A stretch of DNA of 64,000 nucleotides from an uncultured Halanaerobiaceae bacterium (GTDB taxonomy: Bacteria; Bacillota; Halanaerobiia; Halanaerobiales; Halarsenatibacteraceae). Shown here piece after piece: positions 1 to 64,000 of the stretch. Both the position numbers and the translations under genes were made by a program. The stretch covers positions 49-64,048 of the forward strand of contig CAYTDP010000003.1 of the NCBI GenBank assembly GCA_964436625.1, read 5' to 3'. A model generated the notes under the pieces. The model was not told the origin of the DNA. It did no database searches and worked only from the letters and a program-made list of their open reading frames with translations. Numbering within the stretch: the first letter of the stretch is position 1; each line of letters opens with the position of its first letter.

Positions 1-754
1 TATGACGGCAGGCTTCATCGGGAAAACGCAGATTGCCCTCCGCCCCCTCCGGACCGAAAATTACAGCATTTTCGCGGCTGCCGCCCCGGGCCAGCCCCGC
101 CTTTTTGAGCTCTGCGATCTCGCACTTCAGGACATAGGTTCGGGCCGGTGCCAGTTCCCCAAGATAATCATCCCCGGCGGGTCTAAAAGTACAGCTATCA
201 CGTCCGGGCGGTCTGTCGCCGTAATCCAGCTGATAGGAAAAACTGAGCCCTTTATCTTCCGACGGGAGAGCGCTCAGAGAAACATCTCCATTCTGAAAGC
301 ATATTTCCTCTTTGAGCTGCAAAACCTCCAGAGGCGCATCCAGCTTCCTGCTGCCGCTCTCTGCCATCAGCCGGGCCAGAGGTTCCGCGCTGCCGTCACA
401 GGCAGGAACCTCGGGGCCTGTCATCTCCACGATCAGATTATCCAGACAGAGACCGGCGCAGGCCGAAAGCAGATGTTCAACAGTCCGGACCAGCGGTTTG
501 TCAGGACGGCCCAAAGTAAGAGAACGCCGGGTTTGCAGGGTGTTATCGGCTGCAGCTGAAATTACTGGACTTCCTTCTAGATCAGTCCGGCGAAAGAGAA
601 CACCGGTATCAGCCGGCGCCGGCTTCAGCTGCAGGTGACAATTTTTGCCGGTGTGCAGACCCCGACCACTCAATTCAACCGCGGAAGTGATGGTGGTCTG
701 CCTGCGCGGATATATCAATTCAGCTTCGGCTTTTGTATTTCCGGTGGCGGCCAT
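1..754 (-). CDS. lpxC: UDP-3-O-acyl-N-acetylglucosamine deacetylase (3' end runs off the window)
   Basis: Absent from the ORF track because it has no stop in the window. Manual translation from ATG at 754 gives MAATGNTKAEAELIYPRRQTTITSAVELSGRGLHTG...VEHLLSA...EVPACDGSA...ELAPARTY...LRFPDEACRH, the LpxC zinc-site motifs. Lies directly after lpxD. Confidence 0.95.
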   Translation of the reverse strand, partial: MAATGNTKAEAELIYPRRQTTITSAVELSGRGLHTGKNCHLQLKPAPADTGVLFRRTDLEGSPVISAAADNTLQTRRSLTLGRPDKPLVRTVEHLLSACAGLCLDNLIVEMTGPEVPACDGSAEPLARLMAESGSRKLDAPLEVLQLKEEICFQNGDVSLSALPSEDKGLSFSYQLDYGDRPPGRDSCTFRPAGDDYLGELAPARTYVLKCEIAELKKAGLARGGSRENAVIFGPEGAEGNLRFPDEACRH

Positions 755-767
755 TTTCTAACCCCAT

Positions 768-1832
768 TTAATCTCTCTTATATTCAGCCAGAGTGTTTTT
801 CAATTCTTCAACCTCGCTGCTCAGCTTCTCGACCTTCTCCCTTAAACTGGGCACCCGGCGCAGATGAGCCTCCAGCTTCAGATATTCCCTGTGATTCTGG
901 ACGGGTATGCCTGAGTATATCCCCGGCCCCTTAAGGTCCTTGCTCACCTTGGCCTTGCCGGTAAGAGTAATATCATCTCCTATCTCCAGATGGTCCTCCA
1001 CTCCCACCTGCCCGGCCAGAGTGCAGCTCTGGCCGAGGGTGCTGCTGCCTGCAATTCCGCTCTGACCGGCAATTAGAGTGGCCGGTCCTATCTTTACGTT
1101 GTGAGATATCTGCACCAGATTGTCGATCTTGCTGCCCGCTCCTATTCTGGTCTCCTCTTCGGCCGCGCGGTCCACGGCGGTTAGAGCTCCTATCTCCACA
1201 TCATCCTCAATAATCACCCGGCCCTGCTGGGGCAGCGGATAATGTTTTTTATCTCCGCTGGCATAACCAAAACCATCGCTGCCTATTACAGCTCCGGACT
1301 GAATCTCGACTCTATCACCTATTATTACCTCACCTATAACCCGGACTCCCGGATGCAGCAGACAATCCTCGCCCAGCTCCAGATCGCCAACCAAAAGACA
1401 GCCGGGCGCAATCCTGCTGCCGCTGCCGATTTTTACCGGACCTCTTATTACGGCGCCGGGATGAACCGATACCTCTTCACCCGCCTCGAACCGGGAATCC
1501 ACGCTGGCATCTCCGGCGATGCCGGGCTGGTTATAACGATCATCGGGCATGAGTTCATAAGCTTTAGCATAGGCCAGCCGGGGATTATCGACGAGTATGG
1601 CCGGGGGTTTTTCCTCCAGTTCCCGATAAAGCTCGGGCTGAATCAGAACAAGCCCTGCCTCAGCCTCCCGCGCCATCTCCATATAATCCCGATTCTGCAC
1701 GTAGGTTAGACAGTCTTCATCGACCGCAGCCGCCCCCTTCAACCTGTTTATGGTCAGCCCGGGATCTGTTTTGAGCTCGCCTCCAACTTTTTCAGCAATT
1801 CTGGCCGCGGTCAAATCCCGCTCACTCTTCAT
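768..1832 (-). CDS. lpxD: UDP-3-O-(3-hydroxyacyl)glucosamine N-acyltransferase
   Basis: Hexapeptide repeats plus GSDGFGY, QQGRVIIEDDVEIGA, KIDNLVQISHNV. Start moved from 1889 to ATG 1832 (MKSERDL), which has a GGAGGGAG RBS. Confidence 0.95.
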   Translation of the reverse strand: MKSERDLTAARIAEKVGGELKTDPGLTINRLKGAAAVDEDCLTYVQNRDYMEMAREAEAGLVLIQPELYRELEEKPPAILVDNPRLAYAKAYELMPDDRYNQPGIAGDASVDSRFEAGEEVSVHPGAVIRGPVKIGSGSRIAPGCLLVGDLELGEDCLLHPGVRVIGEVIIGDRVEIQSGAVIGSDGFGYASGDKKHYPLPQQGRVIIEDDVEIGALTAVDRAAEEETRIGAGSKIDNLVQISHNVKIGPATLIAGQSGIAGSSTLGQSCTLAGQVGVEDHLEIGDDITLTGKAKVSKDLKGPGIYSGIPVQNHREYLKLEAHLRRVPSLREKVEKLSSEVEELKNTLAEYKRD

Positions 1833-2256
1833 ATTCTCCCTCCTCAGCCAGCTTTTCCATCTTTTCGGCCACCTCGGCGGTAATATCATCGTTAACTCTG
1901 TGGGCTGCTTCAGCGGTCACTACCGCATCGAATTCTCCCGACTTTTCCAGCTCCTCTATCGCAGCCTCGATTCTACTGTCCAGCTGATTTTGAATCTCCT
2001 CATATTCCTTTTGGTAGCGTATATAAGCTATCCTTTGTTCTTCGGTTTCAGGCTCGCCCCGATCGAGCTGCTGATAATATTCTTCATACTCACCGCTGCG
2101 TTTTTCCAGCTGTCTCTGCAGCTCTTCGGCGGGCTCAGCAGTCTCTATCAGTTCTTCCAGATCGATCTGAGCCACCCGGTATTCAGGCGGCCTCTCACAG
2201 CCCCCCGCTGCCAGCAAAAGCAGCAGAGCTGTTATCAAAGCGGTCAATTTCATCAT
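1822..2256 (-). CDS. OmpH/Skp-like protein, possible lipoprotein
   Basis: Signal peptide ending AAGGC, then VAQIDLEELI start, helical middle and FDAVV...DDITAEV end typical of OmpH; sits between bamA and lpxD. Confidence 0.6.
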   Translation of the reverse strand: MMKLTALITALLLLLAAGGCERPPEYRVAQIDLEELIETAEPAEELQRQLEKRSGEYEEYYQQLDRGEPETEEQRIAYIRYQKEYEEIQNQLDSRIEAAIEELEKSGEFDAVVTAEAAHRVNDDITAEVAEKMEKLAEEGEYEE

Positions 2257-3198
2257 CTATTGCTGCTCCCCTTCCGCCTGCAGTTGAATTCCATAAATAT
2301 TTTGATAATGCTCCTCCAGCTGTTCCAGCTGATCGGTGAAATGTTCTTCCAGCCGGTTTATTTCCGCCGCCAGTTCCGCTGCCAGCTCCTCGGAAACTTT
2401 CTCCATCCTTTCGACCTTATCCCTGCGACGATTTTCTATATCCGTCTCCGCCCTGGCCAGGGTGAACCGGCGAAAATTGTTGAATTCCTGAATCTTGCGC
2501 CCGCTGCGTCTGAGCTGTTCCTGCTGCATTCGACTCTCCAGCTGAGCTTCAACTCGCTCAACCTGAGAGGAAATATCAGTTTCGATCTCCTCCAGACGGC
2601 TCTCAAGCTCCTTACGCCTCTCCTCGGACAGCTCCATAGCTCTGAGCTTTACGTTCAGGCTCAGAAGCTCCGATCTGTATTCCTCTCTGGCCTCCTGGCG
2701 AACCTCATCCAGTATCTCGATCTCTCTGTCGCGTATCTCCCGCTGGAGTTCCTCTATATCCTGTTCCATCTCCCTTTCTCTTTCGGCTATTTCGGTCTCG
2801 GCTTCCGCCAGGCGCTCCTGGCTGTAATTTTCAAATTCCCGCTCGAGTCTATGCTGGAGGCCGGCCAGCCTTCTCTCCTGTCCTCTTTCAATCACATCCT
2901 GGCGGTCAGCTTTAAACTTTTCAAAATTTGCCGCCGTACCTTTCAACCGATCAACACTCTGACTTCGATAAATTCCCAGCATATCTCTATCATCAATTTC
3001 CGGAGTTTCTTCGGCCATTCGGCGGGCCAGCTCACCGGCATCTTCATCCGCTCCTTCCGGAGAAATCCGGCGTTCCGGTCGCTCTATCTCGACAGCTGTG
3101 CTCTGCAGATAAACCGCTCCCAGCATAACCCCCCCGGCTACAACCGCCAGCACCAGGGAAAAGAGAGCATATTTAACCACTTTCGCAAAAATAACCAC
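2257..3198 (-). CDS. Membrane-anchored long coiled-coil protein (OmpH-related?)
   Basis: N-terminal hydrophobic segment then about 270 aa rich in E/R/Q/L; located between two OmpH-like genes. Confidence 0.55.
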   Translation of the reverse strand: MVIFAKVVKYALFSLVLAVVAGGVMLGAVYLQSTAVEIERPERRISPEGADEDAGELARRMAEETPEIDDRDMLGIYRSQSVDRLKGTAANFEKFKADRQDVIERGQERRLAGLQHRLEREFENYSQERLAEAETEIAEREREMEQDIEELQREIRDREIEILDEVRQEAREEYRSELLSLNVKLRAMELSEERRKELESRLEEIETDISSQVERVEAQLESRMQQEQLRRSGRKIQEFNNFRRFTLARAETDIENRRRDKVERMEKVSEELAAELAAEINRLEEHFTDQLEQLEEHYQNIYGIQLQAEGEQQ

Positions 3199-3227
3199 CG
3201 GACTTCTCCTCCTTGATTTGCAGGTTA

Positions 3228-3752
3228 TCAGTCAACCTGTTCTTCCTGTTCCTCCTCGACTTCAGTTTCATCGCCCTCATCACTCTCATATAAGTCCTCA
3301 ATCTCATCCATCACTGCAGGGGTGAGATCATAGCCGCCGTAAAGCACGTTTTCTCCTTCCAGCACGATCTCGAGCCCTTTTTCCTGGGCCAGATCGGTAA
3401 TTATATCCTCTATATCGGCGAGCACACCGGAAATGAGTTCCTCCTCGCGCTGACTCAGCTTCTGCTGATATTCGCGCAGCAGCTCTTCCTGATCTCCCTG
3501 CTCGAGCTCCTGGGCTTCGGCCTCGAGTTCGGCCTGCAGTTCTTCAGCCTCAACATTCAGCTGTTCCTCAGCTTCCTGACGTTCCGGATGCTCTTCAAAA
3601 ACAACCTCGACATCGACAAAAGCTATTCTGCCGGTCAGATCCGGATTTTCATCGCCGGCTTCGAGCGCTGTTTCCGAAAATAACAGTCCTGCTCCCAGAC
3701 CGACTATCAGCACTGCCGCTGTCAAATAAATAAGGTATCTGCGCTGACTCAA
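3228..3752 (-). CDS. ompH: OmpH/Skp periplasmic chaperone
   Basis: Signal peptide, IAFVDVEVVFEEHP start, LAQEKGLEIVL...GGYDLT end; TTG start with GGAGGA RBS; immediately after bamA. Confidence 0.85.
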   Translation of the reverse strand: MSQRRYLIYLTAAVLIVGLGAGLLFSETALEAGDENPDLTGRIAFVDVEVVFEEHPERQEAEEQLNVEAEELQAELEAEAQELEQGDQEELLREYQQKLSQREEELISGVLADIEDIITDLAQEKGLEIVLEGENVLYGGYDLTPAVMDEIEDLYESDEGDETEVEEEQEEQVD

Positions 3753-3832
3753 CTGTCATCCTCCTTTAAAATTATGTTTAATATTTTTGGATCTTCTCCC
3801 CGCTGCCCGGCATATTAAGCTGCTGTTCAATC

Positions 3833-5440
3833 TTAAAAAGCCTGACCAAAACCTATATGAGGAGTGCCGGACCAGTCGTCATCGAAACCATAATCCAGGC
3901 GAATATGGCCAATCGGCGTCGCCAGTCTCACTCCCAGACCGGTGCCGCGCTGCAGATCAAAAAAGTGAGGGGTCGATTCATCGTCATCCCAGACGTCGCC
4001 GTAATCATAAAAAGCAGCTCCCTGAACGGTGTCGGTTATGCCGAAACGATATTCGGCATTAAAAAGCGCCATGTTATCGCCGCGTTTGCGGGAATAACCC
4101 CGCAGAGTGTCAGGCCCACCTATTATGAACTCCTCATGCAGAGGTACATCGGTGTTGCTGATACCGACCTCGCCGCGAAGTGCTATCGAATGGTCATCGG
4201 AAAACCCTTCATGATAGGTGCGGTTGTCAGCCCGGGCTTTGAGATAATCGTCGTCGCCGCCCAGAACATAACCCGCTGTTTCTATGGAAAACCTGTTCAT
4301 AGTACCCGCATCGGGATCGATAGGATGATTGCGGGTATCTCGCTGTACGTAATTGGTCACACTGCGGGTAGAAACCCTCTCATCTATATCGCGGCTGTAC
4401 ATCAGGCCCAGACCGCCGCGCCAGGTATCGGTCAGAGGATGTTCAAAATAGGTTTCCACGCCGCGCACCTGGGTATCTATGCGTTCCTCATCGTAAAGCT
4501 CGATGCCAAACCCCAGCTGAGTCCCATACAATCTCGGTTCCTCAAAGTGAAGATTGTAATGGGTTTCGTCTCCAAAACGCCATTCAAATCCCAGATTTTG
4601 ACCGCGGCCGCGCAGGTTGGTCTCCTCGGCATCAACAAAGCCGAACCAGCCGTCTTCGGAATGATAGCCTGCTCCAAAATTTAATCTGCCGGTGTCGGCT
4701 TCTTCCATCTCCAGGGCTAGATCTGCTTTGTTGGCCTGTTCATCGACCATGCGCAGATCAGGATAAAGATCCTCAAAATATTCCAGCCGGAAAAGTTGCT
4801 GGGTGGCCTGTTCGATCTGTCTCTGATTGAGCGGCTCTCCTTTCTCGAGATTTTCCAGCTCGCGCATGATGACGTAATCGCGGGTTTTTTCGTTGCCCTC
4901 GAGCACTATATCGTTGAGATAACCGGGATTACCCCTGACGATAAAGCGCCCCTCGGGGGTAAAATCTATATCCTCCACCCGGGCCAGAACATAACCGTCC
5001 TCCTGAAAGCGGAAGGCCAGATCCTGCAGACCCCGATTGAGCCTTTCGACGTTTAAAACCTCACCCTTTTCCACGTTCAGCTCCGAAAGAATCTCTTCCT
5101 GGCTGTATATTTCCTCCAGACCGGAGATATCGACTTCGGTAATTTTAGGAAACTCATGTACCCGAAAGAAAGCCACAAGACCTTCAGCCCCGGTCGAAAA
5201 ACTGATATTAACATCCTCGAAATAACCCAGCTCGTAAACTCTTTCCATATCCTCACGCAGCTTATCCCGGTCGTATTCATCGCCGGGTTCGGTGGTTATT
5301 TCAGCCCGTATTTTTTCCTCGGAAATGTTTTCATTTCCCTCTATGACGATTTCAGCAACTCTCTCCTGGCCCTGAACAGCAGCGGTGAAAGAGAGCATTA
5401 AGATGATAGTCACCACTGCCACCGTCAGCTTATTTCTCAT
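3833..5440 (-). CDS. bamA: Omp85/BamA family outer-membrane protein assembly factor
   Basis: Signal peptide (likely start MRNKL at 5440), POTRA repeats (IVIEGNENI, IVLEGNEKTRDYVIMREL), barrel with NLRGRGQ, LRGY loop-6 motif, AEYRF and C-terminal GFGQAF. Confidence 0.92.
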   Translation of the reverse strand: MRNKLTVAVVTIILMLSFTAAVQGQERVAEIVIEGNENISEEKIRAEITTEPGDEYDRDKLREDMERVYELGYFEDVNISFSTGAEGLVAFFRVHEFPKITEVDISGLEEIYSQEEILSELNVEKGEVLNVERLNRGLQDLAFRFQEDGYVLARVEDIDFTPEGRFIVRGNPGYLNDIVLEGNEKTRDYVIMRELENLEKGEPLNQRQIEQATQQLFRLEYFEDLYPDLRMVDEQANKADLALEMEEADTGRLNFGAGYHSEDGWFGFVDAEETNLRGRGQNLGFEWRFGDETHYNLHFEEPRLYGTQLGFGIELYDEERIDTQVRGVETYFEHPLTDTWRGGLGLMYSRDIDERVSTRSVTNYVQRDTRNHPIDPDAGTMNRFSIETAGYVLGGDDDYLKARADNRTYHEGFSDDHSIALRGEVGISNTDVPLHEEFIIGGPDTLRGYSRKRGDNMALFNAEYRFGITDTVQGAAFYDYGDVWDDDESTPHFFDLQRGTGLGVRLATPIGHIRLDYGFDDDWSGTPHIGFGQAF

Positions 5441-5494
5441 CTTTATCCTCCTCAAAGAGTGAACAATTATCATCATTTCGCAACCAAAAAAAGT

Positions 5495-8400
5495 TTAAAA
5501 GTCTAAGCCCATCTCCAGCCCGATAGAAGCACCATCCCAGCCATCAAGGCTCATATCGAGAAATCTGGTGCTGAGTGATATCCGGTCGGTCAGCGCATAA
5601 TCCAGCTTGAGTTCTGTCTCGCGTTCGTCGGTATTAAATTCAGTCTCAGTCTCTATATAAAGCCTGTCGGTGACATTATGACCGATAAACAGGGTGACCT
5701 CTTCGTCCCATCCCAGCTCATAGGTCCTCACTTCAAAGGTATCAAGATCCAGTCTCTCGCGGATGCTGCGCTGCCACTCGAGCAGGCTGGTATGCAGAGT
5801 TTCGCTAATCCAGCGGAAAGCCTCCCGCTGAACCAGACCTCCAAGCGAGCGTTCATCCTCTTCCAGCAGACCACCCACCCCGCCACGGCGGGCCAGCAGG
5901 GTTAAGATCTCCTCTTCTGTCATCTCAGGAACCGAACTGAAGGTGGTGCTGATATTATCAGGGGTTCCATCGATAGTAACTGTTATATCGTTGCCCTCAA
6001 TACGCGTTTCTGCCCGGGCCCTGACCCTGGGAATTACTCCGCGGGCCGAAGAAAATTCAGCCCCGGCTTCCTGGATGGTAAAACGATTATTATAAACAAA
6101 GGCCCACCCGTCGCCGGCATCTATGCTGCCATCCAGTGCGAATTGCTCGCGGTAGGTCAGAAGTAAGCTCCCCTCCTGAATCCTGAATTCGGCATTTTCG
6201 TGCCGGGCAAAATTGTTCTCGCCCGCTTCTATGGTGATCTCGAGCTCTGGACGAAATCTGCCCGGATCGGTCTCACCTGCGTCAGCGGCCATCTCTATCT
6301 CCTCTTCGGGCAGCACAGCCTCCATATTGTCAAATCTCAACTCGCCGGTTATCAGCGGTTCAAGTCGGCTGCCGGCGATATTCACATCGCCTGTAAACTC
6401 AGCGCTGCTTTCCTCATAGGCCAGCGGAATCTCATCGAGTTGAAAGCTGAGATTCCAAAAATCTTCAGCGCTAAAAAGATTTAGACGGCCGCTTCCATCT
6501 ATTTCCCCACCATTCATCTCGGCCGATACATCCATGAATTCCACCGACGACCCGGAAAAATCCAGCCCAAACCTACCGCTGACCGGGCGCTGATCAGGCA
6601 GAGAAAACTCATCCAGATCAATCTCAAGAGAGCCTTCGAGCTCGGGCTCTTCTATATCTCCCCGGCCGGAAACCCGGCCTCGAAATTCTCCTTTGAGAGC
6701 GTTAAGACCGGGCAGAAATTCGTCAGTGACGGCAAAAGGAAAGTCCTCTGCTGCCAGCTCAAAACGCGCATCCTGCCTTTCCTCTGCCAGCGGGACCAGC
6801 GCCTCCAGTTCGAGCCTGTCGCCGGCAGAGGTGATGAATTCCTGATCGAGCTCCAGAATCAGATCCTCATCCAGGCGGGCCAGCCCCTTAACCTCATTGA
6901 TACGATAATCATTGAGAGCAAATCCAGCAATTTCGGTGCTCAGTTCGGCTTCAGGAGCTTCCAGCGGACCTGTCAATCTTCCCGCCAGCTCGACCTCGCC
7001 TTCCAGCTGACCGTATCCTTCCGGCAGAAATTCCGATAGCCTTTCCAGTCTGATATCGCTGCTGGTCAGTTCCAGATCAAAACTGTCGGCAGCAGTGCCC
7101 GTGAGATTGATCCGGCCCCAGGTTTCATCCTCAGCCGCCAGCTGAAGGTCGACATCTGTATTGGGCCGGGGATAGGTACCCTCCATGGAAGCCTGCCCGG
7201 AGACATAATAGGGAAGCTCCATCTCAAGATCGTAACCCAGTTCGGCCAGATAATGATCCAGGCGAAGATCTTCAGCGCTCATATCGATATCAAGTTCGGG
7301 CTCGTCCAGAAGGTTATCGACCCGACCGGACAGGCGAATCCTGCCAGAACCGGGCAGCCAATCTCCTCTATCAACTAAAAGGGCATCGTCCTGATAATGG
7401 GCTTTACCGCTCAACTCACCCAGTTCATGATCCTGCCAGGTGAGTTCGGCAAGTTCAAAGTCGATATCGTACTCAGGATCGGAATAACTGCCGGAAGCGT
7501 TACCCCGGGCGTGACCGATGCCGGATAAATCCTGTTCGAATTCGGGAAGGTGTCGGGAAAGATATTCCAGCTGGTAATCGGAAACACTATAACTCGCGTT
7601 AAAAACTTCCTCCTCAAAAGAACCGGCCAGAGTGAACTCGGCTGACTCTCTCTCCATCGTCAGCTCTTTTATTCGATACGGTTCGCCTGTGCGCCAGTAC
7701 ATATCAGCACTGGCATTGACAAATTCTATCTCTATATCGGGAGCAAAATCGGGAGAGAAAACGGTGCTCTCTGAGCGGGCTGCGGGTATGACCTCCAGAT
7801 CATCGACAGGCCCGACTATATCGACCGTGCCGCTGGCCCGCCCTTCCAGCGGCAGCGCTATTTCGAAGAGATCATTGATGTATTCATAACTCATATTGTC
7901 GACATCCAGACTCAGATCGAGATCCGGAACCCCGGCACTGAAATCTATCGCACCTCCCCCAAAAATCTCAGCTTCACGGCTATCATATACAGCGTTCTCG
8001 ATTTTCAAAACCCTGCTCTCTCCATCAAAATAAAGTTCGCCGCCGCCCTGGCGGACATCGGCACCGTAAATTTCAGCAGCGGGCACGTCCAGCACAGCCT
8101 CAACTTCCGGAGCGGAGATATTTCCCTTCACGCTGCCGGCCAGATCTGCCCTGCCGGTCAATTCAGGTCTGTCGATTTCATGGCCCAATTCTTCGGCGGC
8201 CATTTTTATCTGGGAGGCCAGCTCGTCCAGATCTATCTCATCAGTATCAAAGCTGATATCAAGCATCTCTTCGTCCGGATTATAGCTGCCGGCCGCCTTT
8301 ATAGCCCCCGGTTTCCCGTCAAAACTGAAACTCCCTATCTCCAGCAGGCCATCACCGTACCAGATTTCGGTGGAAAGATCCATCGGAGTCAGACCGGCAG

Positions 8401-10072
8401 CTGATAGCTCGCGCAGATCGGCTTCGAAGCCGATCTGAAGATTTTCGGCAGTTATACCCCGGCCCGAACCCTCAGCGGAAAAGTCAAGCCGACCCGATTC
8501 AGGCCAGCTTCCCGGGCCCGCCTTCTCCGGCAATCCGGGAAGAGTTCTCTCCAGCATTTCAGCTTCGATCCCCCGGCCCGCCAGAGAAAACTCATAAATG
8601 AGATCTGATCCGGACAGGCCGGGTAAAAGATCGAGGAGGGTTTCATCCGAACCGGCCAGGCTCCCCTCGAGCTTTAGTCCGGCCGGTCGGTGATCTGTAA
8701 AATCAAGGTCAGCGCTGTAAAAAACAGGCTCTCCCTGGCGCCAGCTCAGACCGAGCCCGCCGGCCAGAACTTCCTCGCCCATCTCCACATCCGGAGCTTT
8801 GACATCAATTTCCAGTTCCGGAGTGCCCCCGGCGGACACAGCGGCTATTTCGAGCGAGCCCCGGCCCGGGGAGAAATCAGAAATGTCCATTTTCTCAAAT
8901 TTATCGTCGACAAAAAATCCATCGGGAAGCGCTGCAATAAACTGCTCCCAGTCGAGGTCGTGCCCGCTCAAATCAAAAGAAAAATCCTCGAGCGGATCGC
9001 CGATATCGAGAAAACCCTGTCCGGAGAATTCTCCCCCGGCCAGAGAAAAATCCAGCTCCGGGAGCAAGAATCTATCGAGTTCGCTGTCATAACTCCAGCG
9101 CCAGCTGCTGTCCGCAGCTGTGAGAACTTTATCGATTTCCCCGAAAGTTTCCGCCGGAAAATAGCCGATTTTCTCAGCCCCTCCCTCTCCTTCGATCTGC
9201 AGCCTGCTCAAATCCGAGCCGCTGCCCGAAAGAGAGAGCTCTATCTTTTCGGAGAAATCCCCGACATCAAAGACTGCTCTGCCAGCATGTCCGGCTGACT
9301 CCAGTCTCTCTTCGATAAGCGAACCCATCAGACCAGAAACATCAGGCAGCTTAAGCTCGCCATCCAGCTGCCAGCTGTCATTTTTAAGATGGGTGGACAT
9401 TTCCAGCTCTGCAACATCAAAATTGTCCGGTTTAAAAAGCGGATGCTGCAGTCCTGATATGCTGAAATCCCCGGAAAATGCAGCCTCCATCTCATCCCTC
9501 GCGGGACTGTAATACTCCAGCCGCAGATCGGCTGCTTCAAAAGATCTATCACCTTCCTGATAGCTCAAACTGGCCTCACTGATTACCATCTCGGCCCCTG
9601 CAGGCAGAGAGGGGAGGGTATTCCAGATCTGATCAGGGTCCAGATCCATATCCCCAATATCATCTTCATCATCTTCCAGCTGCAGAATCTCACCTTCAGG
9701 ATTTCTTATCTTCACTTCCGGCTGACCGGCGGTGATTACCTCCAGGTTGTCAATAAAAGCCGGCACAAGTTCTATTTCCAGCCTTTCTTCATAAAGCCGT
9801 GATAAAAACCGGCTTAAATCATAATAAATTTCCAGCTCTGGCACCGATAGACTGTAATTTTCTGCCTCTATATCAAGATCCCTTACACTGATGCGGTTGA
9901 GGGGCAGCAGGCTGACCTCCTCATAACTTATTTCAGCCTGCAGCCGCCTTTCCAGACCGGCAGTTATCTGCCGGCCCAGATGATCCAGCTGCCCATCCAG
10001 ATAGGAGAAATAAGGAATGCCCACAGCCGCCGCCAATAGCAGCAGCAAAATAATAACTTTTTTCCAGCTCAT
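5495..10072 (-). CDS. tamB: Translocation and assembly module TamB / AsmA-like protein
   Basis: 1525 aa, N-terminal TM anchor, long beta-repeat body, C-terminal DUF490-like region (FSSVPEMTEEEILTLL; terminal Phe); directly upstream of bamA. Confidence 0.85.
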   Translation of the reverse strand: MSWKKVIILLLLLAAAVGIPYFSYLDGQLDHLGRQITAGLERRLQAEISYEEVSLLPLNRISVRDLDIEAENYSLSVPELEIYYDLSRFLSRLYEERLEIELVPAFIDNLEVITAGQPEVKIRNPEGEILQLEDDEDDIGDMDLDPDQIWNTLPSLPAGAEMVISEASLSYQEGDRSFEAADLRLEYYSPARDEMEAAFSGDFSISGLQHPLFKPDNFDVAELEMSTHLKNDSWQLDGELKLPDVSGLMGSLIEERLESAGHAGRAVFDVGDFSEKIELSLSGSGSDLSRLQIEGEGGAEKIGYFPAETFGEIDKVLTAADSSWRWSYDSELDRFLLPELDFSLAGGEFSGQGFLDIGDPLEDFSFDLSGHDLDWEQFIAALPDGFFVDDKFEKMDISDFSPGRGSLEIAAVSAGGTPELEIDVKAPDVEMGEEVLAGGLGLSWRQGEPVFYSADLDFTDHRPAGLKLEGSLAGSDETLLDLLPGLSGSDLIYEFSLAGRGIEAEMLERTLPGLPEKAGPGSWPESGRLDFSAEGSGRGITAENLQIGFEADLRELSAAGLTPMDLSTEIWYGDGLLEIGSFSFDGKPGAIKAAGSYNPDEEMLDISFDTDEIDLDELASQIKMAAEELGHEIDRPELTGRADLAGSVKGNISAPEVEAVLDVPAAEIYGADVRQGGGELYFDGESRVLKIENAVYDSREAEIFGGGAIDFSAGVPDLDLSLDVDNMSYEYINDLFEIALPLEGRASGTVDIVGPVDDLEVIPAARSESTVFSPDFAPDIEIEFVNASADMYWRTGEPYRIKELTMERESAEFTLAGSFEEEVFNASYSVSDYQLEYLSRHLPEFEQDLSGIGHARGNASGSYSDPEYDIDFELAELTWQDHELGELSGKAHYQDDALLVDRGDWLPGSGRIRLSGRVDNLLDEPELDIDMSAEDLRLDHYLAELGYDLEMELPYYVSGQASMEGTYPRPNTDVDLQLAAEDETWGRINLTGTAADSFDLELTSSDIRLERLSEFLPEGYGQLEGEVELAGRLTGPLEAPEAELSTEIAGFALNDYRINEVKGLARLDEDLILELDQEFITSAGDRLELEALVPLAEERQDARFELAAEDFPFAVTDEFLPGLNALKGEFRGRVSGRGDIEEPELEGSLEIDLDEFSLPDQRPVSGRFGLDFSGSSVEFMDVSAEMNGGEIDGSGRLNLFSAEDFWNLSFQLDEIPLAYEESSAEFTGDVNIAGSRLEPLITGELRFDNMEAVLPEEEIEMAADAGETDPGRFRPELEITIEAGENNFARHENAEFRIQEGSLLLTYREQFALDGSIDAGDGWAFVYNNRFTIQEAGAEFSSARGVIPRVRARAETRIEGNDITVTIDGTPDNISTTFSSVPEMTEEEILTLLARRGGVGGLLEEDERSLGGLVQREAFRWISETLHTSLLEWQRSIRERLDLDTFEVRTYELGWDEEVTLFIGHNVTDRLYIETETEFNTDERETELKLDYALTDRISLSTRFLDMSLDGWDGASIGLEMGLDF

Positions 10073-10127
10073 AACTCTGGGCCTCCCTTAACTACCCGGC
10101 CAGGTTTGAATCCGGAGGAGGCCGAAT

Positions 10128-12017
10128 TTATCTGCTTTCACCGTTTTCATCGTCCTCCTCGGGCAGCTCGTCGTCCTCAACCTCCCGGGAATTGTCATCT
10201 GAAATTGTAAAGTCTATATGCAGCTCTCCTTCTAATACATAGTCGGTGGATTCAACCTCTCTGATCCGCTCTTCTTCGTCCACCTCTTCTGGAGTTATCT
10301 CTTCCGGTTCGGGTTCCTCTTCCGGCTCCTCGTCTTCATCGGGATCAGGTCTTTCTTCCGGGTCAGGTTCTTCTTCGACCTCTTCTTCTTCCTCCCAGTG
10401 AGGAATGCCGGGATAACCGGGATAAACCTCCATAACCAGGTCATTGTACTGAGGAAGTTCGACAAATTCTAAAAGCATAGGCTCCAGATCCGTGAACCCC
10501 TCAACAGAAGCCGAAAGATCTTCATCATCAAATTCATCGGTGCCGACCGGTCCGTAATCGCGGGTGGGGCCACCGCTGAGAGATAAACTGGCAGGACCGG
10601 GGTTTATGTCATCGGGCAGTTCTATGGTATATTCCAGCTCTTTCTTTTCCTGACGATAGGGGCGCAGCATGATGCTGATGTCCAGTTCATCACCGGGTTT
10701 GATCTCAGCTTCCTCCTCTTTTATCTCGGCCTCCTGCAGCAGTGCTACCTGATCCTCTTCTCTTACGGTCACAGAGTACTCGATGTCAAATAAACCGGCA
10801 TCCTGGAAAGGATTGTTGCTGATTATATCCATAATGACCTGCAGATCTTCCAGGCTGCGGGCAGCTATATCCTGCTGACTGTAGAACATGTTGTCCCGAC
10901 GCAGTACCACCTCCTGCAGTTCGTTGGCCATGACCCGAACGGTAGTTTCAGCTGTTCCTCGACCGATGCGGTCCAGTGTGCTGTCGAGAGTTTCCAGCGA
11001 AATCAATCCCGGCAGGCTCATAAGCAGATCTTCATCATCTATAATCTGCACATCTATACTGTCTGTAACTTCTCTATCCTCATCTTCGACCTCGATATTT
11101 AGAGGGATAATGTCGGGATAATGGTCGATGCCGCCGCTGATTCCAGCCAGTCTATCCTGTTCGATTCTCCCTATCGGCTGGGGGAGTGGCGAACCGAGCT
11201 TGAAAGGCATATCGCCCGGTATGATCGAACTTATATGGGCCTGTCCCAGAAAGAAATCCACATTACCCCTGTGGGTGAAGGGATGTCCCATGGCCAGAAT
11301 TTCATCATCCTGACGATAGGTCATGGTGCCGATGCTGGCGATAGTCACATCTCCGCGGGCCAGCTTGACCGAGATGGCGCTGCCTGGTTCCAGCTCGGGA
11401 TACTCATCGGGTTCCATGCGTGGTTCATCAGATCCAGGTACAACTTCAAAATTGGTCATAAAAAACTCATCCAGTTCGGTCTCCAGCCTTTCCTGGCTGC
11501 GGCCGGATAATCCTGCGGTGATAAGAGGGGTTTTGATCTCGGGCAGCTCTTCCATTCCGGTTCCCGGATCTGTTTCCTCCTCGGCCAGAAGCTCCAGCAT
11601 AGGCTCGATAGGAGTGGCCAGAGCATAGCGGCTATCTGACTCAGCCCAGCCGTAAGATATAGCTCCCATAATTCTGTCATCGACATAAAGAGGACTACCG
11701 CTCATCCCGGAGGCGACACCGCCGGCTTCTTCTATATTTTCGCCGGAAAGATAGACCAGGATAAGATCCTGCCCCTGCTGATAATCCGGCAGAACATCAA
11801 CCACCTCAAAATCAAACTCATCAACTTCCACGCCGGAAAAAACGGTAAGACCAGTTCCATCCATGCCCGGCTCGATATCATTCAGAGGCATTATTTCTTC
11901 TTCCGGAATAATCTCATCGGCCTGAGTGGAATTTGCTGCGATAAAACCGGTCAGCAATATCAATCCTGTAATCAACAGAATAAAGGTTATGCGATAACTC
12001 AATTTTTTTTCGCTCAA
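10128..12017 (-). CDS. SpoIVB/peptidase S55-like secreted serine protease with acidic tail
   Basis: N-terminal TM/signal, GGVASGMSGSP serine motif, SIGTMTY...LAMGHPF histidine motif, E/P/D low-complexity C-terminus; first gene of the OM cluster. Confidence 0.8.
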   Translation of the reverse strand: MSEKKLSYRITFILLITGLILLTGFIAANSTQADEIIPEEEIMPLNDIEPGMDGTGLTVFSGVEVDEFDFEVVDVLPDYQQGQDLILVYLSGENIEEAGGVASGMSGSPLYVDDRIMGAISYGWAESDSRYALATPIEPMLELLAEEETDPGTGMEELPEIKTPLITAGLSGRSQERLETELDEFFMTNFEVVPGSDEPRMEPDEYPELEPGSAISVKLARGDVTIASIGTMTYRQDDEILAMGHPFTHRGNVDFFLGQAHISSIIPGDMPFKLGSPLPQPIGRIEQDRLAGISGGIDHYPDIIPLNIEVEDEDREVTDSIDVQIIDDEDLLMSLPGLISLETLDSTLDRIGRGTAETTVRVMANELQEVVLRRDNMFYSQQDIAARSLEDLQVIMDIISNNPFQDAGLFDIEYSVTVREEDQVALLQEAEIKEEEAEIKPGDELDISIMLRPYRQEKKELEYTIELPDDINPGPASLSLSGGPTRDYGPVGTDEFDDEDLSASVEGFTDLEPMLLEFVELPQYNDLVMEVYPGYPGIPHWEEEEEVEEEPDPEERPDPDEDEEPEEEPEPEEITPEEVDEEERIREVESTDYVLEGELHIDFTISDDNSREVEDDELPEEDDENGESR

Positions 12018-12050
12018 AAATATCCAACCTCATTTCTTGTTAATGACAAA

Positions 12051-13094
12051 TTATTGCTGGTAAGATTTTTTCTCCTTCTCAAAAATTATATCCTGGAGCT
12101 CGTCCATCTCCTCCAGGGCCTGACCTGTCCCCCGGGCCACACAGGTCAGAGGGTCCTCAGCCCGGCAGACCGGCACTCCTGTTTCTTCAGAAAGAAGCTT
12201 TTCCATATTGTCGAGCAGCGAGCCTCCACCGGTCATCAGAACACCGCGATCCATGATATCTGAAGAAAGTTCCGGGGGAGTCCGCTCGAGAACGCTGCGA
12301 ACTGCCTCGACTATAGATTCTATCGTCTCGGCCATGGCCTTCTGAAGCTCAGCAGCTCTGATCTTCTGATTTCGGGGAAGGCCTGACATGAGGTCTCGCC
12401 CTCTGATTTCGTAAGTTTTCTCCTCTTCATCCTCTTCGATCAAAGCGCTGCCGATCTCGAATTTCAGCTCTTCAGCAGTGGAAGTACCGATAACCATGTT
12501 ATAGTTTTCGCGAACAAAACGCACTATATCTTCATCCAGAGTGTCTCCTCCCAGCCTGAGCGACTCGCTTACAACGATGCCGCCCAGTGAAATGACTGCA
12601 ATCTCGGAAGTTCCTCCTCCAATATCTATGATCATGCTGCCGCTCGGTTCAGCCACGGGCAGACCTGCGCCGATAGCCGCCGCCAGCGCCTCTTCGATTA
12701 GATAGGTCTTGCTGGCACCTACCTGGCTGGTAGCTTCTTCCACCGCCCGGCGCTCAACTTCGGTTATTCCCACCGGAATGCAGACCATTATCTCCGGTTT
12801 GAAGAAAGGGCGCCTTTTGGTGACTTTAGAAATAAAGCGCTTTAACATTATCTCCGTCACCTCAAAATCAGCTATAACACCGTTTTTCAGAGGTCGGGTA
12901 GAAACTATATTGCCGGGGGTCCGGCCCAGCATGCGCCGGGCTTCCTCGCCAACAGCCAGCGGCTTATTCTTGTTCTCATCGATGGCTACCACCGAGGGTT
13001 CCTGCAGAACTATGCCCTCTCCTTTTTTATACACTAACACGTTGGCGGTGCCGAGATCTATTCCAACTTTTGATGAAAAATTAAGACCAAACAT
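12051..13094 (-). CDS. mreB: Rod shape-determining protein, MreB/Mbl family (Mbl by synteny with murA)
   Basis: GIDLGTAN, IDIGGGTSE and MTGGGSLL actin-fold motifs. Confidence 0.95.
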   Translation of the reverse strand: MFGLNFSSKVGIDLGTANVLVYKKGEGIVLQEPSVVAIDENKNKPLAVGEEARRMLGRTPGNIVSTRPLKNGVIADFEVTEIMLKRFISKVTKRRPFFKPEIMVCIPVGITEVERRAVEEATSQVGASKTYLIEEALAAAIGAGLPVAEPSGSMIIDIGGGTSEIAVISLGGIVVSESLRLGGDTLDEDIVRFVRENYNMVIGTSTAEELKFEIGSALIEEDEEEKTYEIRGRDLMSGLPRNQKIRAAELQKAMAETIESIVEAVRSVLERTPPELSSDIMDRGVLMTGGGSLLDNMEKLLSEETGVPVCRAEDPLTCVARGTGQALEEMDELQDIIFEKEKKSYQQ

Positions 13095-13112
13095 ACTCAG
13101 CTATTTTCCTCC

Positions 13113-14390
13113 TCATGCGGTAGTAACCTGGTTTTTTCGGTCCCGGACCTGCTTTATTCTGCCGCCCAGCCCGGAAATCTTTTCAATTATATTCTCGTAG
13201 CCGCGGCGGATATGATCGACCTCATCGATTATTGTCTCGCCTTCAGCGATCAGACCGGCCAGCATTAAAGCTGCCCCGGCTCTGAGATCGGGAGCTGTCA
13301 CTTCAGCGCCTTTCAGGCTGCTGGGATTTATCAGAGCAGAATTATCATCGAGCTGTATACTGGCCCCCATTTTATTCAATTCCTCGATGTGAGAAAATCT
13401 ATCCTCCCAGACCGTTTCGGTCACAACACTGCTGCTCTCAGCCTGAGTTAAAAGCACCATCATCTGCGCCTGAAGATCGGTGGGGAAACCGGGATAGGGA
13501 AATGTCTTTACATCGACTGATCTCAACTTTTTCGGGCTGGCTACACGCACTCCGGAAATATCCTGTTCCAGCTCGACACCCATCTCCCTGAGTTTGGCCA
13601 GAAGAGGCTTTAGATGTTCGTCGAGCACATTCTCGACAAATACATCTTCCCCGGCCAGGGCCCCGGCAATAATATAGGTGCCCGCCTCGATGCGGTCGGG
13701 GATTATCTCGTGTTCAACCCCCTGCATCTCATCCACACCTTCAATCCTGATGACGTCTGTTCCCACACCTTTAATCTCTGCCCCCATCACGGTCAAAAAG
13801 TTGGCCAGATCGACAATCTCAGGCTCCCGGGCGGCGTTCTCTATAGTGGTTTTACCTTCAGCCCGGGAGGCGGCCAGCATGATATTGATGGTGGCTCCCA
13901 CACTGGGATAATCGAGATAAATATCTCCTCCGGTCAGGCCGTTTTCAGTCCATACTTCTACGCAGCCCTCCTCGATGCTGACCTCAGCCCCCAGAGCTTT
14001 GAACCCTTTCAGATGAAGGTCTATAGGCCTGCTGCCTATGCGGCAGCCGCCCGGCAGACTGGTACAGGCTCTGCCCTCTCTGGCCAGCATGACACCCAGT
14101 ATGTAATATGAAGCTCTCAGCTGACTTGCCAGTTCAGGATCAGCCTCAAAGCAATCAAGAGTACGGGGATCGATCGTCATACTGCTCTCTTTATACTCTA
14201 CCTCCGCTCCCATGCACTCGACTATTCTGGCTAAATTTTTCACATCGTTGAGTGCAGGTATTTCTTTTAAGCGGCAGGGAGAATCGGGAAGCAAAGCGGC
14301 TGCTATTATGGGCAAAGCCGCGTTTTTAGCACCACTTATCCTCACCCTGCCCGAAAGGGAAGGACTCCGCTCTATATGAAATTTATCCAC
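13113..14390 (-). CDS. murA: UDP-N-acetylglucosamine 1-carboxyvinyltransferase
   Basis: GAKNAALP, LRASYY, PGGCRIGSRPIDLH (catalytic Cys), PDRIEAGT, FPTDLQ; likely GTG start at 14390 after GGAG. Confidence 0.97.
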   Translation of the reverse strand: MDKFHIERSPSLSGRVRISGAKNAALPIIAAALLPDSPCRLKEIPALNDVKNLARIVECMGAEVEYKESSMTIDPRTLDCFEADPELASQLRASYYILGVMLAREGRACTSLPGGCRIGSRPIDLHLKGFKALGAEVSIEEGCVEVWTENGLTGGDIYLDYPSVGATINIMLAASRAEGKTTIENAAREPEIVDLANFLTVMGAEIKGVGTDVIRIEGVDEMQGVEHEIIPDRIEAGTYIIAGALAGEDVFVENVLDEHLKPLLAKLREMGVELEQDISGVRVASPKKLRSVDVKTFPYPGFPTDLQAQMMVLLTQAESSSVVTETVWEDRFSHIEELNKMGASIQLDDNSALINPSSLKGAEVTAPDLRAGAALMLAGLIAEGETIIDEVDHIRRGYENIIEKISGLGGRIKQVRDRKNQVTTA

Positions 14391-14523
14391 CGGAAATTCT
14401 CCTTTCTCTGCTTTTATAAGTTTCAAATTTTTACATTCTTGCAATCTGGCTCTTCAGTATCAAAAATAGACTCCGAAAAACAACCTCAAAGGAGGTCAAA
14501 ATAGTCATCGCTATTAAAATTTA

Positions 14524-14548
14524 ATTCTCGACTCGGGACTGAATTCCT
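14524..14548 (-). promoter_or_regulatory. Putative sigma-H-type promoter upstream of murA
   Basis: Minus strand AGGAATT-N14-GAAT matches the B. subtilis sigma-H consensus. Confidence 0.55.
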
Positions 14549-14558
14549 CTCTCATAAT

Positions 14559-14590
14559 TAGATCTATTTGGCCGTAGATCTATTTGGCCG
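14559..14590. repeat. Perfect 16-bp tandem duplication (tagatctatttggccg x2)
   Basis: Read directly: 14559-14574 is identical to 14575-14590. Confidence 0.9.
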
Positions 14591-14745
14591 CGAACCGAAG
14601 CTTTTTACACACTTGAAGAACATTATACCACAGACGGAAGGGTTTTTTCATCCTCGATAGCCGATAGGTACAAAATTAGCATTAAAAGCAGCGGGAAAAT
14701 AAAAGAAAAAAGTGAAAGGGAATTATTGCTGATTGGTGAAAAAGG

Positions 14746-14786
14746 TTCTTCTTGTTATCAGTTGATAGATATCGTATAAGATCACT
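14746..14786. repeat. 41-bp dispersed repeat, copy 1
   Basis: ttcttcttgttatcagttgatagatatcgtataagatcact; 40/41 identical to 45608-45648, same orientation. Confidence 0.9.
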
Positions 14787-14911
14787 ATCATGATGATAAT
14801 GGCTGGAAGATATAAAGCGAAGTGATACTCGAAATTATTTAAAGTTCGTGCCAGTTCCCTGGTCGAAAACTAAACTTAAAAAAAAAGAAAAAATTTCAGG
14901 AAGGCAAATAG

Positions 14912-14951
14912 AAAAAATGAAGCAACCCCCCGATAGAACGGGGGGATTGTT
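14912..14951 (-). terminator. Probable intrinsic terminator of the atp operon
   Basis: GC hairpin CCCCCCG-TTCTAT-CGGGGGG with a nearby T-run on the minus strand, just downstream of atpC. Confidence 0.7.
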
Positions 14952-14996
14952 AAAAAAGCCCGTTTTACATCTGCAGTCCACACGAATTCAAATCTA

Positions 14997-15428
14997 TTAT
15001 TCTTCTGAATAGCTCATAGCTCTCTGTCTGTCTTCTGCAGCTCTCAATCTAGCTTTAGCTCTTTCCAGGGCAGCCTCAGCTCTCGCCTCATCAATACGGC
15101 TTTTTTCTTCGCGCAGACGCCTCTGAGCCCGCTCTTTAGCACGCCGGGCTCTTTCCACATCTATCTCTTTGGGGAGTTCGGCCGTGCGAACTATAACGTT
15201 TATCTTCTCTGACTTGACTTCCATAAAGCCATCGCTTATGGGAACAGGTATCTCTTCTTCGCCCGTCTTTATCTCCATAACACCTGTCTCCAGAGCTGTA
15301 ACCATCGGCGTGTGACCTGCCATGACGCCGATATCTCCGTCGATGGCCCGGGCGATCAGCATCTCGATGTCATCGTCAAAGACAACCCGCTCAGGGGTGA
15401 TAACCTCAAGTCTGATTTTGGCAGGCAT
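14997..15428 (-). CDS. atpC: F1Fo ATP synthase epsilon subunit
   Basis: [25 protein letters not shown]; last gene of the atp operon. Confidence 0.96.
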
Positions 15429-15434
15429 TATCTA

Positions 15435-16880
<1,446 letters not shown>

Positions 16881-16895
16881 TCAGCTTAAATTTTA

Positions 16896-17801
16896 TCACT
16901 GCAGGGCCTCAGCACCGCTGACTATCTCGGTGATCTCTTTGGTTATCTGTTCCTGACGGGCCCTGTTGTAAGATAGAGTCAGTTCTTCGATCATCTCTTC
17001 TGCGTTTTCAGTAGCATTGTCCATGGCTGTCATCCGTGAACCAAATTCGCTGGCTTTAGACTCGAGTATAGCCGAATAGAGAACATTGTTGAGATACTGC
17101 GGTAAAATGGTGTCCAGAACTTCGGGAATTGTCGGCTCATAAAGATAGCTGGCTCCGCTTTTCTCCTCCGGCCTTTCCTGCTCTTGCTCGATCAACTCTT
17201 CTTCCTCCGCCACCCTTGCCTCTTCTTTTTCGGTCGGTATATCGGCGGGCAGCAGCGAGATATCACGTACACTCTGGCTCAAAGCTGATTCAAAATGAGT
17301 GTAGATCAGATGCACCCTGTCGATATTTTCGCTCAAATACAGATCTATCACCCGGTCGGTAAGACGGCGGGCAAACCAAAAACTGGGATAATCGTCAAGA
17401 TCGACATAATCGGCTGCTATCTCGTACTCCTGGCGCTGAAAAGTGCGATAGCCTGTACGCCCCAGAACCACCAGCTGATCTTCGCTGCTGGCTAAAGCTT
17501 TAAACCGTCTGATAACTTTAGTATTATAGGAACCGCAAAGGCCGCGATCCGAGGTCACCAGGATGTAAAGCTCACTATCACCTTCCGTGGGCTCTAACAG
17601 CGGATGCTCGGCATTCTCATCGGTATTATGGACTATATCGACCAGAACTTCTCTGGTACGATTGAAAAAAGGCCGAGATTGTACGGCCTTTTCCTGGGCC
17701 CGCCTCAATTTGGCCGACGCGACCATCTTCATCGCCCGGGTAATCTGCTTTGTATTTTCAACAGTATCTATGCGCCTTTCGATATCGTGCATCGTTTCCA
17801 T
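16896..17801 (-). CDS. atpG: F1Fo ATP synthase gamma subunit
   Basis: ITRAMKMV, SDRGLCGSYN, YNRARQEQITKEITEIVSGA. Confidence 0.97.
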   Translation of the reverse strand: METMHDIERRIDTVENTKQITRAMKMVASAKLRRAQEKAVQSRPFFNRTREVLVDIVHNTDENAEHPLLEPTEGDSELYILVTSDRGLCGSYNTKVIRRFKALASSEDQLVVLGRTGYRTFQRQEYEIAADYVDLDDYPSFWFARRLTDRVIDLYLSENIDRVHLIYTHFESALSQSVRDISLLPADIPTEKEEARVAEEEELIEQEQERPEEKSGASYLYEPTIPEVLDTILPQYLNNVLYSAILESKASEFGSRMTAMDNATENAEEMIEELTLSYNRARQEQITKEITEIVSGAEALQ

Positions 17802-17861
17802 GGGTTAAACCACCTCTCATAAACTCTGTGACTGTCCGCCGCTTTCAGGTCTTTATCACCC

Positions 17862-19430
<1,569 letters not shown>

Positions 19431-19994
19431 TCATTCCACCCCTAGTTTGCTTACAGGAATTTGTTCCAGCTGTTTTTGAATTTTCTCCAGCTCGCCCTGG
19501 ATGCTGCCATCTATTATTCTATCGCCAACTTTTATCTGAAATCCGCCGATTATATCTTCGTCAACCTCTGTCTCCAGTTCGATATTGTAACCGGTTATAT
19601 CGGAGAGTCTGGCACGGATTCTGTTCTCCAGCTCCTCGGGCAGCTCTATGGCCGAACTGAGCTCAACCTCCAGTATCTTTTCAGCCTGGTTATGCCTTTT
19701 TTCGAAGTCACGAACGATATGATGAAGAAATCTGATTCTTCTCTTATCGATCAGCAGCTGGCAGAAATCCCTGGTGATATCGCTTATCTCATCACCGACG
19801 ATATCCAGGAAGACCTCTTTTTTCTTTTCATCGTTTATGCGGGGATGATAGAGAAGGTTTTTAAAATCTCTAACCTCGGATATAGTCTCGCGCAGCATCT
19901 TCAGGTCTTCGGCGACCTGTTCCAGCTCGCCTTTATCCTGAGCCAGCTCGAAAACTGCCTGTCCGTATTTGCGGGCTACTTCGTTCTCTATCAT
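19431..19994 (-). CDS. atpH: F1Fo ATP synthase delta subunit
   Basis: VARKYGQAVFELA, IIGGFQIKVGDRIIDGSI. Confidence 0.95.
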   Translation of the reverse strand: MIENEVARKYGQAVFELAQDKGELEQVAEDLKMLRETISEVRDFKNLLYHPRINDEKKKEVFLDIVGDEISDITRDFCQLLIDKRRIRFLHHIVRDFEKRHNQAEKILEVELSSAIELPEELENRIRARLSDITGYNIELETEVDEDIIGGFQIKVGDRIIDGSIQGELEKIQKQLEQIPVSKLGVE

Positions 19995-20491
19995 CCGAGC
20001 TCACCGAGCTGAACTTCATCCAGCTCTTCCAGATAGCTTTCGATTATCTTTTCCTGGTCCTCTCTATCCAGCTCCTGCTGTAAAAACTTGCCTGCTACCT
20101 GCAGCGAGATGCTCGAAACCTCCCGCCGCAGCTCGTCGGCCGCCTCCTGGCGGGCCTGTTCTATCTCGGCCATACGTCTTTCTTTGATGCGGGCAGCTTC
20201 CTCTTCGGCCTCGTTTATGATCTCTTCAGCCCTCTCTTCACCGCGCTCTTCAGCTTCATTTATGATTTTCTGAGCTTTCTGGCGGGCTTCTTTGAGCTCC
20301 TGCTGGCGCTGTTCTTTCAGCTCCTTCGCCTCTTCTTTCTGACGGCGAGCTTCCTCCAGGTCGCTCTCTATCTTGCTCGAGCGCTTATCGAGCATCTCGG
20401 TGACGGGACCGTAGAGGAACTTGCGGAGCAAAAACAGCAGCACAAAAAAGTTTACCAGCTGCCAGATAAAGGTCGTATTCAGATCAATCAA
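19991..20491 (-). CDS. atpF: F1Fo ATP synthase b subunit
   Basis: N-terminal TM WQLVNFFVLLFLL, then charged coiled coil. Confidence 0.95.
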   Translation of the reverse strand: MIDLNTTFIWQLVNFFVLLFLLRKFLYGPVTEMLDKRSSKIESDLEEARRQKEEAKELKEQRQQELKEARQKAQKIINEAEERGEERAEEIINEAEEEAARIKERRMAEIEQARQEAADELRREVSSISLQVAGKFLQQELDREDQEKIIESYLEELDEVQLGELG

Positions 20492-20619
20492 ACCGCGCTC
20501 ACCTCCTGAGATGTATAAGTAACGGCTATTTCTGCGTTCTGCTCTTATATTTCATTACAAAACAAAGTTGCTTCAGTTAATTCCATAAATCAATAAATCA
20601 TTCCGGTTCTCCGGCTGCG

Positions 20620-20666
20620 AAAAAACAGCACTCCGGCCGGAAAAATTTCCGGCCGGGGGGTCGCTG
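20620..20666 (-). terminator. Terminator-like hairpin between atpE and atpF
   Basis: Perfect 11-bp inverted repeat CCGGCCGGAAA/TTTCCGGCCGG, extendable with flanking CAGC/GCTG, followed by TTTTTT on the minus strand. Confidence 0.7.
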
Positions 20667-20673
20667 CTTAAAC

Positions 20674-20943
<270 letters not shown>

Positions 20944-21033
20944 CTACCTCCTTTATAAACTTGCGAATAGTTTGGTGATTTGATTATCTTTTTCTCAACT
21001 CTGACAAATCTGTTTCAATTGGGTTAAATAGTC

Positions 21034-21057
21034 CTCAACCTTGTTCTCAACCTTGTT
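21034..21057. repeat. Perfect 12-bp tandem repeat (ctcaaccttgtt x2) in the atpB-atpE spacer
   Basis: Read directly: 21034-21045 is identical to 21046-21057. Confidence 0.85.
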
Positions 21058-21096
21058 TAATTATTATCAGACTCAAAAGTTAGAACTGAAAATCGA

Positions 21097-21759
21097 TCAG
21101 GCCCGAGCCACAGCTATATAAGCTATAGCTATCATTCCGAATATAAGCGCCTGAACTGCACCAACAAAAAGGTCGAACCAGGCATGCAGCGGCACGGGTA
21201 AAACCCAGGGAGCAGCCTGGTAGATGAGCATGACTATGATACCGCCTCCCACCATGTTACCGAAAAGACGAAATGAGTGGGAGATAGGCTTGGCCATCTC
21301 AGAGACCACGTTGAGCGGAAAGAGTATGACAGTCGGCTGGGCAAAACTCTTTATATAACCCAGAGGCCCTTTTACCTTCATGCCCTCATAATGGCTTATC
21401 ACAAAGACTAATAATCCCAGTGACAGCGTTGTATTCAAATCGGCTGTGGGATTATCTACCGCAGGTATAAATCCAACCAGATTGGAAAGACCAATATAAA
21501 TAAATATAGTGCCTATCAGCGGCAGCATGCGGCGTCCATGTCCCGGCATCATTGGTTCTATCTGCCCTAATATTAACTCCACTATAGCCTCTCCCAGATT
21601 CTGCAGGCCGGTCGGCACCATCTTCATCTCTCTGGTGGCCATACGGGCCCCAACTATTATAACTATACAGACCGCCCAGCTCCAGGCAAGGGTGTGAGTT
21701 ATGGGCAATGCTTCATGACCGAATAGGTGGGTGACCACCTGTGGACCAGGATCCATCAA
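21097..21759 (-). CDS. atpB: F1Fo ATP synthase a subunit
   Basis: PTADLN, SHSFRLFGNM (conserved Arg), VQALIF. Confidence 0.96.
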   Translation of the reverse strand: MMDPGPQVVTHLFGHEALPITHTLAWSWAVCIVIIVGARMATREMKMVPTGLQNLGEAIVELILGQIEPMMPGHGRRMLPLIGTIFIYIGLSNLVGFIPAVDNPTADLNTTLSLGLLVFVISHYEGMKVKGPLGYIKSFAQPTVILFPLNVVSEMAKPISHSFRLFGNMVGGGIIVMLIYQAAPWVLPVPLHAWFDLFVGAVQALIFGMIAIAYIAVARA

Positions 21760-21775
21760 AAAACCTCCTTTCCTG

Positions 21776-22315
21776 CTAGAGATTCTTCAGCTTGTGCGGC
21801 AGGCCTTCCTGCTGTGAATCTCCAACCTCGCTGTCAGCTATACTCTCTTTTAAATATTCCTCTTCCAGTTCATGTCGCCTCAGAGTACCTGGCGGCGATA
21901 TCCTGAAGTTTTCCCGTTTTTCCTGAATAAATGAACGGATCATCTCCATAACTGCTGAGAATATTATGGTGAATTTCAGCAGCAGCAGCCCCAGCGCCGC
22001 GGCCAGAAGATCCAGGTTCGGCTGCCAGGCAGCTGCGGCAAGCACTACAAAAAATATAAAATAATTGATTATCATTCTATTGCGGATAAACCTGCGGGCA
22101 GCTTCCTTATCCATCTCCAGAGCCCGCCGGCTGTGTGTGAGCTTGAGCCTGAAGAGCAGCAGGGCTACACTGAGGCCGAATATCAAACCCAAAACCGCCT
22201 CCAGTCTCCCTGAAATAACAGCTGCTCCAATCATCCAGAACCCGGCAAAAAGCGTTCTTTTTGTTAATGCTTTAACAACCTCTGCCGGAGATCGGGTAAA
22301 AATATTTCTATTCAT
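21776..22315 (-). CDS. atpI: ATP synthase accessory protein I-like, with charged C-terminal extension
   Basis: Four TM segments directly upstream of atpB. Confidence 0.7.
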   Translation of the reverse strand: MNRNIFTRSPAEVVKALTKRTLFAGFWMIGAAVISGRLEAVLGLIFGLSVALLLFRLKLTHSRRALEMDKEAARRFIRNRMIINYFIFFVVLAAAAWQPNLDLLAAALGLLLLKFTIIFSAVMEMIRSFIQEKRENFRISPPGTLRRHELEEEYLKESIADSEVGDSQQEGLPHKLKNL

Positions 22316-22532
22316 CCCCCATCACTCCAGTAATAGTCTGATAAACCCCATAAAAACCGCCCCCAACTCCGATAATCAAGCCGAGAAGGGAAAGCCAGGG
22401 TTCTGAGGAGAGAAGGCCGTCAAAAAATGAGCCTATAAAATATCCCAGCCCGATCGTGACTATCATGATAAGCCCCAGATAACTTAACAGACCGGCGGCT
22501 CTTATAATTCTGGACCAATCATTTTTTTCCAT
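22308..22532 (-). CDS. atpZ: AtpZ/AtpI-family small membrane protein
   Basis: Start re-assigned to ATG 22532 (MEKNDW); two TMs with GYFIGSFFD...PWLSLLGLIIGV; first atp gene. Confidence 0.75.
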   Translation of the reverse strand: MEKNDWSRIIRAAGLLSYLGLIMIVTIGLGYFIGSFFDGLLSSEPWLSLLGLIIGVGGGFYGVYQTITGVMGDE

Positions 22533-22710
22533 AATCCTGCTCACAGTCCTTATAGAGCTCACTTTTGAATTTTCAGAGCGGAAAGAAGTGGCTGTAACTG
22601 CCGAAAAATAATTCCTGCACGAATCCGCTCCTAACCTATTTTTTCTGGATATCATTATTGATTCCTGCCTTGCTGGTAAAATAATTAAAATTCAGCCAAT
22701 TTACTGATTG

Positions 22711-23787
22711 CTACTTATTCAGTTCCTGCTGACGTCCCTCGCGGGATAGTTTCCTGCCGTCGCGAGGAATTTCCACCGAAAAAACCCCAAGCCGCCAGAA
22801 CCCATAAATCAGAAAAATGGCTGCTATCAAAATCACAAGCAGGCCTCTGTGGAATTTGAGACTGTTGACCAGCACGGCCAGAACTCCCAGAAAAACGCTG
22901 ATGAGATAAACTATAAAAGCAACCTGGCGCTGTGTCCAGCCCAGAGCCAGCAATCTGTGATGGAGATGACCGTGATCAGCCTGGGAGATGGGCCGGGAAT
23001 TATAAAAACGGCGTACAATGGCGTAGGCAGTATCAAAAATAGGTATACCCAGAACCAGCAGAGGCACCAGAACAGTTACTGCTGCAGCACTTTTTAAAGC
23101 CCCGAGAATAGAGATAGCTGCCAGCAGATAACCCAGCAGCATCGAACCACCATCGCCCAGAAATATCTGGGCTGGATGAAAATTGTAGCGTAAAAAGGCC
23201 AGGGTGCTGCCCCCCAGAGCCAGCATCATCAGAGCCGAGGCTGCCTGACCCTCCTGCAGACTTACAGCAAAAAGGGTGACAGCGGCTATAGCAGAAATCC
23301 CGGCTGCCAGACCGTCCAGTCCGTCGATGAGATTAATTGCATTGACGATACTTACCACCCAGAGGAGGGTAAAAGGTATACTCAAAAGCCCAAGATGGAT
23401 CATACCACCGGTCAGGGGGTTGGTAATAAAATCGATGCTGATCCCGAAAGGAATTAAAGCAGCAGCGGCCAGAAGCTGTCCTAAAAATTTGCCCATCGGC
23501 GGGATCGGTCGCAGATCATCCGCTGTGCCCAGCAGCAAAATCAAACTGCTGCCGAGCAAAAGACCGCGAACATCCCGCCCGATGCCCTGACTCTGAAGAA
23601 GTGCCAGGGTAAAACCGATGTATACAGCCAGACCACCGAGGTTGGGAACCCGACTGATATTTATGCGTCGGCGGGACGGTTCATCAACCGCTCCCAGCCG
23701 ATGAGCCAGCTTTCTCACCGCCGGCGTTAACAGATATGTAATTCCCAGTGAAATCAGCAGAACACTGAGATAGGACATAATCTCCAC
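22711..23787 (-). CDS. Undecaprenyl-phosphate GlcNAc-1-phosphate transferase (TagO/WecA, MraY-like)
   Basis: GTADD, NAINLIDGLDGL, FLGDGGS, HLHHRL motifs. Confidence 0.92.
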   Translation of the reverse strand: MEIMSYLSVLLISLGITYLLTPAVRKLAHRLGAVDEPSRRRINISRVPNLGGLAVYIGFTLALLQSQGIGRDVRGLLLGSSLILLLGTADDLRPIPPMGKFLGQLLAAAALIPFGISIDFITNPLTGGMIHLGLLSIPFTLLWVVSIVNAINLIDGLDGLAAGISAIAAVTLFAVSLQEGQAASALMMLALGGSTLAFLRYNFHPAQIFLGDGGSMLLGYLLAAISILGALKSAAAVTVLVPLLVLGIPIFDTAYAIVRRFYNSRPISQADHGHLHHRLLALGWTQRQVAFIVYLISVFLGVLAVLVNSLKFHRGLLVILIAAIFLIYGFWRLGVFSVEIPRDGRKLSREGRQQELNK

Positions 23788-23851
23788 TTCTCCTCTGCTA
23801 TTTTATTCTGCTTATATTTTCTGCCGGACGACTTCTCTCCGACAGCCGAAA

Positions 23852-24481
23852 TCATTTAGTGCCGTAAAGCCTATCACCGGCGTCACCCAGCCCGGGAACT
23901 ATGTAAGCATGATCGTCGAGATGATCGTCCACTGCCGCGGTATAAATATCAATATCCTCATGATCCTCGCGCACTCTTTCGATGCCTTCAGGAGCGGCTA
24001 CCAGACACATAAATTTGAGACTGCGGATCCCTCTGCTCTTGATGGCATCTATAGCAGCAGTTGCCGATCCTCCTGTAGCCAGCATAGGATCTATTACCAG
24101 CAGGTCACGCTCTTCGGTGTCGGGAGGCAGCTTGCAGTAATATTCCACCGGTTCTAACGTCTCGGGATCGCGATAAAGCCCAACGTGTCCCACTCTCGCC
24201 GCAGGCATCAGCTGCAGAATGCCGTCCAGCATACCCAGACCGGCCCTCAAAATAGGAACCACTCCTATCTTCTTGCCGGCTATTCTGGGAGATTTAGTGC
24301 TCGTCAGCGGAGTTTCGATCTCGACCTCCTCCAGCGGCATATCGCGGGTAACTTCGTAGGCCATGAGCATGGCCAGTTCATTTGTCAGTTCGCGGAACTC
24401 TTTGGGACCGGTATCTTTGTCCCGCAAAAGCGTGAGTTTATGTTTCATCAGTGGATGGTCAAATATAAATACTTCGCCCAT
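23852..24481 (-). CDS. upp: Uracil phosphoribosyltransferase
   Basis: [27 protein letters not shown]. Confidence 0.97.
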
Positions 24482-25434
24482 TATTCATTCATCTCCCCTT
24501 TGTTTTCCATTTTGTCTACCCGGCGGGCGTGTCTTCCTCCGGAAAAATCAGTCGATATGAAAGCTTTGACCACATCTTTGGCCAATCCCGCTCCTATCAC
24601 TCTTTCTCCCATGGTCAATATACTGGCATCATTATGACTGCGGGCCATGCGGGCAGAGTAGGTATCATGACAGCGGGCCGCCCTGACTCCGGCGTATTTG
24701 TTGGCTGTCATGCTCATACCGAGGCCGGTACCGCAGATAAGAAGCCCCAGTTGAGCTTCCTCGGCAGCCACCTTTTCGGCCACACGGGATGCATAATCGG
24801 GGTAATCAACCGATTCTTTTCCCTGATCTACCCCGACATCGACCACTTCATGTCCTTCTTCCTCAAGCCAGTCGATTATTTCTTCCTTGAGAAAAAATCC
24901 CGCGTGATCAGAACCTGCTGCTATAACCATTCTATCACTCCTGGTATCAAATTTGCCAGCTTCTTTTGATGTTTTTATTGTTTCAGCAAAAAAATCATCC
25001 AGCCGGCTGGAAATTTCTTTTATCATGTTTTCCATCTGTTCCAGTGTTCTTTCATAAGTGCTCTGACTTCCGCCGAAGGGATCGTTCACATCTCTCCCGT
25101 CTTCCGTAAACTCACCCAGGCTGAAAACATATTCCTCTTTTTGAGGATATCGTTCTTTTATTTCCCTTGCCTGAGAGACTGTCATGGTAAGTATCAGATC
25201 AGATGCTTTTACCAGGTCTTTATCCAGTGGTCTGCTGGAATGTTCATCGGGCTCGATTCCTGCTTCCTTCAGAGCTATTTTAGCTCTCTCGTCCATCTTC
25301 CCTCCCCGAGTGGCGGTCAGACCGGCGGAACTAAAGTTGTAATCAGATTCATCAGCAAATTTCTTTCTCAAAAGCTCGACAGCCATGGGACTTCGGCAGG
25401 TATTCCCTGTGCAGACCAGAATTATTTGCTTCAT
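24481..25434 (-). CDS. rpiB: Fusion of YwlE-like LMW protein-arginine phosphatase and ribose-5-phosphate isomerase B
   Basis: N-half CTGNTCRS P-loop and DPFG; C-half (from aa 169) [25 protein letters not shown]; one open frame. Confidence 0.9.
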
Positions 25435-25474
25435 AAAATTTATTCGCCTCCCTGCAGTCCCTTTTGCCCGGAAA

Positions 25475-26605
25475 TCATTTTTCTGGCGAGGGATCCAGAC
25501 TTATAATTTCGGTGGCAGCTTTGCGAAGTCTATTCATAATGGCTTCACCTAATCCTTCTTCGTTTATGGCTTCTACCATAATCAGTTTTCTTCCTTCATC
25601 ATCCAGGCTGCGCAGATAGGTGAAAAGATTGTGAGCTATCTCCTGCATATTCTCTTCGCTGCCGATGATGACTGACTTAATATGCTGATTAATTCCCCGA
25701 TCTGGATCACTGTAAACCTCGACATCTTCGCTTTCAGCTATGCTCAGGCCGGTCGCTTTCGATACCAGCAGAGCGCTGTGAGCTCGCTGACGACCGGCAT
25801 AATTCCAGATCTCTTCCGGACTGCCCTTCTCCAGCAGTTCCAATCTGGCAGAAGGAGCATAATGACGGTATTTCATGCCCGGTGAACGGGGTAAATCATC
25901 CTCTTGAGTGACGTCGTAACAGCGTTCAATTTCGGTCTCCCGACCAAGAGCTTCGCGAAGCCGGGAGGCAGAGATACCCCCCGGGCGCAAAATTTTCGGT
26001 ATTTCTGAAGTCATATCGAGCACGGTAGATTCTACTCCGATCGGACATTCGCCCCCGTCTAAAATCAGCGGAATGCTGCCTTCCATATCGGCCAGAACAT
26101 GTTCAGCCCGGGTAGGACTGGGCAGGCCCGATTTATTGGCGCTGGGAGCGGCTACAGGCAGACCGGAGCGGGTCAAAATTGCTCGCGCTACAGGATGTGA
26201 AGGCATTCTGACCGCAACTGTATCAAGACCGGCACAGGTGACTCCCGGCACTTCATCAGAGCGAGGCAGTATTACTGTCAGAGGCCCCGGCCAGAAACGG
26301 GCGGTCAGCTGCCTTACCGCCGAAGGTACAGTGCCCCGCGTGAGTCGATTCAACTCCTCGCGGCTGTAAACATGAACAATAAGTGGGTTATCTTGAGGTC
26401 TATTTTTGGCGCCAAATATACCGCGCACGGCCCTTTCATCCAGGGCATTAGCTCCCAGCCCATATACCGTCTCGGTGGGAAAAGCAACCAGCCCCCCACT
26501 TTGAAGAAGCTTGGACGCCTTCTTAACTGCCTCAGTCCCCAGCAGCTCCCCGGGAGAAGCGCCGGTATCTACTTCCAAAACTTCGGTCTGCAATATCCCT
26601 CTCAC
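25475..26605 (-). CDS. sua5: L-threonylcarbamoyladenylate synthase (Sua5/YwlC)
   Basis: FPTETVYGLGA, KNRPQDNPLIVH, AAPSAN, SPGMKYRHYAP. Confidence 0.95.
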   Translation of the reverse strand: MRGILQTEVLEVDTGASPGELLGTEAVKKASKLLQSGGLVAFPTETVYGLGANALDERAVRGIFGAKNRPQDNPLIVHVYSREELNRLTRGTVPSAVRQLTARFWPGPLTVILPRSDEVPGVTCAGLDTVAVRMPSHPVARAILTRSGLPVAAPSANKSGLPSPTRAEHVLADMEGSIPLILDGGECPIGVESTVLDMTSEIPKILRPGGISASRLREALGRETEIERCYDVTQEDDLPRSPGMKYRHYAPSARLELLEKGSPEEIWNYAGRQRAHSALLVSKATGLSIAESEDVEVYSDPDRGINQHIKSVIIGSEENMQEIAHNLFTYLRSLDDEGRKLIMVEAINEEGLGEAIMNRLRKAATEIISLDPSPEK

Positions 26606-26636
26606 CTCTCTTCTCGAATTAAATGCTCACCTGCTC

Positions 26637-27521
26637 TCAATTTCGGCGGACGAAAATCATACGGTCCCGACCGGCCCCATCCTGTTTCAATTCGGGTTCG
26701 CCGAGTCCCTCCTGTTCGGCTGTCATCTCCTTCATTCTCTCACCCTGATCATGACCTATTTCCAGAGCTAAAAGCCCCTCGGGCTTAAGAAGTGAGACAG
26801 CCTGCGGTAAAATTTTGCGATAACAGGAGAGGCCATCTTCACCAGCAGCCAGGGCACGGCGTGGCTCCTTCTGAACCCTGCGGGGCAGTTCTTCCATTTC
26901 TTCTTCCGGTATGTATGGCGGGTTGGAAACAACAAGATCAACGCCGGACTCCCTTTCAGGTAAAAGGGGGGCAGCCCAGTCACCCGCCAGCGCTGCCGCT
27001 CTTTTTTCCAGATCATGCTTCTTTATATTGCGGCGGGCCAGTTTTACAGCTTCAGTCGAAATATCGGTTCCTATAGCTTTCGATTCGGGCAGATATTTAA
27101 CCAGACTTATCATCATAGCTCCGGAGCCTGTGCCCAGATCTACTATTTTAAGCTGCTGCCAGTCGTTCTGTCGGCAAAAAGCAAGAATTTTTTCTACCAG
27201 CTCCTCCGTCTCGGGGCGGGGAATCAAAACACCCGGTTCGATCTCAAATTCCAGGGACATAAATTCCGTCCGCCCGGTTATATAGCTGATAGGAACACCC
27301 CGGGCTCTTTTTTTTAGCCGGCTGCGGTAAGCGGAAAGCTCCTCGTCATTCAGAGGATAATCATAATTCACATAAAGTTTTATACGCTCGGTCGAGAGCA
27401 GATCGGCCAGAAGAACCTCCGCATCCAGCCGGGGATTATCAACACCATGATCGTTCAGGAAATCATCTGCTCTATCCAGAACTTCGCGAATTTTACTGGC
27501 CATGTCCTCACTCCTGCTCAA
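26637..27521 (-). CDS. prmC: Release factor glutamine methyltransferase
   Basis: [20 protein letters not shown]; follows prfA. Confidence 0.96.
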
Positions 27522-28597
27522 AGCTTTTCCAGTCTTCTTTTCATGTCTTCTTCTATAAGCGGTTCTATCAGCTGATCGAGCTCCCCATCAAGCACGCTCT
27601 CCAGCTGATGGATTGTTAGGTTTATACGATGATCGCTGACCCTGCCCTGAGGAAAGTTATAGGTTCTAATTTTTTCGCTGCGATCGCCGGAGCCCACCTG
27701 ACTGCGGCGCTTTTCCTCTCTTTCGCGGCGCTTTTTCCGTTCCATCTCCTCTTTAAGACGAGCTCTCAAAATCTTCATAGCCCTGTCTTTATTTTTGTGC
27801 TGAGACTTTTCATCCTGACAGGAAACTGTGATATCAGTTGGTTCATGGGTTATGCGCACGGCCGAATCGGTGGTGTTCACACTCTGGCCCCCGGGTCCGC
27901 TGGAACGATAATAATCTATCCTCAAGTCGTTCTCCTCCAGCTCTATCTCCACCTCTTCTGCCTCGGGAAGCACGGCCACTGTGGAGGTGGATGTGTGAAT
28001 TCTGCCGCTCGATTCGGTGGAAGGAACCCGCTGTACGCGATGTACACCGCTTTCGTATTTGAGATGCTTATAGGCAGCATTGCCGGAAACGCTGAAAATT
28101 ATCTCTTTGAATCCCCCGACTTCAGATTCGCTCGAGGACATGGTCTCGACCTCCCAGTTTCTATCCTCGGAATACTGGGTATACATGCGGAATAAATCGG
28201 CAGCAAATAAAGCAGCCTCATCTCCGCCGGCCCCGGCCCTTATTTCAACGATGACATCTTTCTCATCGTCGGGATTATCAGGCAGAAGCATGAGCGGCAG
28301 CTCTTCCTCCAGCTCCTCCATCTCGGGTCTAACCTCTTCCATTTCGGAGCGGGCCAGCTCCTGCATATCCTCATCTTCGCTCATCTCCAGAATCTCCTCG
28401 GCTTCTTCTTTCTGCTCGCGCAGCTGCTGGTAACGTTCATATTTTTCGATGATTTTTTTGAGGGAGGCATGCTCCTGGAGAAGCTTTTGATATTTCTCAC
28501 TGTTATTCATGATCTCAGGATCGCCAATTTTTTGATTGAGATCCTCATATTTATCCTTGAGATCATCAAGTCTATCTAAAACTTCCTGCTTCATCAT
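27518..28597 (-). CDS. prfA: Peptide chain release factor 1
   Basis: [28 protein letters not shown]. Confidence 0.98.
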
Positions 28598-28632
28598 AAA
28601 ATATTACACCTCTCAAACTTTGCTCATAAAGT

Positions 28633-29208
28633 TTAACCGCTGACCTCATGACAGGAACGGCAGCGTGCCTCGTAAACTTCATCCGCTCCCACCATAATTA
28701 CCGGATCATCATAACGGGCCGGCTCACCATCAATAAGACGCTGAGTACGGCTGGCAGGCTCTCCACACTGCACACAGATAGCATGAAGTTTATCGACGTA
28801 CTCCGCTCTGGCCATAAGCTCCGGCACCGGTCCGAAAGGCTCACCGCGAAAATCACGATCGAGCCCCGCTGTAATGACCCGGGTATCCTGGCCGGCCAGT
28901 TTTTCACAGATCTCGATTATCTTCCCGGGAAAAAATTGAATCTCATCGATCCCCACAACTTCGACTCCTTCATCCAGCCGGGAGATAATCTCTCCGGGAT
29001 GATCGACGGGCACTGCTTCAAAACGGGCTCCATTATGAGAAACCAGATTTTCTTCGCTAAAGCGATTATCAAGTGCGGGCTTGAAAACTCTGATCTGCTG
29101 ATCGGCAAAACTGACTCTGCGAAGCCGGCGAATCAGCTCCTCGCTTTTGCCGCAGTACATGGGTCCGGTTATGATTTCTATCCAGCCGCTGTTGCTGATC
29201 TCATACAT
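28633..29208 (-). CDS. tdk: Thymidine kinase
   Basis: [21 protein letters not shown]...CRSC zinc site. Confidence 0.96.
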
Positions 29209-29340
29209 TTAATCCCTGGTCCTCCTCAAAAATATACGGTCCTGAAATAAACTCTCCCCTGCTGGTGCAGGGGAACAAAATATCAATCGATGATAAATCT
29301 CAGGATACAAATGCTGCCGTGAATATCGATCCAATTCCAT

Positions 29341-29372
29341 AAAAAAAGCAGAGCCCCACAAGGAAGCCCTGC
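29341..29372 (-). terminator. Intrinsic terminator after rpmE
   Basis: GCAGGGCTTC/GGGGCTCTGC stem (with G-U pairs) followed by T7. Confidence 0.8.
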
Positions 29373-29389
29373 CGCCGTCACTGAACTTT

Positions 29390-29671
29390 TTATTCTTCTG
29401 CTTCTTCGGCTTCTGCTTCTTCGGATGCTTCCATTTCTACCTGATCGGTTTCTCCGGATTCTTCTCCACTGCTGTCCCTTCCGTATTTGCGGTTAAACTG
29501 CTCAACCCGACTGCCCCGGGCTGTCTGCCGCTGCTTGCCTGTGTAGAAGGGATGACAGTTAGAGCACACCTCAACCCTCATATCATCACCGGTGGATTCA
29601 GTCTGATATTCTTCACCACAGGCACAGGTTATAACGGTATCGGTAGTCTCCGGATGTATTTCCTCCTTCAC
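29390..29671 (-). CDS. rpmE: 50S ribosomal protein L31 (zinc type) with acidic tail
   Basis: [22 protein letters not shown]; GTG start at 29671 after GAGGTG. Confidence 0.95.
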
Positions 29672-29744
29672 TGCGATCACCTCTTTCTATGTCGATAATT
29701 TTATTCGTTTAGTCAAATTTGTCAGCACTCATCCAGTCATTCAG

Positions 29745-29773
29745 ATTATATCACAGCGATATTGCTCTTGCAA
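29745..29773 (-). promoter_or_regulatory. Sigma-A promoter of rpmE
   Basis: TTGCAA-N17-TATAAT with extended -10 TG. Confidence 0.8.
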
Positions 29774-29778
29774 GCAGC

Positions 29779-31062
29779 TCAATCCGAGAAGATTTGCTCC
29801 AGAACTTCCAGAAGCTCGTGATTGTCATCGGTATTATTTATTTGCGTAATCATTGTCTGCAGGACTTCGGCCTTGTCCATCGATTTGGTCTGACGGCGGA
29901 GCTTCCAGATCACCTCAAGCTCCTGCTCATTCAGAAGAAGTTCCTCCTTGCGGGTGCCGGAAAGGTGAATATCGATGGCAGGAAATATTCGCTGCTGGGC
30001 CAGCCTTCTATCCAGATGCAGCTCCATATTGCCCGTGCCTTTAAATTCCTCGTAAATAACATCATCCATCCGGCTTCCTGTATCTATAAGTGCTGTTGCC
30101 AGCACAGTCAGGCTTCCCCCTTCTTCGATATTGCGGCCTGCTCCAAAAAAGCTTTTGGGGAAATGCATGGCGGTAGGATCCAGTCCACCGGATAAGGTGC
30201 GGCCGCTGGGAGGAGTGGTTACATTGGCTGCCCGGGCCAGCCTGGTTATGCTGTCCAGAAGCACCACCACATCATGATTTTGTTCGACCAGACGTTTGGC
30301 CTTGGCCAGGGCCAGCTGGGCAACCTGGATATGATCATCTGCAGGGCGGTCAAAGGTTGAGCTTATCACCTCAGCGTCAACAGAACGATCCATATCGGTT
30401 ACTTCTTCCGGTCTCTCATCGATGAGCAAAATCATCATCCGGGCTTCGGGATGGTTGATGCTGACGCTGTTGGCTATCTTTTTTAACAGCACGGTTTTAC
30501 CGGCTTTTGGTGGAGAAACTATCAATCCGCGCTGACCCAGCCCCACGGGGGCTATCAGGTCCAGAAGTCGGGTAGAGACATCGCTGGAGCTGCGCTCGAG
30601 TTTGATCTTCTCCTGAGGATAGAGCGGGGTGAGATCTTCAAAATAAGCCCTATCGCGGGCTCTTTCCGGGTTTTGATAGTTGATGGCCTCAATCCTTAAA
30701 AGTGCAAAATATCTCTCGTTGTTTTTCGGCTCACGCACCTGACCTGAAACTACATCGCCGGTTCTGAGATCAAACCTGCGAATCTGCGAGGCCGAGATAT
30801 AGATATCATCGCTGGAAGGAAGATATTTGGAAGGGCGGATAAAACCATAACCCTCATTTTCGATAACTTCTAACACCCCTTCCGCAAAGATATTCCCCCC
30901 TTTTTCCGTCTCCTGCTCGAGCAGAGCGAAGATGAGATCCTTCTTTCGCATGCTGGAATAACCTTCTATTGATTTTTCCTTGGCAAGCTCATGCAGCTCG
31001 GATATAGTCATATTTTCCAGTTCAGAAATATGCAAGCCTGAACGCCTCCTTAAGTTTTTCAT
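29779..31062 (-). CDS. rho: Transcription termination factor Rho
   Basis: GYGFIR, PPKAGKT, IDERPEEVT, EFKGTGNMEL. Confidence 0.98.
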   Translation of the reverse strand: MKNLRRRSGLHISELENMTISELHELAKEKSIEGYSSMRKKDLIFALLEQETEKGGNIFAEGVLEVIENEGYGFIRPSKYLPSSDDIYISASQIRRFDLRTGDVVSGQVREPKNNERYFALLRIEAINYQNPERARDRAYFEDLTPLYPQEKIKLERSSSDVSTRLLDLIAPVGLGQRGLIVSPPKAGKTVLLKKIANSVSINHPEARMMILLIDERPEEVTDMDRSVDAEVISSTFDRPADDHIQVAQLALAKAKRLVEQNHDVVVLLDSITRLARAANVTTPPSGRTLSGGLDPTAMHFPKSFFGAGRNIEEGGSLTVLATALIDTGSRMDDVIYEEFKGTGNMELHLDRRLAQQRIFPAIDIHLSGTRKEELLLNEQELEVIWKLRRQTKSMDKAEVLQTMITQINNTDDNHELLEVLEQIFSD

Positions 31063-31065
31063 GAT

Positions 31066-32121
31066 TCAAAGATAAAGCAGCAGCCAGAGAGTTCCTACAT
31101 AAAGAATTAAAAGCAGAGCTGGAGAGAACCCTATATGTAATAAACTGTGCCGGGTACGATAAAACAAACCGGACAGAAGCAGAACCGTCATGATGATGGT
31201 GACAAAAATCAAAATGAGATTTTGGAACGGGTCAACTGCCAGCATACTCGAATAATAAAATCCATCTACAACAGCTGGTAAAACCAGATTGATCATACTG
31301 CTGCCCATAATTATTGCCGCCGCCATTTCGGGATGATCGCGTCCAGCCGCGGAAGCTGAGGCGCTGAGCTCGGGCAGCGAAGTTATCACCGCCACCAGAC
31401 CGGCTCCTATAAAGGTACTGCCCATACCGGTCATTAATACCAGCCGATCGCTCAAATATCCGAGCCTGACGCCCGATAGTATGATTACAGCTGCCGAAGT
31501 CAGCAGGAGCATATACTGTCCCACAGAAGATTCCCTCTCCCGGGCGGCCGCGCCCTCACCGGGGAAAGGAACAATATTTTCCATTTCATCAATATCAATA
31601 TCAAAATTTTCAACTTTATTTTTATTATTAATGCTGCTTTCAAAATCATATATCATTTTCAGACCGGACAAAAATATCGCGAAGAGCACAAAACTTTCGG
31701 GAGCAAAGCGAAATTGTAGGGGAATAGCTGCGGTGAGAAAATATAATGTGAAGAATATTCCCAGCGCGCTGCTCATGATTATAGATATGAAACCGGCGAG
31801 CAGGTGCGAAAAAGACAGGCTGAGAAGCAGAAAGCCAGGCCCCTGCCCAAGGTCGAGAAGAGCCAGCAGGGTAAAATTGAAAAGATTACTGCCAATAAGG
31901 TCGGCCAGTCCAGGTTCTATAGTTTCGAGCCTCACCGCTGTGACCGTGGTTGCCAGCTCAGGTAGCGAGGTAACAGCTGCCATAATTATCATCCAGGTCA
32001 ACATCTCGCTGAATCCGACTTTATCAGCAATATTTTCCACCGATAAGACCAGATAATGACCCGACAGAGCAATCAGCAGGATCACAACCAAAAATTCAAC
32101 TGTTAACAGCAAATAAATCAC
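31066..32121 (-). CDS. Cation/Ca2+ (CaCA, Na+/Ca2+-type) antiporter
   Basis: About 10 TMs and two alpha-repeats (VTSLPEL...GSNLFN; ITSLPEL...GSSMIN). Confidence 0.85.
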   Translation of the reverse strand: MIYLLLTVEFLVVILLIALSGHYLVLSVENIADKVGFSEMLTWMIIMAAVTSLPELATTVTAVRLETIEPGLADLIGSNLFNFTLLALLDLGQGPGFLLLSLSFSHLLAGFISIIMSSALGIFFTLYFLTAAIPLQFRFAPESFVLFAIFLSGLKMIYDFESSINNKNKVENFDIDIDEMENIVPFPGEGAAARERESSVGQYMLLLTSAAVIILSGVRLGYLSDRLVLMTGMGSTFIGAGLVAVITSLPELSASASAAGRDHPEMAAAIIMGSSMINLVLPAVVDGFYYSSMLAVDPFQNLILIFVTIIMTVLLLSGLFYRTRHSLLHIGFSPALLLILYVGTLWLLLYL

Positions 32122-32140
32122 CTGCAGGTCAGATAAATTT

Positions 32141-32177
32141 CCACCGGCCTCCCGAATTTAACCCGGAAGGCCGGCGG
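32141..32177. terminator. GC-rich hairpin after fba (terminator or stabiliser)
   Basis: Near-perfect inverted repeat ccaccggcctcccg / cggaaggccggcgg; weak U-tract. Confidence 0.45.
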
Positions 32178-32216
32178 TTGATTTGCTGATCAATCAACAA
32201 AATGATAGGTGATCTG

Positions 32217-33092
<876 letters not shown>

Positions 33093-33168
33093 TTATAAAT
33101 TTTACTATTTTTTTATAAAAAGGTCTGATAAAATTGAAAAATATGTCTTCATAGTATTCTCCGTTATT

Positions 33169-33807
33169 TCAGTTAAAAGTACCTGGCGGGGTAGTGGTGC
33201 TGCAGGAAGATAACTCCAGGTTCTCCTGATTTCTGAGCCAGCTGATATCGGCCTCACCGGCAGCAGGGACGCTCAAAAGAGCCCCACAAAAACCGCAGGT
33301 CAGGGTTACCCGTTCGGAGTCCAGTTCGATATTTATATCAAAATTACCGCACTCACAAATAATGCGACCGGCAGCGGCAAAATCGTGCAGTACATCGAGC
33401 ACAGTCAGCATAGCTTCAGGATTTTCAAAGTCGTCGAACCCGAGGCCATCGGCCAAAAGCTCAAGCTCCTGCTGCTGGCGATCGACCCTGTGCTTGAGTT
33501 TGACATAGCTGCCGCAGCATCCCAGCTGCAGACCCGAACGAGGACAGCTCAAATCTCTGGCTCCTTCTCTGCCCCAGAAGGACTGCTCGGGAATTTCCAG
33601 CCTGTGCCGACAGTCACAGACCAGACAGTATGGCAGCAGAATTATCGAGCCGCTCTCCCGACTGATGCTGATCTTTTCGACCCCGCACTGGCAGCGGTAC
33701 TTAAGTTTTCGGTCTCCGGAAAGCTGAAATATATTGACCTGATTTATCTCCAATCTGCCGCAGGAAGAACAGCGTATGAGGAGTGATGATTTCTTTTCTA
33801 TAAGCAT
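33169..33807 (-). CDS. Conserved hypothetical Cys-rich (multi zinc-ribbon) protein
   Basis: CSSC, CQC, CLVC-C-H, CEC and CGFC motifs. Confidence 0.6.
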   Translation of the reverse strand: MLIEKKSSLLIRCSSCGRLEINQVNIFQLSGDRKLKYRCQCGVEKISISRESGSIILLPYCLVCDCRHRLEIPEQSFWGREGARDLSCPRSGLQLGCCGSYVKLKHRVDRQQQELELLADGLGFDDFENPEAMLTVLDVLHDFAAAGRIICECGNFDINIELDSERVTLTCGFCGALLSVPAAGEADISWLRNQENLELSSCSTTTPPGTFN

Positions 33808-33895
33808 AAGTTTTTAGAATCTGCAGCAGGTTCAAAACCAGTATTTTAAATCACCTGACATTCAGGCAGATTCCGCACCTCCTCTATACCTAATT

Positions 33896-33920
33896 ATTCT
33901 GTACAGAAGTTAAAATTCCT
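33896..33920 (-). promoter_or_regulatory. Putative sigma-H-type promoter
   Basis: AGGAATT-N14-GAAT on the minus strand upstream of the Cys-rich gene and fba. Confidence 0.55.
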
Positions 33921-33956
33921 CTGTATCAGCGGCAAATAAACTGCCGGCAGCAAAAC

Positions 33957-34808
33957 TTAATCGTAGAGATAAAATCCCTGGCCGCTTTTACGTCCCAGCT
34001 GTCCGGCCCTTACCTTTCTCTTTATCAGCGGGCAGGGCCGATATTTATCATCGCCAAATTCTTCGTGCAGAGTCTCCATGATCGATAGACATACATCGAG
34101 GCCGATCAGATCCCCCAGCGCCAGCGGCCCCATGGGATGGTTGGCTCCTTTGCGCATAGCTTTATCTATATCCGCTGCTTCCGCCACCTGATTTTGTAGC
34201 ATAAAAGCAGCCTCGTTGACCATGGGAATTAAGATTCTATTTACTATAAATCCGGGAGACTCGCGCACTTCCACAACTTCCTTGCCTGTGTCACTCATAA
34301 AACGGCAGACTCTGGAAAAAACACTGTCTTCAGTGGTAAGGCCCTCTACACATTCAACCAGTTCCATGATGGGAACCGGATTGAAAAAATGAACTCCCAT
34401 CATTTTTTCCGGTCGATCAGTCATAGATGCCAGCTCGGTTATACTGAGAGCTGAGGTGTTGGTTGCTAAAATGGTTTCAGAGGGACAGATGGTGTCCAGA
34501 TCCTGAAAAATCTTCTTTTTGATATCTTTCTTCTCAGAAGCAGCTTCGATGATAAGCTCTCTATCCTTCATAAGTTTGAGATCGGTTGTGGTCTCTATTG
34601 AATCAAGAATCTTATCCTTATTTTCAGAGCTTAGACGATCTTTTTCCACCAGCTTATTCAAAGATTTTTCGATGCGTTCTTCGGCATCTTCCAGAAATTG
34701 TATTTTGATATCATGCAGCACCACATCACAGCCGGCCGCAGCCAGATGCTGAGCTATACCGCTGCCCATTGTCCCGGCCCCCACAACTCCAATCCTGCTC
34801 ATTTCCAT
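33957..34808 (-). CDS. hbd: 3-hydroxybutyryl-CoA dehydrogenase
   Basis: GAGTMGSG, NTSALS, HFFNPV, GFIVNR, HPMGPL. Confidence 0.93.
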   Translation of the reverse strand: MEMSRIGVVGAGTMGSGIAQHLAAAGCDVVLHDIKIQFLEDAEERIEKSLNKLVEKDRLSSENKDKILDSIETTTDLKLMKDRELIIEAASEKKDIKKKIFQDLDTICPSETILATNTSALSITELASMTDRPEKMMGVHFFNPVPIMELVECVEGLTTEDSVFSRVCRFMSDTGKEVVEVRESPGFIVNRILIPMVNEAAFMLQNQVAEAADIDKAMRKGANHPMGPLALGDLIGLDVCLSIMETLHEEFGDDKYRPCPLIKRKVRAGQLGRKSGQGFYLYD

Positions 34809-34811
34809 AAT

Positions 34812-35417
34812 TTAATCACCCCTGCTAAGTTTTTTGGCGAAAGCTGTCAGTCTTTCCCCCAGCTTTTCAGCCAGCTTTCGGGCTTCCTCGTCGTCAGTAA
34901 TTTTTCGAAAATTCCCGTCATCTTTCTTTCTTGTGCCGACAACCCATCCCGGCTCGGTCACGGGATTATTTTTGCCTCCTATAACCACCATGCCGTGCAG
35001 AAGTGCAAATCGATGAAGAAATTCTATAACATGCTCCCCTCCACCCTGTTTTAGTCCGGAACTGGCCAGAGCGGCGAAGGGTTTGTCGGCAAGTCTGTGT
35101 CCATCCATCTTGAGATAGCGGGTGCGGTCCAGAAAAGCTTTGAAATTTGCAGGAATAGAAGCGAAGTAGCTGGGAGCAGCAAGAATTAGACCATCGGCTG
35201 ACTCCATACTGCTGGCTGCCCGGGTAAGGTCGTCCTCTATGACACACTGCTTTTCCCTGAGACAGCTGTCACAGCCCCGGCAGTGCTCGATGGTGTAATC
35301 TGTCAGATCCAGCAGGGCGCTGTCAGCCCCCTGGCTGCGAACTCCTTCAAGAGCACCCTCGAGCAGAAAATGGGTGCCTCTTTGAACCGGACTCCCCTGA
35401 ATGCCGAGTATTTTCAT
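34812..35417 (-). CDS. Iron-sulfur flavoprotein / NADPH-dependent FMN reductase family
   Basis: GSP start, CRGCDSCLREKQC compact Cys motif, PSYF, GGGE. Confidence 0.85.
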   Translation of the reverse strand: MKILGIQGSPVQRGTHFLLEGALEGVRSQGADSALLDLTDYTIEHCRGCDSCLREKQCVIEDDLTRAASSMESADGLILAAPSYFASIPANFKAFLDRTRYLKMDGHRLADKPFAALASSGLKQGGGEHVIEFLHRFALLHGMVVIGGKNNPVTEPGWVVGTRKKDDGNFRKITDDEEARKLAEKLGERLTAFAKKLSRGD

Positions 35418-35435
35418 CTGTAAATCTCCCCCCTG

Positions 35436-35470
35436 AAAAAAATCCGGAAATATCTCCGGGATTATTTTTT
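35436..35470 (-). terminator. Possible terminator hairpin after crt
   Basis: AATCCCGGA-loop-TCCGGATT flanked by A/T runs on both sides. Confidence 0.45.
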
Positions 35471-35524
35471 ACACAATAATATAATGTGTCTGTCTGTTTG
35501 ATCGGTTGATTTTAGGGCTATAAT

Positions 35525-36298
35525 TTAAATATTTTCGTCAATGAAGCCCTTGGAATCTCTGATATTTTCTGGATAGTCCTCGCGGGCAAAGCAGGTACCG
35601 AAAGCTTCAGTTTCGTAACTGCTGCCGGAGAGGTGCCCCTCGCGAATGCCGTGATTTATGGCCGACTTTATAAGCCCTACAGCTTCAGGAACATGATTGG
35701 CTATCTGTCTGCCCAGCTTGCGGGAGGAACGAAGAAGATCTCTGGGAGTAACCAATCTGTTTATAAGCCCAACCTCATAAGCTTCACTGGCATCAATTAT
35801 TTTGCCGGTGAACATAAGCTCTTTGGCCAGTCCCATACCGACCATGCGTGGCAGCCGCTGGGTACCATCAAAACCCGGAACAAGCCCCAGTTTCACCTCC
35901 GGTTGACCGAATCGGGCCCGGCTGGAAGCCAATCTCAAATCACAGGCCAGAGCCAGCTCAAGCCCTCCCCCCAGAGCATAACCATTGATCGCGGCCAGAG
36001 CTATTTTGCTGCTCTTTTCTATGTCGCTGCATATAGATTGACCCAGCCTCGAAAGCTCGCGCGCTCCTCTCGGCGTAAGATCCTCAAGCCAGTCCAGGTC
36101 CGCGCCCACGCTGAATGATTTCGATCCCATGCCGGTAAGAATGATTATACGAATTTCATCTTCCTTGCGAATCTCCTCCAGTGCTCGCTGCAGTTCCAGG
36201 AGCATCTCCTTATGATAGGCGTTCATGACTTCCGGACGATTGAGAGTAATAAGGGAAAGACAGTCGTCCTTTTCCAGGCTTATATACTGATAATTCAC
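35525..36298 (-). CDS. crt: Enoyl-CoA hydratase (crotonase)
   Basis: LNRPEVMNA, GADL, GGGLELALACD, GQPEVKLG. Confidence 0.9.
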   Translation of the reverse strand: MNYQYISLEKDDCLSLITLNRPEVMNAYHKEMLLELQRALEEIRKEDEIRIIILTGMGSKSFSVGADLDWLEDLTPRGARELSRLGQSICSDIEKSSKIALAAINGYALGGGLELALACDLRLASSRARFGQPEVKLGLVPGFDGTQRLPRMVGMGLAKELMFTGKIIDASEAYEVGLINRLVTPRDLLRSSRKLGRQIANHVPEAVGLIKSAINHGIREGHLSGSSYETEAFGTCFAREDYPENIRDSKGFIDENI

Positions 36299-36343
36299 AT
36301 TATAACCTCCCAGGCTTTACTTTTCTTGCCCGATCTGACGGGT

Positions 36344-37975
<1,632 letters not shown>

Positions 37976-39658
37976 CTACATCTGCTCCGGCGCGGAAACG
38001 CCGATCAAATTAAGCGCATTGATCAATACCGTCCTGGTTACTTCTACCAGCTTGAGCCGGGTGAGACTTTGAGAGCGGTCATCGCCCAGAACCTGACATT
38101 TATTATAAAATACGTGGAAGGCGTTTGCCAGATCATATATGTAGTTAGCCAGCCTGTGGGGAGCACGCCCCCGGGCGGCTTCCTTTACTTCTTCGGGAAA
38201 ATATACAAGATGGCGCAAAAGCTCCAGCCCGGCCTCGCTGTCCAGAAGAGACCAATCGGCTGCGGACAGGTCCTCACAGAGATCTCCGGCTTTCTCGATT
38301 ATGCTGCAGATACGGGCATGTGAATACTGAATATAGTATACCGGATTATCCTTGGATTCCTTTTTGGCCAGGTCGAGATCAAAATCGAAATGGCTGTCGG
38401 TGCTGCGCATTATGAAAAAATAACGGGCAGCATCCAGACCTATTTCATCCATTAGCTCACGCATGGTGACAAATTCACCCTCGCGCTTGGACATGGGCAG
38501 CCTTTCGCCGCCGCGCAGAAGGTTAACTATCTGGACTATTATGATTTCCAGTTTATCCTTTTCATGGCCGAGAGCTTCGATAGAAGCTTTCATCCTATCT
38601 ATATACCCGTGATGATCGGCTCCCCAGACATTTATTATTTTGTCGAATCCTCGTTCCAGCTTATCCTGATGATAGGCGATATCTGCGGCCATATAGGTGG
38701 GGGATCCATCTGATTTGATCATGACCCTATCTTTATCATCGCCAAATTGAGAGGAGGCAAACCATAACGCTCCTTCTTCTTCATAAATATAATCCTGCTC
38801 GCGCAGATAATCAACGACCTCCTCTATACGATCTTCTTCATGCAGACTTCTTTCGCTGAACCAGTTATCAAATTCTATCCCAAAATCGTTAAGATCCCGC
38901 CGGATGATCTTCAAAATCCGATCATAGGCGAATTCCCGACATATTTCAAAAGCCTCTTCCTCCGATTTGTTCAGCAGCTCCCGTCCGTATTCCTCCTTTA
39001 ACTCCTCTGCTATCTCGATCAGATACTCGCCTCGATAGCTGTTTTTTGGCATCTCTATCTCCTGTCCGAAAAGCTCCTGATAGCGCAGAAAAGCTGATCT
39101 GCCCAGAAGCTCCATCTGGTTGCCGGAATCATTGATCAGATACTCCCTTTCCACTTCATAACCTGCATGAGAAAGAATAGATGCTACCGTATCGCCAACA
39201 ACAGCTCCCCGGCTGTGTCCTACGTGCAGAGGGCCGGTGGGATTGACACTGACAAATTCAACCTGAACTTTCCTGCCGCCGCCGAAATCGGTGCGCCCGA
39301 AATCCTCTCCTAGCTCTAAAATTTTATCGGCAGCCTCATAAAGCCAGCTATCATCAAGCCAGAAATTGATAAATCCCGGCCCGGCAATCTCCGTTTTTTC
39401 CACTAAATCGCTGGAAAATTCCTCCTTTAAACCTTCGGCCACCTGGCGGGGATTCATATTCAGCCTTCCCCCCAGTGCCAGGGCCAGATTGCTGGCATAA
39501 TCTCCGTGATCATCCTCGCGGGGCACCTCCACTTCAACCGGGGGCAGATCGGAATTCGCGATATCGGGATCGAGAAAACTTTCTCTAGCCGAGCGAAGCT
39601 CTTCGATCAATTCTTCTTCAACTTCCTGGACTGGGTTAAACGACATCCTGTCCTGCAC
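37976..39658 (-). CDS. argS: Arginyl-tRNA synthetase
   Basis: GPGFINF, PTGPLHVGH (HIGH), WGADHHGY, MSKR, YIQYSHARI. Confidence 0.98.
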   Translation of the reverse strand: MQDRMSFNPVQEVEEELIEELRSARESFLDPDIANSDLPPVEVEVPREDDHGDYASNLALALGGRLNMNPRQVAEGLKEEFSSDLVEKTEIAGPGFINFWLDDSWLYEAADKILELGEDFGRTDFGGGRKVQVEFVSVNPTGPLHVGHSRGAVVGDTVASILSHAGYEVEREYLINDSGNQMELLGRSAFLRYQELFGQEIEMPKNSYRGEYLIEIAEELKEEYGRELLNKSEEEAFEICREFAYDRILKIIRRDLNDFGIEFDNWFSERSLHEEDRIEEVVDYLREQDYIYEEEGALWFASSQFGDDKDRVMIKSDGSPTYMAADIAYHQDKLERGFDKIINVWGADHHGYIDRMKASIEALGHEKDKLEIIIVQIVNLLRGGERLPMSKREGEFVTMRELMDEIGLDAARYFFIMRSTDSHFDFDLDLAKKESKDNPVYYIQYSHARICSIIEKAGDLCEDLSAADWSLLDSEAGLELLRHLVYFPEEVKEAARGRAPHRLANYIYDLANAFHVFYNKCQVLGDDRSQSLTRLKLVEVTRTVLINALNLIGVSAPEQM

Positions 39659-39674
39659 TCCTTCCTGAAATTGC

Positions 39675-40079
39675 TTAGATTCTTTCCTGTCCTAATTTTT
39701 CTCCATCAGCTTTCTTCTTGAGAGTTTCAAAATCTTTGACCACACAACCCTGCTTTTCGAGCTGTTCCATAAGTTTTTTTAATGCTTTAGTGCTGCCAAT
39801 CAAAGAGGAAGTTATAAAGGCAAAAGCATCCTGGCCCACGGTATGTTTGCAGCGATCGAGCGTGGGAGAAATATCTTCGGCCGGCCTTCCTTTTATCAAA
39901 CCCTTGGTAGGGCTGCCCACAATAACCAGGTCGTATTTATGAAAGCTGATTTCGTCTCCTTCCCCGGAAGCAGCCAGAAGTTCTGCTCTGTGTCCCTGAG
40001 ATTCAGCTCCCTCTTTTATCCCACGGGCCACTTTTTCGGCATCGCCTTCCTGCGAGTAAATGATGAGAATATTTTTCAT
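39675..40079 (-). CDS. Flavodoxin-like protein
   Basis: IIYS..G.AEKVA, YDLVIVGSPT short flavodoxin pattern. Confidence 0.7.
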   Translation of the reverse strand: MKNILIIYSQEGDAEKVARGIKEGAESQGHRAELLAASGEGDEISFHKYDLVIVGSPTKGLIKGRPAEDISPTLDRCKHTVGQDAFAFITSSLIGSTKALKKLMEQLEKQGCVVKDFETLKKKADGEKLGQERI

Positions 40080-40135
40080 TCCTATATTCTCTCCTTCCCG
40101 TGCTTCGACCCGGTTCTACATCTCTCTATTATTTA

Positions 40136-40160
40136 TTTCCACTCTCACCGAAAAAATCCT
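40136..40160 (-). promoter_or_regulatory. Weaker sigma-H-like promoter candidate
   Basis: AGGATTT-N14-GAAA upstream of the flavodoxin-argS-pyrG run. Confidence 0.3.
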
Positions 40161-40341
40161 GTATTTTTTTTGCGGTATAGTCGAGTGACAGCGATCGCTG
40201 CAGGGAAAATTTAATGAGAGGATTCACATAATTAAACAGATAAACAGGAGGAAAGCATAAGCTGCCTGAAAGAAATACCGGCAAATTCCAGCAGCTCATG
40301 ATTTCCCCCTGCTTCTGAATGTTTTGATCAAATTTTCAAAG

Positions 40342-40665
40342 TTACTGGGCGAGTTCGAGCTCCTTGAGCAGTTTGCCCTTGGGCATGTAACCTACCAGTT
40401 TGTTATCAACTTCTCCATCATTGAACACAATCATAGTAGGGATGCTCATAACTTCAAATCTGGAAGCTGTTTCCTGATTATCATCCACATTTAACTTGCA
40501 AACTTTCAATTCATCTTCGTAGTTTTCAGCTATCTCCTCGATCACCGGAGCCAGCATCTTGCAGGGACCGCACCATGATGCCCAAAAGTCTACCAGCACC
40601 GGTCTGTCAGCCTCCAGCACTTCCTCTTCAAAATTCTCATCTGTTACTTCTATTGGTTCGCTCAT
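40342..40665 (-). CDS. trxA: Thioredoxin
   Basis: WCGPC, SIPT. Confidence 0.97.
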   Translation of the reverse strand: MSEPIEVTDENFEEEVLEADRPVLVDFWASWCGPCKMLAPVIEEIAENYEDELKVCKLNVDDNQETASRFEVMSIPTMIVFNDGEVDNKLVGYMPKGKLLKELELAQ

Positions 40666-40791
40666 ATTTTAATCCTCCCGATTTAATTTGATGTAATAAA
40701 AACAGCGTTATAATCTTTATTTTCTACTATATTATCATAACTACTGCCGACATAAAAGTAAGTAAACCAGTATACAAGAAATACCCGGCTT

Positions 40792-42141
40792 TTATTCCAC
40801 TTTCTTTTCTGCAACCATTCCCAGCACAGCCACCGGATCTTTGGGGGTGGAATAGGGAGGAGCATAGCCGAGATCCATCTGGAAAAGGTCATCAGCTGTC
40901 TGCCCGGCATAGATAGCGCTGGCCAGCACATCGATTCTTTTATCAACTCCATCTCTACCCACTGCGGCAGCCCCCAGTATTCGTCCGGAGCTGCGGTCAA
41001 ACACACCGCGCAGAGAAAAGGGATCAAAACCCGGATAATAATGGGCATGGTTGGGTACTTTCACAGAAATCGGAACGGGATCGAATCCAGCTTCGACTGC
41101 CTCTTCGACCTGAATACCGGTGGCAGCTACAGTGTAATCAAAAACCTTGGTGATTCCGGTCTTAAGTACACCGCGATGCTCGGCTTCTGCTCCGGCAGCA
41201 CAGGCGCCGGCCGTTCTGCCCTGTTTATTGGCGGTAGATCCCAGCGGCACCCATGTTCTCTCTCCAGTCACCAGATTAACAGTCTCAGCACAGTCACCGC
41301 AGGCATAGATGTTTTCACGATTTGTTTCCATTCCGGTATTTACCCGAATAGCATCGCTAACTCCCAGTTCGATGCCAGCCTCCGCAGCCAGCTCCGTGTC
41401 CGGACTGATGCCGATAGAATTCAAAACCAGATCGGTTTTCAGTTTCCGACCGCTTTCAGTAACCACCTCTCTCACTTTATCTCCGCCGGAAAAATTGCTG
41501 ACGCCATCATTCAGCACCAGATCTACTTCCTTTTCACGCAGATGATCTTCGAGTTTTTCAGAGAGCGCATCAGGAATAAGAGGCAGCACATGTTCCTGTT
41601 GTTCTACCATGGTAACATCCAGGCCCAGCTCTGAAAATGATTCAGCCATTTCCAGACCTATCAGGCCCGCTCCTACAATCGTTACCTTCTCCATCCCGGG
41701 CAGCTGAACTTTCTGCTTTATGCGATCAGCATCGACCGCTCGCCTGAGAGTAAAGATATTATCCAGTTCTATCCCCGGAATAGGAGGAACTACAGGTGAA
41801 GCACCGGTGGCTATAATCAGCCTATCAAAATCTTCGCTGCCTGATTTGCTGCAGTTTAAATCTTCGTATTCAACACTGTGATCATCGAGATTTAGGGAGG
41901 TGACTTTATGTCCGGTCTTAACATCCACTCCATACTTTTCCGAAAAATCGGCAGGATAATTGGCGATAATCTGATCGCGTTCGGGAATAACTCCTGAAAT
42001 GTAATAGGGTAAACCGCAGCCAGCATAGGAAATATCCTGACCTTTTTCCAGCATTACAATTTCGGCATCTTCCAGCTCACGCGAAGCTTTGGCGGCCGCG
42101 CTGGTGCCGGCGGCCACCCCTCCTATAATAACTATTTTCAA
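40792..42141 (-). CDS. CoA-disulfide reductase / NADH oxidase-like flavoprotein
   Basis: GGVAAG, SYAGCGLPY (single redox Cys), GAGLIGLE, YAPPYS. Confidence 0.88.
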   Translation of the reverse strand: MKIVIIGGVAAGTSAAAKASRELEDAEIVMLEKGQDISYAGCGLPYYISGVIPERDQIIANYPADFSEKYGVDVKTGHKVTSLNLDDHSVEYEDLNCSKSGSEDFDRLIIATGASPVVPPIPGIELDNIFTLRRAVDADRIKQKVQLPGMEKVTIVGAGLIGLEMAESFSELGLDVTMVEQQEHVLPLIPDALSEKLEDHLREKEVDLVLNDGVSNFSGGDKVREVVTESGRKLKTDLVLNSIGISPDTELAAEAGIELGVSDAIRVNTGMETNRENIYACGDCAETVNLVTGERTWVPLGSTANKQGRTAGACAAGAEAEHRGVLKTGITKVFDYTVAATGIQVEEAVEAGFDPVPISVKVPNHAHYYPGFDPFSLRGVFDRSSGRILGAAAVGRDGVDKRIDVLASAIYAGQTADDLFQMDLGYAPPYSTPKDPVAVLGMVAEKKVE

Positions 42142-42338
42142 AAATTTTCCTCCTTAGTCAAATCAGATTTTTATATTCTGTCATCTTATATGGGTTGAAT
42201 AGCAGTCTCGGGAGTTAACCTGGCTATATCTGTATTTTCCTTGACATCTAAACTTCTCCAATACTCATCCAGAAATTTTCACATCAGTCTGTTTCAACAG
42301 ACCATTAAATTAATCTTATTTTCAAAACCTCGAAATGT

Positions 42339-43220
42339 TTACCTCCAACTTCTCCCGGACTGTCGGCGGCGGGTCCAGGAAATTAACCGAAATACCGAGC
42401 CAAATCCGACTATGAAGCTGACAAATTCGGGCAGGCCCGGATCGACTGGAATCACCCCGGCCACCGAGCCCAGAATCAATCCGCTGAGTAAAAACATGAG
42501 CTGACGACGATAACGTCTGATAAGCCAGCTCAAAAGCCAGGCAAAAACCAGCAGACCGACAATTGTACCCAGCCCATAAACAAATAATACCAGGAGCTGA
42601 AGTTCAGCTATGGCTGTAATAATCTGGCGATAAACCCCTAAAACCACAAAGAGGCTGGCACCGCTGATGCCGGGCAGCAGCATGGTCACCGAACCGAGTA
42701 TGCTGGCCCCAAAAATCATGATGAGCGGAGCGGCAGCATCGGTCTCTCCTTCCCCGGTTAACAGCAGCGCCAGAAAGATACCCAGAGCCGCTAGAAAAAA
42801 ATTGACTATTCTCGATCTATTGCGGGAAACATCGCGCCGGGCTTCATGCCAGGTAACCCTTAGAGAAGCAAGAATCATGCCAGCCAGAAGCGCCATCAGA
42901 GGATTTGGATAGAGATCAAATATGCGGTCGATCACGGTGGCTCCCAGCATCGCCCCCAGTCCGGCTCCCGCTCCCAGTGGCATTAAAAAGGGGAGGTCGA
43001 TATTCTTGATGGCCAAAAGGAGAGGTTCGTATATATAAAAAATGAGAGCAACAGTGCCCCCGCTCATTCCCGGAAGGGTGTTGGCCACCCCGAATGGCAG
43101 CCCCTCTAAAAAAAGTTGAACTGCTCCGGGACGCTCTTCGGAAGATGTGAATTTTTCAGGCCTGCTGCCGCCGCTTTCCCTGCATTCATTCTGGGCTTTC
43201 TCCTTTTCCGATTCATTCAT
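42339..43220 (-). CDS. DUF368 family membrane protein
   Basis: G.ANTLPGMSGGTVAL and LLPGISGA repeats; likely start ATG 43220 overlapping the GH65 stop. Confidence 0.85.
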   Translation of the reverse strand: MNESEKEKAQNECRESGGSRPEKFTSSEERPGAVQLFLEGLPFGVANTLPGMSGGTVALIFYIYEPLLLAIKNIDLPFLMPLGAGAGLGAMLGATVIDRIFDLYPNPLMALLAGMILASLRVTWHEARRDVSRNRSRIVNFFLAALGIFLALLLTGEGETDAAAPLIMIFGASILGSVTMLLPGISGASLFVVLGVYRQIITAIAELQLLVLFVYGLGTIVGLLVFAWLLSWLIRRYRRQLMFLLSGLILGSVAGVIPVDPGLPEFVSFIVGFGSVFRLISWTRRRQSGRSWR

Positions 43221-45576
43221 CCCGGTTTTCACCGCCATCGAGCGGCACTTCAGCCGGCGAATTCTGAGTCACACTATGCTGCTCCTCGTAAATTGTCAGC
43301 GTCAGCGGTTCGCCCCCGGCCAGTTCAACTTTTATACCGGATCCGGAGATAGAAACCTGTAAAAGCGAATCCTGAAAGTTGAGGTGAAACCGGTAACTGT
43401 CCCAGCTTTCGGGCAGCATTGGGCTCAGGCTGAGCTCCCCACCTTCAGCCCTTTTACCGGCAAAGCCCTCGACCACTGCCATCCAGGTTCCGGCCATGCT
43501 GGTGATATGCAGGCCATCCTCGGTATCACGATTTACATTTTCCAGATCCAGCCGGGCGGTACGGAGATAAAGCTCATATGCCTTCCGGGTATAACCTATC
43601 TCCGCTGCTATCACGGCGTGAACACAGGGCGAAAGCGACGATTCGTGGACAGTGCGCGGCTCATAAAAGTCGAAATTTCTCTTTTTCGTTTTCCGATCAT
43701 AATAATCCGAGAGAAAATAAAGACCCTGCAGTACATCAGCCTGTTTGACATAGGGCGAACGGAGGATTCTATCCCAGGACCAGTTTTGATTTAAAGGCAG
43801 ATCTTCCGGGGCAAGATCGGAGACTTTATCCAGCTTCTTATCGCGATAGCCGTCCTGCTGCTCAAAAATGTCGTACTCCTGCCAGCGAGGCAGATACATA
43901 TTTCCCGCTGTATCGCGCCAGTGTTCGAGTTCTTCCTCCGTCAGCTCCAGCTGAGACAAGAGTTCCTGCCCTCGCTCCGGATGCTCATTTTCGAGATAAT
44001 CTTTCACTTCCAGGGCATAATTAAGACACCAGACCGCCATCCGGTTGGTATACCAGTTATTGTGAACATTATTTTCATATTCATTGGGGCCGGTGACTCC
44101 GATGATCATGTATCTATCACGTCGCGGATTATAATGAGCCCTGTCGGCCCAGAAGCGGGCCACCGAAGCTATAACCTCAAAACCGTAATCGGCCAGATAC
44201 TGCCGATCTCCAGTATGGCGGATATAATTGTAGATGGCATAGACTATGGCCGCATTGCGGTGAATTTCCTCAAAGGTTATCTCCCATTCGTTGTGACATT
44301 CCTCACCGTTCATAGTCACCATGGGGTAAAGAGCACCTTTAATCCCCAGTTTATCGGCGTTTTCGCGGGCCTTATCAAGATGACGATAGCGATATAATAG
44401 CAGATTACGGGCTATTTCGTCATCCTTGCTGTTGAGATAAAATGGAAGACAGTATGCCTCGGTATCCCAGTAAGTAGCCCCGCCGTACTTTTCGCCGGTA
44501 AATCCTTTGGGGCCGATATTGAGCCGGGGATCATGACCGGTATAGGTCTGATTGAGCTGAAAAATATTAAAACGTATGCCCTGCTGGGCCTTTTTGTCCC
44601 CTTCAATTTTGATATCATTTTCTCTCCATATCTCCTGCCAGCTTTCTCTGTGTTCAGCCAGCAGCCCGGAATAACCGCAGGAAGCGGCCGCCCTGGCCCT
44701 GCTTTCAGCCTCCTTCGTTACCCTTTTCTCTTCATAATCGCGATCTGTGGTTACGCCGATGTATTTGGTGAGGTTTAACGCCTCGCCGCGATCAGCGCTG
44801 ATTTCGATATCCTCAGCCACAAATTTTTTGCGATCGATCCTCTCGCTCTGACAGCCGTCAATCTTTCTCACGGGCCGTCCATTGAGCTCCGATCTCATGG
44901 CTGCAGCCACCGTAAAGTCCGATTTTTTTGTACGGAGGGTGAGCTGTCCTCCACCGGCCCGGGCAGCGCGGTCGATCTCATCCCAGAAAATCTCATCGTA
45001 ATTGGCGTCCTCATTTTTGATGGTGCCATCGAGATGGGGCCGAAAGCGGATATCCGCCTTCCCTTCCAGGGGGGTTAAGCTGTAAGAGATAGCAGCGATC
45101 TCGCGCCTGGCCATACTTAAAAAACGCTCGATTGAAACTTCGATGCGATTATCTCCACCGGGCGAAGCTGCTGTAAAATTGCGCCTCAATACCCCTTCCT
45201 TCATATTGAGAATGCGCTCAAAATCTTCAATATGCCACTCTGCCAGGTCCAGCCTCGTCCCGCCAATTTCGATATCGATGCCGATAAAATCGGTCGCATT
45301 GGGGACCTTGGCATAATATTCCGGATAGCCTATCTTCCACCAGCCGACGACCGTCTTATCGGGATAGTAAACTCCTGCTATATAGGTACCCTGCAGGCTG
45401 TCGCCGCTGTAATGCTCTTCAAAATTGCCTCGGATTCCCATATGCCCGTTACCCAGGCTCATGATGCTCTCGGAAAAACGATTTTTGTCCGGGGAAAAAC
45501 CCGATTCAATTATGCGCCATCCATCTACCTGGAAATAATCCTGATAATCTTTCTGATCGCTTTTCATTTCAGCCAT
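43213..45576 (-). CDS. Glycoside hydrolase family 65 phosphorylase (maltose phosphorylase-like)
   Basis: GPKGFTGEKYGGATYWDTE, GPNEYE, KQADV, HESSLS. Confidence 0.92.
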   Translation of the reverse strand: MAEMKSDQKDYQDYFQVDGWRIIESGFSPDKNRFSESIMSLGNGHMGIRGNFEEHYSGDSLQGTYIAGVYYPDKTVVGWWKIGYPEYYAKVPNATDFIGIDIEIGGTRLDLAEWHIEDFERILNMKEGVLRRNFTAASPGGDNRIEVSIERFLSMARREIAAISYSLTPLEGKADIRFRPHLDGTIKNEDANYDEIFWDEIDRAARAGGGQLTLRTKKSDFTVAAAMRSELNGRPVRKIDGCQSERIDRKKFVAEDIEISADRGEALNLTKYIGVTTDRDYEEKRVTKEAESRARAAASCGYSGLLAEHRESWQEIWRENDIKIEGDKKAQQGIRFNIFQLNQTYTGHDPRLNIGPKGFTGEKYGGATYWDTEAYCLPFYLNSKDDEIARNLLLYRYRHLDKARENADKLGIKGALYPMVTMNGEECHNEWEITFEEIHRNAAIVYAIYNYIRHTGDRQYLADYGFEVIASVARFWADRAHYNPRRDRYMIIGVTGPNEYENNVHNNWYTNRMAVWCLNYALEVKDYLENEHPERGQELLSQLELTEEELEHWRDTAGNMYLPRWQEYDIFEQQDGYRDKKLDKVSDLAPEDLPLNQNWSWDRILRSPYVKQADVLQGLYFLSDYYDRKTKKRNFDFYEPRTVHESSLSPCVHAVIAAEIGYTRKAYELYLRTARLDLENVNRDTEDGLHITSMAGTWMAVVEGFAGKRAEGGELSLSPMLPESWDSYRFHLNFQDSLLQVSISGSGIKVELAGGEPLTLTIYEEQHSVTQNSPAEVPLDGGENRDE

Positions 45577-45607
45577 AAATAAACACCTTTCATAAATTTA
45601 AATTGGA

Positions 45608-45648
45608 TTCTTCTTGTTATCAGTTTATAGATATCGTATAAGATCACT
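45608..45648. repeat. 41-bp dispersed repeat, copy 2
   Basis: ttcttcttgttatcagtttatagatatcgtataagatcact; one mismatch against 14746-14786. Confidence 0.9.
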
Positions 45649-45758
45649 TAAAGCAGAGAAAAAATTTCCTTGTGAACTAAGCTTTATATTTTCCAGTATA
45701 ACTAAATACGTTTTTTTGACATCCCTATTTGCCAACTGAAGACAAGAAAATCCTTAAA

Positions 45759-46634
45759 TTATTTCTGAGCTCTCTTCTTACGCCAGTCGAATTTTTTTTG
45801 AGCCAGTCTGTTGGTCTTTTGACAGAATTTATCTTTTTTGCGCCTGGTCTCATAAATCTCCCAGAAACTGCTCATAAAAATATCATCCCATTCCTCTCGA
45901 TACTCGAGCGAGTTTTTATAAAATTTATTCAAAAACTTTCCTTTAAATCGAGCTAAAGCGTGTATTTTAGCCAGTTCAGGCGCTGCGGGAAGGTTAAATA
46001 TATCATCCAGATCTACAAGCACCACCCGGGGATTATCGCGCCAATTTTCCAGAAGGAAATTAGAAGTGCCCGGGTCCTTATGTATAATATTATTGTTTAA
46101 CAGTCTGGCCCATATAAGACCAAATTGACGGAGTATGTCCTTCATATTATTCCTTGCTGCTTCTGGAATTCCTTCATTGATCAATTCAGAACAATCACGA
46201 CAGTTCTGCACCGCCCGAGAAATGAAAACACTGGTATAATCGGCAAATGAATTTCTTTTTACAGCAGAGGCTATCGGCAGAATAGCAGGTATATCCAATT
46301 TATTTAACTTAGAACTCTTTTTGAGCTGAGATAAACCTTCAGGCTCAAAAACTGATTCTTTTAATCGATATAACTTTCTATCATAATCATACCTCTTCAG
46401 GTAAATTTCCCCCAGATTATCAACTGTACATTTGTAAACTTTTATATTTTTATTGCTGGCTGAATTTATTAATTTGAGTTTTGTTTTGTCACCGCTGGAG
46501 CTTTTATCATCAAAAAGAATTCGGTTTAAAACATCAGACAAAACCTTTTTTACAAAGGTGAAATTTGGGTTGTTTTTTATAGGGGCTGAATATATAATTT
46601 CAAATTTATCTGCAAAATCTCTCTTTTTTTTCAT
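45759..46634 (-). CDS. LPS kinase, Kdo/WaaP family
   Basis: IYLKRY, IIHKDPGTSNFLL, VVLVDLDD kinase motifs; located in the LPS locus. Confidence 0.75.
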   Translation of the reverse strand: MKKKRDFADKFEIIYSAPIKNNPNFTFVKKVLSDVLNRILFDDKSSSGDKTKLKLINSASNKNIKVYKCTVDNLGEIYLKRYDYDRKLYRLKESVFEPEGLSQLKKSSKLNKLDIPAILPIASAVKRNSFADYTSVFISRAVQNCRDCSELINEGIPEAARNNMKDILRQFGLIWARLLNNNIIHKDPGTSNFLLENWRDNPRVVLVDLDDIFNLPAAPELAKIHALARFKGKFLNKFYKNSLEYREEWDDIFMSSFWEIYETRRKKDKFCQKTNRLAQKKFDWRKKRAQK

Positions 46635-46685
46635 CTAAAATATTCATTCCTTCATAAAGCCAGATATTGAGGTTATTAAATTCAA

Positions 46686-47462
46686 TCATAAAAACTCGCT
46701 CAACTGACGGGGGCTTGGATTTTTAACATCAATTTCTCTGCTAACTCTCTCGACAAACTTTTCATGCCAGACGTTAACTATCACAGGAATCCTTTCGATA
46801 TTCATTATTTTAGCAAGAGCAAGTCTGTGCCTCCCATCGAGAAAATATATTTCACCATCTCTGCCAACTGCCACTTCAATTTCATTAACAGCACTGCCTT
46901 CTCGCTCATCCTGACTGGAAATTCTATTATCTATCTCTTTTTGAGATTTATAACCATTCAACTTGATTTCTTTATATAACTCTTCGTATTTTCCCAGCTT
47001 TTCTTTTCTATAGCTTTTCCAGTTTCGAGATGAGTTTTTATCTAAGAACCTCAAGTAAAATGAAGTGTCTTTCCAATCTTTACCCTCTGAAAATCTTTTC
47101 TTTAAAGCTGTATAAATATGATTCGCTTGAAATTTATTGCCTTTTTTATCCCAGGAGCCGGGAATTACACAACCTGCTTTTCCATAATATTTGCCATCAT
47201 TATACCTTTTTATATTATGATTTTTGAAGCTGAAGTTATACTGTCTTTTAAACCTCCAGTGGTCCACCTTTAGTAGCTCATATTCGATCTTCTCTGGAGA
47301 TATTTTGATTATGGCTTCAGGCTGATTAACTTTTTCAACTTTTTTAGCAAACTCATCCGGGTTTTCTTGCTTGATAAATTTTAAATAATATCTTCTCACC
47401 TTTCCTTCTGTATAAATCATCCTTTTCACAAAATCTCTATATATTCTATCCTCAGATGACAA
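46686..47462 (-). CDS. ParB/Sulfiredoxin-like fold protein
   Basis: LYKEIKLNGY...IEVAVGRDGEIYFLDGRHRLALAKIMNIERIPVIV. Confidence 0.7.
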   Translation of the reverse strand: MSSEDRIYRDFVKRMIYTEGKVRRYYLKFIKQENPDEFAKKVEKVNQPEAIIKISPEKIEYELLKVDHWRFKRQYNFSFKNHNIKRYNDGKYYGKAGCVIPGSWDKKGNKFQANHIYTALKKRFSEGKDWKDTSFYLRFLDKNSSRNWKSYRKEKLGKYEELYKEIKLNGYKSQKEIDNRISSQDEREGSAVNEIEVAVGRDGEIYFLDGRHRLALAKIMNIERIPVIVNVWHEKFVERVSREIDVKNPSPRQLSEFL

Positions 47463-47585
47463 TTTATTAAATCTCTTAAAAATCAGGCTAAAGATCTATA
47501 ATCCCTCCTTTCCAGAATAAAAAATGGTTAAGTCAGAATATTATTCTCTAAAAATTTAAGCAGTGCTTGCTTAAAAATAGTATTT

Positions 47586-48341
47586 TCATTTTTTTGCAAA
47601 AACTGATAAAGTGCCTATTCCGGCCCTCCTTTGCCCTTTCTTTTGCCTGTATTTTATTTTCAATAGCTTCCTCATTCTTTTTTCTGAGATATTTTCTTCT
47701 TTTTCTTTAGAATGCTTAAATTCGAACTGACTGTAATCTCTATTTTTTAGTTCATCAATAAATTCGTCGGGGGCTATCGTACGATTACTATCTTTCATAT
47801 ATCTGTATGGATGCATTTCTGCTATAATTTTTTCTGGGTCAAAATTTATCTTATTTAAAATTTTCATTTCAGCACCCTGACAGTCCATAAACAAAACATT
47901 ACAATAATCTAAATCTTGAGGATTCTTTACTTCAAATGTTTCATTTTCTGTGTAAACTTCAATTCCCGGACCAACTATTTTTTGCTGTAATTGACATATT
48001 TCTTCAACACGATTGATCTTTAAAGTATTATTTATTCTATCGAACATTTCAGGACTTCCCTCAAATATTATCACCTGACCTTGAGATCCGGCTTGCCTTG
48101 CTGCAACTACACTCGAAACCCCTCTTCCTCCTCCAATTATAACCACTCTTTCTTTATTTTCTACATATTTTCTTATAAAACTAATATAGTGCCACTTATA
48201 ATCAGGTTTATTAGGGGATAATTTATCAGGCAGAAAATTAAAATTCTTTTTAGGCGCAGAACTTTCAGGAACCTTCACTTCGTTATATATTGCATATCTG
48301 CCTTCAGGCAATAATTTCCATACCAGCTCTTTAAATTTCAT
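47586..48341 (-). CDS. FkbM-like SAM-dependent methyltransferase
   Basis: VVIIGGGRG motif I, IFEGSP, LFMDCQGAE. Confidence 0.7.
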   Translation of the reverse strand: MKFKELVWKLLPEGRYAIYNEVKVPESSAPKKNFNFLPDKLSPNKPDYKWHYISFIRKYVENKERVVIIGGGRGVSSVVAARQAGSQGQVIIFEGSPEMFDRINNTLKINRVEEICQLQQKIVGPGIEVYTENETFEVKNPQDLDYCNVLFMDCQGAEMKILNKINFDPEKIIAEMHPYRYMKDSNRTIAPDEFIDELKNRDYSQFEFKHSKEKEENISEKRMRKLLKIKYRQKKGQRRAGIGTLSVFAKK

Positions 48342-48392
48342 ATAACTCCGCTCCTATTTTTGTAAACCACAAAAGTATTGGGCTAATCTGTG

Positions 48393-49193
48393 TTAAAAAC
48401 AAGATATTTTTTCCTCGAGTTCAACCGCCGGTTTAATAGCTGTTTCAGGAGTGATTTCATCTATGTCAATGTTTTTTTTAATCCAATTTATGTATTTTTT
48501 ATGCCAGGCCACCACTAATACGGGCATTATATCCAAACCAAGAACATGAGCAAGGGCGTACCTATGATGTCCTTCATGGTGAGCTTTAACAATTTTGCCT
48601 TCGCGGGTTACTACTACAGCTACATCCCTGAGCATTTTTGTGGTGGCAATTTCAGAATTCCTCTTCAAACCTTCTTTTTTTATCTTTTTATGCAATTTAT
48701 CCACGCCGGCAGTTATATTTTGCAGGCGTTCATTATCAAATTCTTTTTCCCCCTCAAGAAAATAATAAGGGGTATTTTCCCAATTCCTGTCCTGTAAAAA
48801 TCTTTGCTTAATGCCTAAAATCTTCGCATAGTGAAACTTATTGTTCTTATCTTTTTCCAGATCATAGTTTTCAGCAGAAAGATCATCAAATTTTACTGGA
48901 GTTAATTCTTCATCCCATTCTCCCCCCAGGATAAATCCCACTTTTATTCTTTTACTGGGAAATCCTCTCGGTCTTCTCTCTTTAACTATCTTCTTCAAAT
49001 ATCTATGCTTGTAGGGGGAATAATGTACTTTTTTTGTAGGAACATAAATTACCTGAAATGGATCTTTTATGACTTTACCTGAAAAATGAGAGATAATTTC
49101 AAGATATTTTTTGTCGGCCTTTTTATCCATTTTTTTTAATGATTCCGGAAAGAATTCATCATACTTCTTCTTGACTTCAGAAAGAAACCCCAA
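48393..49193 (-). CDS. ParB/Sulfiredoxin-like fold protein (paralog of 46686-47462)
   Basis: ILGGEWD, WENTPYY, KIKKEGL, VAVVVTREG...EGHHRYALAHVLGLDIMPVLV. Confidence 0.65.
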   Translation of the reverse strand: MGFLSEVKKKYDEFFPESLKKMDKKADKKYLEIISHFSGKVIKDPFQVIYVPTKKVHYSPYKHRYLKKIVKERRPRGFPSKRIKVGFILGGEWDEELTPVKFDDLSAENYDLEKDKNNKFHYAKILGIKQRFLQDRNWENTPYYFLEGEKEFDNERLQNITAGVDKLHKKIKKEGLKRNSEIATTKMLRDVAVVVTREGKIVKAHHEGHHRYALAHVLGLDIMPVLVVAWHKKYINWIKKNIDIDEITPETAIKPAVELEEKISCF

Positions 49194-49234
49194 TTAAATC
49201 GTCCCCTTTTCCAGACTTTAATCTTGCTTTGAAT

Positions 49235-50401
49235 CTAAGAAAAAATTTTTTCGAGAAATTGCATAACTTTTTCCGCTCTCTTATCCCAGAGAAAATTTTC
49301 TGCTCTAGCAAATATATTTTCTCTTATATTTTTATAGAGTGTTTTATTTTTATCGAGTTTATTTATGCAATCAGTTAATTCCTCTTCCGAATTGTAAAAT
49401 AAGCCGCAGTCTTTAGAAATAACGTCGAGAGTTGCCGGGGTCTCAGTGCTCACAATAGGTATTCCATAACTAAAATAATCAAATACCTTAACTGGAGACG
49501 TAAGATAATTGTTGAAATAATTATCCGCCAGCGGCACCACGCCAATTTTAGCCTTCTTTAAGTGCTTAGTGATTTTTTCCTGAGACACCCACCCTGTAAT
49601 TTCTACTCTATCTTCAAGATTCATTTCTCTTGAGTAATTTTCAATTTTTTTATATAACTCTCTTGTTTTGCCACCGACTATCTTCAATATTAAATTTTTA
49701 TTATCTGCGTTTTTAAAAGCTTTGATCAATTCATAAATGTTTTTTCTATCATCCAGCGAGCCTATATATAAAATTTCATCGTTGGTCCATGTATCAATAT
49801 CATAATTAATTTTTTTCAAACCGGTTCTTGCCATCATTATATTCTGCTCTGGAAATTTTTCTGAATATAAATTGCGCAATATATTCTGATGAACTAAAAT
49901 CCCGTCAATCCTGGCAAGAAAAATTTTATGATAAAAATATTTTTTTAAGCCTTTATTTCTCTCAGACCTGTTGAGATAATAATCGTGAGCTTCAAAAAAT
50001 GTTTTCGCCTGATCTTTTTTTCTTAGAAAACTTAAAAAAGGCAGAAAGCCATCAGTCCGGGTTATAATAGCAAAATTTTCTCCATCATTCTTTTTTAAAA
50101 GTTTTTTTATCTGCCGGTAGGCAGAAATATAGAATGAAGTGCTTATGTCTGGCAGTTTATCATTTTCAATTCTCAAAACGATCAAGTTTTCGGGCTTCTT
50201 GATATCAAAATAATCCCTTATAGCTTTATTAATGTTTTCACCTTCATCCTCTTCAATAAGCAGATAAACCTCAATATCACTCCTTTTTTTGGCCAGAGCA
50301 TTAAGGGAATGGATAACAAAGTTTATACCGGGACTGTGATCATTAATTTTAGACCTATATACGTAAATTACATTCAAACACATCACCTCTTCTGGACTCA
50401 A
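49235..50401 (-). CDS. Glycosyltransferase family 4
   Basis: YIGSL..RK, SPVKVFDYFSYGIPIVST. Confidence 0.88.
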   Translation of the reverse strand: MSPEEVMCLNVIYVYRSKINDHSPGINFVIHSLNALAKKRSDIEVYLLIEEDEGENINKAIRDYFDIKKPENLIVLRIENDKLPDISTSFYISAYRQIKKLLKKNDGENFAIITRTDGFLPFLSFLRKKDQAKTFFEAHDYYLNRSERNKGLKKYFYHKIFLARIDGILVHQNILRNLYSEKFPEQNIMMARTGLKKINYDIDTWTNDEILYIGSLDDRKNIYELIKAFKNADNKNLILKIVGGKTRELYKKIENYSREMNLEDRVEITGWVSQEKITKHLKKAKIGVVPLADNYFNNYLTSPVKVFDYFSYGIPIVSTETPATLDVISKDCGLFYNSEEELTDCINKLDKNKTLYKNIRENIFARAENFLWDKRAEKVMQFLEKIFS

Positions 50402-50525
50402 ACTCTGAAAATTATAACCTCATTTACCGCTTAATGCAAGAGATTTCCTCACAGCTTTCCTGGGGATTAATTCTTGATTAAAATTTGTCCCTTATTTCTT
50501 CTGCAGGTTGGGAAGCAAACTTATA

Positions 50526-51635
50526 TTATAATATCAACTTCTCAATCTCTTTTATGACTTTTGCTCTGCTATAATTATCTTCAACAAAGCTCCTCGCATT
50601 TTCTATAACATCCGACAAATCTCGATCTTTTAGCTCCAGTATTTTAGATGCAAATTCTGAAGGATTTAAAGAATCTACAAGATAACCATTTTTCCCATTC
50701 TCGATTATTTCCGCTATGTTGCTTTTGTCTGCTGCTATCACTGGCGTTCCTGCAGCCATACTCTCGATGAGTACATATCCAAAACCCTCCCAGCGGGCCG
50801 GATGAACTAAAAAATCAAATTCAGCCATCAATTGGTAAACTCTGGACTGCTCCTGATAACCCAAAAACAAAATTTTCTCCTCCAGACCCAAATCGACAGA
50901 CATCTTTTGCAGCTCATCATTTAATTCTCCATCCCCAATAATCAATATCAAAAAGTCATTAAAATCATAATTCTCGAGTTCTCTGGCTGTTTTCAACAAA
51001 ATATCCTGCCCTTTTTGTTCTGTAAGCCTCCCAACATTGCCGAGAATCAACTTATCCTCATGTTCGATATCAGGATAACTTTCCAGCAGAGAGTTAGCTT
51101 TAGAAATACTTTTATCAACATCCTGAATTTTCAGGCCATTAGGTATAACTGCTATTTTGTCAGGATTCAGCCATTCCCTGGTATTTTTTAAAATCGACTT
51201 TTTTGTGGATTTAGAGTTAGCTATAATATTAGTTGTCATTTTATTTAACAACAATTTGTTATAAAATCTATTTTTTATCGGCCTGTCCAGACCTCTTCTG
51301 TAAATAATCTTTTCTAACCCGGCCAAATTTCCAGCTGCACACCCAAATTTCAGATCTCTGGATAAATTCATAAACAAACCATCGATAGAGGCACGTGTAA
51401 GAAATCTGGCCAATTTTAAAACTTTAACAGGATTTAGCGAAGAAATTCCAGACTTTACTTTTACAGCTCGAGTAGTTATTCCAGCCCCTTTAGCTTTTTT
51501 TAAAAGTGGAGCTCCCGGCAGGCCCCCAATATAAACATCGTGTCCCCTGTTGTCAAGCTCCCGGGCGGTGTCCAGAGTCCACTTTTCTCCACCACCCCAG
51601 AATCCACAGGAATTTAAGAAAAATAATTTTCCCAA
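50526..51635 (-). CDS. Glycosyltransferase family 4
   Basis: WGGGEK, VGRL..QKG, EGFGYVLIESMAAG. Confidence 0.9.
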   Translation of the reverse strand: MGKLFFLNSCGFWGGGEKWTLDTARELDNRGHDVYIGGLPGAPLLKKAKGAGITTRAVKVKSGISSLNPVKVLKLARFLTRASIDGLFMNLSRDLKFGCAAGNLAGLEKIIYRRGLDRPIKNRFYNKLLLNKMTTNIIANSKSTKKSILKNTREWLNPDKIAVIPNGLKIQDVDKSISKANSLLESYPDIEHEDKLILGNVGRLTEQKGQDILLKTARELENYDFNDFLILIIGDGELNDELQKMSVDLGLEEKILFLGYQEQSRVYQLMAEFDFLVHPARWEGFGYVLIESMAAGTPVIAADKSNIAEIIENGKNGYLVDSLNPSEFASKILELKDRDLSDVIENARSFVEDNYSRAKVIKEIEKLIL

Positions 51636-51672
51636 ATCAAATCTCTCCTGAATTCATTCTATTTTACTGTAA

Positions 51673-52431
51673 TTATTCATGGTTGTCATTAAAATAAAAT
51701 TTTTTCTTAGCTTCCCATAGCTTGGCGTATTTTAAAAACTTATTTATGGCCGAAAGCATACAAAGTATCAAACCAGCACTTCCATCTAAAAAACCTTTCT
51801 GCAAAAAATATTTTTTAATGAACTCAATTTTTGGTCTTAATATTACCTGAATTAGATTTATATTTCTGCTGCTTTTTTCAATTTCCAGGCTGGTATAATG
51901 ATTTATTTTGCTTACATAATCATCGAGATTGCTGTAAGTAAGATGTATGAGAGGATTTTCCAGCCTGCCGCACTCCCCCTCATAAGTCAAATCTTCATGA
52001 ACTTCTCCTTCATACCTAAGCTCATCACTGTTTTTGAATAATCTTATAGTATAATCAGGGTACCAGCCGCAATGTTTTATCCAGCTGCCCAGAAAAAAAT
52101 TTTTGCGAGGAATTTTATAAACAGGAAAATCTCCATCATTGTTTAGCAAATTTTTAACTTCTTCAGCTAAAACTCCGGGAATACGTTCGTCGGCATCAAG
52201 AATCAAAATCCAATCCGACTCTATTTTCTCCAGACCATAATTGCGTTGAGATGAAAAATCATCAAATTCACGCTGATAAATTTTCCTGGTGTAATCATTA
52301 CATATTTCAAGTGTATCATCATCACTATAGGAATCAACTACCACAATTTCATCAACCCAGCTCAGGGATTCCATACATTCCTCAATCACGTTTTCTTCAT
52401 TATAAGTTAAAACCAGGGCCCCCAGTTGCAA
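51673..52431 (-). CDS. Glycosyltransferase family 2 (WaaE/KdtX/LgtF-like LPS core glucosyltransferase)
   Basis: TYNEE, VVDSYSDD, QRNYG, WILILDADE, WYPD, VHE; start moved to TTG 52431 with RBS. Confidence 0.9.
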   Translation of the reverse strand: MQLGALVLTYNEENVIEECMESLSWVDEIVVVDSYSDDDTLEICNDYTRKIYQREFDDFSSQRNYGLEKIESDWILILDADERIPGVLAEEVKNLLNNDGDFPVYKIPRKNFFLGSWIKHCGWYPDYTIRLFKNSDELRYEGEVHEDLTYEGECGRLENPLIHLTYSNLDDYVSKINHYTSLEIEKSSRNINLIQVILRPKIEFIKKYFLQKGFLDGSAGLILCMLSAINKFLKYAKLWEAKKKFYFNDNHE

Positions 52432-52468
52432 TAAAACCCATCCCCTTCCCAGAATTTCAGCTGTTGAT

Positions 52469-53347
52469 TTATTCGATGCCGAGCTTTTCAGCTTTGTCCT
52501 TTTCATTCGGTGAAAAGCGAATTAGAAATAACTCTTTTAAAATTTTAGTCGGATACAAATCCAGTTCAGCTGCCTTCCAGTTCTCTATATTTTTTAAATC
52601 CAAAAACTGTTGATGTTTTGATACCGAGAGTCTATTCATGCTTTTCCGGGTATCATAAAGTATAATTGGGATTTCTTTATAATCCATGGCTGCCAGAGCA
52701 GCCGCTCTTCTGCGCCCGCCTGAAATCAAAACTTTAAAGTCACTGTTTTTTTTCAAAATAATGCCCTGAATATAGGTAGAGTTGATGGTAGTCTCGTCCT
52801 CAGGCCGGTATCCTTTTTCCCGCAGGCTTTCGTAAAAATTCTTCAGAGAAAAATAGTCGTCTTTCCTCGGATAAAAAGATTTTTCTGCAAAATAGTAGTT
52901 GTGATAGTAATTTGAAATTGAAGTTTTTTTGGAGCTGGAGCCAGGATTGATCCAGTTTCTGGGAACACAAATAGGTGAACTTAAGGCTGGAGCATCTCCA
53001 TTTATTCCTTCAGGTATATACTTTTCAAGTTTGAGCCCTTCCCATTCGGAAACAATTTGTTCTGGCTCCGGTTCATCCACCAGTTCAGAAATTTTAATTT
53101 TAATTTTTGCAATCAAAGACTCTGAATAATTTTTGTCAAGGCCGTGTTTGAATCTAAGGGTTTGAGCAACGTAAGGATTGAATTTAGAGAGGCTAAACCC
53201 CCCCAGGCCTCCCATGCCTATCAGACAGCGTTCAACAGGAAAATAAAAAACATTTTTCTTAACCCTGGCAACACCGTTTATTTTTCTTATTATATTTTTT
53301 ATTTTTTCTCTCAATCGTAATCTCAAATCGGAGATTATTTTCACCAC
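52469..53347 (-). CDS. Divergent ParB/Sulfiredoxin-like fold protein
   Basis: FYESLREKGY...IQGIILK...VLISGGRRRAAALAAMDYKEIPII. Confidence 0.55.
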   Translation of the reverse strand: MVKIISDLRLRLREKIKNIIRKINGVARVKKNVFYFPVERCLIGMGGLGGFSLSKFNPYVAQTLRFKHGLDKNYSESLIAKIKIKISELVDEPEPEQIVSEWEGLKLEKYIPEGINGDAPALSSPICVPRNWINPGSSSKKTSISNYYHNYYFAEKSFYPRKDDYFSLKNFYESLREKGYRPEDETTINSTYIQGIILKKNSDFKVLISGGRRRAAALAAMDYKEIPIILYDTRKSMNRLSVSKHQQFLDLKNIENWKAAELDLYPTKILKELFLIRFSPNEKDKAEKLGIE

Positions 53348-53367
53348 CTGTTTTTAAGATATTGTAT

Positions 53368-54477
53368 TCAGCGGTTTAGTAAAATTTTATTTTCAATATC
53401 ATCTATCATCTTTTGGGTGGTGTATTTCTCTTCAGCTATCTCGGCCGCCTTTTCTCCCATCCTCTCTCTGTTTTCATTTTTTATCATTTTAATGACCTTT
53501 TCCGCAATGTCTTCCGGATTCCTATCTTCAGCTATATACCCTGTTTCCCCATCTTTTACGAATTCCTGAACCGTCATTGCCCTGGTTGAAACTATTGGCA
53601 CTCCGGTCATCATAGCCTCCAGTATAATCCATGGACACCCTTCATAAACAGCAGTATGAACTAAAAAATCAATTTGTTTCAATATCGAGGGAACATCTTC
53701 TCTATAACCTGTGAAAATTACCTTATCTTCGATACCAAGTTCTTTAGATTTTTCTTTGTATTTTTCCCGTTTTCCGCCCTTTCCTACAAATAAAATTTTT
53801 ATATCCTCATGAAAATCCAAAATTTTTGGAAGGGCTTCTATTAAATATTGCTGGGCTTTTTGGCGGGAAAGCCGTCCTATATTGGCTACAACCATTTCGT
53901 CAGAGGAAATATCAAATTCTTCTCTTATATTTGTTTCAATGGAAGAATCTATATATATTTCTGGATCCACCCCATTATAAATTAATTTAATTTTTTCATC
54001 TTCTACAACATCATCAGGCAGCTGACTTAGATTTGACTTCATGGTATTTTTTGAAATTGACATAAAATCAGTTACACAATTTTTCAATAACCAGCGATTA
54101 TAAAACCTGTTATTTATAGCTTTTGCTATGGCTCTGCGGTACACTATTTTTTCGACCCCTGCCAGTTTACCTGCCAGGGAACCGTATTTGTAATGAGAAG
54201 ATTGCCCGGCAAAAATAGCGTTAATATTATTATTCTTTAAATACTTTACCAGCCATAAGAGTCTTTTGGGGTTTATAAAAGTGGTGGTCTCAATTCGACT
54301 GGTAGCAGCAACCTCAAATCCGGCCTTTTCACATTCTCTTTTGAACTGAGTATCATGCCTGGCTATAACAAAAATATTATAACCTCTATCCTGTAAATGA
54401 GTAGCTGCCTTATAATGCCATTTTTCCAGCCCAGCCCAGCCGGTTCCAGTGTTCATGAAAAGCAGATTATTCACCAT
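53368..54477 (-). CDS. Glycosyltransferase family 4 (paralog of 50526-51635)
   Basis: WAGLEKW, IGRL..QK, EGCPWIILEAMMTG. Confidence 0.9.
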   Translation of the reverse strand: MVNNLLFMNTGTGWAGLEKWHYKAATHLQDRGYNIFVIARHDTQFKRECEKAGFEVAATSRIETTTFINPKRLLWLVKYLKNNNINAIFAGQSSHYKYGSLAGKLAGVEKIVYRRAIAKAINNRFYNRWLLKNCVTDFMSISKNTMKSNLSQLPDDVVEDEKIKLIYNGVDPEIYIDSSIETNIREEFDISSDEMVVANIGRLSRQKAQQYLIEALPKILDFHEDIKILFVGKGGKREKYKEKSKELGIEDKVIFTGYREDVPSILKQIDFLVHTAVYEGCPWIILEAMMTGVPIVSTRAMTVQEFVKDGETGYIAEDRNPEDIAEKVIKMIKNENRERMGEKAAEIAEEKYTTQKMIDDIENKILLNR

Positions 54478-54547
54478 ATAAAAGAAAACCCCTTTGTCCA
54501 GGTAGTAAATAGATGATAAATTGAGAAGTATTCCAGATAATCCGGCC

Positions 54548-55738
54548 TTAAATACTCATTGAATCCTTTTTAATATAAACTCCCTGAAGAGCAAACCCCA
54601 GCCCTATCAAAGCCCAATAAAAGTTGCGAGTCTGTGACTCAGTTATATTGTTTTCAAATAAGCCAGCAATTAGAAAAGCAACTAAAGCCAGCATTATACC
54701 TAAAAAGATTGCTGAATCAAACCCATCTTCACTGATTTTTCGTCGGCTGGTTTTATAAAAGTTCCTCAGCAGCAGAAAGTTAAGATAAATAAAGATAGCT
54801 CCTGCCGGTATCCCCAGCTCCGTGGCGAGGTTGAAATAACTGTTGTGAGGACTGGATCTGGTATCCTGGCCCTCCTCGTAGATGTAATCGGGATAATAAG
54901 TGCCGAAGTTTTCAAATCCGACTCCCCGCAGTGGATAATCACGCATCATATCAACAGAAGAACGCCACATATCTATTCTGACTTCATCCTGCCATTCATA
55001 AATAATGCTCATAAATTCATCCTGAACTCCCACCGGAAGGATGAGAAAAAAAATCATCAACCCAACCAGGATTAAAGGAATCATTTTGGGCTTCTTGATC
55101 AGGGTAAAACATCCCACCACTCCTAAAAAAGCCAGATATGCACCTCTGGCATGAGAAAAAGCCAGGGCTGTGACATTTAAGAGCAATGAAAGAGATACTG
55201 CAATCTTAAACAGTATTGTTTTTCCTTTGACAAATAAAAGGGGCAATAGCAGACCAACTCCCATGGCGGTTACATTACCCTTAGTAAGATTGAATCTGGC
55301 CATTCCCTGAGGTCTATTCGATCCCAAAATCAAGAATTCATAATTAGCTATAATAGCTGATACTGTCAACACGAAAAGCGTTAAACCTATTATTCTGTAT
55401 ATCGTTTTTTTGGTTTTGATTTCATTAGCTATAGCCAGAGGAAAAGCTATACTGTAAAAAGTACCTGTTCCCAGTGCTATCAAAGGTGAGCTCGGGGAGA
55501 AAAACATCAATAACATCAAAGCCAGAAAAGGCCAGTATGGCAGAGGTCTGTTGAAATCGAAATCTCTATTTTTTATCAGATCTATAAGCCAGGCCAGCAG
55601 CAAAAAACCCACTCCAAAACTGATCAAAGACCTGCCGGCATGCGATCCCAGAGCATAAACATACATTCCGAATACAGCCAGTTTTTCCGTGGACATTAAA
55701 CTGCTTCTCAAAGCTGACAGATTTGACTTTAACTGCAA
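54548..55738 (-). CDS. waaL: O-antigen ligase (WaaL/Wzy_C family)
   Basis: Multi-TM protein with ARGAYL, RIDMW...PLRGVG and PHNSY motifs. Confidence 0.85.
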   Translation of the reverse strand: MQLKSNLSALRSSLMSTEKLAVFGMYVYALGSHAGRSLISFGVGFLLLAWLIDLIKNRDFDFNRPLPYWPFLALMLLMFFSPSSPLIALGTGTFYSIAFPLAIANEIKTKKTIYRIIGLTLFVLTVSAIIANYEFLILGSNRPQGMARFNLTKGNVTAMGVGLLLPLLFVKGKTILFKIAVSLSLLLNVTALAFSHARGAYLAFLGVVGCFTLIKKPKMIPLILVGLMIFFLILPVGVQDEFMSIIYEWQDEVRIDMWRSSVDMMRDYPLRGVGFENFGTYYPDYIYEEGQDTRSSPHNSYFNLATELGIPAGAIFIYLNFLLLRNFYKTSRRKISEDGFDSAIFLGIMLALVAFLIAGLFENNITESQTRNFYWALIGLGFALQGVYIKKDSMSI

Positions 55739-55762
55739 ATTGTTTTCCTCCTCGACCCGCTA

Positions 55763-56596
55763 TTAAAAATTAAAAAACTTCTTTAACGATTTTTTAAACC
55801 TGCTTTTTTTATGATTTCTCTGTATATACTTTTCTAATCTCTCAACATCATCGCTATAATGCAGCAAAAATAAATTCTCATCATGTTCATGGATTCTCAG
55901 TTTATATAAATCCCGGGCTCTTTTTTTCAGACTCAAATTCTCCCTTATCTTCGCCCTGTTAAAATCTATCAAATATATCTCAAAATCATCTTCTGAAGAT
56001 AATTTTAACTGAATATTTTTTGGCTGCAGATCTGAATAAAAAATTCCGGCATCATGAATCTTTCTAACTTTTTCAGCCAGTCTGATTACAACTCTGTTCT
56101 TGAAAGAGTCAGAGAAATTCTCACGATAAATATCGTATAAATTAAAATCGAAGTTCTCTTTTAAATAAAGATAATGAGAATTTATAAGTTTGTTTTTTGA
56201 GCCCCTGAATTCTACAGCTCCGAAGGGAACAGGAACATTTATGCCTAATTTATTGAGCATAAGCGATATCCTGAAAGATCTCAGGGCTCTGGATTTTATA
56301 AATCGGAACCTCAGGTTATCATACAAACCATGCTGCCCAAATCTCTTTACGGCTAACTCCTTAGTCTCCGAAACTTTTACCTGAAAGATTTTTATGGTAT
56401 TACGAGAATTTAGGTTCAATACCTCTCCTGCCGTCTCATAATTCATAAGCCTATCGATTAAATACTCGAGAAACTGCGGTTTTATGATGACAGGCTTTTC
56501 CCGGTTTAGAAAAAACCTGATCTCAATACCATTTCTTTGCTTCTCAGTTGAAAAAATTTTCTCCCTGAAAAAAGCCTCCGGATCCTCCTTCAACAT
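55763..56596 (-). CDS. LPS kinase, Kdo/WaaP family
   Basis: LAVKRF, IHDAGIFYSDLQPKNI, IYLIDFNRA. Confidence 0.82.
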   Translation of the reverse strand: MLKEDPEAFFREKIFSTEKQRNGIEIRFFLNREKPVIIKPQFLEYLIDRLMNYETAGEVLNLNSRNTIKIFQVKVSETKELAVKRFGQHGLYDNLRFRFIKSRALRSFRISLMLNKLGINVPVPFGAVEFRGSKNKLINSHYLYLKENFDFNLYDIYRENFSDSFKNRVVIRLAEKVRKIHDAGIFYSDLQPKNIQLKLSSEDDFEIYLIDFNRAKIRENLSLKKRARDLYKLRIHEHDENLFLLHYSDDVERLEKYIQRNHKKSRFKKSLKKFFNF

Positions 56597-56641
56597 AAAC
56601 AGTTCAGCTCCTAAAATTTCACTCCACCGGTTTAGATAAAC

Positions 56642-57505
56642 TCACTCTTTAAAAGAGTGCAAATTGCTGTTTTTATCGATGAGATGATGAAGCTCCCATT
56701 TCTTAAGTCTGCTGCAAACCTGTGCCATTATATCTTCAATTAGACAGTAAGGATCGTCATACAATCTATTCAGAATTTTTTTCAGCAGCTTCAATTTCTC
56801 TTCATATTCCATTTTGGTTTCGCGAGCATAAATTATAGCAATCAATTTGGATAAATTCTTCTTCATAAAATAAGCAGGCAAAACAGGATATTTTTTAACA
56901 TTATCCAGATCTATCAGCACTAAATCCCGGCTCTCTGAATTATCTGTAAGAAAAAAATTTGATAAAGACGGGTCTCCATTGACAAATTTATTATCCAGCA
57001 TGCGCGCGTAATTTTCCGCCAATAAATCTATGACTTTACCTCTCCTTTCAAAATCTTCGACGTTGTTAAAAAAGAATTCAAGATCTGTACCTGAAACCGA
57101 AGCTGAAACAGTCAAGCTCTTTTTCAGAAAAATGTTCTCAGAAAATTCACCGGCAAAAATAACTGGAAGGGCGTCGACTCCGATTTCATCTAAGTTTTTC
57201 ATGACCCCGACAACTCTTCTGGCCTCAGCCTGTCTAAAAATATTTCTCAATCTTCTTTTCCAGTTTTTGTCCGCATACTTTTTGATAAAATAAGTTTTTT
57301 TATTCAAGTCCCATCTGTAAACTTCATGCCCTTTATCGGCTTTAATTTTTTCTAAACAGCCTTCGAAGACATTCCTGGCATTATTCTCGTTCTCCGAAAA
57401 GCCAACATCTATAATCTCCTGGAGGTTATTGACCAGTCTAGATCTTTTTATCTTTTTAACTTGAGAGGAAGTATATGTCCATTTAAAAACACTCATAAGT
57501 ACCAT
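56642..57505 (-). CDS. LPS kinase, Kdo/WaaP family
   Basis: YFIKKY, FVNGDPSLSNFFL, LVLIDLDN. Confidence 0.75.
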   Translation of the reverse strand: MVLMSVFKWTYTSSQVKKIKRSRLVNNLQEIIDVGFSENENNARNVFEGCLEKIKADKGHEVYRWDLNKKTYFIKKYADKNWKRRLRNIFRQAEARRVVGVMKNLDEIGVDALPVIFAGEFSENIFLKKSLTVSASVSGTDLEFFFNNVEDFERRGKVIDLLAENYARMLDNKFVNGDPSLSNFFLTDNSESRDLVLIDLDNVKKYPVLPAYFMKKNLSKLIAIIYARETKMEYEEKLKLLKKILNRLYDDPYCLIEDIMAQVCSRLKKWELHHLIDKNSNLHSFKE

Positions 57506-57539
57506 CCACTTAAAATTATAAAGTTAATGATCAAAATTT

Positions 57540-58616
57540 CTATCTTAATATATTTTCAATCTGATTGAGCACTTCTTCCGGCTGGATTTCTTCCAGGCAG
57601 CGATGATGATCGAGCGGACAGTTGTGCTCACCGCAGGGACGACAATCAACATCATTATTTAAAATTTGCGCTCTATTCCCGGAAGCATAGGGGCGATATT
57701 TTTTTTCATCGCTAGGTCCAAAAAGTGTCACCTGAGGAGTACCGGCCAGTGCCGCCACATGAGCTGGTCCAGTATCACCGCTGACAGCAGCATCAGCCCG
57801 GGTCATCAAAGCCAGAAGTTCAGGAATCGAAGTTTTGCCGGCGGCCTGGAAAATTGAATCAGAACCGAAGTTTTCTGCTTTATTCAATATACCGCGAGCA
57901 ATTTCCTCGTTTCTTTTTATGTCGCTTTCTCCCCCGGTAATTACTATTTTCGCGTCCAAACGGGTCAATACCTGCCTGCCCAGACCGATAAATTTCTCAA
58001 CCGGCCAGCGTTTGCTCGGCCAGCTGCCGCCGGGATTCAAAACCAGCAGATTGCCTCTCCACTCAGAGGAAAAACTGTCATCCAGCATCTTTTTAATGCT
58101 TTCCCGGGCTGAGTCTGGCGGTTTTATCCCGGGGAGGCCAGCGTTTTCAGGCAGTTCCAAACCCAATTCATTCAGCCAGCGCAGCTGATATTCGACAATA
58201 TGTTTCTTTTGCGGGTTCCAGGTTCTGGCATAATCCAGAAACAGACCCTGGAAAGTGCTGCTCTCACGGGTATATCCGATCCTGACTCCGGTAGAAGCCG
58301 CCCGCTGAAAAAGCAGACTTCGCCAGCTTCCGTGAACATTAAGACTAAAGTCGTATTTTATTTTGCGCAGCTCACCTGCGGCAGTCGCCGCTTCCTGCCA
58401 GCCGGACCTTTTGTTATAAGGTATCAGATGATCGATAAAATCTGCCCCCTCCAGCAGATTTATAAAGGGATCAAGAGCCAGAAGATGAAGTTCTTTTTGC
58501 GGGCATTGTCGCTTTAGTTCCTGAATAAGCGGCAGAGAAAAGACCAGATCTCCCAGATAAAGGAGATTTATCACCAGAACCTGATCGGCGGCTTCAAACT
58601 CTTCAGGAAAATTCAT
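57540..58616 (-). CDS. Glycosyltransferase family 9 (heptosyltransferase, WaaF-like)
   Basis: YLGDLV, PGGSWPSKRW, DTGPAHVAA, LFGP; start re-assigned to ATG 58616. Confidence 0.9.
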   Translation of the reverse strand: MNFPEEFEAADQVLVINLLYLGDLVFSLPLIQELKRQCPQKELHLLALDPFINLLEGADFIDHLIPYNKRSGWQEAATAAGELRKIKYDFSLNVHGSWRSLLFQRAASTGVRIGYTRESSTFQGLFLDYARTWNPQKKHIVEYQLRWLNELGLELPENAGLPGIKPPDSARESIKKMLDDSFSSEWRGNLLVLNPGGSWPSKRWPVEKFIGLGRQVLTRLDAKIVITGGESDIKRNEEIARGILNKAENFGSDSIFQAAGKTSIPELLALMTRADAAVSGDTGPAHVAALAGTPQVTLFGPSDEKKYRPYASGNRAQILNNDVDCRPCGEHNCPLDHHRCLEEIQPEEVLNQIENILR

Positions 58617-61038
58617 TTTTACCAGCTGCTTTCTCCGGCAGAATTTTCTGGATCTCCTGAAATACTCTCTCAACACTGAGGTCCTGCATGCAGCGGTGAT
58701 GCCCTTTAGGACATTTCTCTTTACCGCAGGCCAGGCAGTCGAGATCTTCATTGCGGATCACCCTGCCGGTGCTGCTGTAAGGACCATAAACCTCCGGCTC
58801 GGTTGGCCCCATAATTGCAGCCACTTCGGTTTCCGCCGCGGCGGCCAGATGCATGGGGCCGGTATCAGCTCCCAGGAAAAAATCTGCTCTTTTAAATACC
58901 CCGTAGAGCTCGATCAGATCTATCCTGCCGGCAGCATTATAAACCCGGCCGCAGTAATTTTCCTGCTTCAGTGCATCAACTATTCCCTGTAATCTCCCCC
59001 TCTGATCAGGGCTCCCGCTGAAAATTATTTTACAGCCAGCTTTTAGCATTCTTCTGGTTAGAAGCCGATATCTTTCCATCAGCCAGTTCTTGCTGGGCCA
59101 GGAGGAAAGAGGGTGAACCACTCCGATCAAAGCCCGTTCCCTATCATTATTCTCGTTGGCCTGTCTGGAAGAGAAACCGAGCAATTCCTGCAGTTCCCCC
59201 GGCAGCCCCTCATGCCATTCGGGCGGCAGTTCCAGGCCATAATCTATCTCGCTGTGCCCGGGAACCTCACAGCCTATCGCCGAGGCCATCAACTCAAGAT
59301 TTTCTTCAATTTTATGTCTCATATCATTTTTTGAAAAATAACGGAGCAGACGTTTATAAAAAAATCTGCTGCCCTCACCTCCATCACAGCGACCAAAGCT
59401 TACATCGCCGCCGGCAAATAACAATGGCACTGCGCTTTTTAGAATACCATGCATGTCGACGGTTAAATCGTAATCAGGTTCATCCAGCCCGCCCAAAAAA
59501 TTTCTCAGCTTTTTCAATCTGTCAACTCCCCGCAGCCTCTTTTTTCCACGCAGCTTCTGCCGGGGAAGAATTATTGTCTCATCGACATATCTGTTGTTCC
59601 GAACCAGCGGCGCAGCCAGTGGTTCCACAAGCCAGTGCAGCTCATAATCGGGGCGCTTCTGTCCCAGCAGAGAAAATGCAGGTAAAGTATGTATTACATC
59701 CCCCAGCGCACTCAGACGTATAAAAAGAAGTTTTCTGTTATCCCGGCGAAAGGGAAGCAGAGAAAATATATCCTCGATCTGCTTCCCAACCCGACAGCTT
59801 TCCCGCCGCATGACTGAAAGGGCAGAGGAAGAAAAATCGTCATCCCGCTCGAAAATTTGCAGAAGACAGCTTTTCAGTTCGTTTTTCCCGGAGATCAGGT
59901 TTATAGAGCTCCCATTTTCCAGGCTTTGAAATTTTTCGAGGTCTCCTTCGATCTCATATATATTAGGGCCCAGGAGTACAGGAATATCACAGGCCAGCGG
60001 TTCGAGAAAATTATGGCCCCCAACATCGGCCAGGGTGCCTCCTATAAACGCAATATCAGCCTGTAGATAAGCTCCCATCAGCTCACCTATGGTGTCCAGC
60101 AAAAACACTTCCGTTTCTTCATCAACCCTGTCGACACCTGAACTGCGCTGCTGCCAGTTCAGCTCCTCGGCCTTGATCAACTTCAAAATCTCCTTCCGCC
60201 TGTCTACATGCCGGGGAGCCAGGACCAGCAGAGGAGAGCTGCAGTTTTTTTCATTTTTCAATTTTTTATAAACCTGAAGCAAAATATCTTCTTCCGGTTC
60301 ATGGGTGCTGCCGGCGACAATGACATCGCGATCGCCTTCCAGCTTGAAGTCAGGTTCAGTGCTGGCCGCCTCCTCCAGGGCCCCGGAATACTTTATATCA
60401 CCGCTGCGCTCTACTTTTTCCCCCGGCGCCCCCAGTTCCTCGATCCTATCACAGTCGCGTCTGGACTGCATGTAAAATCGAGAGATCATTTTTACAAAGG
60501 GAGACAGCAAAAATTTAATCTTGCGGTAACTGGAAAAGCTGTCATTGCTTATTCTGCCGTTGAAAACCGCAACCCTGGCTCCCCGCCTGATCGATTCACG
60601 AATAAGCCCCGGCCACAGTTCGGTTTCCAGCAGAAGCAGGATATCGGGCTGGAGACGGCGCAGAAAAAGATAAACCAGAAGGGGGAAATCAGCCGGAACA
60701 AAACAGATGTGGTCAGCATCAGTCAGCTGCTCCCGGGCCAGCTTACGGCCCTGAGGCGTCATGGCAGTGACCAAAAAGTAATAATCGTCTGAGGCGGTTT
60801 CACCGAGCTTTCTCATAACCTCGCCGGCAGCCTTCAATTCTCCCACAGAAGCCCCGTGCAGCCAGATCACCTGCCTTTTCTTTAATTTTTGCTGATCGGC
60901 AAAGCCAGCCAGCCCCAGCCGCTCAACTACTTCATCTTTTCTCCTCCTGACCAGCAGATAAATAAAATAAGGGCTCAATATCAAAACCGCGGTCAGAGTG
61001 ATTAAACTGTAAATAGTATAAATAACTGCTCTTTTCAT
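58603..61038 (-). CDS. waaA: Fusion of Kdo transferase (WaaA/KdtA, GT30) and heptosyltransferase I-like GT9 (WaaC-like)
   Basis: N-half WLHGASVGE, ETELWP, LAPRH, GGHNFLEP; C-half from about aa 434 IRLSALGDVIH, SKNW, DTGPMHLAAA; no stop or internal ATG at the junction. Confidence 0.9.
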   Translation of the reverse strand: MKRAVIYTIYSLITLTAVLILSPYFIYLLVRRRKDEVVERLGLAGFADQQKLKKRQVIWLHGASVGELKAAGEVMRKLGETASDDYYFLVTAMTPQGRKLAREQLTDADHICFVPADFPLLVYLFLRRLQPDILLLLETELWPGLIRESIRRGARVAVFNGRISNDSFSSYRKIKFLLSPFVKMISRFYMQSRRDCDRIEELGAPGEKVERSGDIKYSGALEEAASTEPDFKLEGDRDVIVAGSTHEPEEDILLQVYKKLKNEKNCSSPLLVLAPRHVDRRKEILKLIKAEELNWQQRSSGVDRVDEETEVFLLDTIGELMGAYLQADIAFIGGTLADVGGHNFLEPLACDIPVLLGPNIYEIEGDLEKFQSLENGSSINLISGKNELKSCLLQIFERDDDFSSSALSVMRRESCRVGKQIEDIFSLLPFRRDNRKLLFIRLSALGDVIHTLPAFSLLGQKRPDYELHWLVEPLAAPLVRNNRYVDETIILPRQKLRGKKRLRGVDRLKKLRNFLGGLDEPDYDLTVDMHGILKSAVPLLFAGGDVSFGRCDGGEGSRFFYKRLLRYFSKNDMRHKIEENLELMASAIGCEVPGHSEIDYGLELPPEWHEGLPGELQELLGFSSRQANENNDRERALIGVVHPLSSWPSKNWLMERYRLLTRRMLKAGCKIIFSGSPDQRGRLQGIVDALKQENYCGRVYNAAGRIDLIELYGVFKRADFFLGADTGPMHLAAAAETEVAAIMGPTEPEVYGPYSSTGRVIRNEDLDCLACGKEKCPKGHHRCMQDLSVERVFQEIQKILPEKAAGKNEFS

Positions 61039-61136
61039 TGGCGTCCAAACATCCCCCTGGCATCCAGGTTAAAAAATAGTGCTTCCTTCGCGAAAGCTCT
61101 TCCCTGAATTTGAAAAATTTCCAGTATCACTTCGCT

Positions 61137-62048
61137 TTATACCTTCCAGCGGCGGTGAAGCCATAGCCACTGCTCGGGATTTTCGGTTATCTGATCCTCT
61201 GTGATTCTCAATAACCTGCTTAGCCACTCTTTTTCGGTATCCAGGTCGAGATCGGCTGGCACCTGCCGCGGTGATTTTATCTCGAGTCTATATTCGGCAA
61301 AACCCGTCCTGACTGAAAAAGCAGGAACAATGGTAACTTCATAGCGAGCGGACATTTTGACCGCTCCCCTGTGCACGCTCGCCTGCCGCCCAAAAAAATT
61401 CAGAGGCAGCCCTTTGGTAGCATGCTGATCCCCAATTATGACCAAAAAGTCGCCTTTTTTGAGAGCCTTAATTGAATTTTTGATGCCGCGCTTGCGATCG
61501 ACAAGATTAACACCATGTTTTTCCCTCAAACTATTAATGCGTTGATTTAAAGCAGCCCGTTTATGGGTTTTGGCTATAGCGGTAACGGGATATCCCAGCT
61601 CGGAGATCAAACAGCCCATCCATTCCCAGTTACCCAGATGAGCAGTGTATATTATGGCTCCTCCGCTGTCGCTCATCTTTCGGGCAGTCTCAATATGTTC
61701 TAAACCGGAGATATCGAAATGCCGTCGAAGCTGACCTTTTCTGCTCTTCAGCAGCAAAAATTCGACGGCCGCCTGTCCCAGATGTTTATAACAGGCTTCG
61801 AGTTTCGCATCTATCTCTTTCGCACTCAAATCAGACAGGGCTTTTTCCATGTTATCTCTGGCTATCTCACGGCGAACTCCCAGCAGATAGCAGATCTTGC
61901 CCAGAAGGCTGCCGACTACTGCCGCCAGCTTTTCCGGAAGAAGATTGACGGCAGCGCAGACAGCATCGAAAACAGCTCCTGCCGTTCGACTTTTAAAATC
62001 TTTCATTATCGATTTATCATTGTATTTATCATCTGTCATATAATCCAT
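61137..62048 (-). CDS. lpxL: Lipid A late acyltransferase (LpxL/HtrB family)
   Basis: HLGNWE, GDQ, PEQWLWLHRRWK. Confidence 0.9.
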   Translation of the reverse strand: MDYMTDDKYNDKSIMKDFKSRTAGAVFDAVCAAVNLLPEKLAAVVGSLLGKICYLLGVRREIARDNMEKALSDLSAKEIDAKLEACYKHLGQAAVEFLLLKSRKGQLRRHFDISGLEHIETARKMSDSGGAIIYTAHLGNWEWMGCLISELGYPVTAIAKTHKRAALNQRINSLREKHGVNLVDRKRGIKNSIKALKKGDFLVIIGDQHATKGLPLNFFGRQASVHRGAVKMSARYEVTIVPAFSVRTGFAEYRLEIKSPRQVPADLDLDTEKEWLSRLLRITEDQITENPEQWLWLHRRWKV

Positions 62049-62121
62049 CCAATTTCAATAGCTTTTCCTCTTTCTTTTAGTTAATTTTATAACGTCCACC
62101 AGTCGATAGATGAGCCGCTAA

Positions 62122-63141
62122 CTACCAGACTCGGGCCCGAAGCAGATCCTGAAAGTTCAACATACCCACCGGATAGCCTTCTCCATCCAGTACCGGCAGA
62201 TGATTTATCTCCCGATTTTCCATCAGCTTTAGGGCTTCAGCGGCCAGCATATCGGGTTCAGCGGATATAGGTGAGGGGGTCATAACCCTCTTTACATTTT
62301 CCTGCAGCAGATCCTGGCTTTTATTCCTGACGGCGCGGCGCACATCACCATCGGTGATGATACCTATCAGCTTACCGCTATCGTCGATCACCGAGGTAGA
62401 ACCCATCCTGCTGTCAGTCATGACGAATAAAGCCCGCTGCACTGTGGCTTCATCTTCTACCTGAGGGTTCTGCTGCCTGATCTCGAGGACATCTTCCACT
62501 GTGGTCAGCAATTTGCGCCCCAGACTGCCGCCGGGATGATAAAGCGCAAAGTCGGAGGAATCCAGCCCCCGCAGATAGGCCAGGCCCATGGCCAGGGCAT
62601 CTCCCAGAGCCAGAGCGGCGGTGGTGCTGGAGGTGGGAGCTAAATCCAGATGACAGGCTTCTTCTTCCACGGTATTTTCTAATACCAGATCGGCTCTCTC
62701 AGCCAGCGTCGAAGCGGGATTGGAGGTGAGCACGAAAAGCTCTGCTCCGATCCTCTTGACAGCCGGCACAAGCTTGAGCAGTTCCTCGGTCTCACCGCTG
62801 TAGGATATGGCCAGCACGATATCGTCCTCGGTGACCATGCCCAGATCTCCATGCAGAGCCTCGCCGGCATGAATAAAATAAGCAGGTGTTCCGGTGCTGG
62901 ACATGGTGGCGGCAATCTTTTGGGCGATAAGTCCGGATTTACCCACTCCGGTCAGCTGCATTCTGCCCTCGCTGCTGATTATTTTTTCCAGCGCCCTGCG
63001 GAAGCTGCCATCGATGGCTTCCGACAGCTTCCGGACAGCCTGAGCTTCATCGAACAATACCTGTCTGCTTCTCTCCAGAGCCCCTTCCAGGGAAATCTCG
63101 TCCAGCCTGCTAAATCCTTCGTCCATCCTCTCATTCACCAC
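62122..63141 (-). CDS. kdsD: Arabinose-5-phosphate isomerase (KdsD/KpsF)
   Basis: GVGKSG, EALHGDLG, APTSST, HPGGSLG, two CBS domains. Confidence 0.95.
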   Translation of the reverse strand: MVNERMDEGFSRLDEISLEGALERSRQVLFDEAQAVRKLSEAIDGSFRRALEKIISSEGRMQLTGVGKSGLIAQKIAATMSSTGTPAYFIHAGEALHGDLGMVTEDDIVLAISYSGETEELLKLVPAVKRIGAELFVLTSNPASTLAERADLVLENTVEEEACHLDLAPTSSTTAALALGDALAMGLAYLRGLDSSDFALYHPGGSLGRKLLTTVEDVLEIRQQNPQVEDEATVQRALFVMTDSRMGSTSVIDDSGKLIGIITDGDVRRAVRNKSQDLLQENVKRVMTPSPISAEPDMLAAEALKLMENREINHLPVLDGEGYPVGMLNFQDLLRARVW

Positions 63142-63967
63142 CTCTTCTGCTTATCCTGTCCAGTTCTTTGACCTCTTTCAGCAGTTCTTCCATCTCGTCG
63201 AGCGGTACCATATTGGGGCCATCACAGAGCGCTTTGGATGGCTCAGGATGGGTCTCTACAAAAAGCGATTGAATACCAGCTCCTGCTGCCGCCCGGGCCA
63301 GCGGCCTAACGTATTTTCTTTCTCCGCCGGAACGATCTCCCTGGCCGCCGGGAAGCTGTACGCTGTGAGTGGCGTCGAAGACGACCGGATAACCGGTCTC
63401 ACTCATTCGAACCAGCGATCTCATGTCGACCACCAGATTGTTGTAGCCGAAGATGGCTCCTCGCTCGGTGAGAATAATCTTGTGATTTCCTGTGCTCTCT
63501 ATCTTCTCGACCACCTGATCTATATCCCAGGGGGCCAGAAACTGCCCTTTTTTGACGTTTACTATTTTCTGAGTCTTCCCTGCAGCCAGAACTATATCTG
63601 TCTGGCGCGAGAGAAAAGCCGGGATTTGAACTATATCCAGAACTTCACCGGCTATCTCTGCCTGTTCCGGACTGTGAACATCCGACAGCACCGGCAGAGA
63701 AAGTTTTTTCTTGATATCTTCCAGTATTCGCAGGCCTCTATCCAGACCCGGCCCCCGGAAAGAATCTATCGACGATCTGTTGGCTTTATCATAAGAGGAT
63801 TTAAAGACATAGGGGAAGCCAAGTTCTGCGGTTATCTCTTTCAAGCGGCCGGCCACAGTCATGGCCAGCTCCCGGCTTTCCAGAGAACAGGGTCCGGCCA
63901 GCAGTACCGGCGGTCGTTCTGGATCTCCAAAAACTATCTCATCATTCAACTTAATCCTTTTTGTCAT
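63131..63967 (-). CDS. kdsA: KDO-8-phosphate synthase
   Basis: AGPC, KANRSS, QIPAFLSRQTD, KKGQF, DATHSVQ. Confidence 0.97.
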   Translation of the reverse strand: MTKRIKLNDEIVFGDPERPPVLLAGPCSLESRELAMTVAGRLKEITAELGFPYVFKSSYDKANRSSIDSFRGPGLDRGLRILEDIKKKLSLPVLSDVHSPEQAEIAGEVLDIVQIPAFLSRQTDIVLAAGKTQKIVNVKKGQFLAPWDIDQVVEKIESTGNHKIILTERGAIFGYNNLVVDMRSLVRMSETGYPVVFDATHSVQLPGGQGDRSGGERKYVRPLARAAAGAGIQSLFVETHPEPSKALCDGPNMVPLDEMEELLKEVKELDRISRRGGE

Positions 63968-64000
63968 CAGCTTTTCCCTCCTGTACCAGCATTTTTTCCA

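What the first reader, a model, noticed from the sequence alone, without database searches (positions are those of the whole stretch)
46686..53347. Three ParB/Sulfiredoxin-fold proteins embedded in an LPS-core glycosylation locus: candidate new class of envelope-glycan modifying enzymes
Seen: ORFs 46686-47462, 48393-49193 and 52469-53347 share a core of (L/F)xxx(I/L)xxxG(Y/L)...hydrophobic strand...G-x-x-R-x-A-x-(A/L)...(I/M)P(V/I). The first two also share IPGSWD/LGGEWD, WKDTSFY/WENTPYY and VWHEKF/AWHKKY. They are interleaved with GT4, GT2, FkbM and kinase genes. No parA gene or obvious C-terminal HTH was recognised. Established: the ParB/Srx fold binds NTPs, and several members are phosphotransfer enzymes rather than partition proteins (sulfiredoxin, the serine kinases SerK and SbnI). 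Inference: these may be nucleotide-dependent kinases or activators acting on sugars, nucleotide-sugars or core substituents, which would be an uncharacterised LPS-tailoring module.
Basis: partly seen in the sequence, partly recalled or inferred. Interest (0 to 1): 0.8.

Follow-up and report, generated by a model that had tools for sequence, protein, structure and literature searches.

The report
ParB/sulfiredoxin-fold proteins of glycan loci
Two of the three flagged genes belong to a large, unnamed family found in bacteria and archaea: it has the nucleotide-binding ParB/sulfiredoxin fold, sits almost always in surface-sugar gene clusters and is often fused to a methyltransferase, so it is probably an unrecognised sugar-decorating enzyme; the third gene is a rarer, more distant relative.

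Summary
ORF1 (46686-47462) and ORF2 (48393-49193) are paralogues (27% identity, E=7e-17). ORF3 (52469-53347) shares only the core motif (hhalign 76%, E=2e-5).

A confident AlphaFold model of ORF2 (pLDDT 86) matches only ParB/Srx-fold proteins in the PDB and BFVD, best SbnI (2.5 A over 67 columns). ORF3's model failed; its profile hits Noc/ParB at E~0.01.

The ORF1/2 profile finds 2,586 cluster representatives. None of 98 sampled matches Pfam or NCBIfam. In 69 genome loci from bacteria and archaea, the 234 nearest ORFs include 24 GT4, 18 Wzx flippases, 14 GT2 and about 10 methyltransferases; ParA-type families are not among the commonest.

About 17% of family genes are fused to one SAM-methyltransferase subfamily, and one to GT2. 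Paralogue arrays reach five copies.

The window is the LPS core locus of a soda-lake Halarsenatibacter relative. Its low-GC outer-core cassette is hypervariable, yet all three genome variants keep both protein types.

The invariant Box II GxxR arginine and about a dozen conserved polar residues point to a nucleotide-dependent tailoring enzyme. Phosphotransfer is the leading guess; no result here tests the chemistry.

This is a new functional variant of a known fold.

The parts
46686..47462 (-). ORF1, 258 aa. Canonical member of the large glycan-locus ParB/Srx-fold family; keeps essentially all family-conserved positions.
   Evidence: Local hmmsearch with the A3 family profile gives E=1e-64.
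46824..46838 (-). ORF1 Box II P-motif, D-G-R-H-R (GxxR with the invariant Arg213).
   Evidence: Translation. The Arg is 100% conserved and the His 97% conserved in 98 family members. The motif aligns to DGVHR of SbnI.
47586..48341 (-). FkbM-type SAM methyltransferase gene lying between the two paralogues. It is a probable functional partner, by analogy with the frequent methyltransferase fusions in the family; the fused methyltransferase is a different subfamily.
   Evidence: TIGR01444 fkbM_fam 38.4 bits (cut-off 37.7) and Pfam Methyltransf_21 E=1.7e-4. Fusion statistics.
48393..49193 (-). ORF2, 266 aa from a TTG start (the database call starts at an inner ATG, 245 aa, giving 48393-49130). Divergent member of the same family (Y176L, E190D). 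The ParB/Srx core consists of a beta-hairpin at residues 49-58 plus residues 154-231, interrupted by an insert of about 95 residues that carries GxWD and WExTxYY.
   Evidence: AF2 pLDDT 86; Foldseek against the PDB and BFVD; conserved positions; database gene call.
48561..48575 (-). ORF2 Box II P-motif, E-G-H-H-R.
   Evidence: Translation; alignment.
52469..53347 (-). ORF3, 292 aa from a GTG start (database aa). Member of a narrow, lineage-specific family found only in the window and two related Halanaerobiales genomes. It has a probable ParB-like core at about residues 165-235 (GY loop, strands, GRRRAA, EIPI).
   Evidence: Profile against the PDB: Noc E=0.009, plus ParB. Pfam ParB_N E=0.14; NCBIfam Noc 0.0095 and parB_part 0.027. 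The AF2 model failed.
52706..52720 (-). ORF3 Box II-like motif, G-G-R-R-R, aligned to GERRwRA of Noc.
   Evidence: Translation; alignment.
45759..46634 (-). WaaP/Bud32-like kinase gene adjacent to ORF1. Its orthologues lie next to or near ORF1/2- or ORF3-family genes in the related Halanaerobiales core loci.
   Evidence: NCBIfam Bud32, weak. 47% and 39% identical orthologues in L003 and L001. A 31% relative lies directly upstream of the family genes in Fuchsiella L077.
49235..52506 (-). GT4 (49235-50401), GT4 (50526-51635) and GT2 (51673-52506): outer-core glycosyltransferases between ORF2 and ORF3.
   Evidence: Pfam.
53368..57505 (-). GT4 (53368-54477), Wzy_C/WaaL-like ligase (54548-55738), Kdo-kinase/WaaP-like (55763-56596) and WaaP-like (56642-57505).
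57540..63967 (-). Conserved inner-core and lipid A genes that anchor the locus: heptosyltransferase II (57540-58751), WaaA-heptosyltransferase I fusion (58603-61038), LpxL-like (61140-62078), KdsD/KpsF (62125-63120) and KdsA (63134-63967).
   Evidence: NCBIfam; synteny and tblastn against L001 and L004.

Best explanation
ORF1 and ORF2 are two paralogues of a large, unnamed family of about 250-residue proteins found in both bacteria and archaea. Each is a single ParB/sulfiredoxin-fold nucleotide-binding domain. It has the Box I helix and loop (LxxLYxxIKxxGYK) and the Box II P-motif (D-G-x-H-R). An insert of about 95 residues carries further invariant polar residues (GxWD, WExT).

The family has no DNA-binding domain and no ParA partner. 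It is dedicated to glycan-assembly gene clusters. ORF3 is a distant, lineage-specific relative built on the same core (GRRR in Box II).

In this genome all three sit in the hypervariable, low-GC outer-core cassette of the LPS locus of a Halarsenatibacter relative.

The most likely mode of action is as follows. Each protein binds a housekeeping nucleotide (ATP or CTP) through Box I and II, at the cytoplasmic face. It then transfers a group to a specific sugar of the lipid-linked core oligosaccharide. Phosphate is the most plausible group, as in the ParB/Srx-fold enzymes SerK, SbnI and sulfiredoxin. This would work in series with a SAM methyltransferase, here the FkbM gene between ORF1 and ORF2 and elsewhere a fused domain.

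What is shown: fold (ORF2), family size, glycan-locus association, methyltransferase and GT2 fusions, paralogue arrays, and retention of the nucleotide-binding arginine.

What is inferred: nucleotide binding, catalysis, phosphotransfer, the acceptor, and coupling to methylation. My confidence that these are nucleotide-dependent glycan-tailoring proteins is about 0.6. My confidence that the chemistry is specifically phosphorylation is about 0.35.
For: Fold:
- AF2 model of ORF2: pLDDT 86, pTM 0.83.
- All top-50 PDB Foldseek hits are ParB/Srx superfamily. Best local fit is SbnI (probability 0.97, rmsd 2.5 A, 67 columns, 27% identity); SerK gives 2.6 A over 65 columns.
- Named BFVD hits are nearly all ParB/Sulfiredoxin.
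- The family profile against PDB sequences hits SbnI over DGxHR...IPV (E=0.026).
- UniProt auto-name for one member is 'ParB/Sulfiredoxin domain-containing protein'.

Family size: 2,586 representatives at E<=1e-3 and 1,317 at E<=1e-10 among 1.84 billion cluster representatives.

Active-site-like conservation across bacteria and archaea: R211 and P224 are 100% conserved. W93, D94, W138, T141, Y176, E190, R197, H210 and H231 are each 91-99% conserved. ORF1 keeps all of them and ORF2 nearly all. In the fold survey, Box II GxxR arginine is required for NTP binding, and ParB-fold-SAM-methyltransferase fusions bound ATP (PMC12704722).

Context: in 69 loci, the 234 nearest ORFs include GT4 24, Wzx flippase 18, GT2 14, SAM methyltransferase about 10, plus Wzy_C, ABC transporters and NDP-sugar enzymes. 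Individual contexts agree.

Fusions: 22 of 130 family segments are fused to one methyltransferase subfamily. The same methyltransferase type is the immediately adjacent separate gene in L078, L024 and L091/92. There is also one GT2 fusion.

Paralogue arrays of up to five copies per cluster, as expected for acceptor-specific tailoring enzymes.

Retention: both protein types are kept in three very divergent versions of the Halarsenatibacter-type core cassette, and the ORF1/2 type also in Fuchsiella.

No dedicated donor-synthesis gene appears among the commonest neighbour families. This fits a housekeeping nucleotide as co-substrate.
Against: - No biochemical or genetic data exist for any member.
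- Foldseek E-values are individually weak (0.04-1), because only about 70-90 of 266 residues superpose.
- No member reaches E<=0.01 against Pfam ParB_N.
- ORF3's fold is unverified: AF2 pLDDT 34 and profile E about 0.01 only.
- The locus already encodes three WaaP/Kdo-kinase-type kinases, so additional kinases are not obviously needed.
- One member is fused to a P-loop kinase-like domain (sub-threshold AAA_18). That would be redundant if the ParB-like domain were itself a kinase.
- In the fold survey, 17 of 28 purified ParB-fold proteins showed no NTP binding in vitro (PMC12704722).
- The fused methyltransferase domain resembles generic class I methyltransferases, not WbdD's.
- No transcript data could be found.
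Confidence: 0.55

Rival explanations
1. Non-catalytic nucleotide- or pyrophosphate-binding module. The ParB/Srx-like domain would act as an NTP-gated switch or adaptor, or bind the pyrophosphate of the undecaprenyl/dolichyl-linked acceptor. It would thereby recruit, position or regulate the true tailoring enzymes (methyltransferase, GT2, kinase) on the lipid-linked glycan.
For: The same domain is fused to three different catalytic partners: SAM methyltransferase, GT2 and a P-loop kinase-like domain. This is what a shared targeting or regulatory module would look like. The canonical role of the fold in ParB, Noc and KorB is a nucleotide switch, not an enzyme acting on a second substrate (PMC12704722). 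The window already has three conventional kinases.
Against: Most members are stand-alone proteins of about 250 residues, often in arrays of two to five paralogues. About a dozen polar residues outside Box II are 91-99% conserved from archaea to bacteria, including in the family-specific insert (D94, T141, Y176, E190, R197, H231). That pattern is more typical of an active site.
Confidence: 0.22
2. A nucleotide-dependent tailoring enzyme with chemistry other than O-phosphorylation. Options include activation of a sugar carboxylate (Kdo or uronic acid) as an acyl-phosphate for amidation or esterification, analogous to sulfiredoxin phosphorylating an oxyacid. Others are nucleotidyl or phospho-alcohol transfer from a CDP-activated donor, or action on an NDP-sugar before glycosyl transfer.
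For: The fold binds ATP, CTP or GTP depending on the member (PMC12704722). Sulfiredoxin, a top structural hit, phosphorylates a sulfinic acid (established knowledge). NDP-sugar enzymes (epimerase/dehydratase, nucleotidyltransferase, C-methyltransferase) are among the neighbours. The presence of three WaaP-type kinases in the window makes a different chemistry for ORF1-3 economical.
Against: No consistent co-located donor-synthesis gene (for example CDP-alcohol synthesis) among the commonest neighbour families. No amidotransferase or ligase partner was seen. The two solved small-molecule enzymes closest in local structure, SbnI and SerK, are O-kinases.
Confidence: 0.18
3. Not glycan-related. 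On this reading the genes are ParB-like DNA-binding, nuclease or mobile-element genes that hitch-hiked into a horizontally acquired low-GC island.
For: The cassette is low-GC (33-38% against about 50%). ParB-like nuclease domains are common on mobile elements, and BFVD hits are phage ParB-like proteins. Some homologue loci contain IS elements.
Against: No HTH or nuclease domain. ParA-type families are not among the commonest neighbours of 69 loci, although only the top 25 families were listed. No defence-system model hit. The low GC is a property of the whole outer-core cassette in all three related genomes, including its GT and kinase genes. The genes are co-directional with short gaps inside a 15-gene LPS cluster. 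Fusions are to GT2 and to the methyltransferase subfamily found in glycan clusters.
Confidence: 0.03

Closest known systems
SbnI (Staphylococcus) and SerK (Thermococcus) free L-serine kinases, which are ParB/Srx-fold enzymes
   Same: Best local structural matches to the ORF2 model: SbnI 2.5 A over 67 columns with 27% identity, SerK 2.6 A over 65 columns. They share the D-G-x-H-R...IPV Box II region (NCBIfam SbnI E=0.005). Neither has an HTH or a ParA partner, and both are nucleotide-dependent small-molecule enzymes. The acidic residue before the Box II Gly is kept (D in ORF1, E in ORF2); from my own recollection this is SbnI Asp58, important for activity, which I did not verify here.
   Different: No similarity outside the roughly 70-residue core. 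SbnI and SerK have a C-terminal helical substrate domain that is absent here. This family instead has an insert of about 95 residues with GxWD and WExTxYY motifs inside the fold. The genomic context is glycan assembly, not cysteine or siderophore metabolism. Scores are far below the SbnI model cut-off (16 against 350 bits).
Canonical ParB, Noc and KorB CTPase DNA clamps
   Same: The same N-terminal fold with a Box II GxxR motif. ORF3's GRRRAA...EIPI aligns to GERRwRA...EIPA of Noc (E=0.009).
   Different: No HTH DNA-binding domain, no C-terminal dimerisation domain, no ParA-interaction motif, no recognisable Box III, no parA neighbour, and below Pfam PF02195 detection.
Sulfiredoxin (Srx)
   Same: A single-domain use of the fold as an ATP-dependent phosphotransferase, and a top Foldseek hit.
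   Different: The catalytic Cys of the Srx G-C-H-R motif is replaced by R, H or K (GRHR, GHHR, GRRR). The proteins are about 2.5 times larger. The context is glycan, not peroxiredoxin repair.
ParB-CTPase-fold fusions to SAM-dependent methyltransferases, reported as ATP binders in the 2025 fold survey (PMC12704722)
   Same: Architecture of a ParB-like domain plus a class I SAM methyltransferase (Methyltransf_23-type). It shows that such a fusion can bind ATP through Box II.
   Different: That survey collected members with PF02195 at its gathering cut-off. None of 98 members of this family reaches even E<=0.01 against Pfam, so these are most likely different proteins. The survey interprets its methyltransferase fusions as nucleic-acid related and mentions no polysaccharide or LPS context.
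WbdD of E. coli O9a (a kinase plus methyltransferase that caps O-antigen with methyl-phosphate). This is an analogy of logic only.
   Same: A nucleotide-dependent domain fused to a SAM methyltransferase in a glycan pathway. It offers a precedent for 'phosphorylate, then methylate the phosphate' (PMC3482155).
   Different: WbdD's kinase has a eukaryotic-like protein-kinase fold, not ParB/Srx. The fused methyltransferase here does not retrieve WbdD from the PDB. Most family loci are Wzx/Wzy-type rather than ABC-transporter-type.

Membership tests
ParB/Srx (ParB-CTPase) fold superfamily | Three-dimensional core fold (strand, Box I helix-loop, two strands, Box II helix, IPV strand) | tested here: met
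   For ORF2: AF2 pLDDT 86; all top-50 PDB hits and nearly all named BFVD hits are ParB/Srx proteins. ORF1 inherits this by clear family membership.
ParB/Srx (ParB-CTPase) fold superfamily | The same core fold in ORF3 | tested here: inconclusive
Sequence evidence is only borderline: profile against the PDB gives Noc E=0.009 and ParB E about 1; Pfam ParB_N E=0.14 and NCBIfam Noc 0.0095; hhalign to the ORF1/2 family gives 76%.
ParB/Srx (ParB-CTPase) fold superfamily | Box II P-motif GxxR with the phosphate-binding arginine | tested here: met
   DGRHR (ORF1), EGHHR (ORF2) and GGRRR (ORF3). The Arg is 100% conserved in 98 family members. Motif definition from PMC12704722.
ParB/Srx (ParB-CTPase) fold superfamily | Match to Pfam PF02195 (ParB_N) at the curated threshold | tested here: not met
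   ORF1 and ORF2 have no hit; ORF3 scores 12.6 bits against a cut-off of 26.3. 0 of 98 family members reach E<=0.01. This is a failure of sequence-model sensitivity, not of the fold.
ParB/Srx (ParB-CTPase) fold superfamily | Binding of a nucleoside triphosphate | not testable with these tools
   Needs DRaCALA, ITC or co-crystallisation with wild type and the Box II R-to-A mutant.
Canonical ParB partition / Noc / KorB DNA clamps | Central HTH DNA-binding domain and C-terminal dimerisation domain | tested here: not met
   No HTH or ParB_C Pfam hit. The ORF2 model ends about 35 residues after the core with short helices only.
Canonical ParB partition / Noc / KorB DNA clamps | Partner parA gene or parS context | tested here: not met
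   No ParA-type gene in the 15-gene cluster. ParA-type families are not among the commonest neighbour families in 69 loci; only the top 25 families were listed.
SerK/SbnI free serine kinases | Full-length match including the C-terminal substrate-binding domain | tested here: not met
   NCBIfam SbnI scores 16 bits against a cut-off of 350, covering the core only. Foldseek aligns 64-68 columns of chains about 240 residues long.
Sulfiredoxin | Catalytic cysteine in the G-C-H-R motif | tested here: not met
   That position is R (ORF1), H (ORF2) or R (ORF3), and R/K/N/Q/H across the family.
WbdD-type kinase-methyltransferase chain terminators | Protein-kinase-fold kinase domain and a WbdD-like methyltransferase domain | tested here: not met
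   No kinase-fold hit in ORF1-3. The fused methyltransferase half retrieves PH0226 and UbiG-like methyltransferases from the PDB, not WbdD. Only the functional logic is comparable.
Glycan-locus ParB/Srx-like family (defined here, alignment A3) | Full-length profile match with GxWD, WExT, GYK, E...R.G and DGxHR...IPV..WH motifs | tested here: met
   ORF1 E=1e-64 and ORF2 E=3e-51 against the A3 profile. ORF1 keeps every strongly conserved position except L218M; ORF2 also differs at Y176L and E190D. ORF3 is not detected by this profile, so it is not a member.

The most novel reading that the evidence does not exclude
The most novel reading is that this would be the first carbohydrate-directed enzyme family built on the ParB/sulfiredoxin fold. 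It would be a pan-prokaryotic set of ATP- or CTP-dependent glycan kinases, or related group-transferases, that decorate LPS cores, O-antigen and EPS repeat units and archaeal glycans. The methyltransferase-fused forms would make methyl-phosphate-type substituents, as a convergent counterpart of WbdD. The multi-copy arrays in halophiles would supply the dense negative surface charge typical of these organisms.
Probability: 0.3. Interest if true: 0.85.

Novelty: new variant of a known kind. Interest (0 to 1): 0.7.

Why it matters
The ParB/Srx fold is known from DNA-segregation clamps and a handful of small-molecule phosphotransferases. A family with thousands of sequence clusters, dedicated to surface-glycan gene clusters in both bacteria and archaea, would add a new substrate class (carbohydrates) to the fold. 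It would also add a new enzyme class to glycan biosynthesis.

The family is invisible to Pfam and NCBIfam, so it is annotated 'hypothetical' in O-antigen, EPS, LPS-core and archaeal glycosylation clusters. Structural glycobiology of these organisms often reports non-carbohydrate substituents whose enzymes are unknown.

The family gives a concrete, testable candidate. Members exist in cultured organisms, including Halorubrum vacuolatum (five copies), Natronococcus, Haloferax profundi, Halanaerobium hydrogeniformans and Fuchsiella. The Box II arginine offers an obvious inactivating control.

It also shows that surveys of the fold based on PF02195 miss a large branch.

Tried and rejected
1. AlphaFold of ORF3 with its only three homologues gave pLDDT 34 and was unusable. 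Both prediction jobs were then spent, so ORF3's fold stays unverified.

2. The word-indexed homologue search was nearly blind to the family: ORF2 found only itself and the A3 profile found 10 proteins. The exhaustive HMMER search was needed.

3. The search for related loci with the 98-sequence alignment failed for lack of a conserved stretch. A tighter 11-sequence alignment worked. This biases the sampled loci toward relatives with HRL[SAV][IM]AKIL or [IV]PVIVN[VIL]WH, so halophiles are probably over-represented.

4. WbdD analogy. I tested whether the fused methyltransferase domain, or the window's FkbM protein, retrieves WbdD from PDB sequences. Neither does; only generic class I methyltransferases appear. 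The analogy is kept as logic only.

5. Defence-system (PADLOC) models gave no meaningful hit, so a defence role is rejected.

6. The promoter and terminator scan was uninformative. Terminator-like sites were at chance level (14 against 13.8 expected) and promoter-like hits were AT-rich noise.

7. No RNA runs hold the locus, so there is no expression evidence.

8. HMM-to-sequence searches do not connect ORF3 to the ORF1/2 family in either direction. Only the profile-profile comparison does. I therefore do not file ORF3 in the same family.

9. The SbnI paper (PMC5912478) is not held. Statements about the catalytic residues of SbnI and SerK rest on my own recollection.

10. Literature searches for ParB-like proteins in O-antigen, capsule or archaeal N-glycosylation contexts found nothing relevant.

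11. No matched random-locus control was run for the neighbourhood census. The enrichment claim rests on my general knowledge that GT4 and Wzx genes are each well under about 1% of prokaryotic genes, against about 10% and 8% of neighbours here.

Full report
**1. What is in the sequence**

The three ORFs exist on the minus strand exactly as reported:
- ORF1: 46686-47462, 258 aa.
- ORF2: 48393-49193, 266 aa.
- ORF3: 52469-53347, 292 aa.

They lie in a run of co-directional genes with short gaps. Pfam, NCBIfam and synteny identify this run as an LPS inner- and outer-core locus. The gene order is:
- KdsA, KdsD, LpxL-like
- a WaaA-heptosyltransferase I fusion, then heptosyltransferase II
- two WaaP/Kdo-kinase-like genes
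- a Wzy_C/WaaL-like ligase, then GT4
- ORF3
- GT2, GT4, GT4
- ORF2, an FkbM methyltransferase, ORF1
- a third WaaP/Bud32-like kinase

The segment from about 45.7 to 57.5 kb is 33-38% GC, against about 50% in the flanks.

**2. Is the shared motif real?**

ORF1 and ORF2 are clear paralogues: 27% identity over 183 columns, E=7e-17. ORF3 is not significantly similar to either in pairwise comparison.

A profile-profile comparison of the ORF1/2 family with the ORF3 family does align them.

It matched 21 of 5,640 six-frame segments (910 k residues) from the window and 86 loci. All 21 are in these two families, and in the window it hits only the three ORFs. The qualification is that it concerns two families, not one.

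**3. Fold**

The first AlphaFold job used ORF3 with its only three homologues. It failed with pLDDT 34.

The second job used ORF2 with a 98-sequence alignment. It gave a confident model with pLDDT 86 and pTM 0.83.

Foldseek against the PDB returned only ParB/Srx-superfamily structures in the top 50: sulfiredoxin, SbnI, SerK, ParB, Noc, KorB, PadC and Atu1540. The best local fits were SbnI (probability 0.97, rmsd 2.5 A, 67 columns, 27% identity) and SerK (2.6 A, 65 columns). E-values are modest (0.04-1) because only about a third of the protein superposes. The unanimity of the hits is what carries the weight. The viral library independently gave almost only 'ParB/Sulfiredoxin' proteins.

At sequence level, the family profile hits SbnI over DGxHR...IPV with E=0.026. 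The ORF3-family profile hits Noc (E=0.009) and ParB, with GRRRAA...EIPI aligned to GERRwRA...EIPA. For ORF3 alone, Pfam ParB_N gives E=0.14 and NCBIfam Noc/ParB give E=0.01-0.03.

A recent survey of the fold (PMC12704722) defines Box I as a helix and loop that contact the base. It defines Box II as GxxR, whose arginine is needed for NTP binding.
- '(L/F)xxx(I/L)xxxG(Y/L)' is the Box I helix and loop.
- 'GxxRxA' is Box II.
- 'IPV' is the following strand.

The secondary structure of the model suggests an interrupted domain. The beta-hairpin at residues 49-58 would be the first element of the fold. Residues 60-153 would be a family-specific insert carrying GxWD and WExTxYY. This is my inference from the DSSP string, because I had no access to coordinates.

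**4. The ORF1/2 family**

An exhaustive HMMER search with the two-paralogue profile was run against 1.84 billion cluster representatives. It found 2,586 proteins at E<=1e-3 and 1,317 at E<=1e-10, most about 230-300 aa long.

None of 98 sampled members matches any Pfam model at E<=0.01 or any NCBIfam model at E<=1e-3. Sources call them 'hypothetical'. The one exception is a UniProt automatic name, 'ParB/Sulfiredoxin domain-containing protein', for a Halanaerobium hydrogeniformans member.

Conservation is striking for a family spanning bacteria and archaea:
- R211 and P224 are invariant.
- W93, D94, W138, T141, G175, Y176, E190, R197, G199, G208, H210, H231 and P249 are each 91-99% conserved.

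ORF1 keeps every one of these positions; its only change among strongly conserved columns is L218M. ORF2 additionally has the conservative changes Y176L and E190D. Both therefore look functional.

**5. Genomic context of the family**

A genome scan returned 78 loci from Halanaerobiaceae, Sumerlaeota, many Halobacteria, Nanohaloarchaea, Bathyarchaeia, Thermoplasmata, Dehalococcoidia, Gammaproteobacteria and others. The search patterns bias this sample toward close relatives.

I called ORFs crudely and sent the two nearest on each side through Pfam: 234 ORFs from 69 loci. The commonest families were:
- GT4: 24
- Wzx-type flippase (Polysacc_synt): 18
- GT2: 14
- class I SAM methyltransferases: about 10
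- Wzy_C, ABC transporters, NDP-sugar epimerase/dehydratases, nucleotidyltransferases and NeuB

ParA-type families were not among the commonest; only the top 25 families were listed in each call.

Loci with precomputed annotation agree:
- A Natronococcus member lies beside Wzx, GT2 and GT4.
- Another member lies beside an NDP-sugar epimerase.
- Further members sit in Wzx/Wzy or Wzz/ABC clusters.
- The H. hydrogeniformans member sits in an IS-riddled EPS cluster.

I ran no matched control. GT4 and Wzx at about 10% and 8% of neighbours are far above the sub-1% genome-wide frequencies I know for these families.

**6. Fusions and arrays**

Many members are 380-470 aa long, with the family domain at the N-terminus and a class I SAM methyltransferase at the C-terminus. 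This was seen in 7 of 10 and then 4 of 10 long proteins tested.

A local HMM of that methyltransferase domain finds it fused in 22 of 130 family segments, across 21 loci. It is also the immediately adjacent separate gene in L078, L024 and L091/92. One member is fused to GT2. One is fused to a sub-threshold P-loop nucleotide-kinase-like domain.

In the window, an FkbM methyltransferase gene lies between ORF1 and ORF2, which echoes the fusion. It is a different methyltransferase subfamily, so this is only suggestive.

About 24 loci carry two to five full-length paralogues, including five within 7 kb in Halorubrum vacuolatum. This is the pattern of acceptor-specific tailoring enzymes such as glycosyltransferases.

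**7. The ORF3 family and the local comparison**

ORF3 has only two relatives in 5.8 billion proteins, at 43-46% identity. One is from Halarsenatibacter silvermanii and one from a Halanaerobiaceae MAG. Both sit in the syntenic core locus.

The window's flanking genes are nearly identical to those of H. silvermanii: ArgRS 97.7%, thioredoxin 100%, CTP synthase 97.7% and GH65 84%. The cassette genes are far more diverged: ORF3 44%, kinases about 39% and Wzy_C 28%. The cassette is low-GC in all three genomes. This is a serotype-like hypervariable outer-core cassette.

Each variant nevertheless keeps one ORF3-type and at least one ORF1/2-type gene. Fuchsiella alkaliacetigena has two tandem ORF1/2-type genes next to a WaaP-like kinase in its core locus. 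The locus is present in several soda-lake metagenomes. No RNA runs were found.

**8. Mechanism**

The following points are shown:
- a ParB/Srx core with an intact Box II arginine;
- no DNA-binding module;
- dedicated glycan context;
- recurrent fusion to glycan-type catalytic domains;
- an active-site-like set of conserved polar residues.

The following is inferred. The proteins bind ATP or CTP and modify a sugar of the lipid-linked glycan on the cytoplasmic face. Phosphotransfer is the leading candidate for three reasons. The solved non-clamp members of the fold (SerK, SbnI, Srx) are all phosphotransferases. No donor-synthesis gene is among the commonest neighbour families. Kinase-plus-methyltransferase has a precedent in WbdD (PMC3482155).

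Several points weigh against this:
- three conventional kinases already sit in the locus;
- one member is fused to a P-loop kinase-like domain;
- the fused methyltransferase does not resemble WbdD's;
- many ParB-fold proteins fail to bind NTP in vitro.

The main rival is a non-catalytic nucleotide- or pyrophosphate-binding adaptor shared by different tailoring enzymes. A second rival is different nucleotide-dependent chemistry, such as carboxylate activation, phospho-alcohol transfer or action on an NDP-sugar. A mobile-element or DNA-related role is very unlikely.

**9. Comparison with what is known, and novelty**

The proteins are members of the ParB/Srx fold superfamily: ORF1 and ORF2 as tested here, ORF3 probably. 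They fail the defining features of canonical ParB, Noc and KorB (no HTH, no ParA). They fail those of sulfiredoxin (no Cys) and of SerK/SbnI (no C-terminal domain).

The 2025 survey of the fold used PF02195 at its gathering threshold, so it could not have captured this family. It mentions no polysaccharide context. Literature searches found no study of ParB-like proteins in glycan clusters.

The fold label itself is not new, because UniProt auto-annotates at least one member. What appears new is the recognition of four things together: a very large family that is specific to glycan loci, its methyltransferase and GT2 fusions, its paralogue arrays, and its conserved insert. I rate it a new functional variant of a known fold, with interest 0.7.

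Noticed in passing
window 58603-61038 (-): An 811-aa single ORF fuses Kdo transferase WaaA (residues 8-427) with heptosyltransferase I (residues 436-800). The fusion is conserved in Halarsenatibacter silvermanii (814 aa) and the Halanaerobiaceae MAG (807 aa). In E. coli, waaA and waaC are separate genes (my own knowledge).
   Followed up: partly
window about 45700-57500, against L001 about 4500-11700 and L003 about 4800-10500: A hypervariable, low-GC (28-38%) outer-core cassette sits between highly conserved flanks (66-100% aa identity outside, 28-58% inside) in three related genomes. It resembles a serotype-style replaceable LPS cassette in Halanaerobiales, which are Gram-negative-type Firmicutes.
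   Followed up: partly
window 45759-46634, 55763-56596, 56642-57505 (-): Three WaaP/Kdo-kinase/Bud32-like kinase genes lie in one core locus. Two are barely recognisable by curated models (E 1e-5 to 1e-4). The 45759 type lies next to or near ParB/Srx-like genes in the related loci (directly adjacent in L003 and Fuchsiella L077, separated by Wzy_C in L001).
   Followed up: partly
L035 7770-14438 (Halorubrum vacuolatum DSM 8800): Five full-length paralogues of the ORF1/2 family lie within 7 kb. L029 and L065 have four each. This is a cultured organism that would suit genetic tests.
   Followed up: partly
L093 1-2335 (Halanaerobium hydrogeniformans CP002304): A TPP-enzyme, a nucleotidyltransferase and an Fe-alcohol dehydrogenase form a trio at the edge of the EPS cluster holding the family member. 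The combination looks like phosphonate (phosphonopyruvate decarboxylase-type) decoration genes. The cluster is interrupted by at least seven IS fragments.
   Followed up: no
L087 2792-3658 and 10587-12287: The polysaccharide cluster with a family-methyltransferase fusion also encodes a sulfotransferase and a fused ATP-sulfurylase/APS-kinase (PAPS synthesis). That glycan is probably sulfated as well.
   Followed up: no
window 43213-45576 (-) and syntenic loci: A GH65 glycoside phosphorylase gene directly abuts the LPS core cluster in all three related genomes. Whether it is functionally linked or merely adjacent is unknown.
   Followed up: no
window 52469-52506: The longest ORFs of ORF3 and the downstream GT2 overlap by 38 nt. 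The H. silvermanii GT2 orthologue is 38 aa shorter (239 against 277 aa), so the GT2 start is probably further downstream and the overlap is an artefact of taking the longest ORF. Similarly, HepII (57540-58751) overlaps the WaaA-HepI ORF by 149 nt.
   Followed up: no
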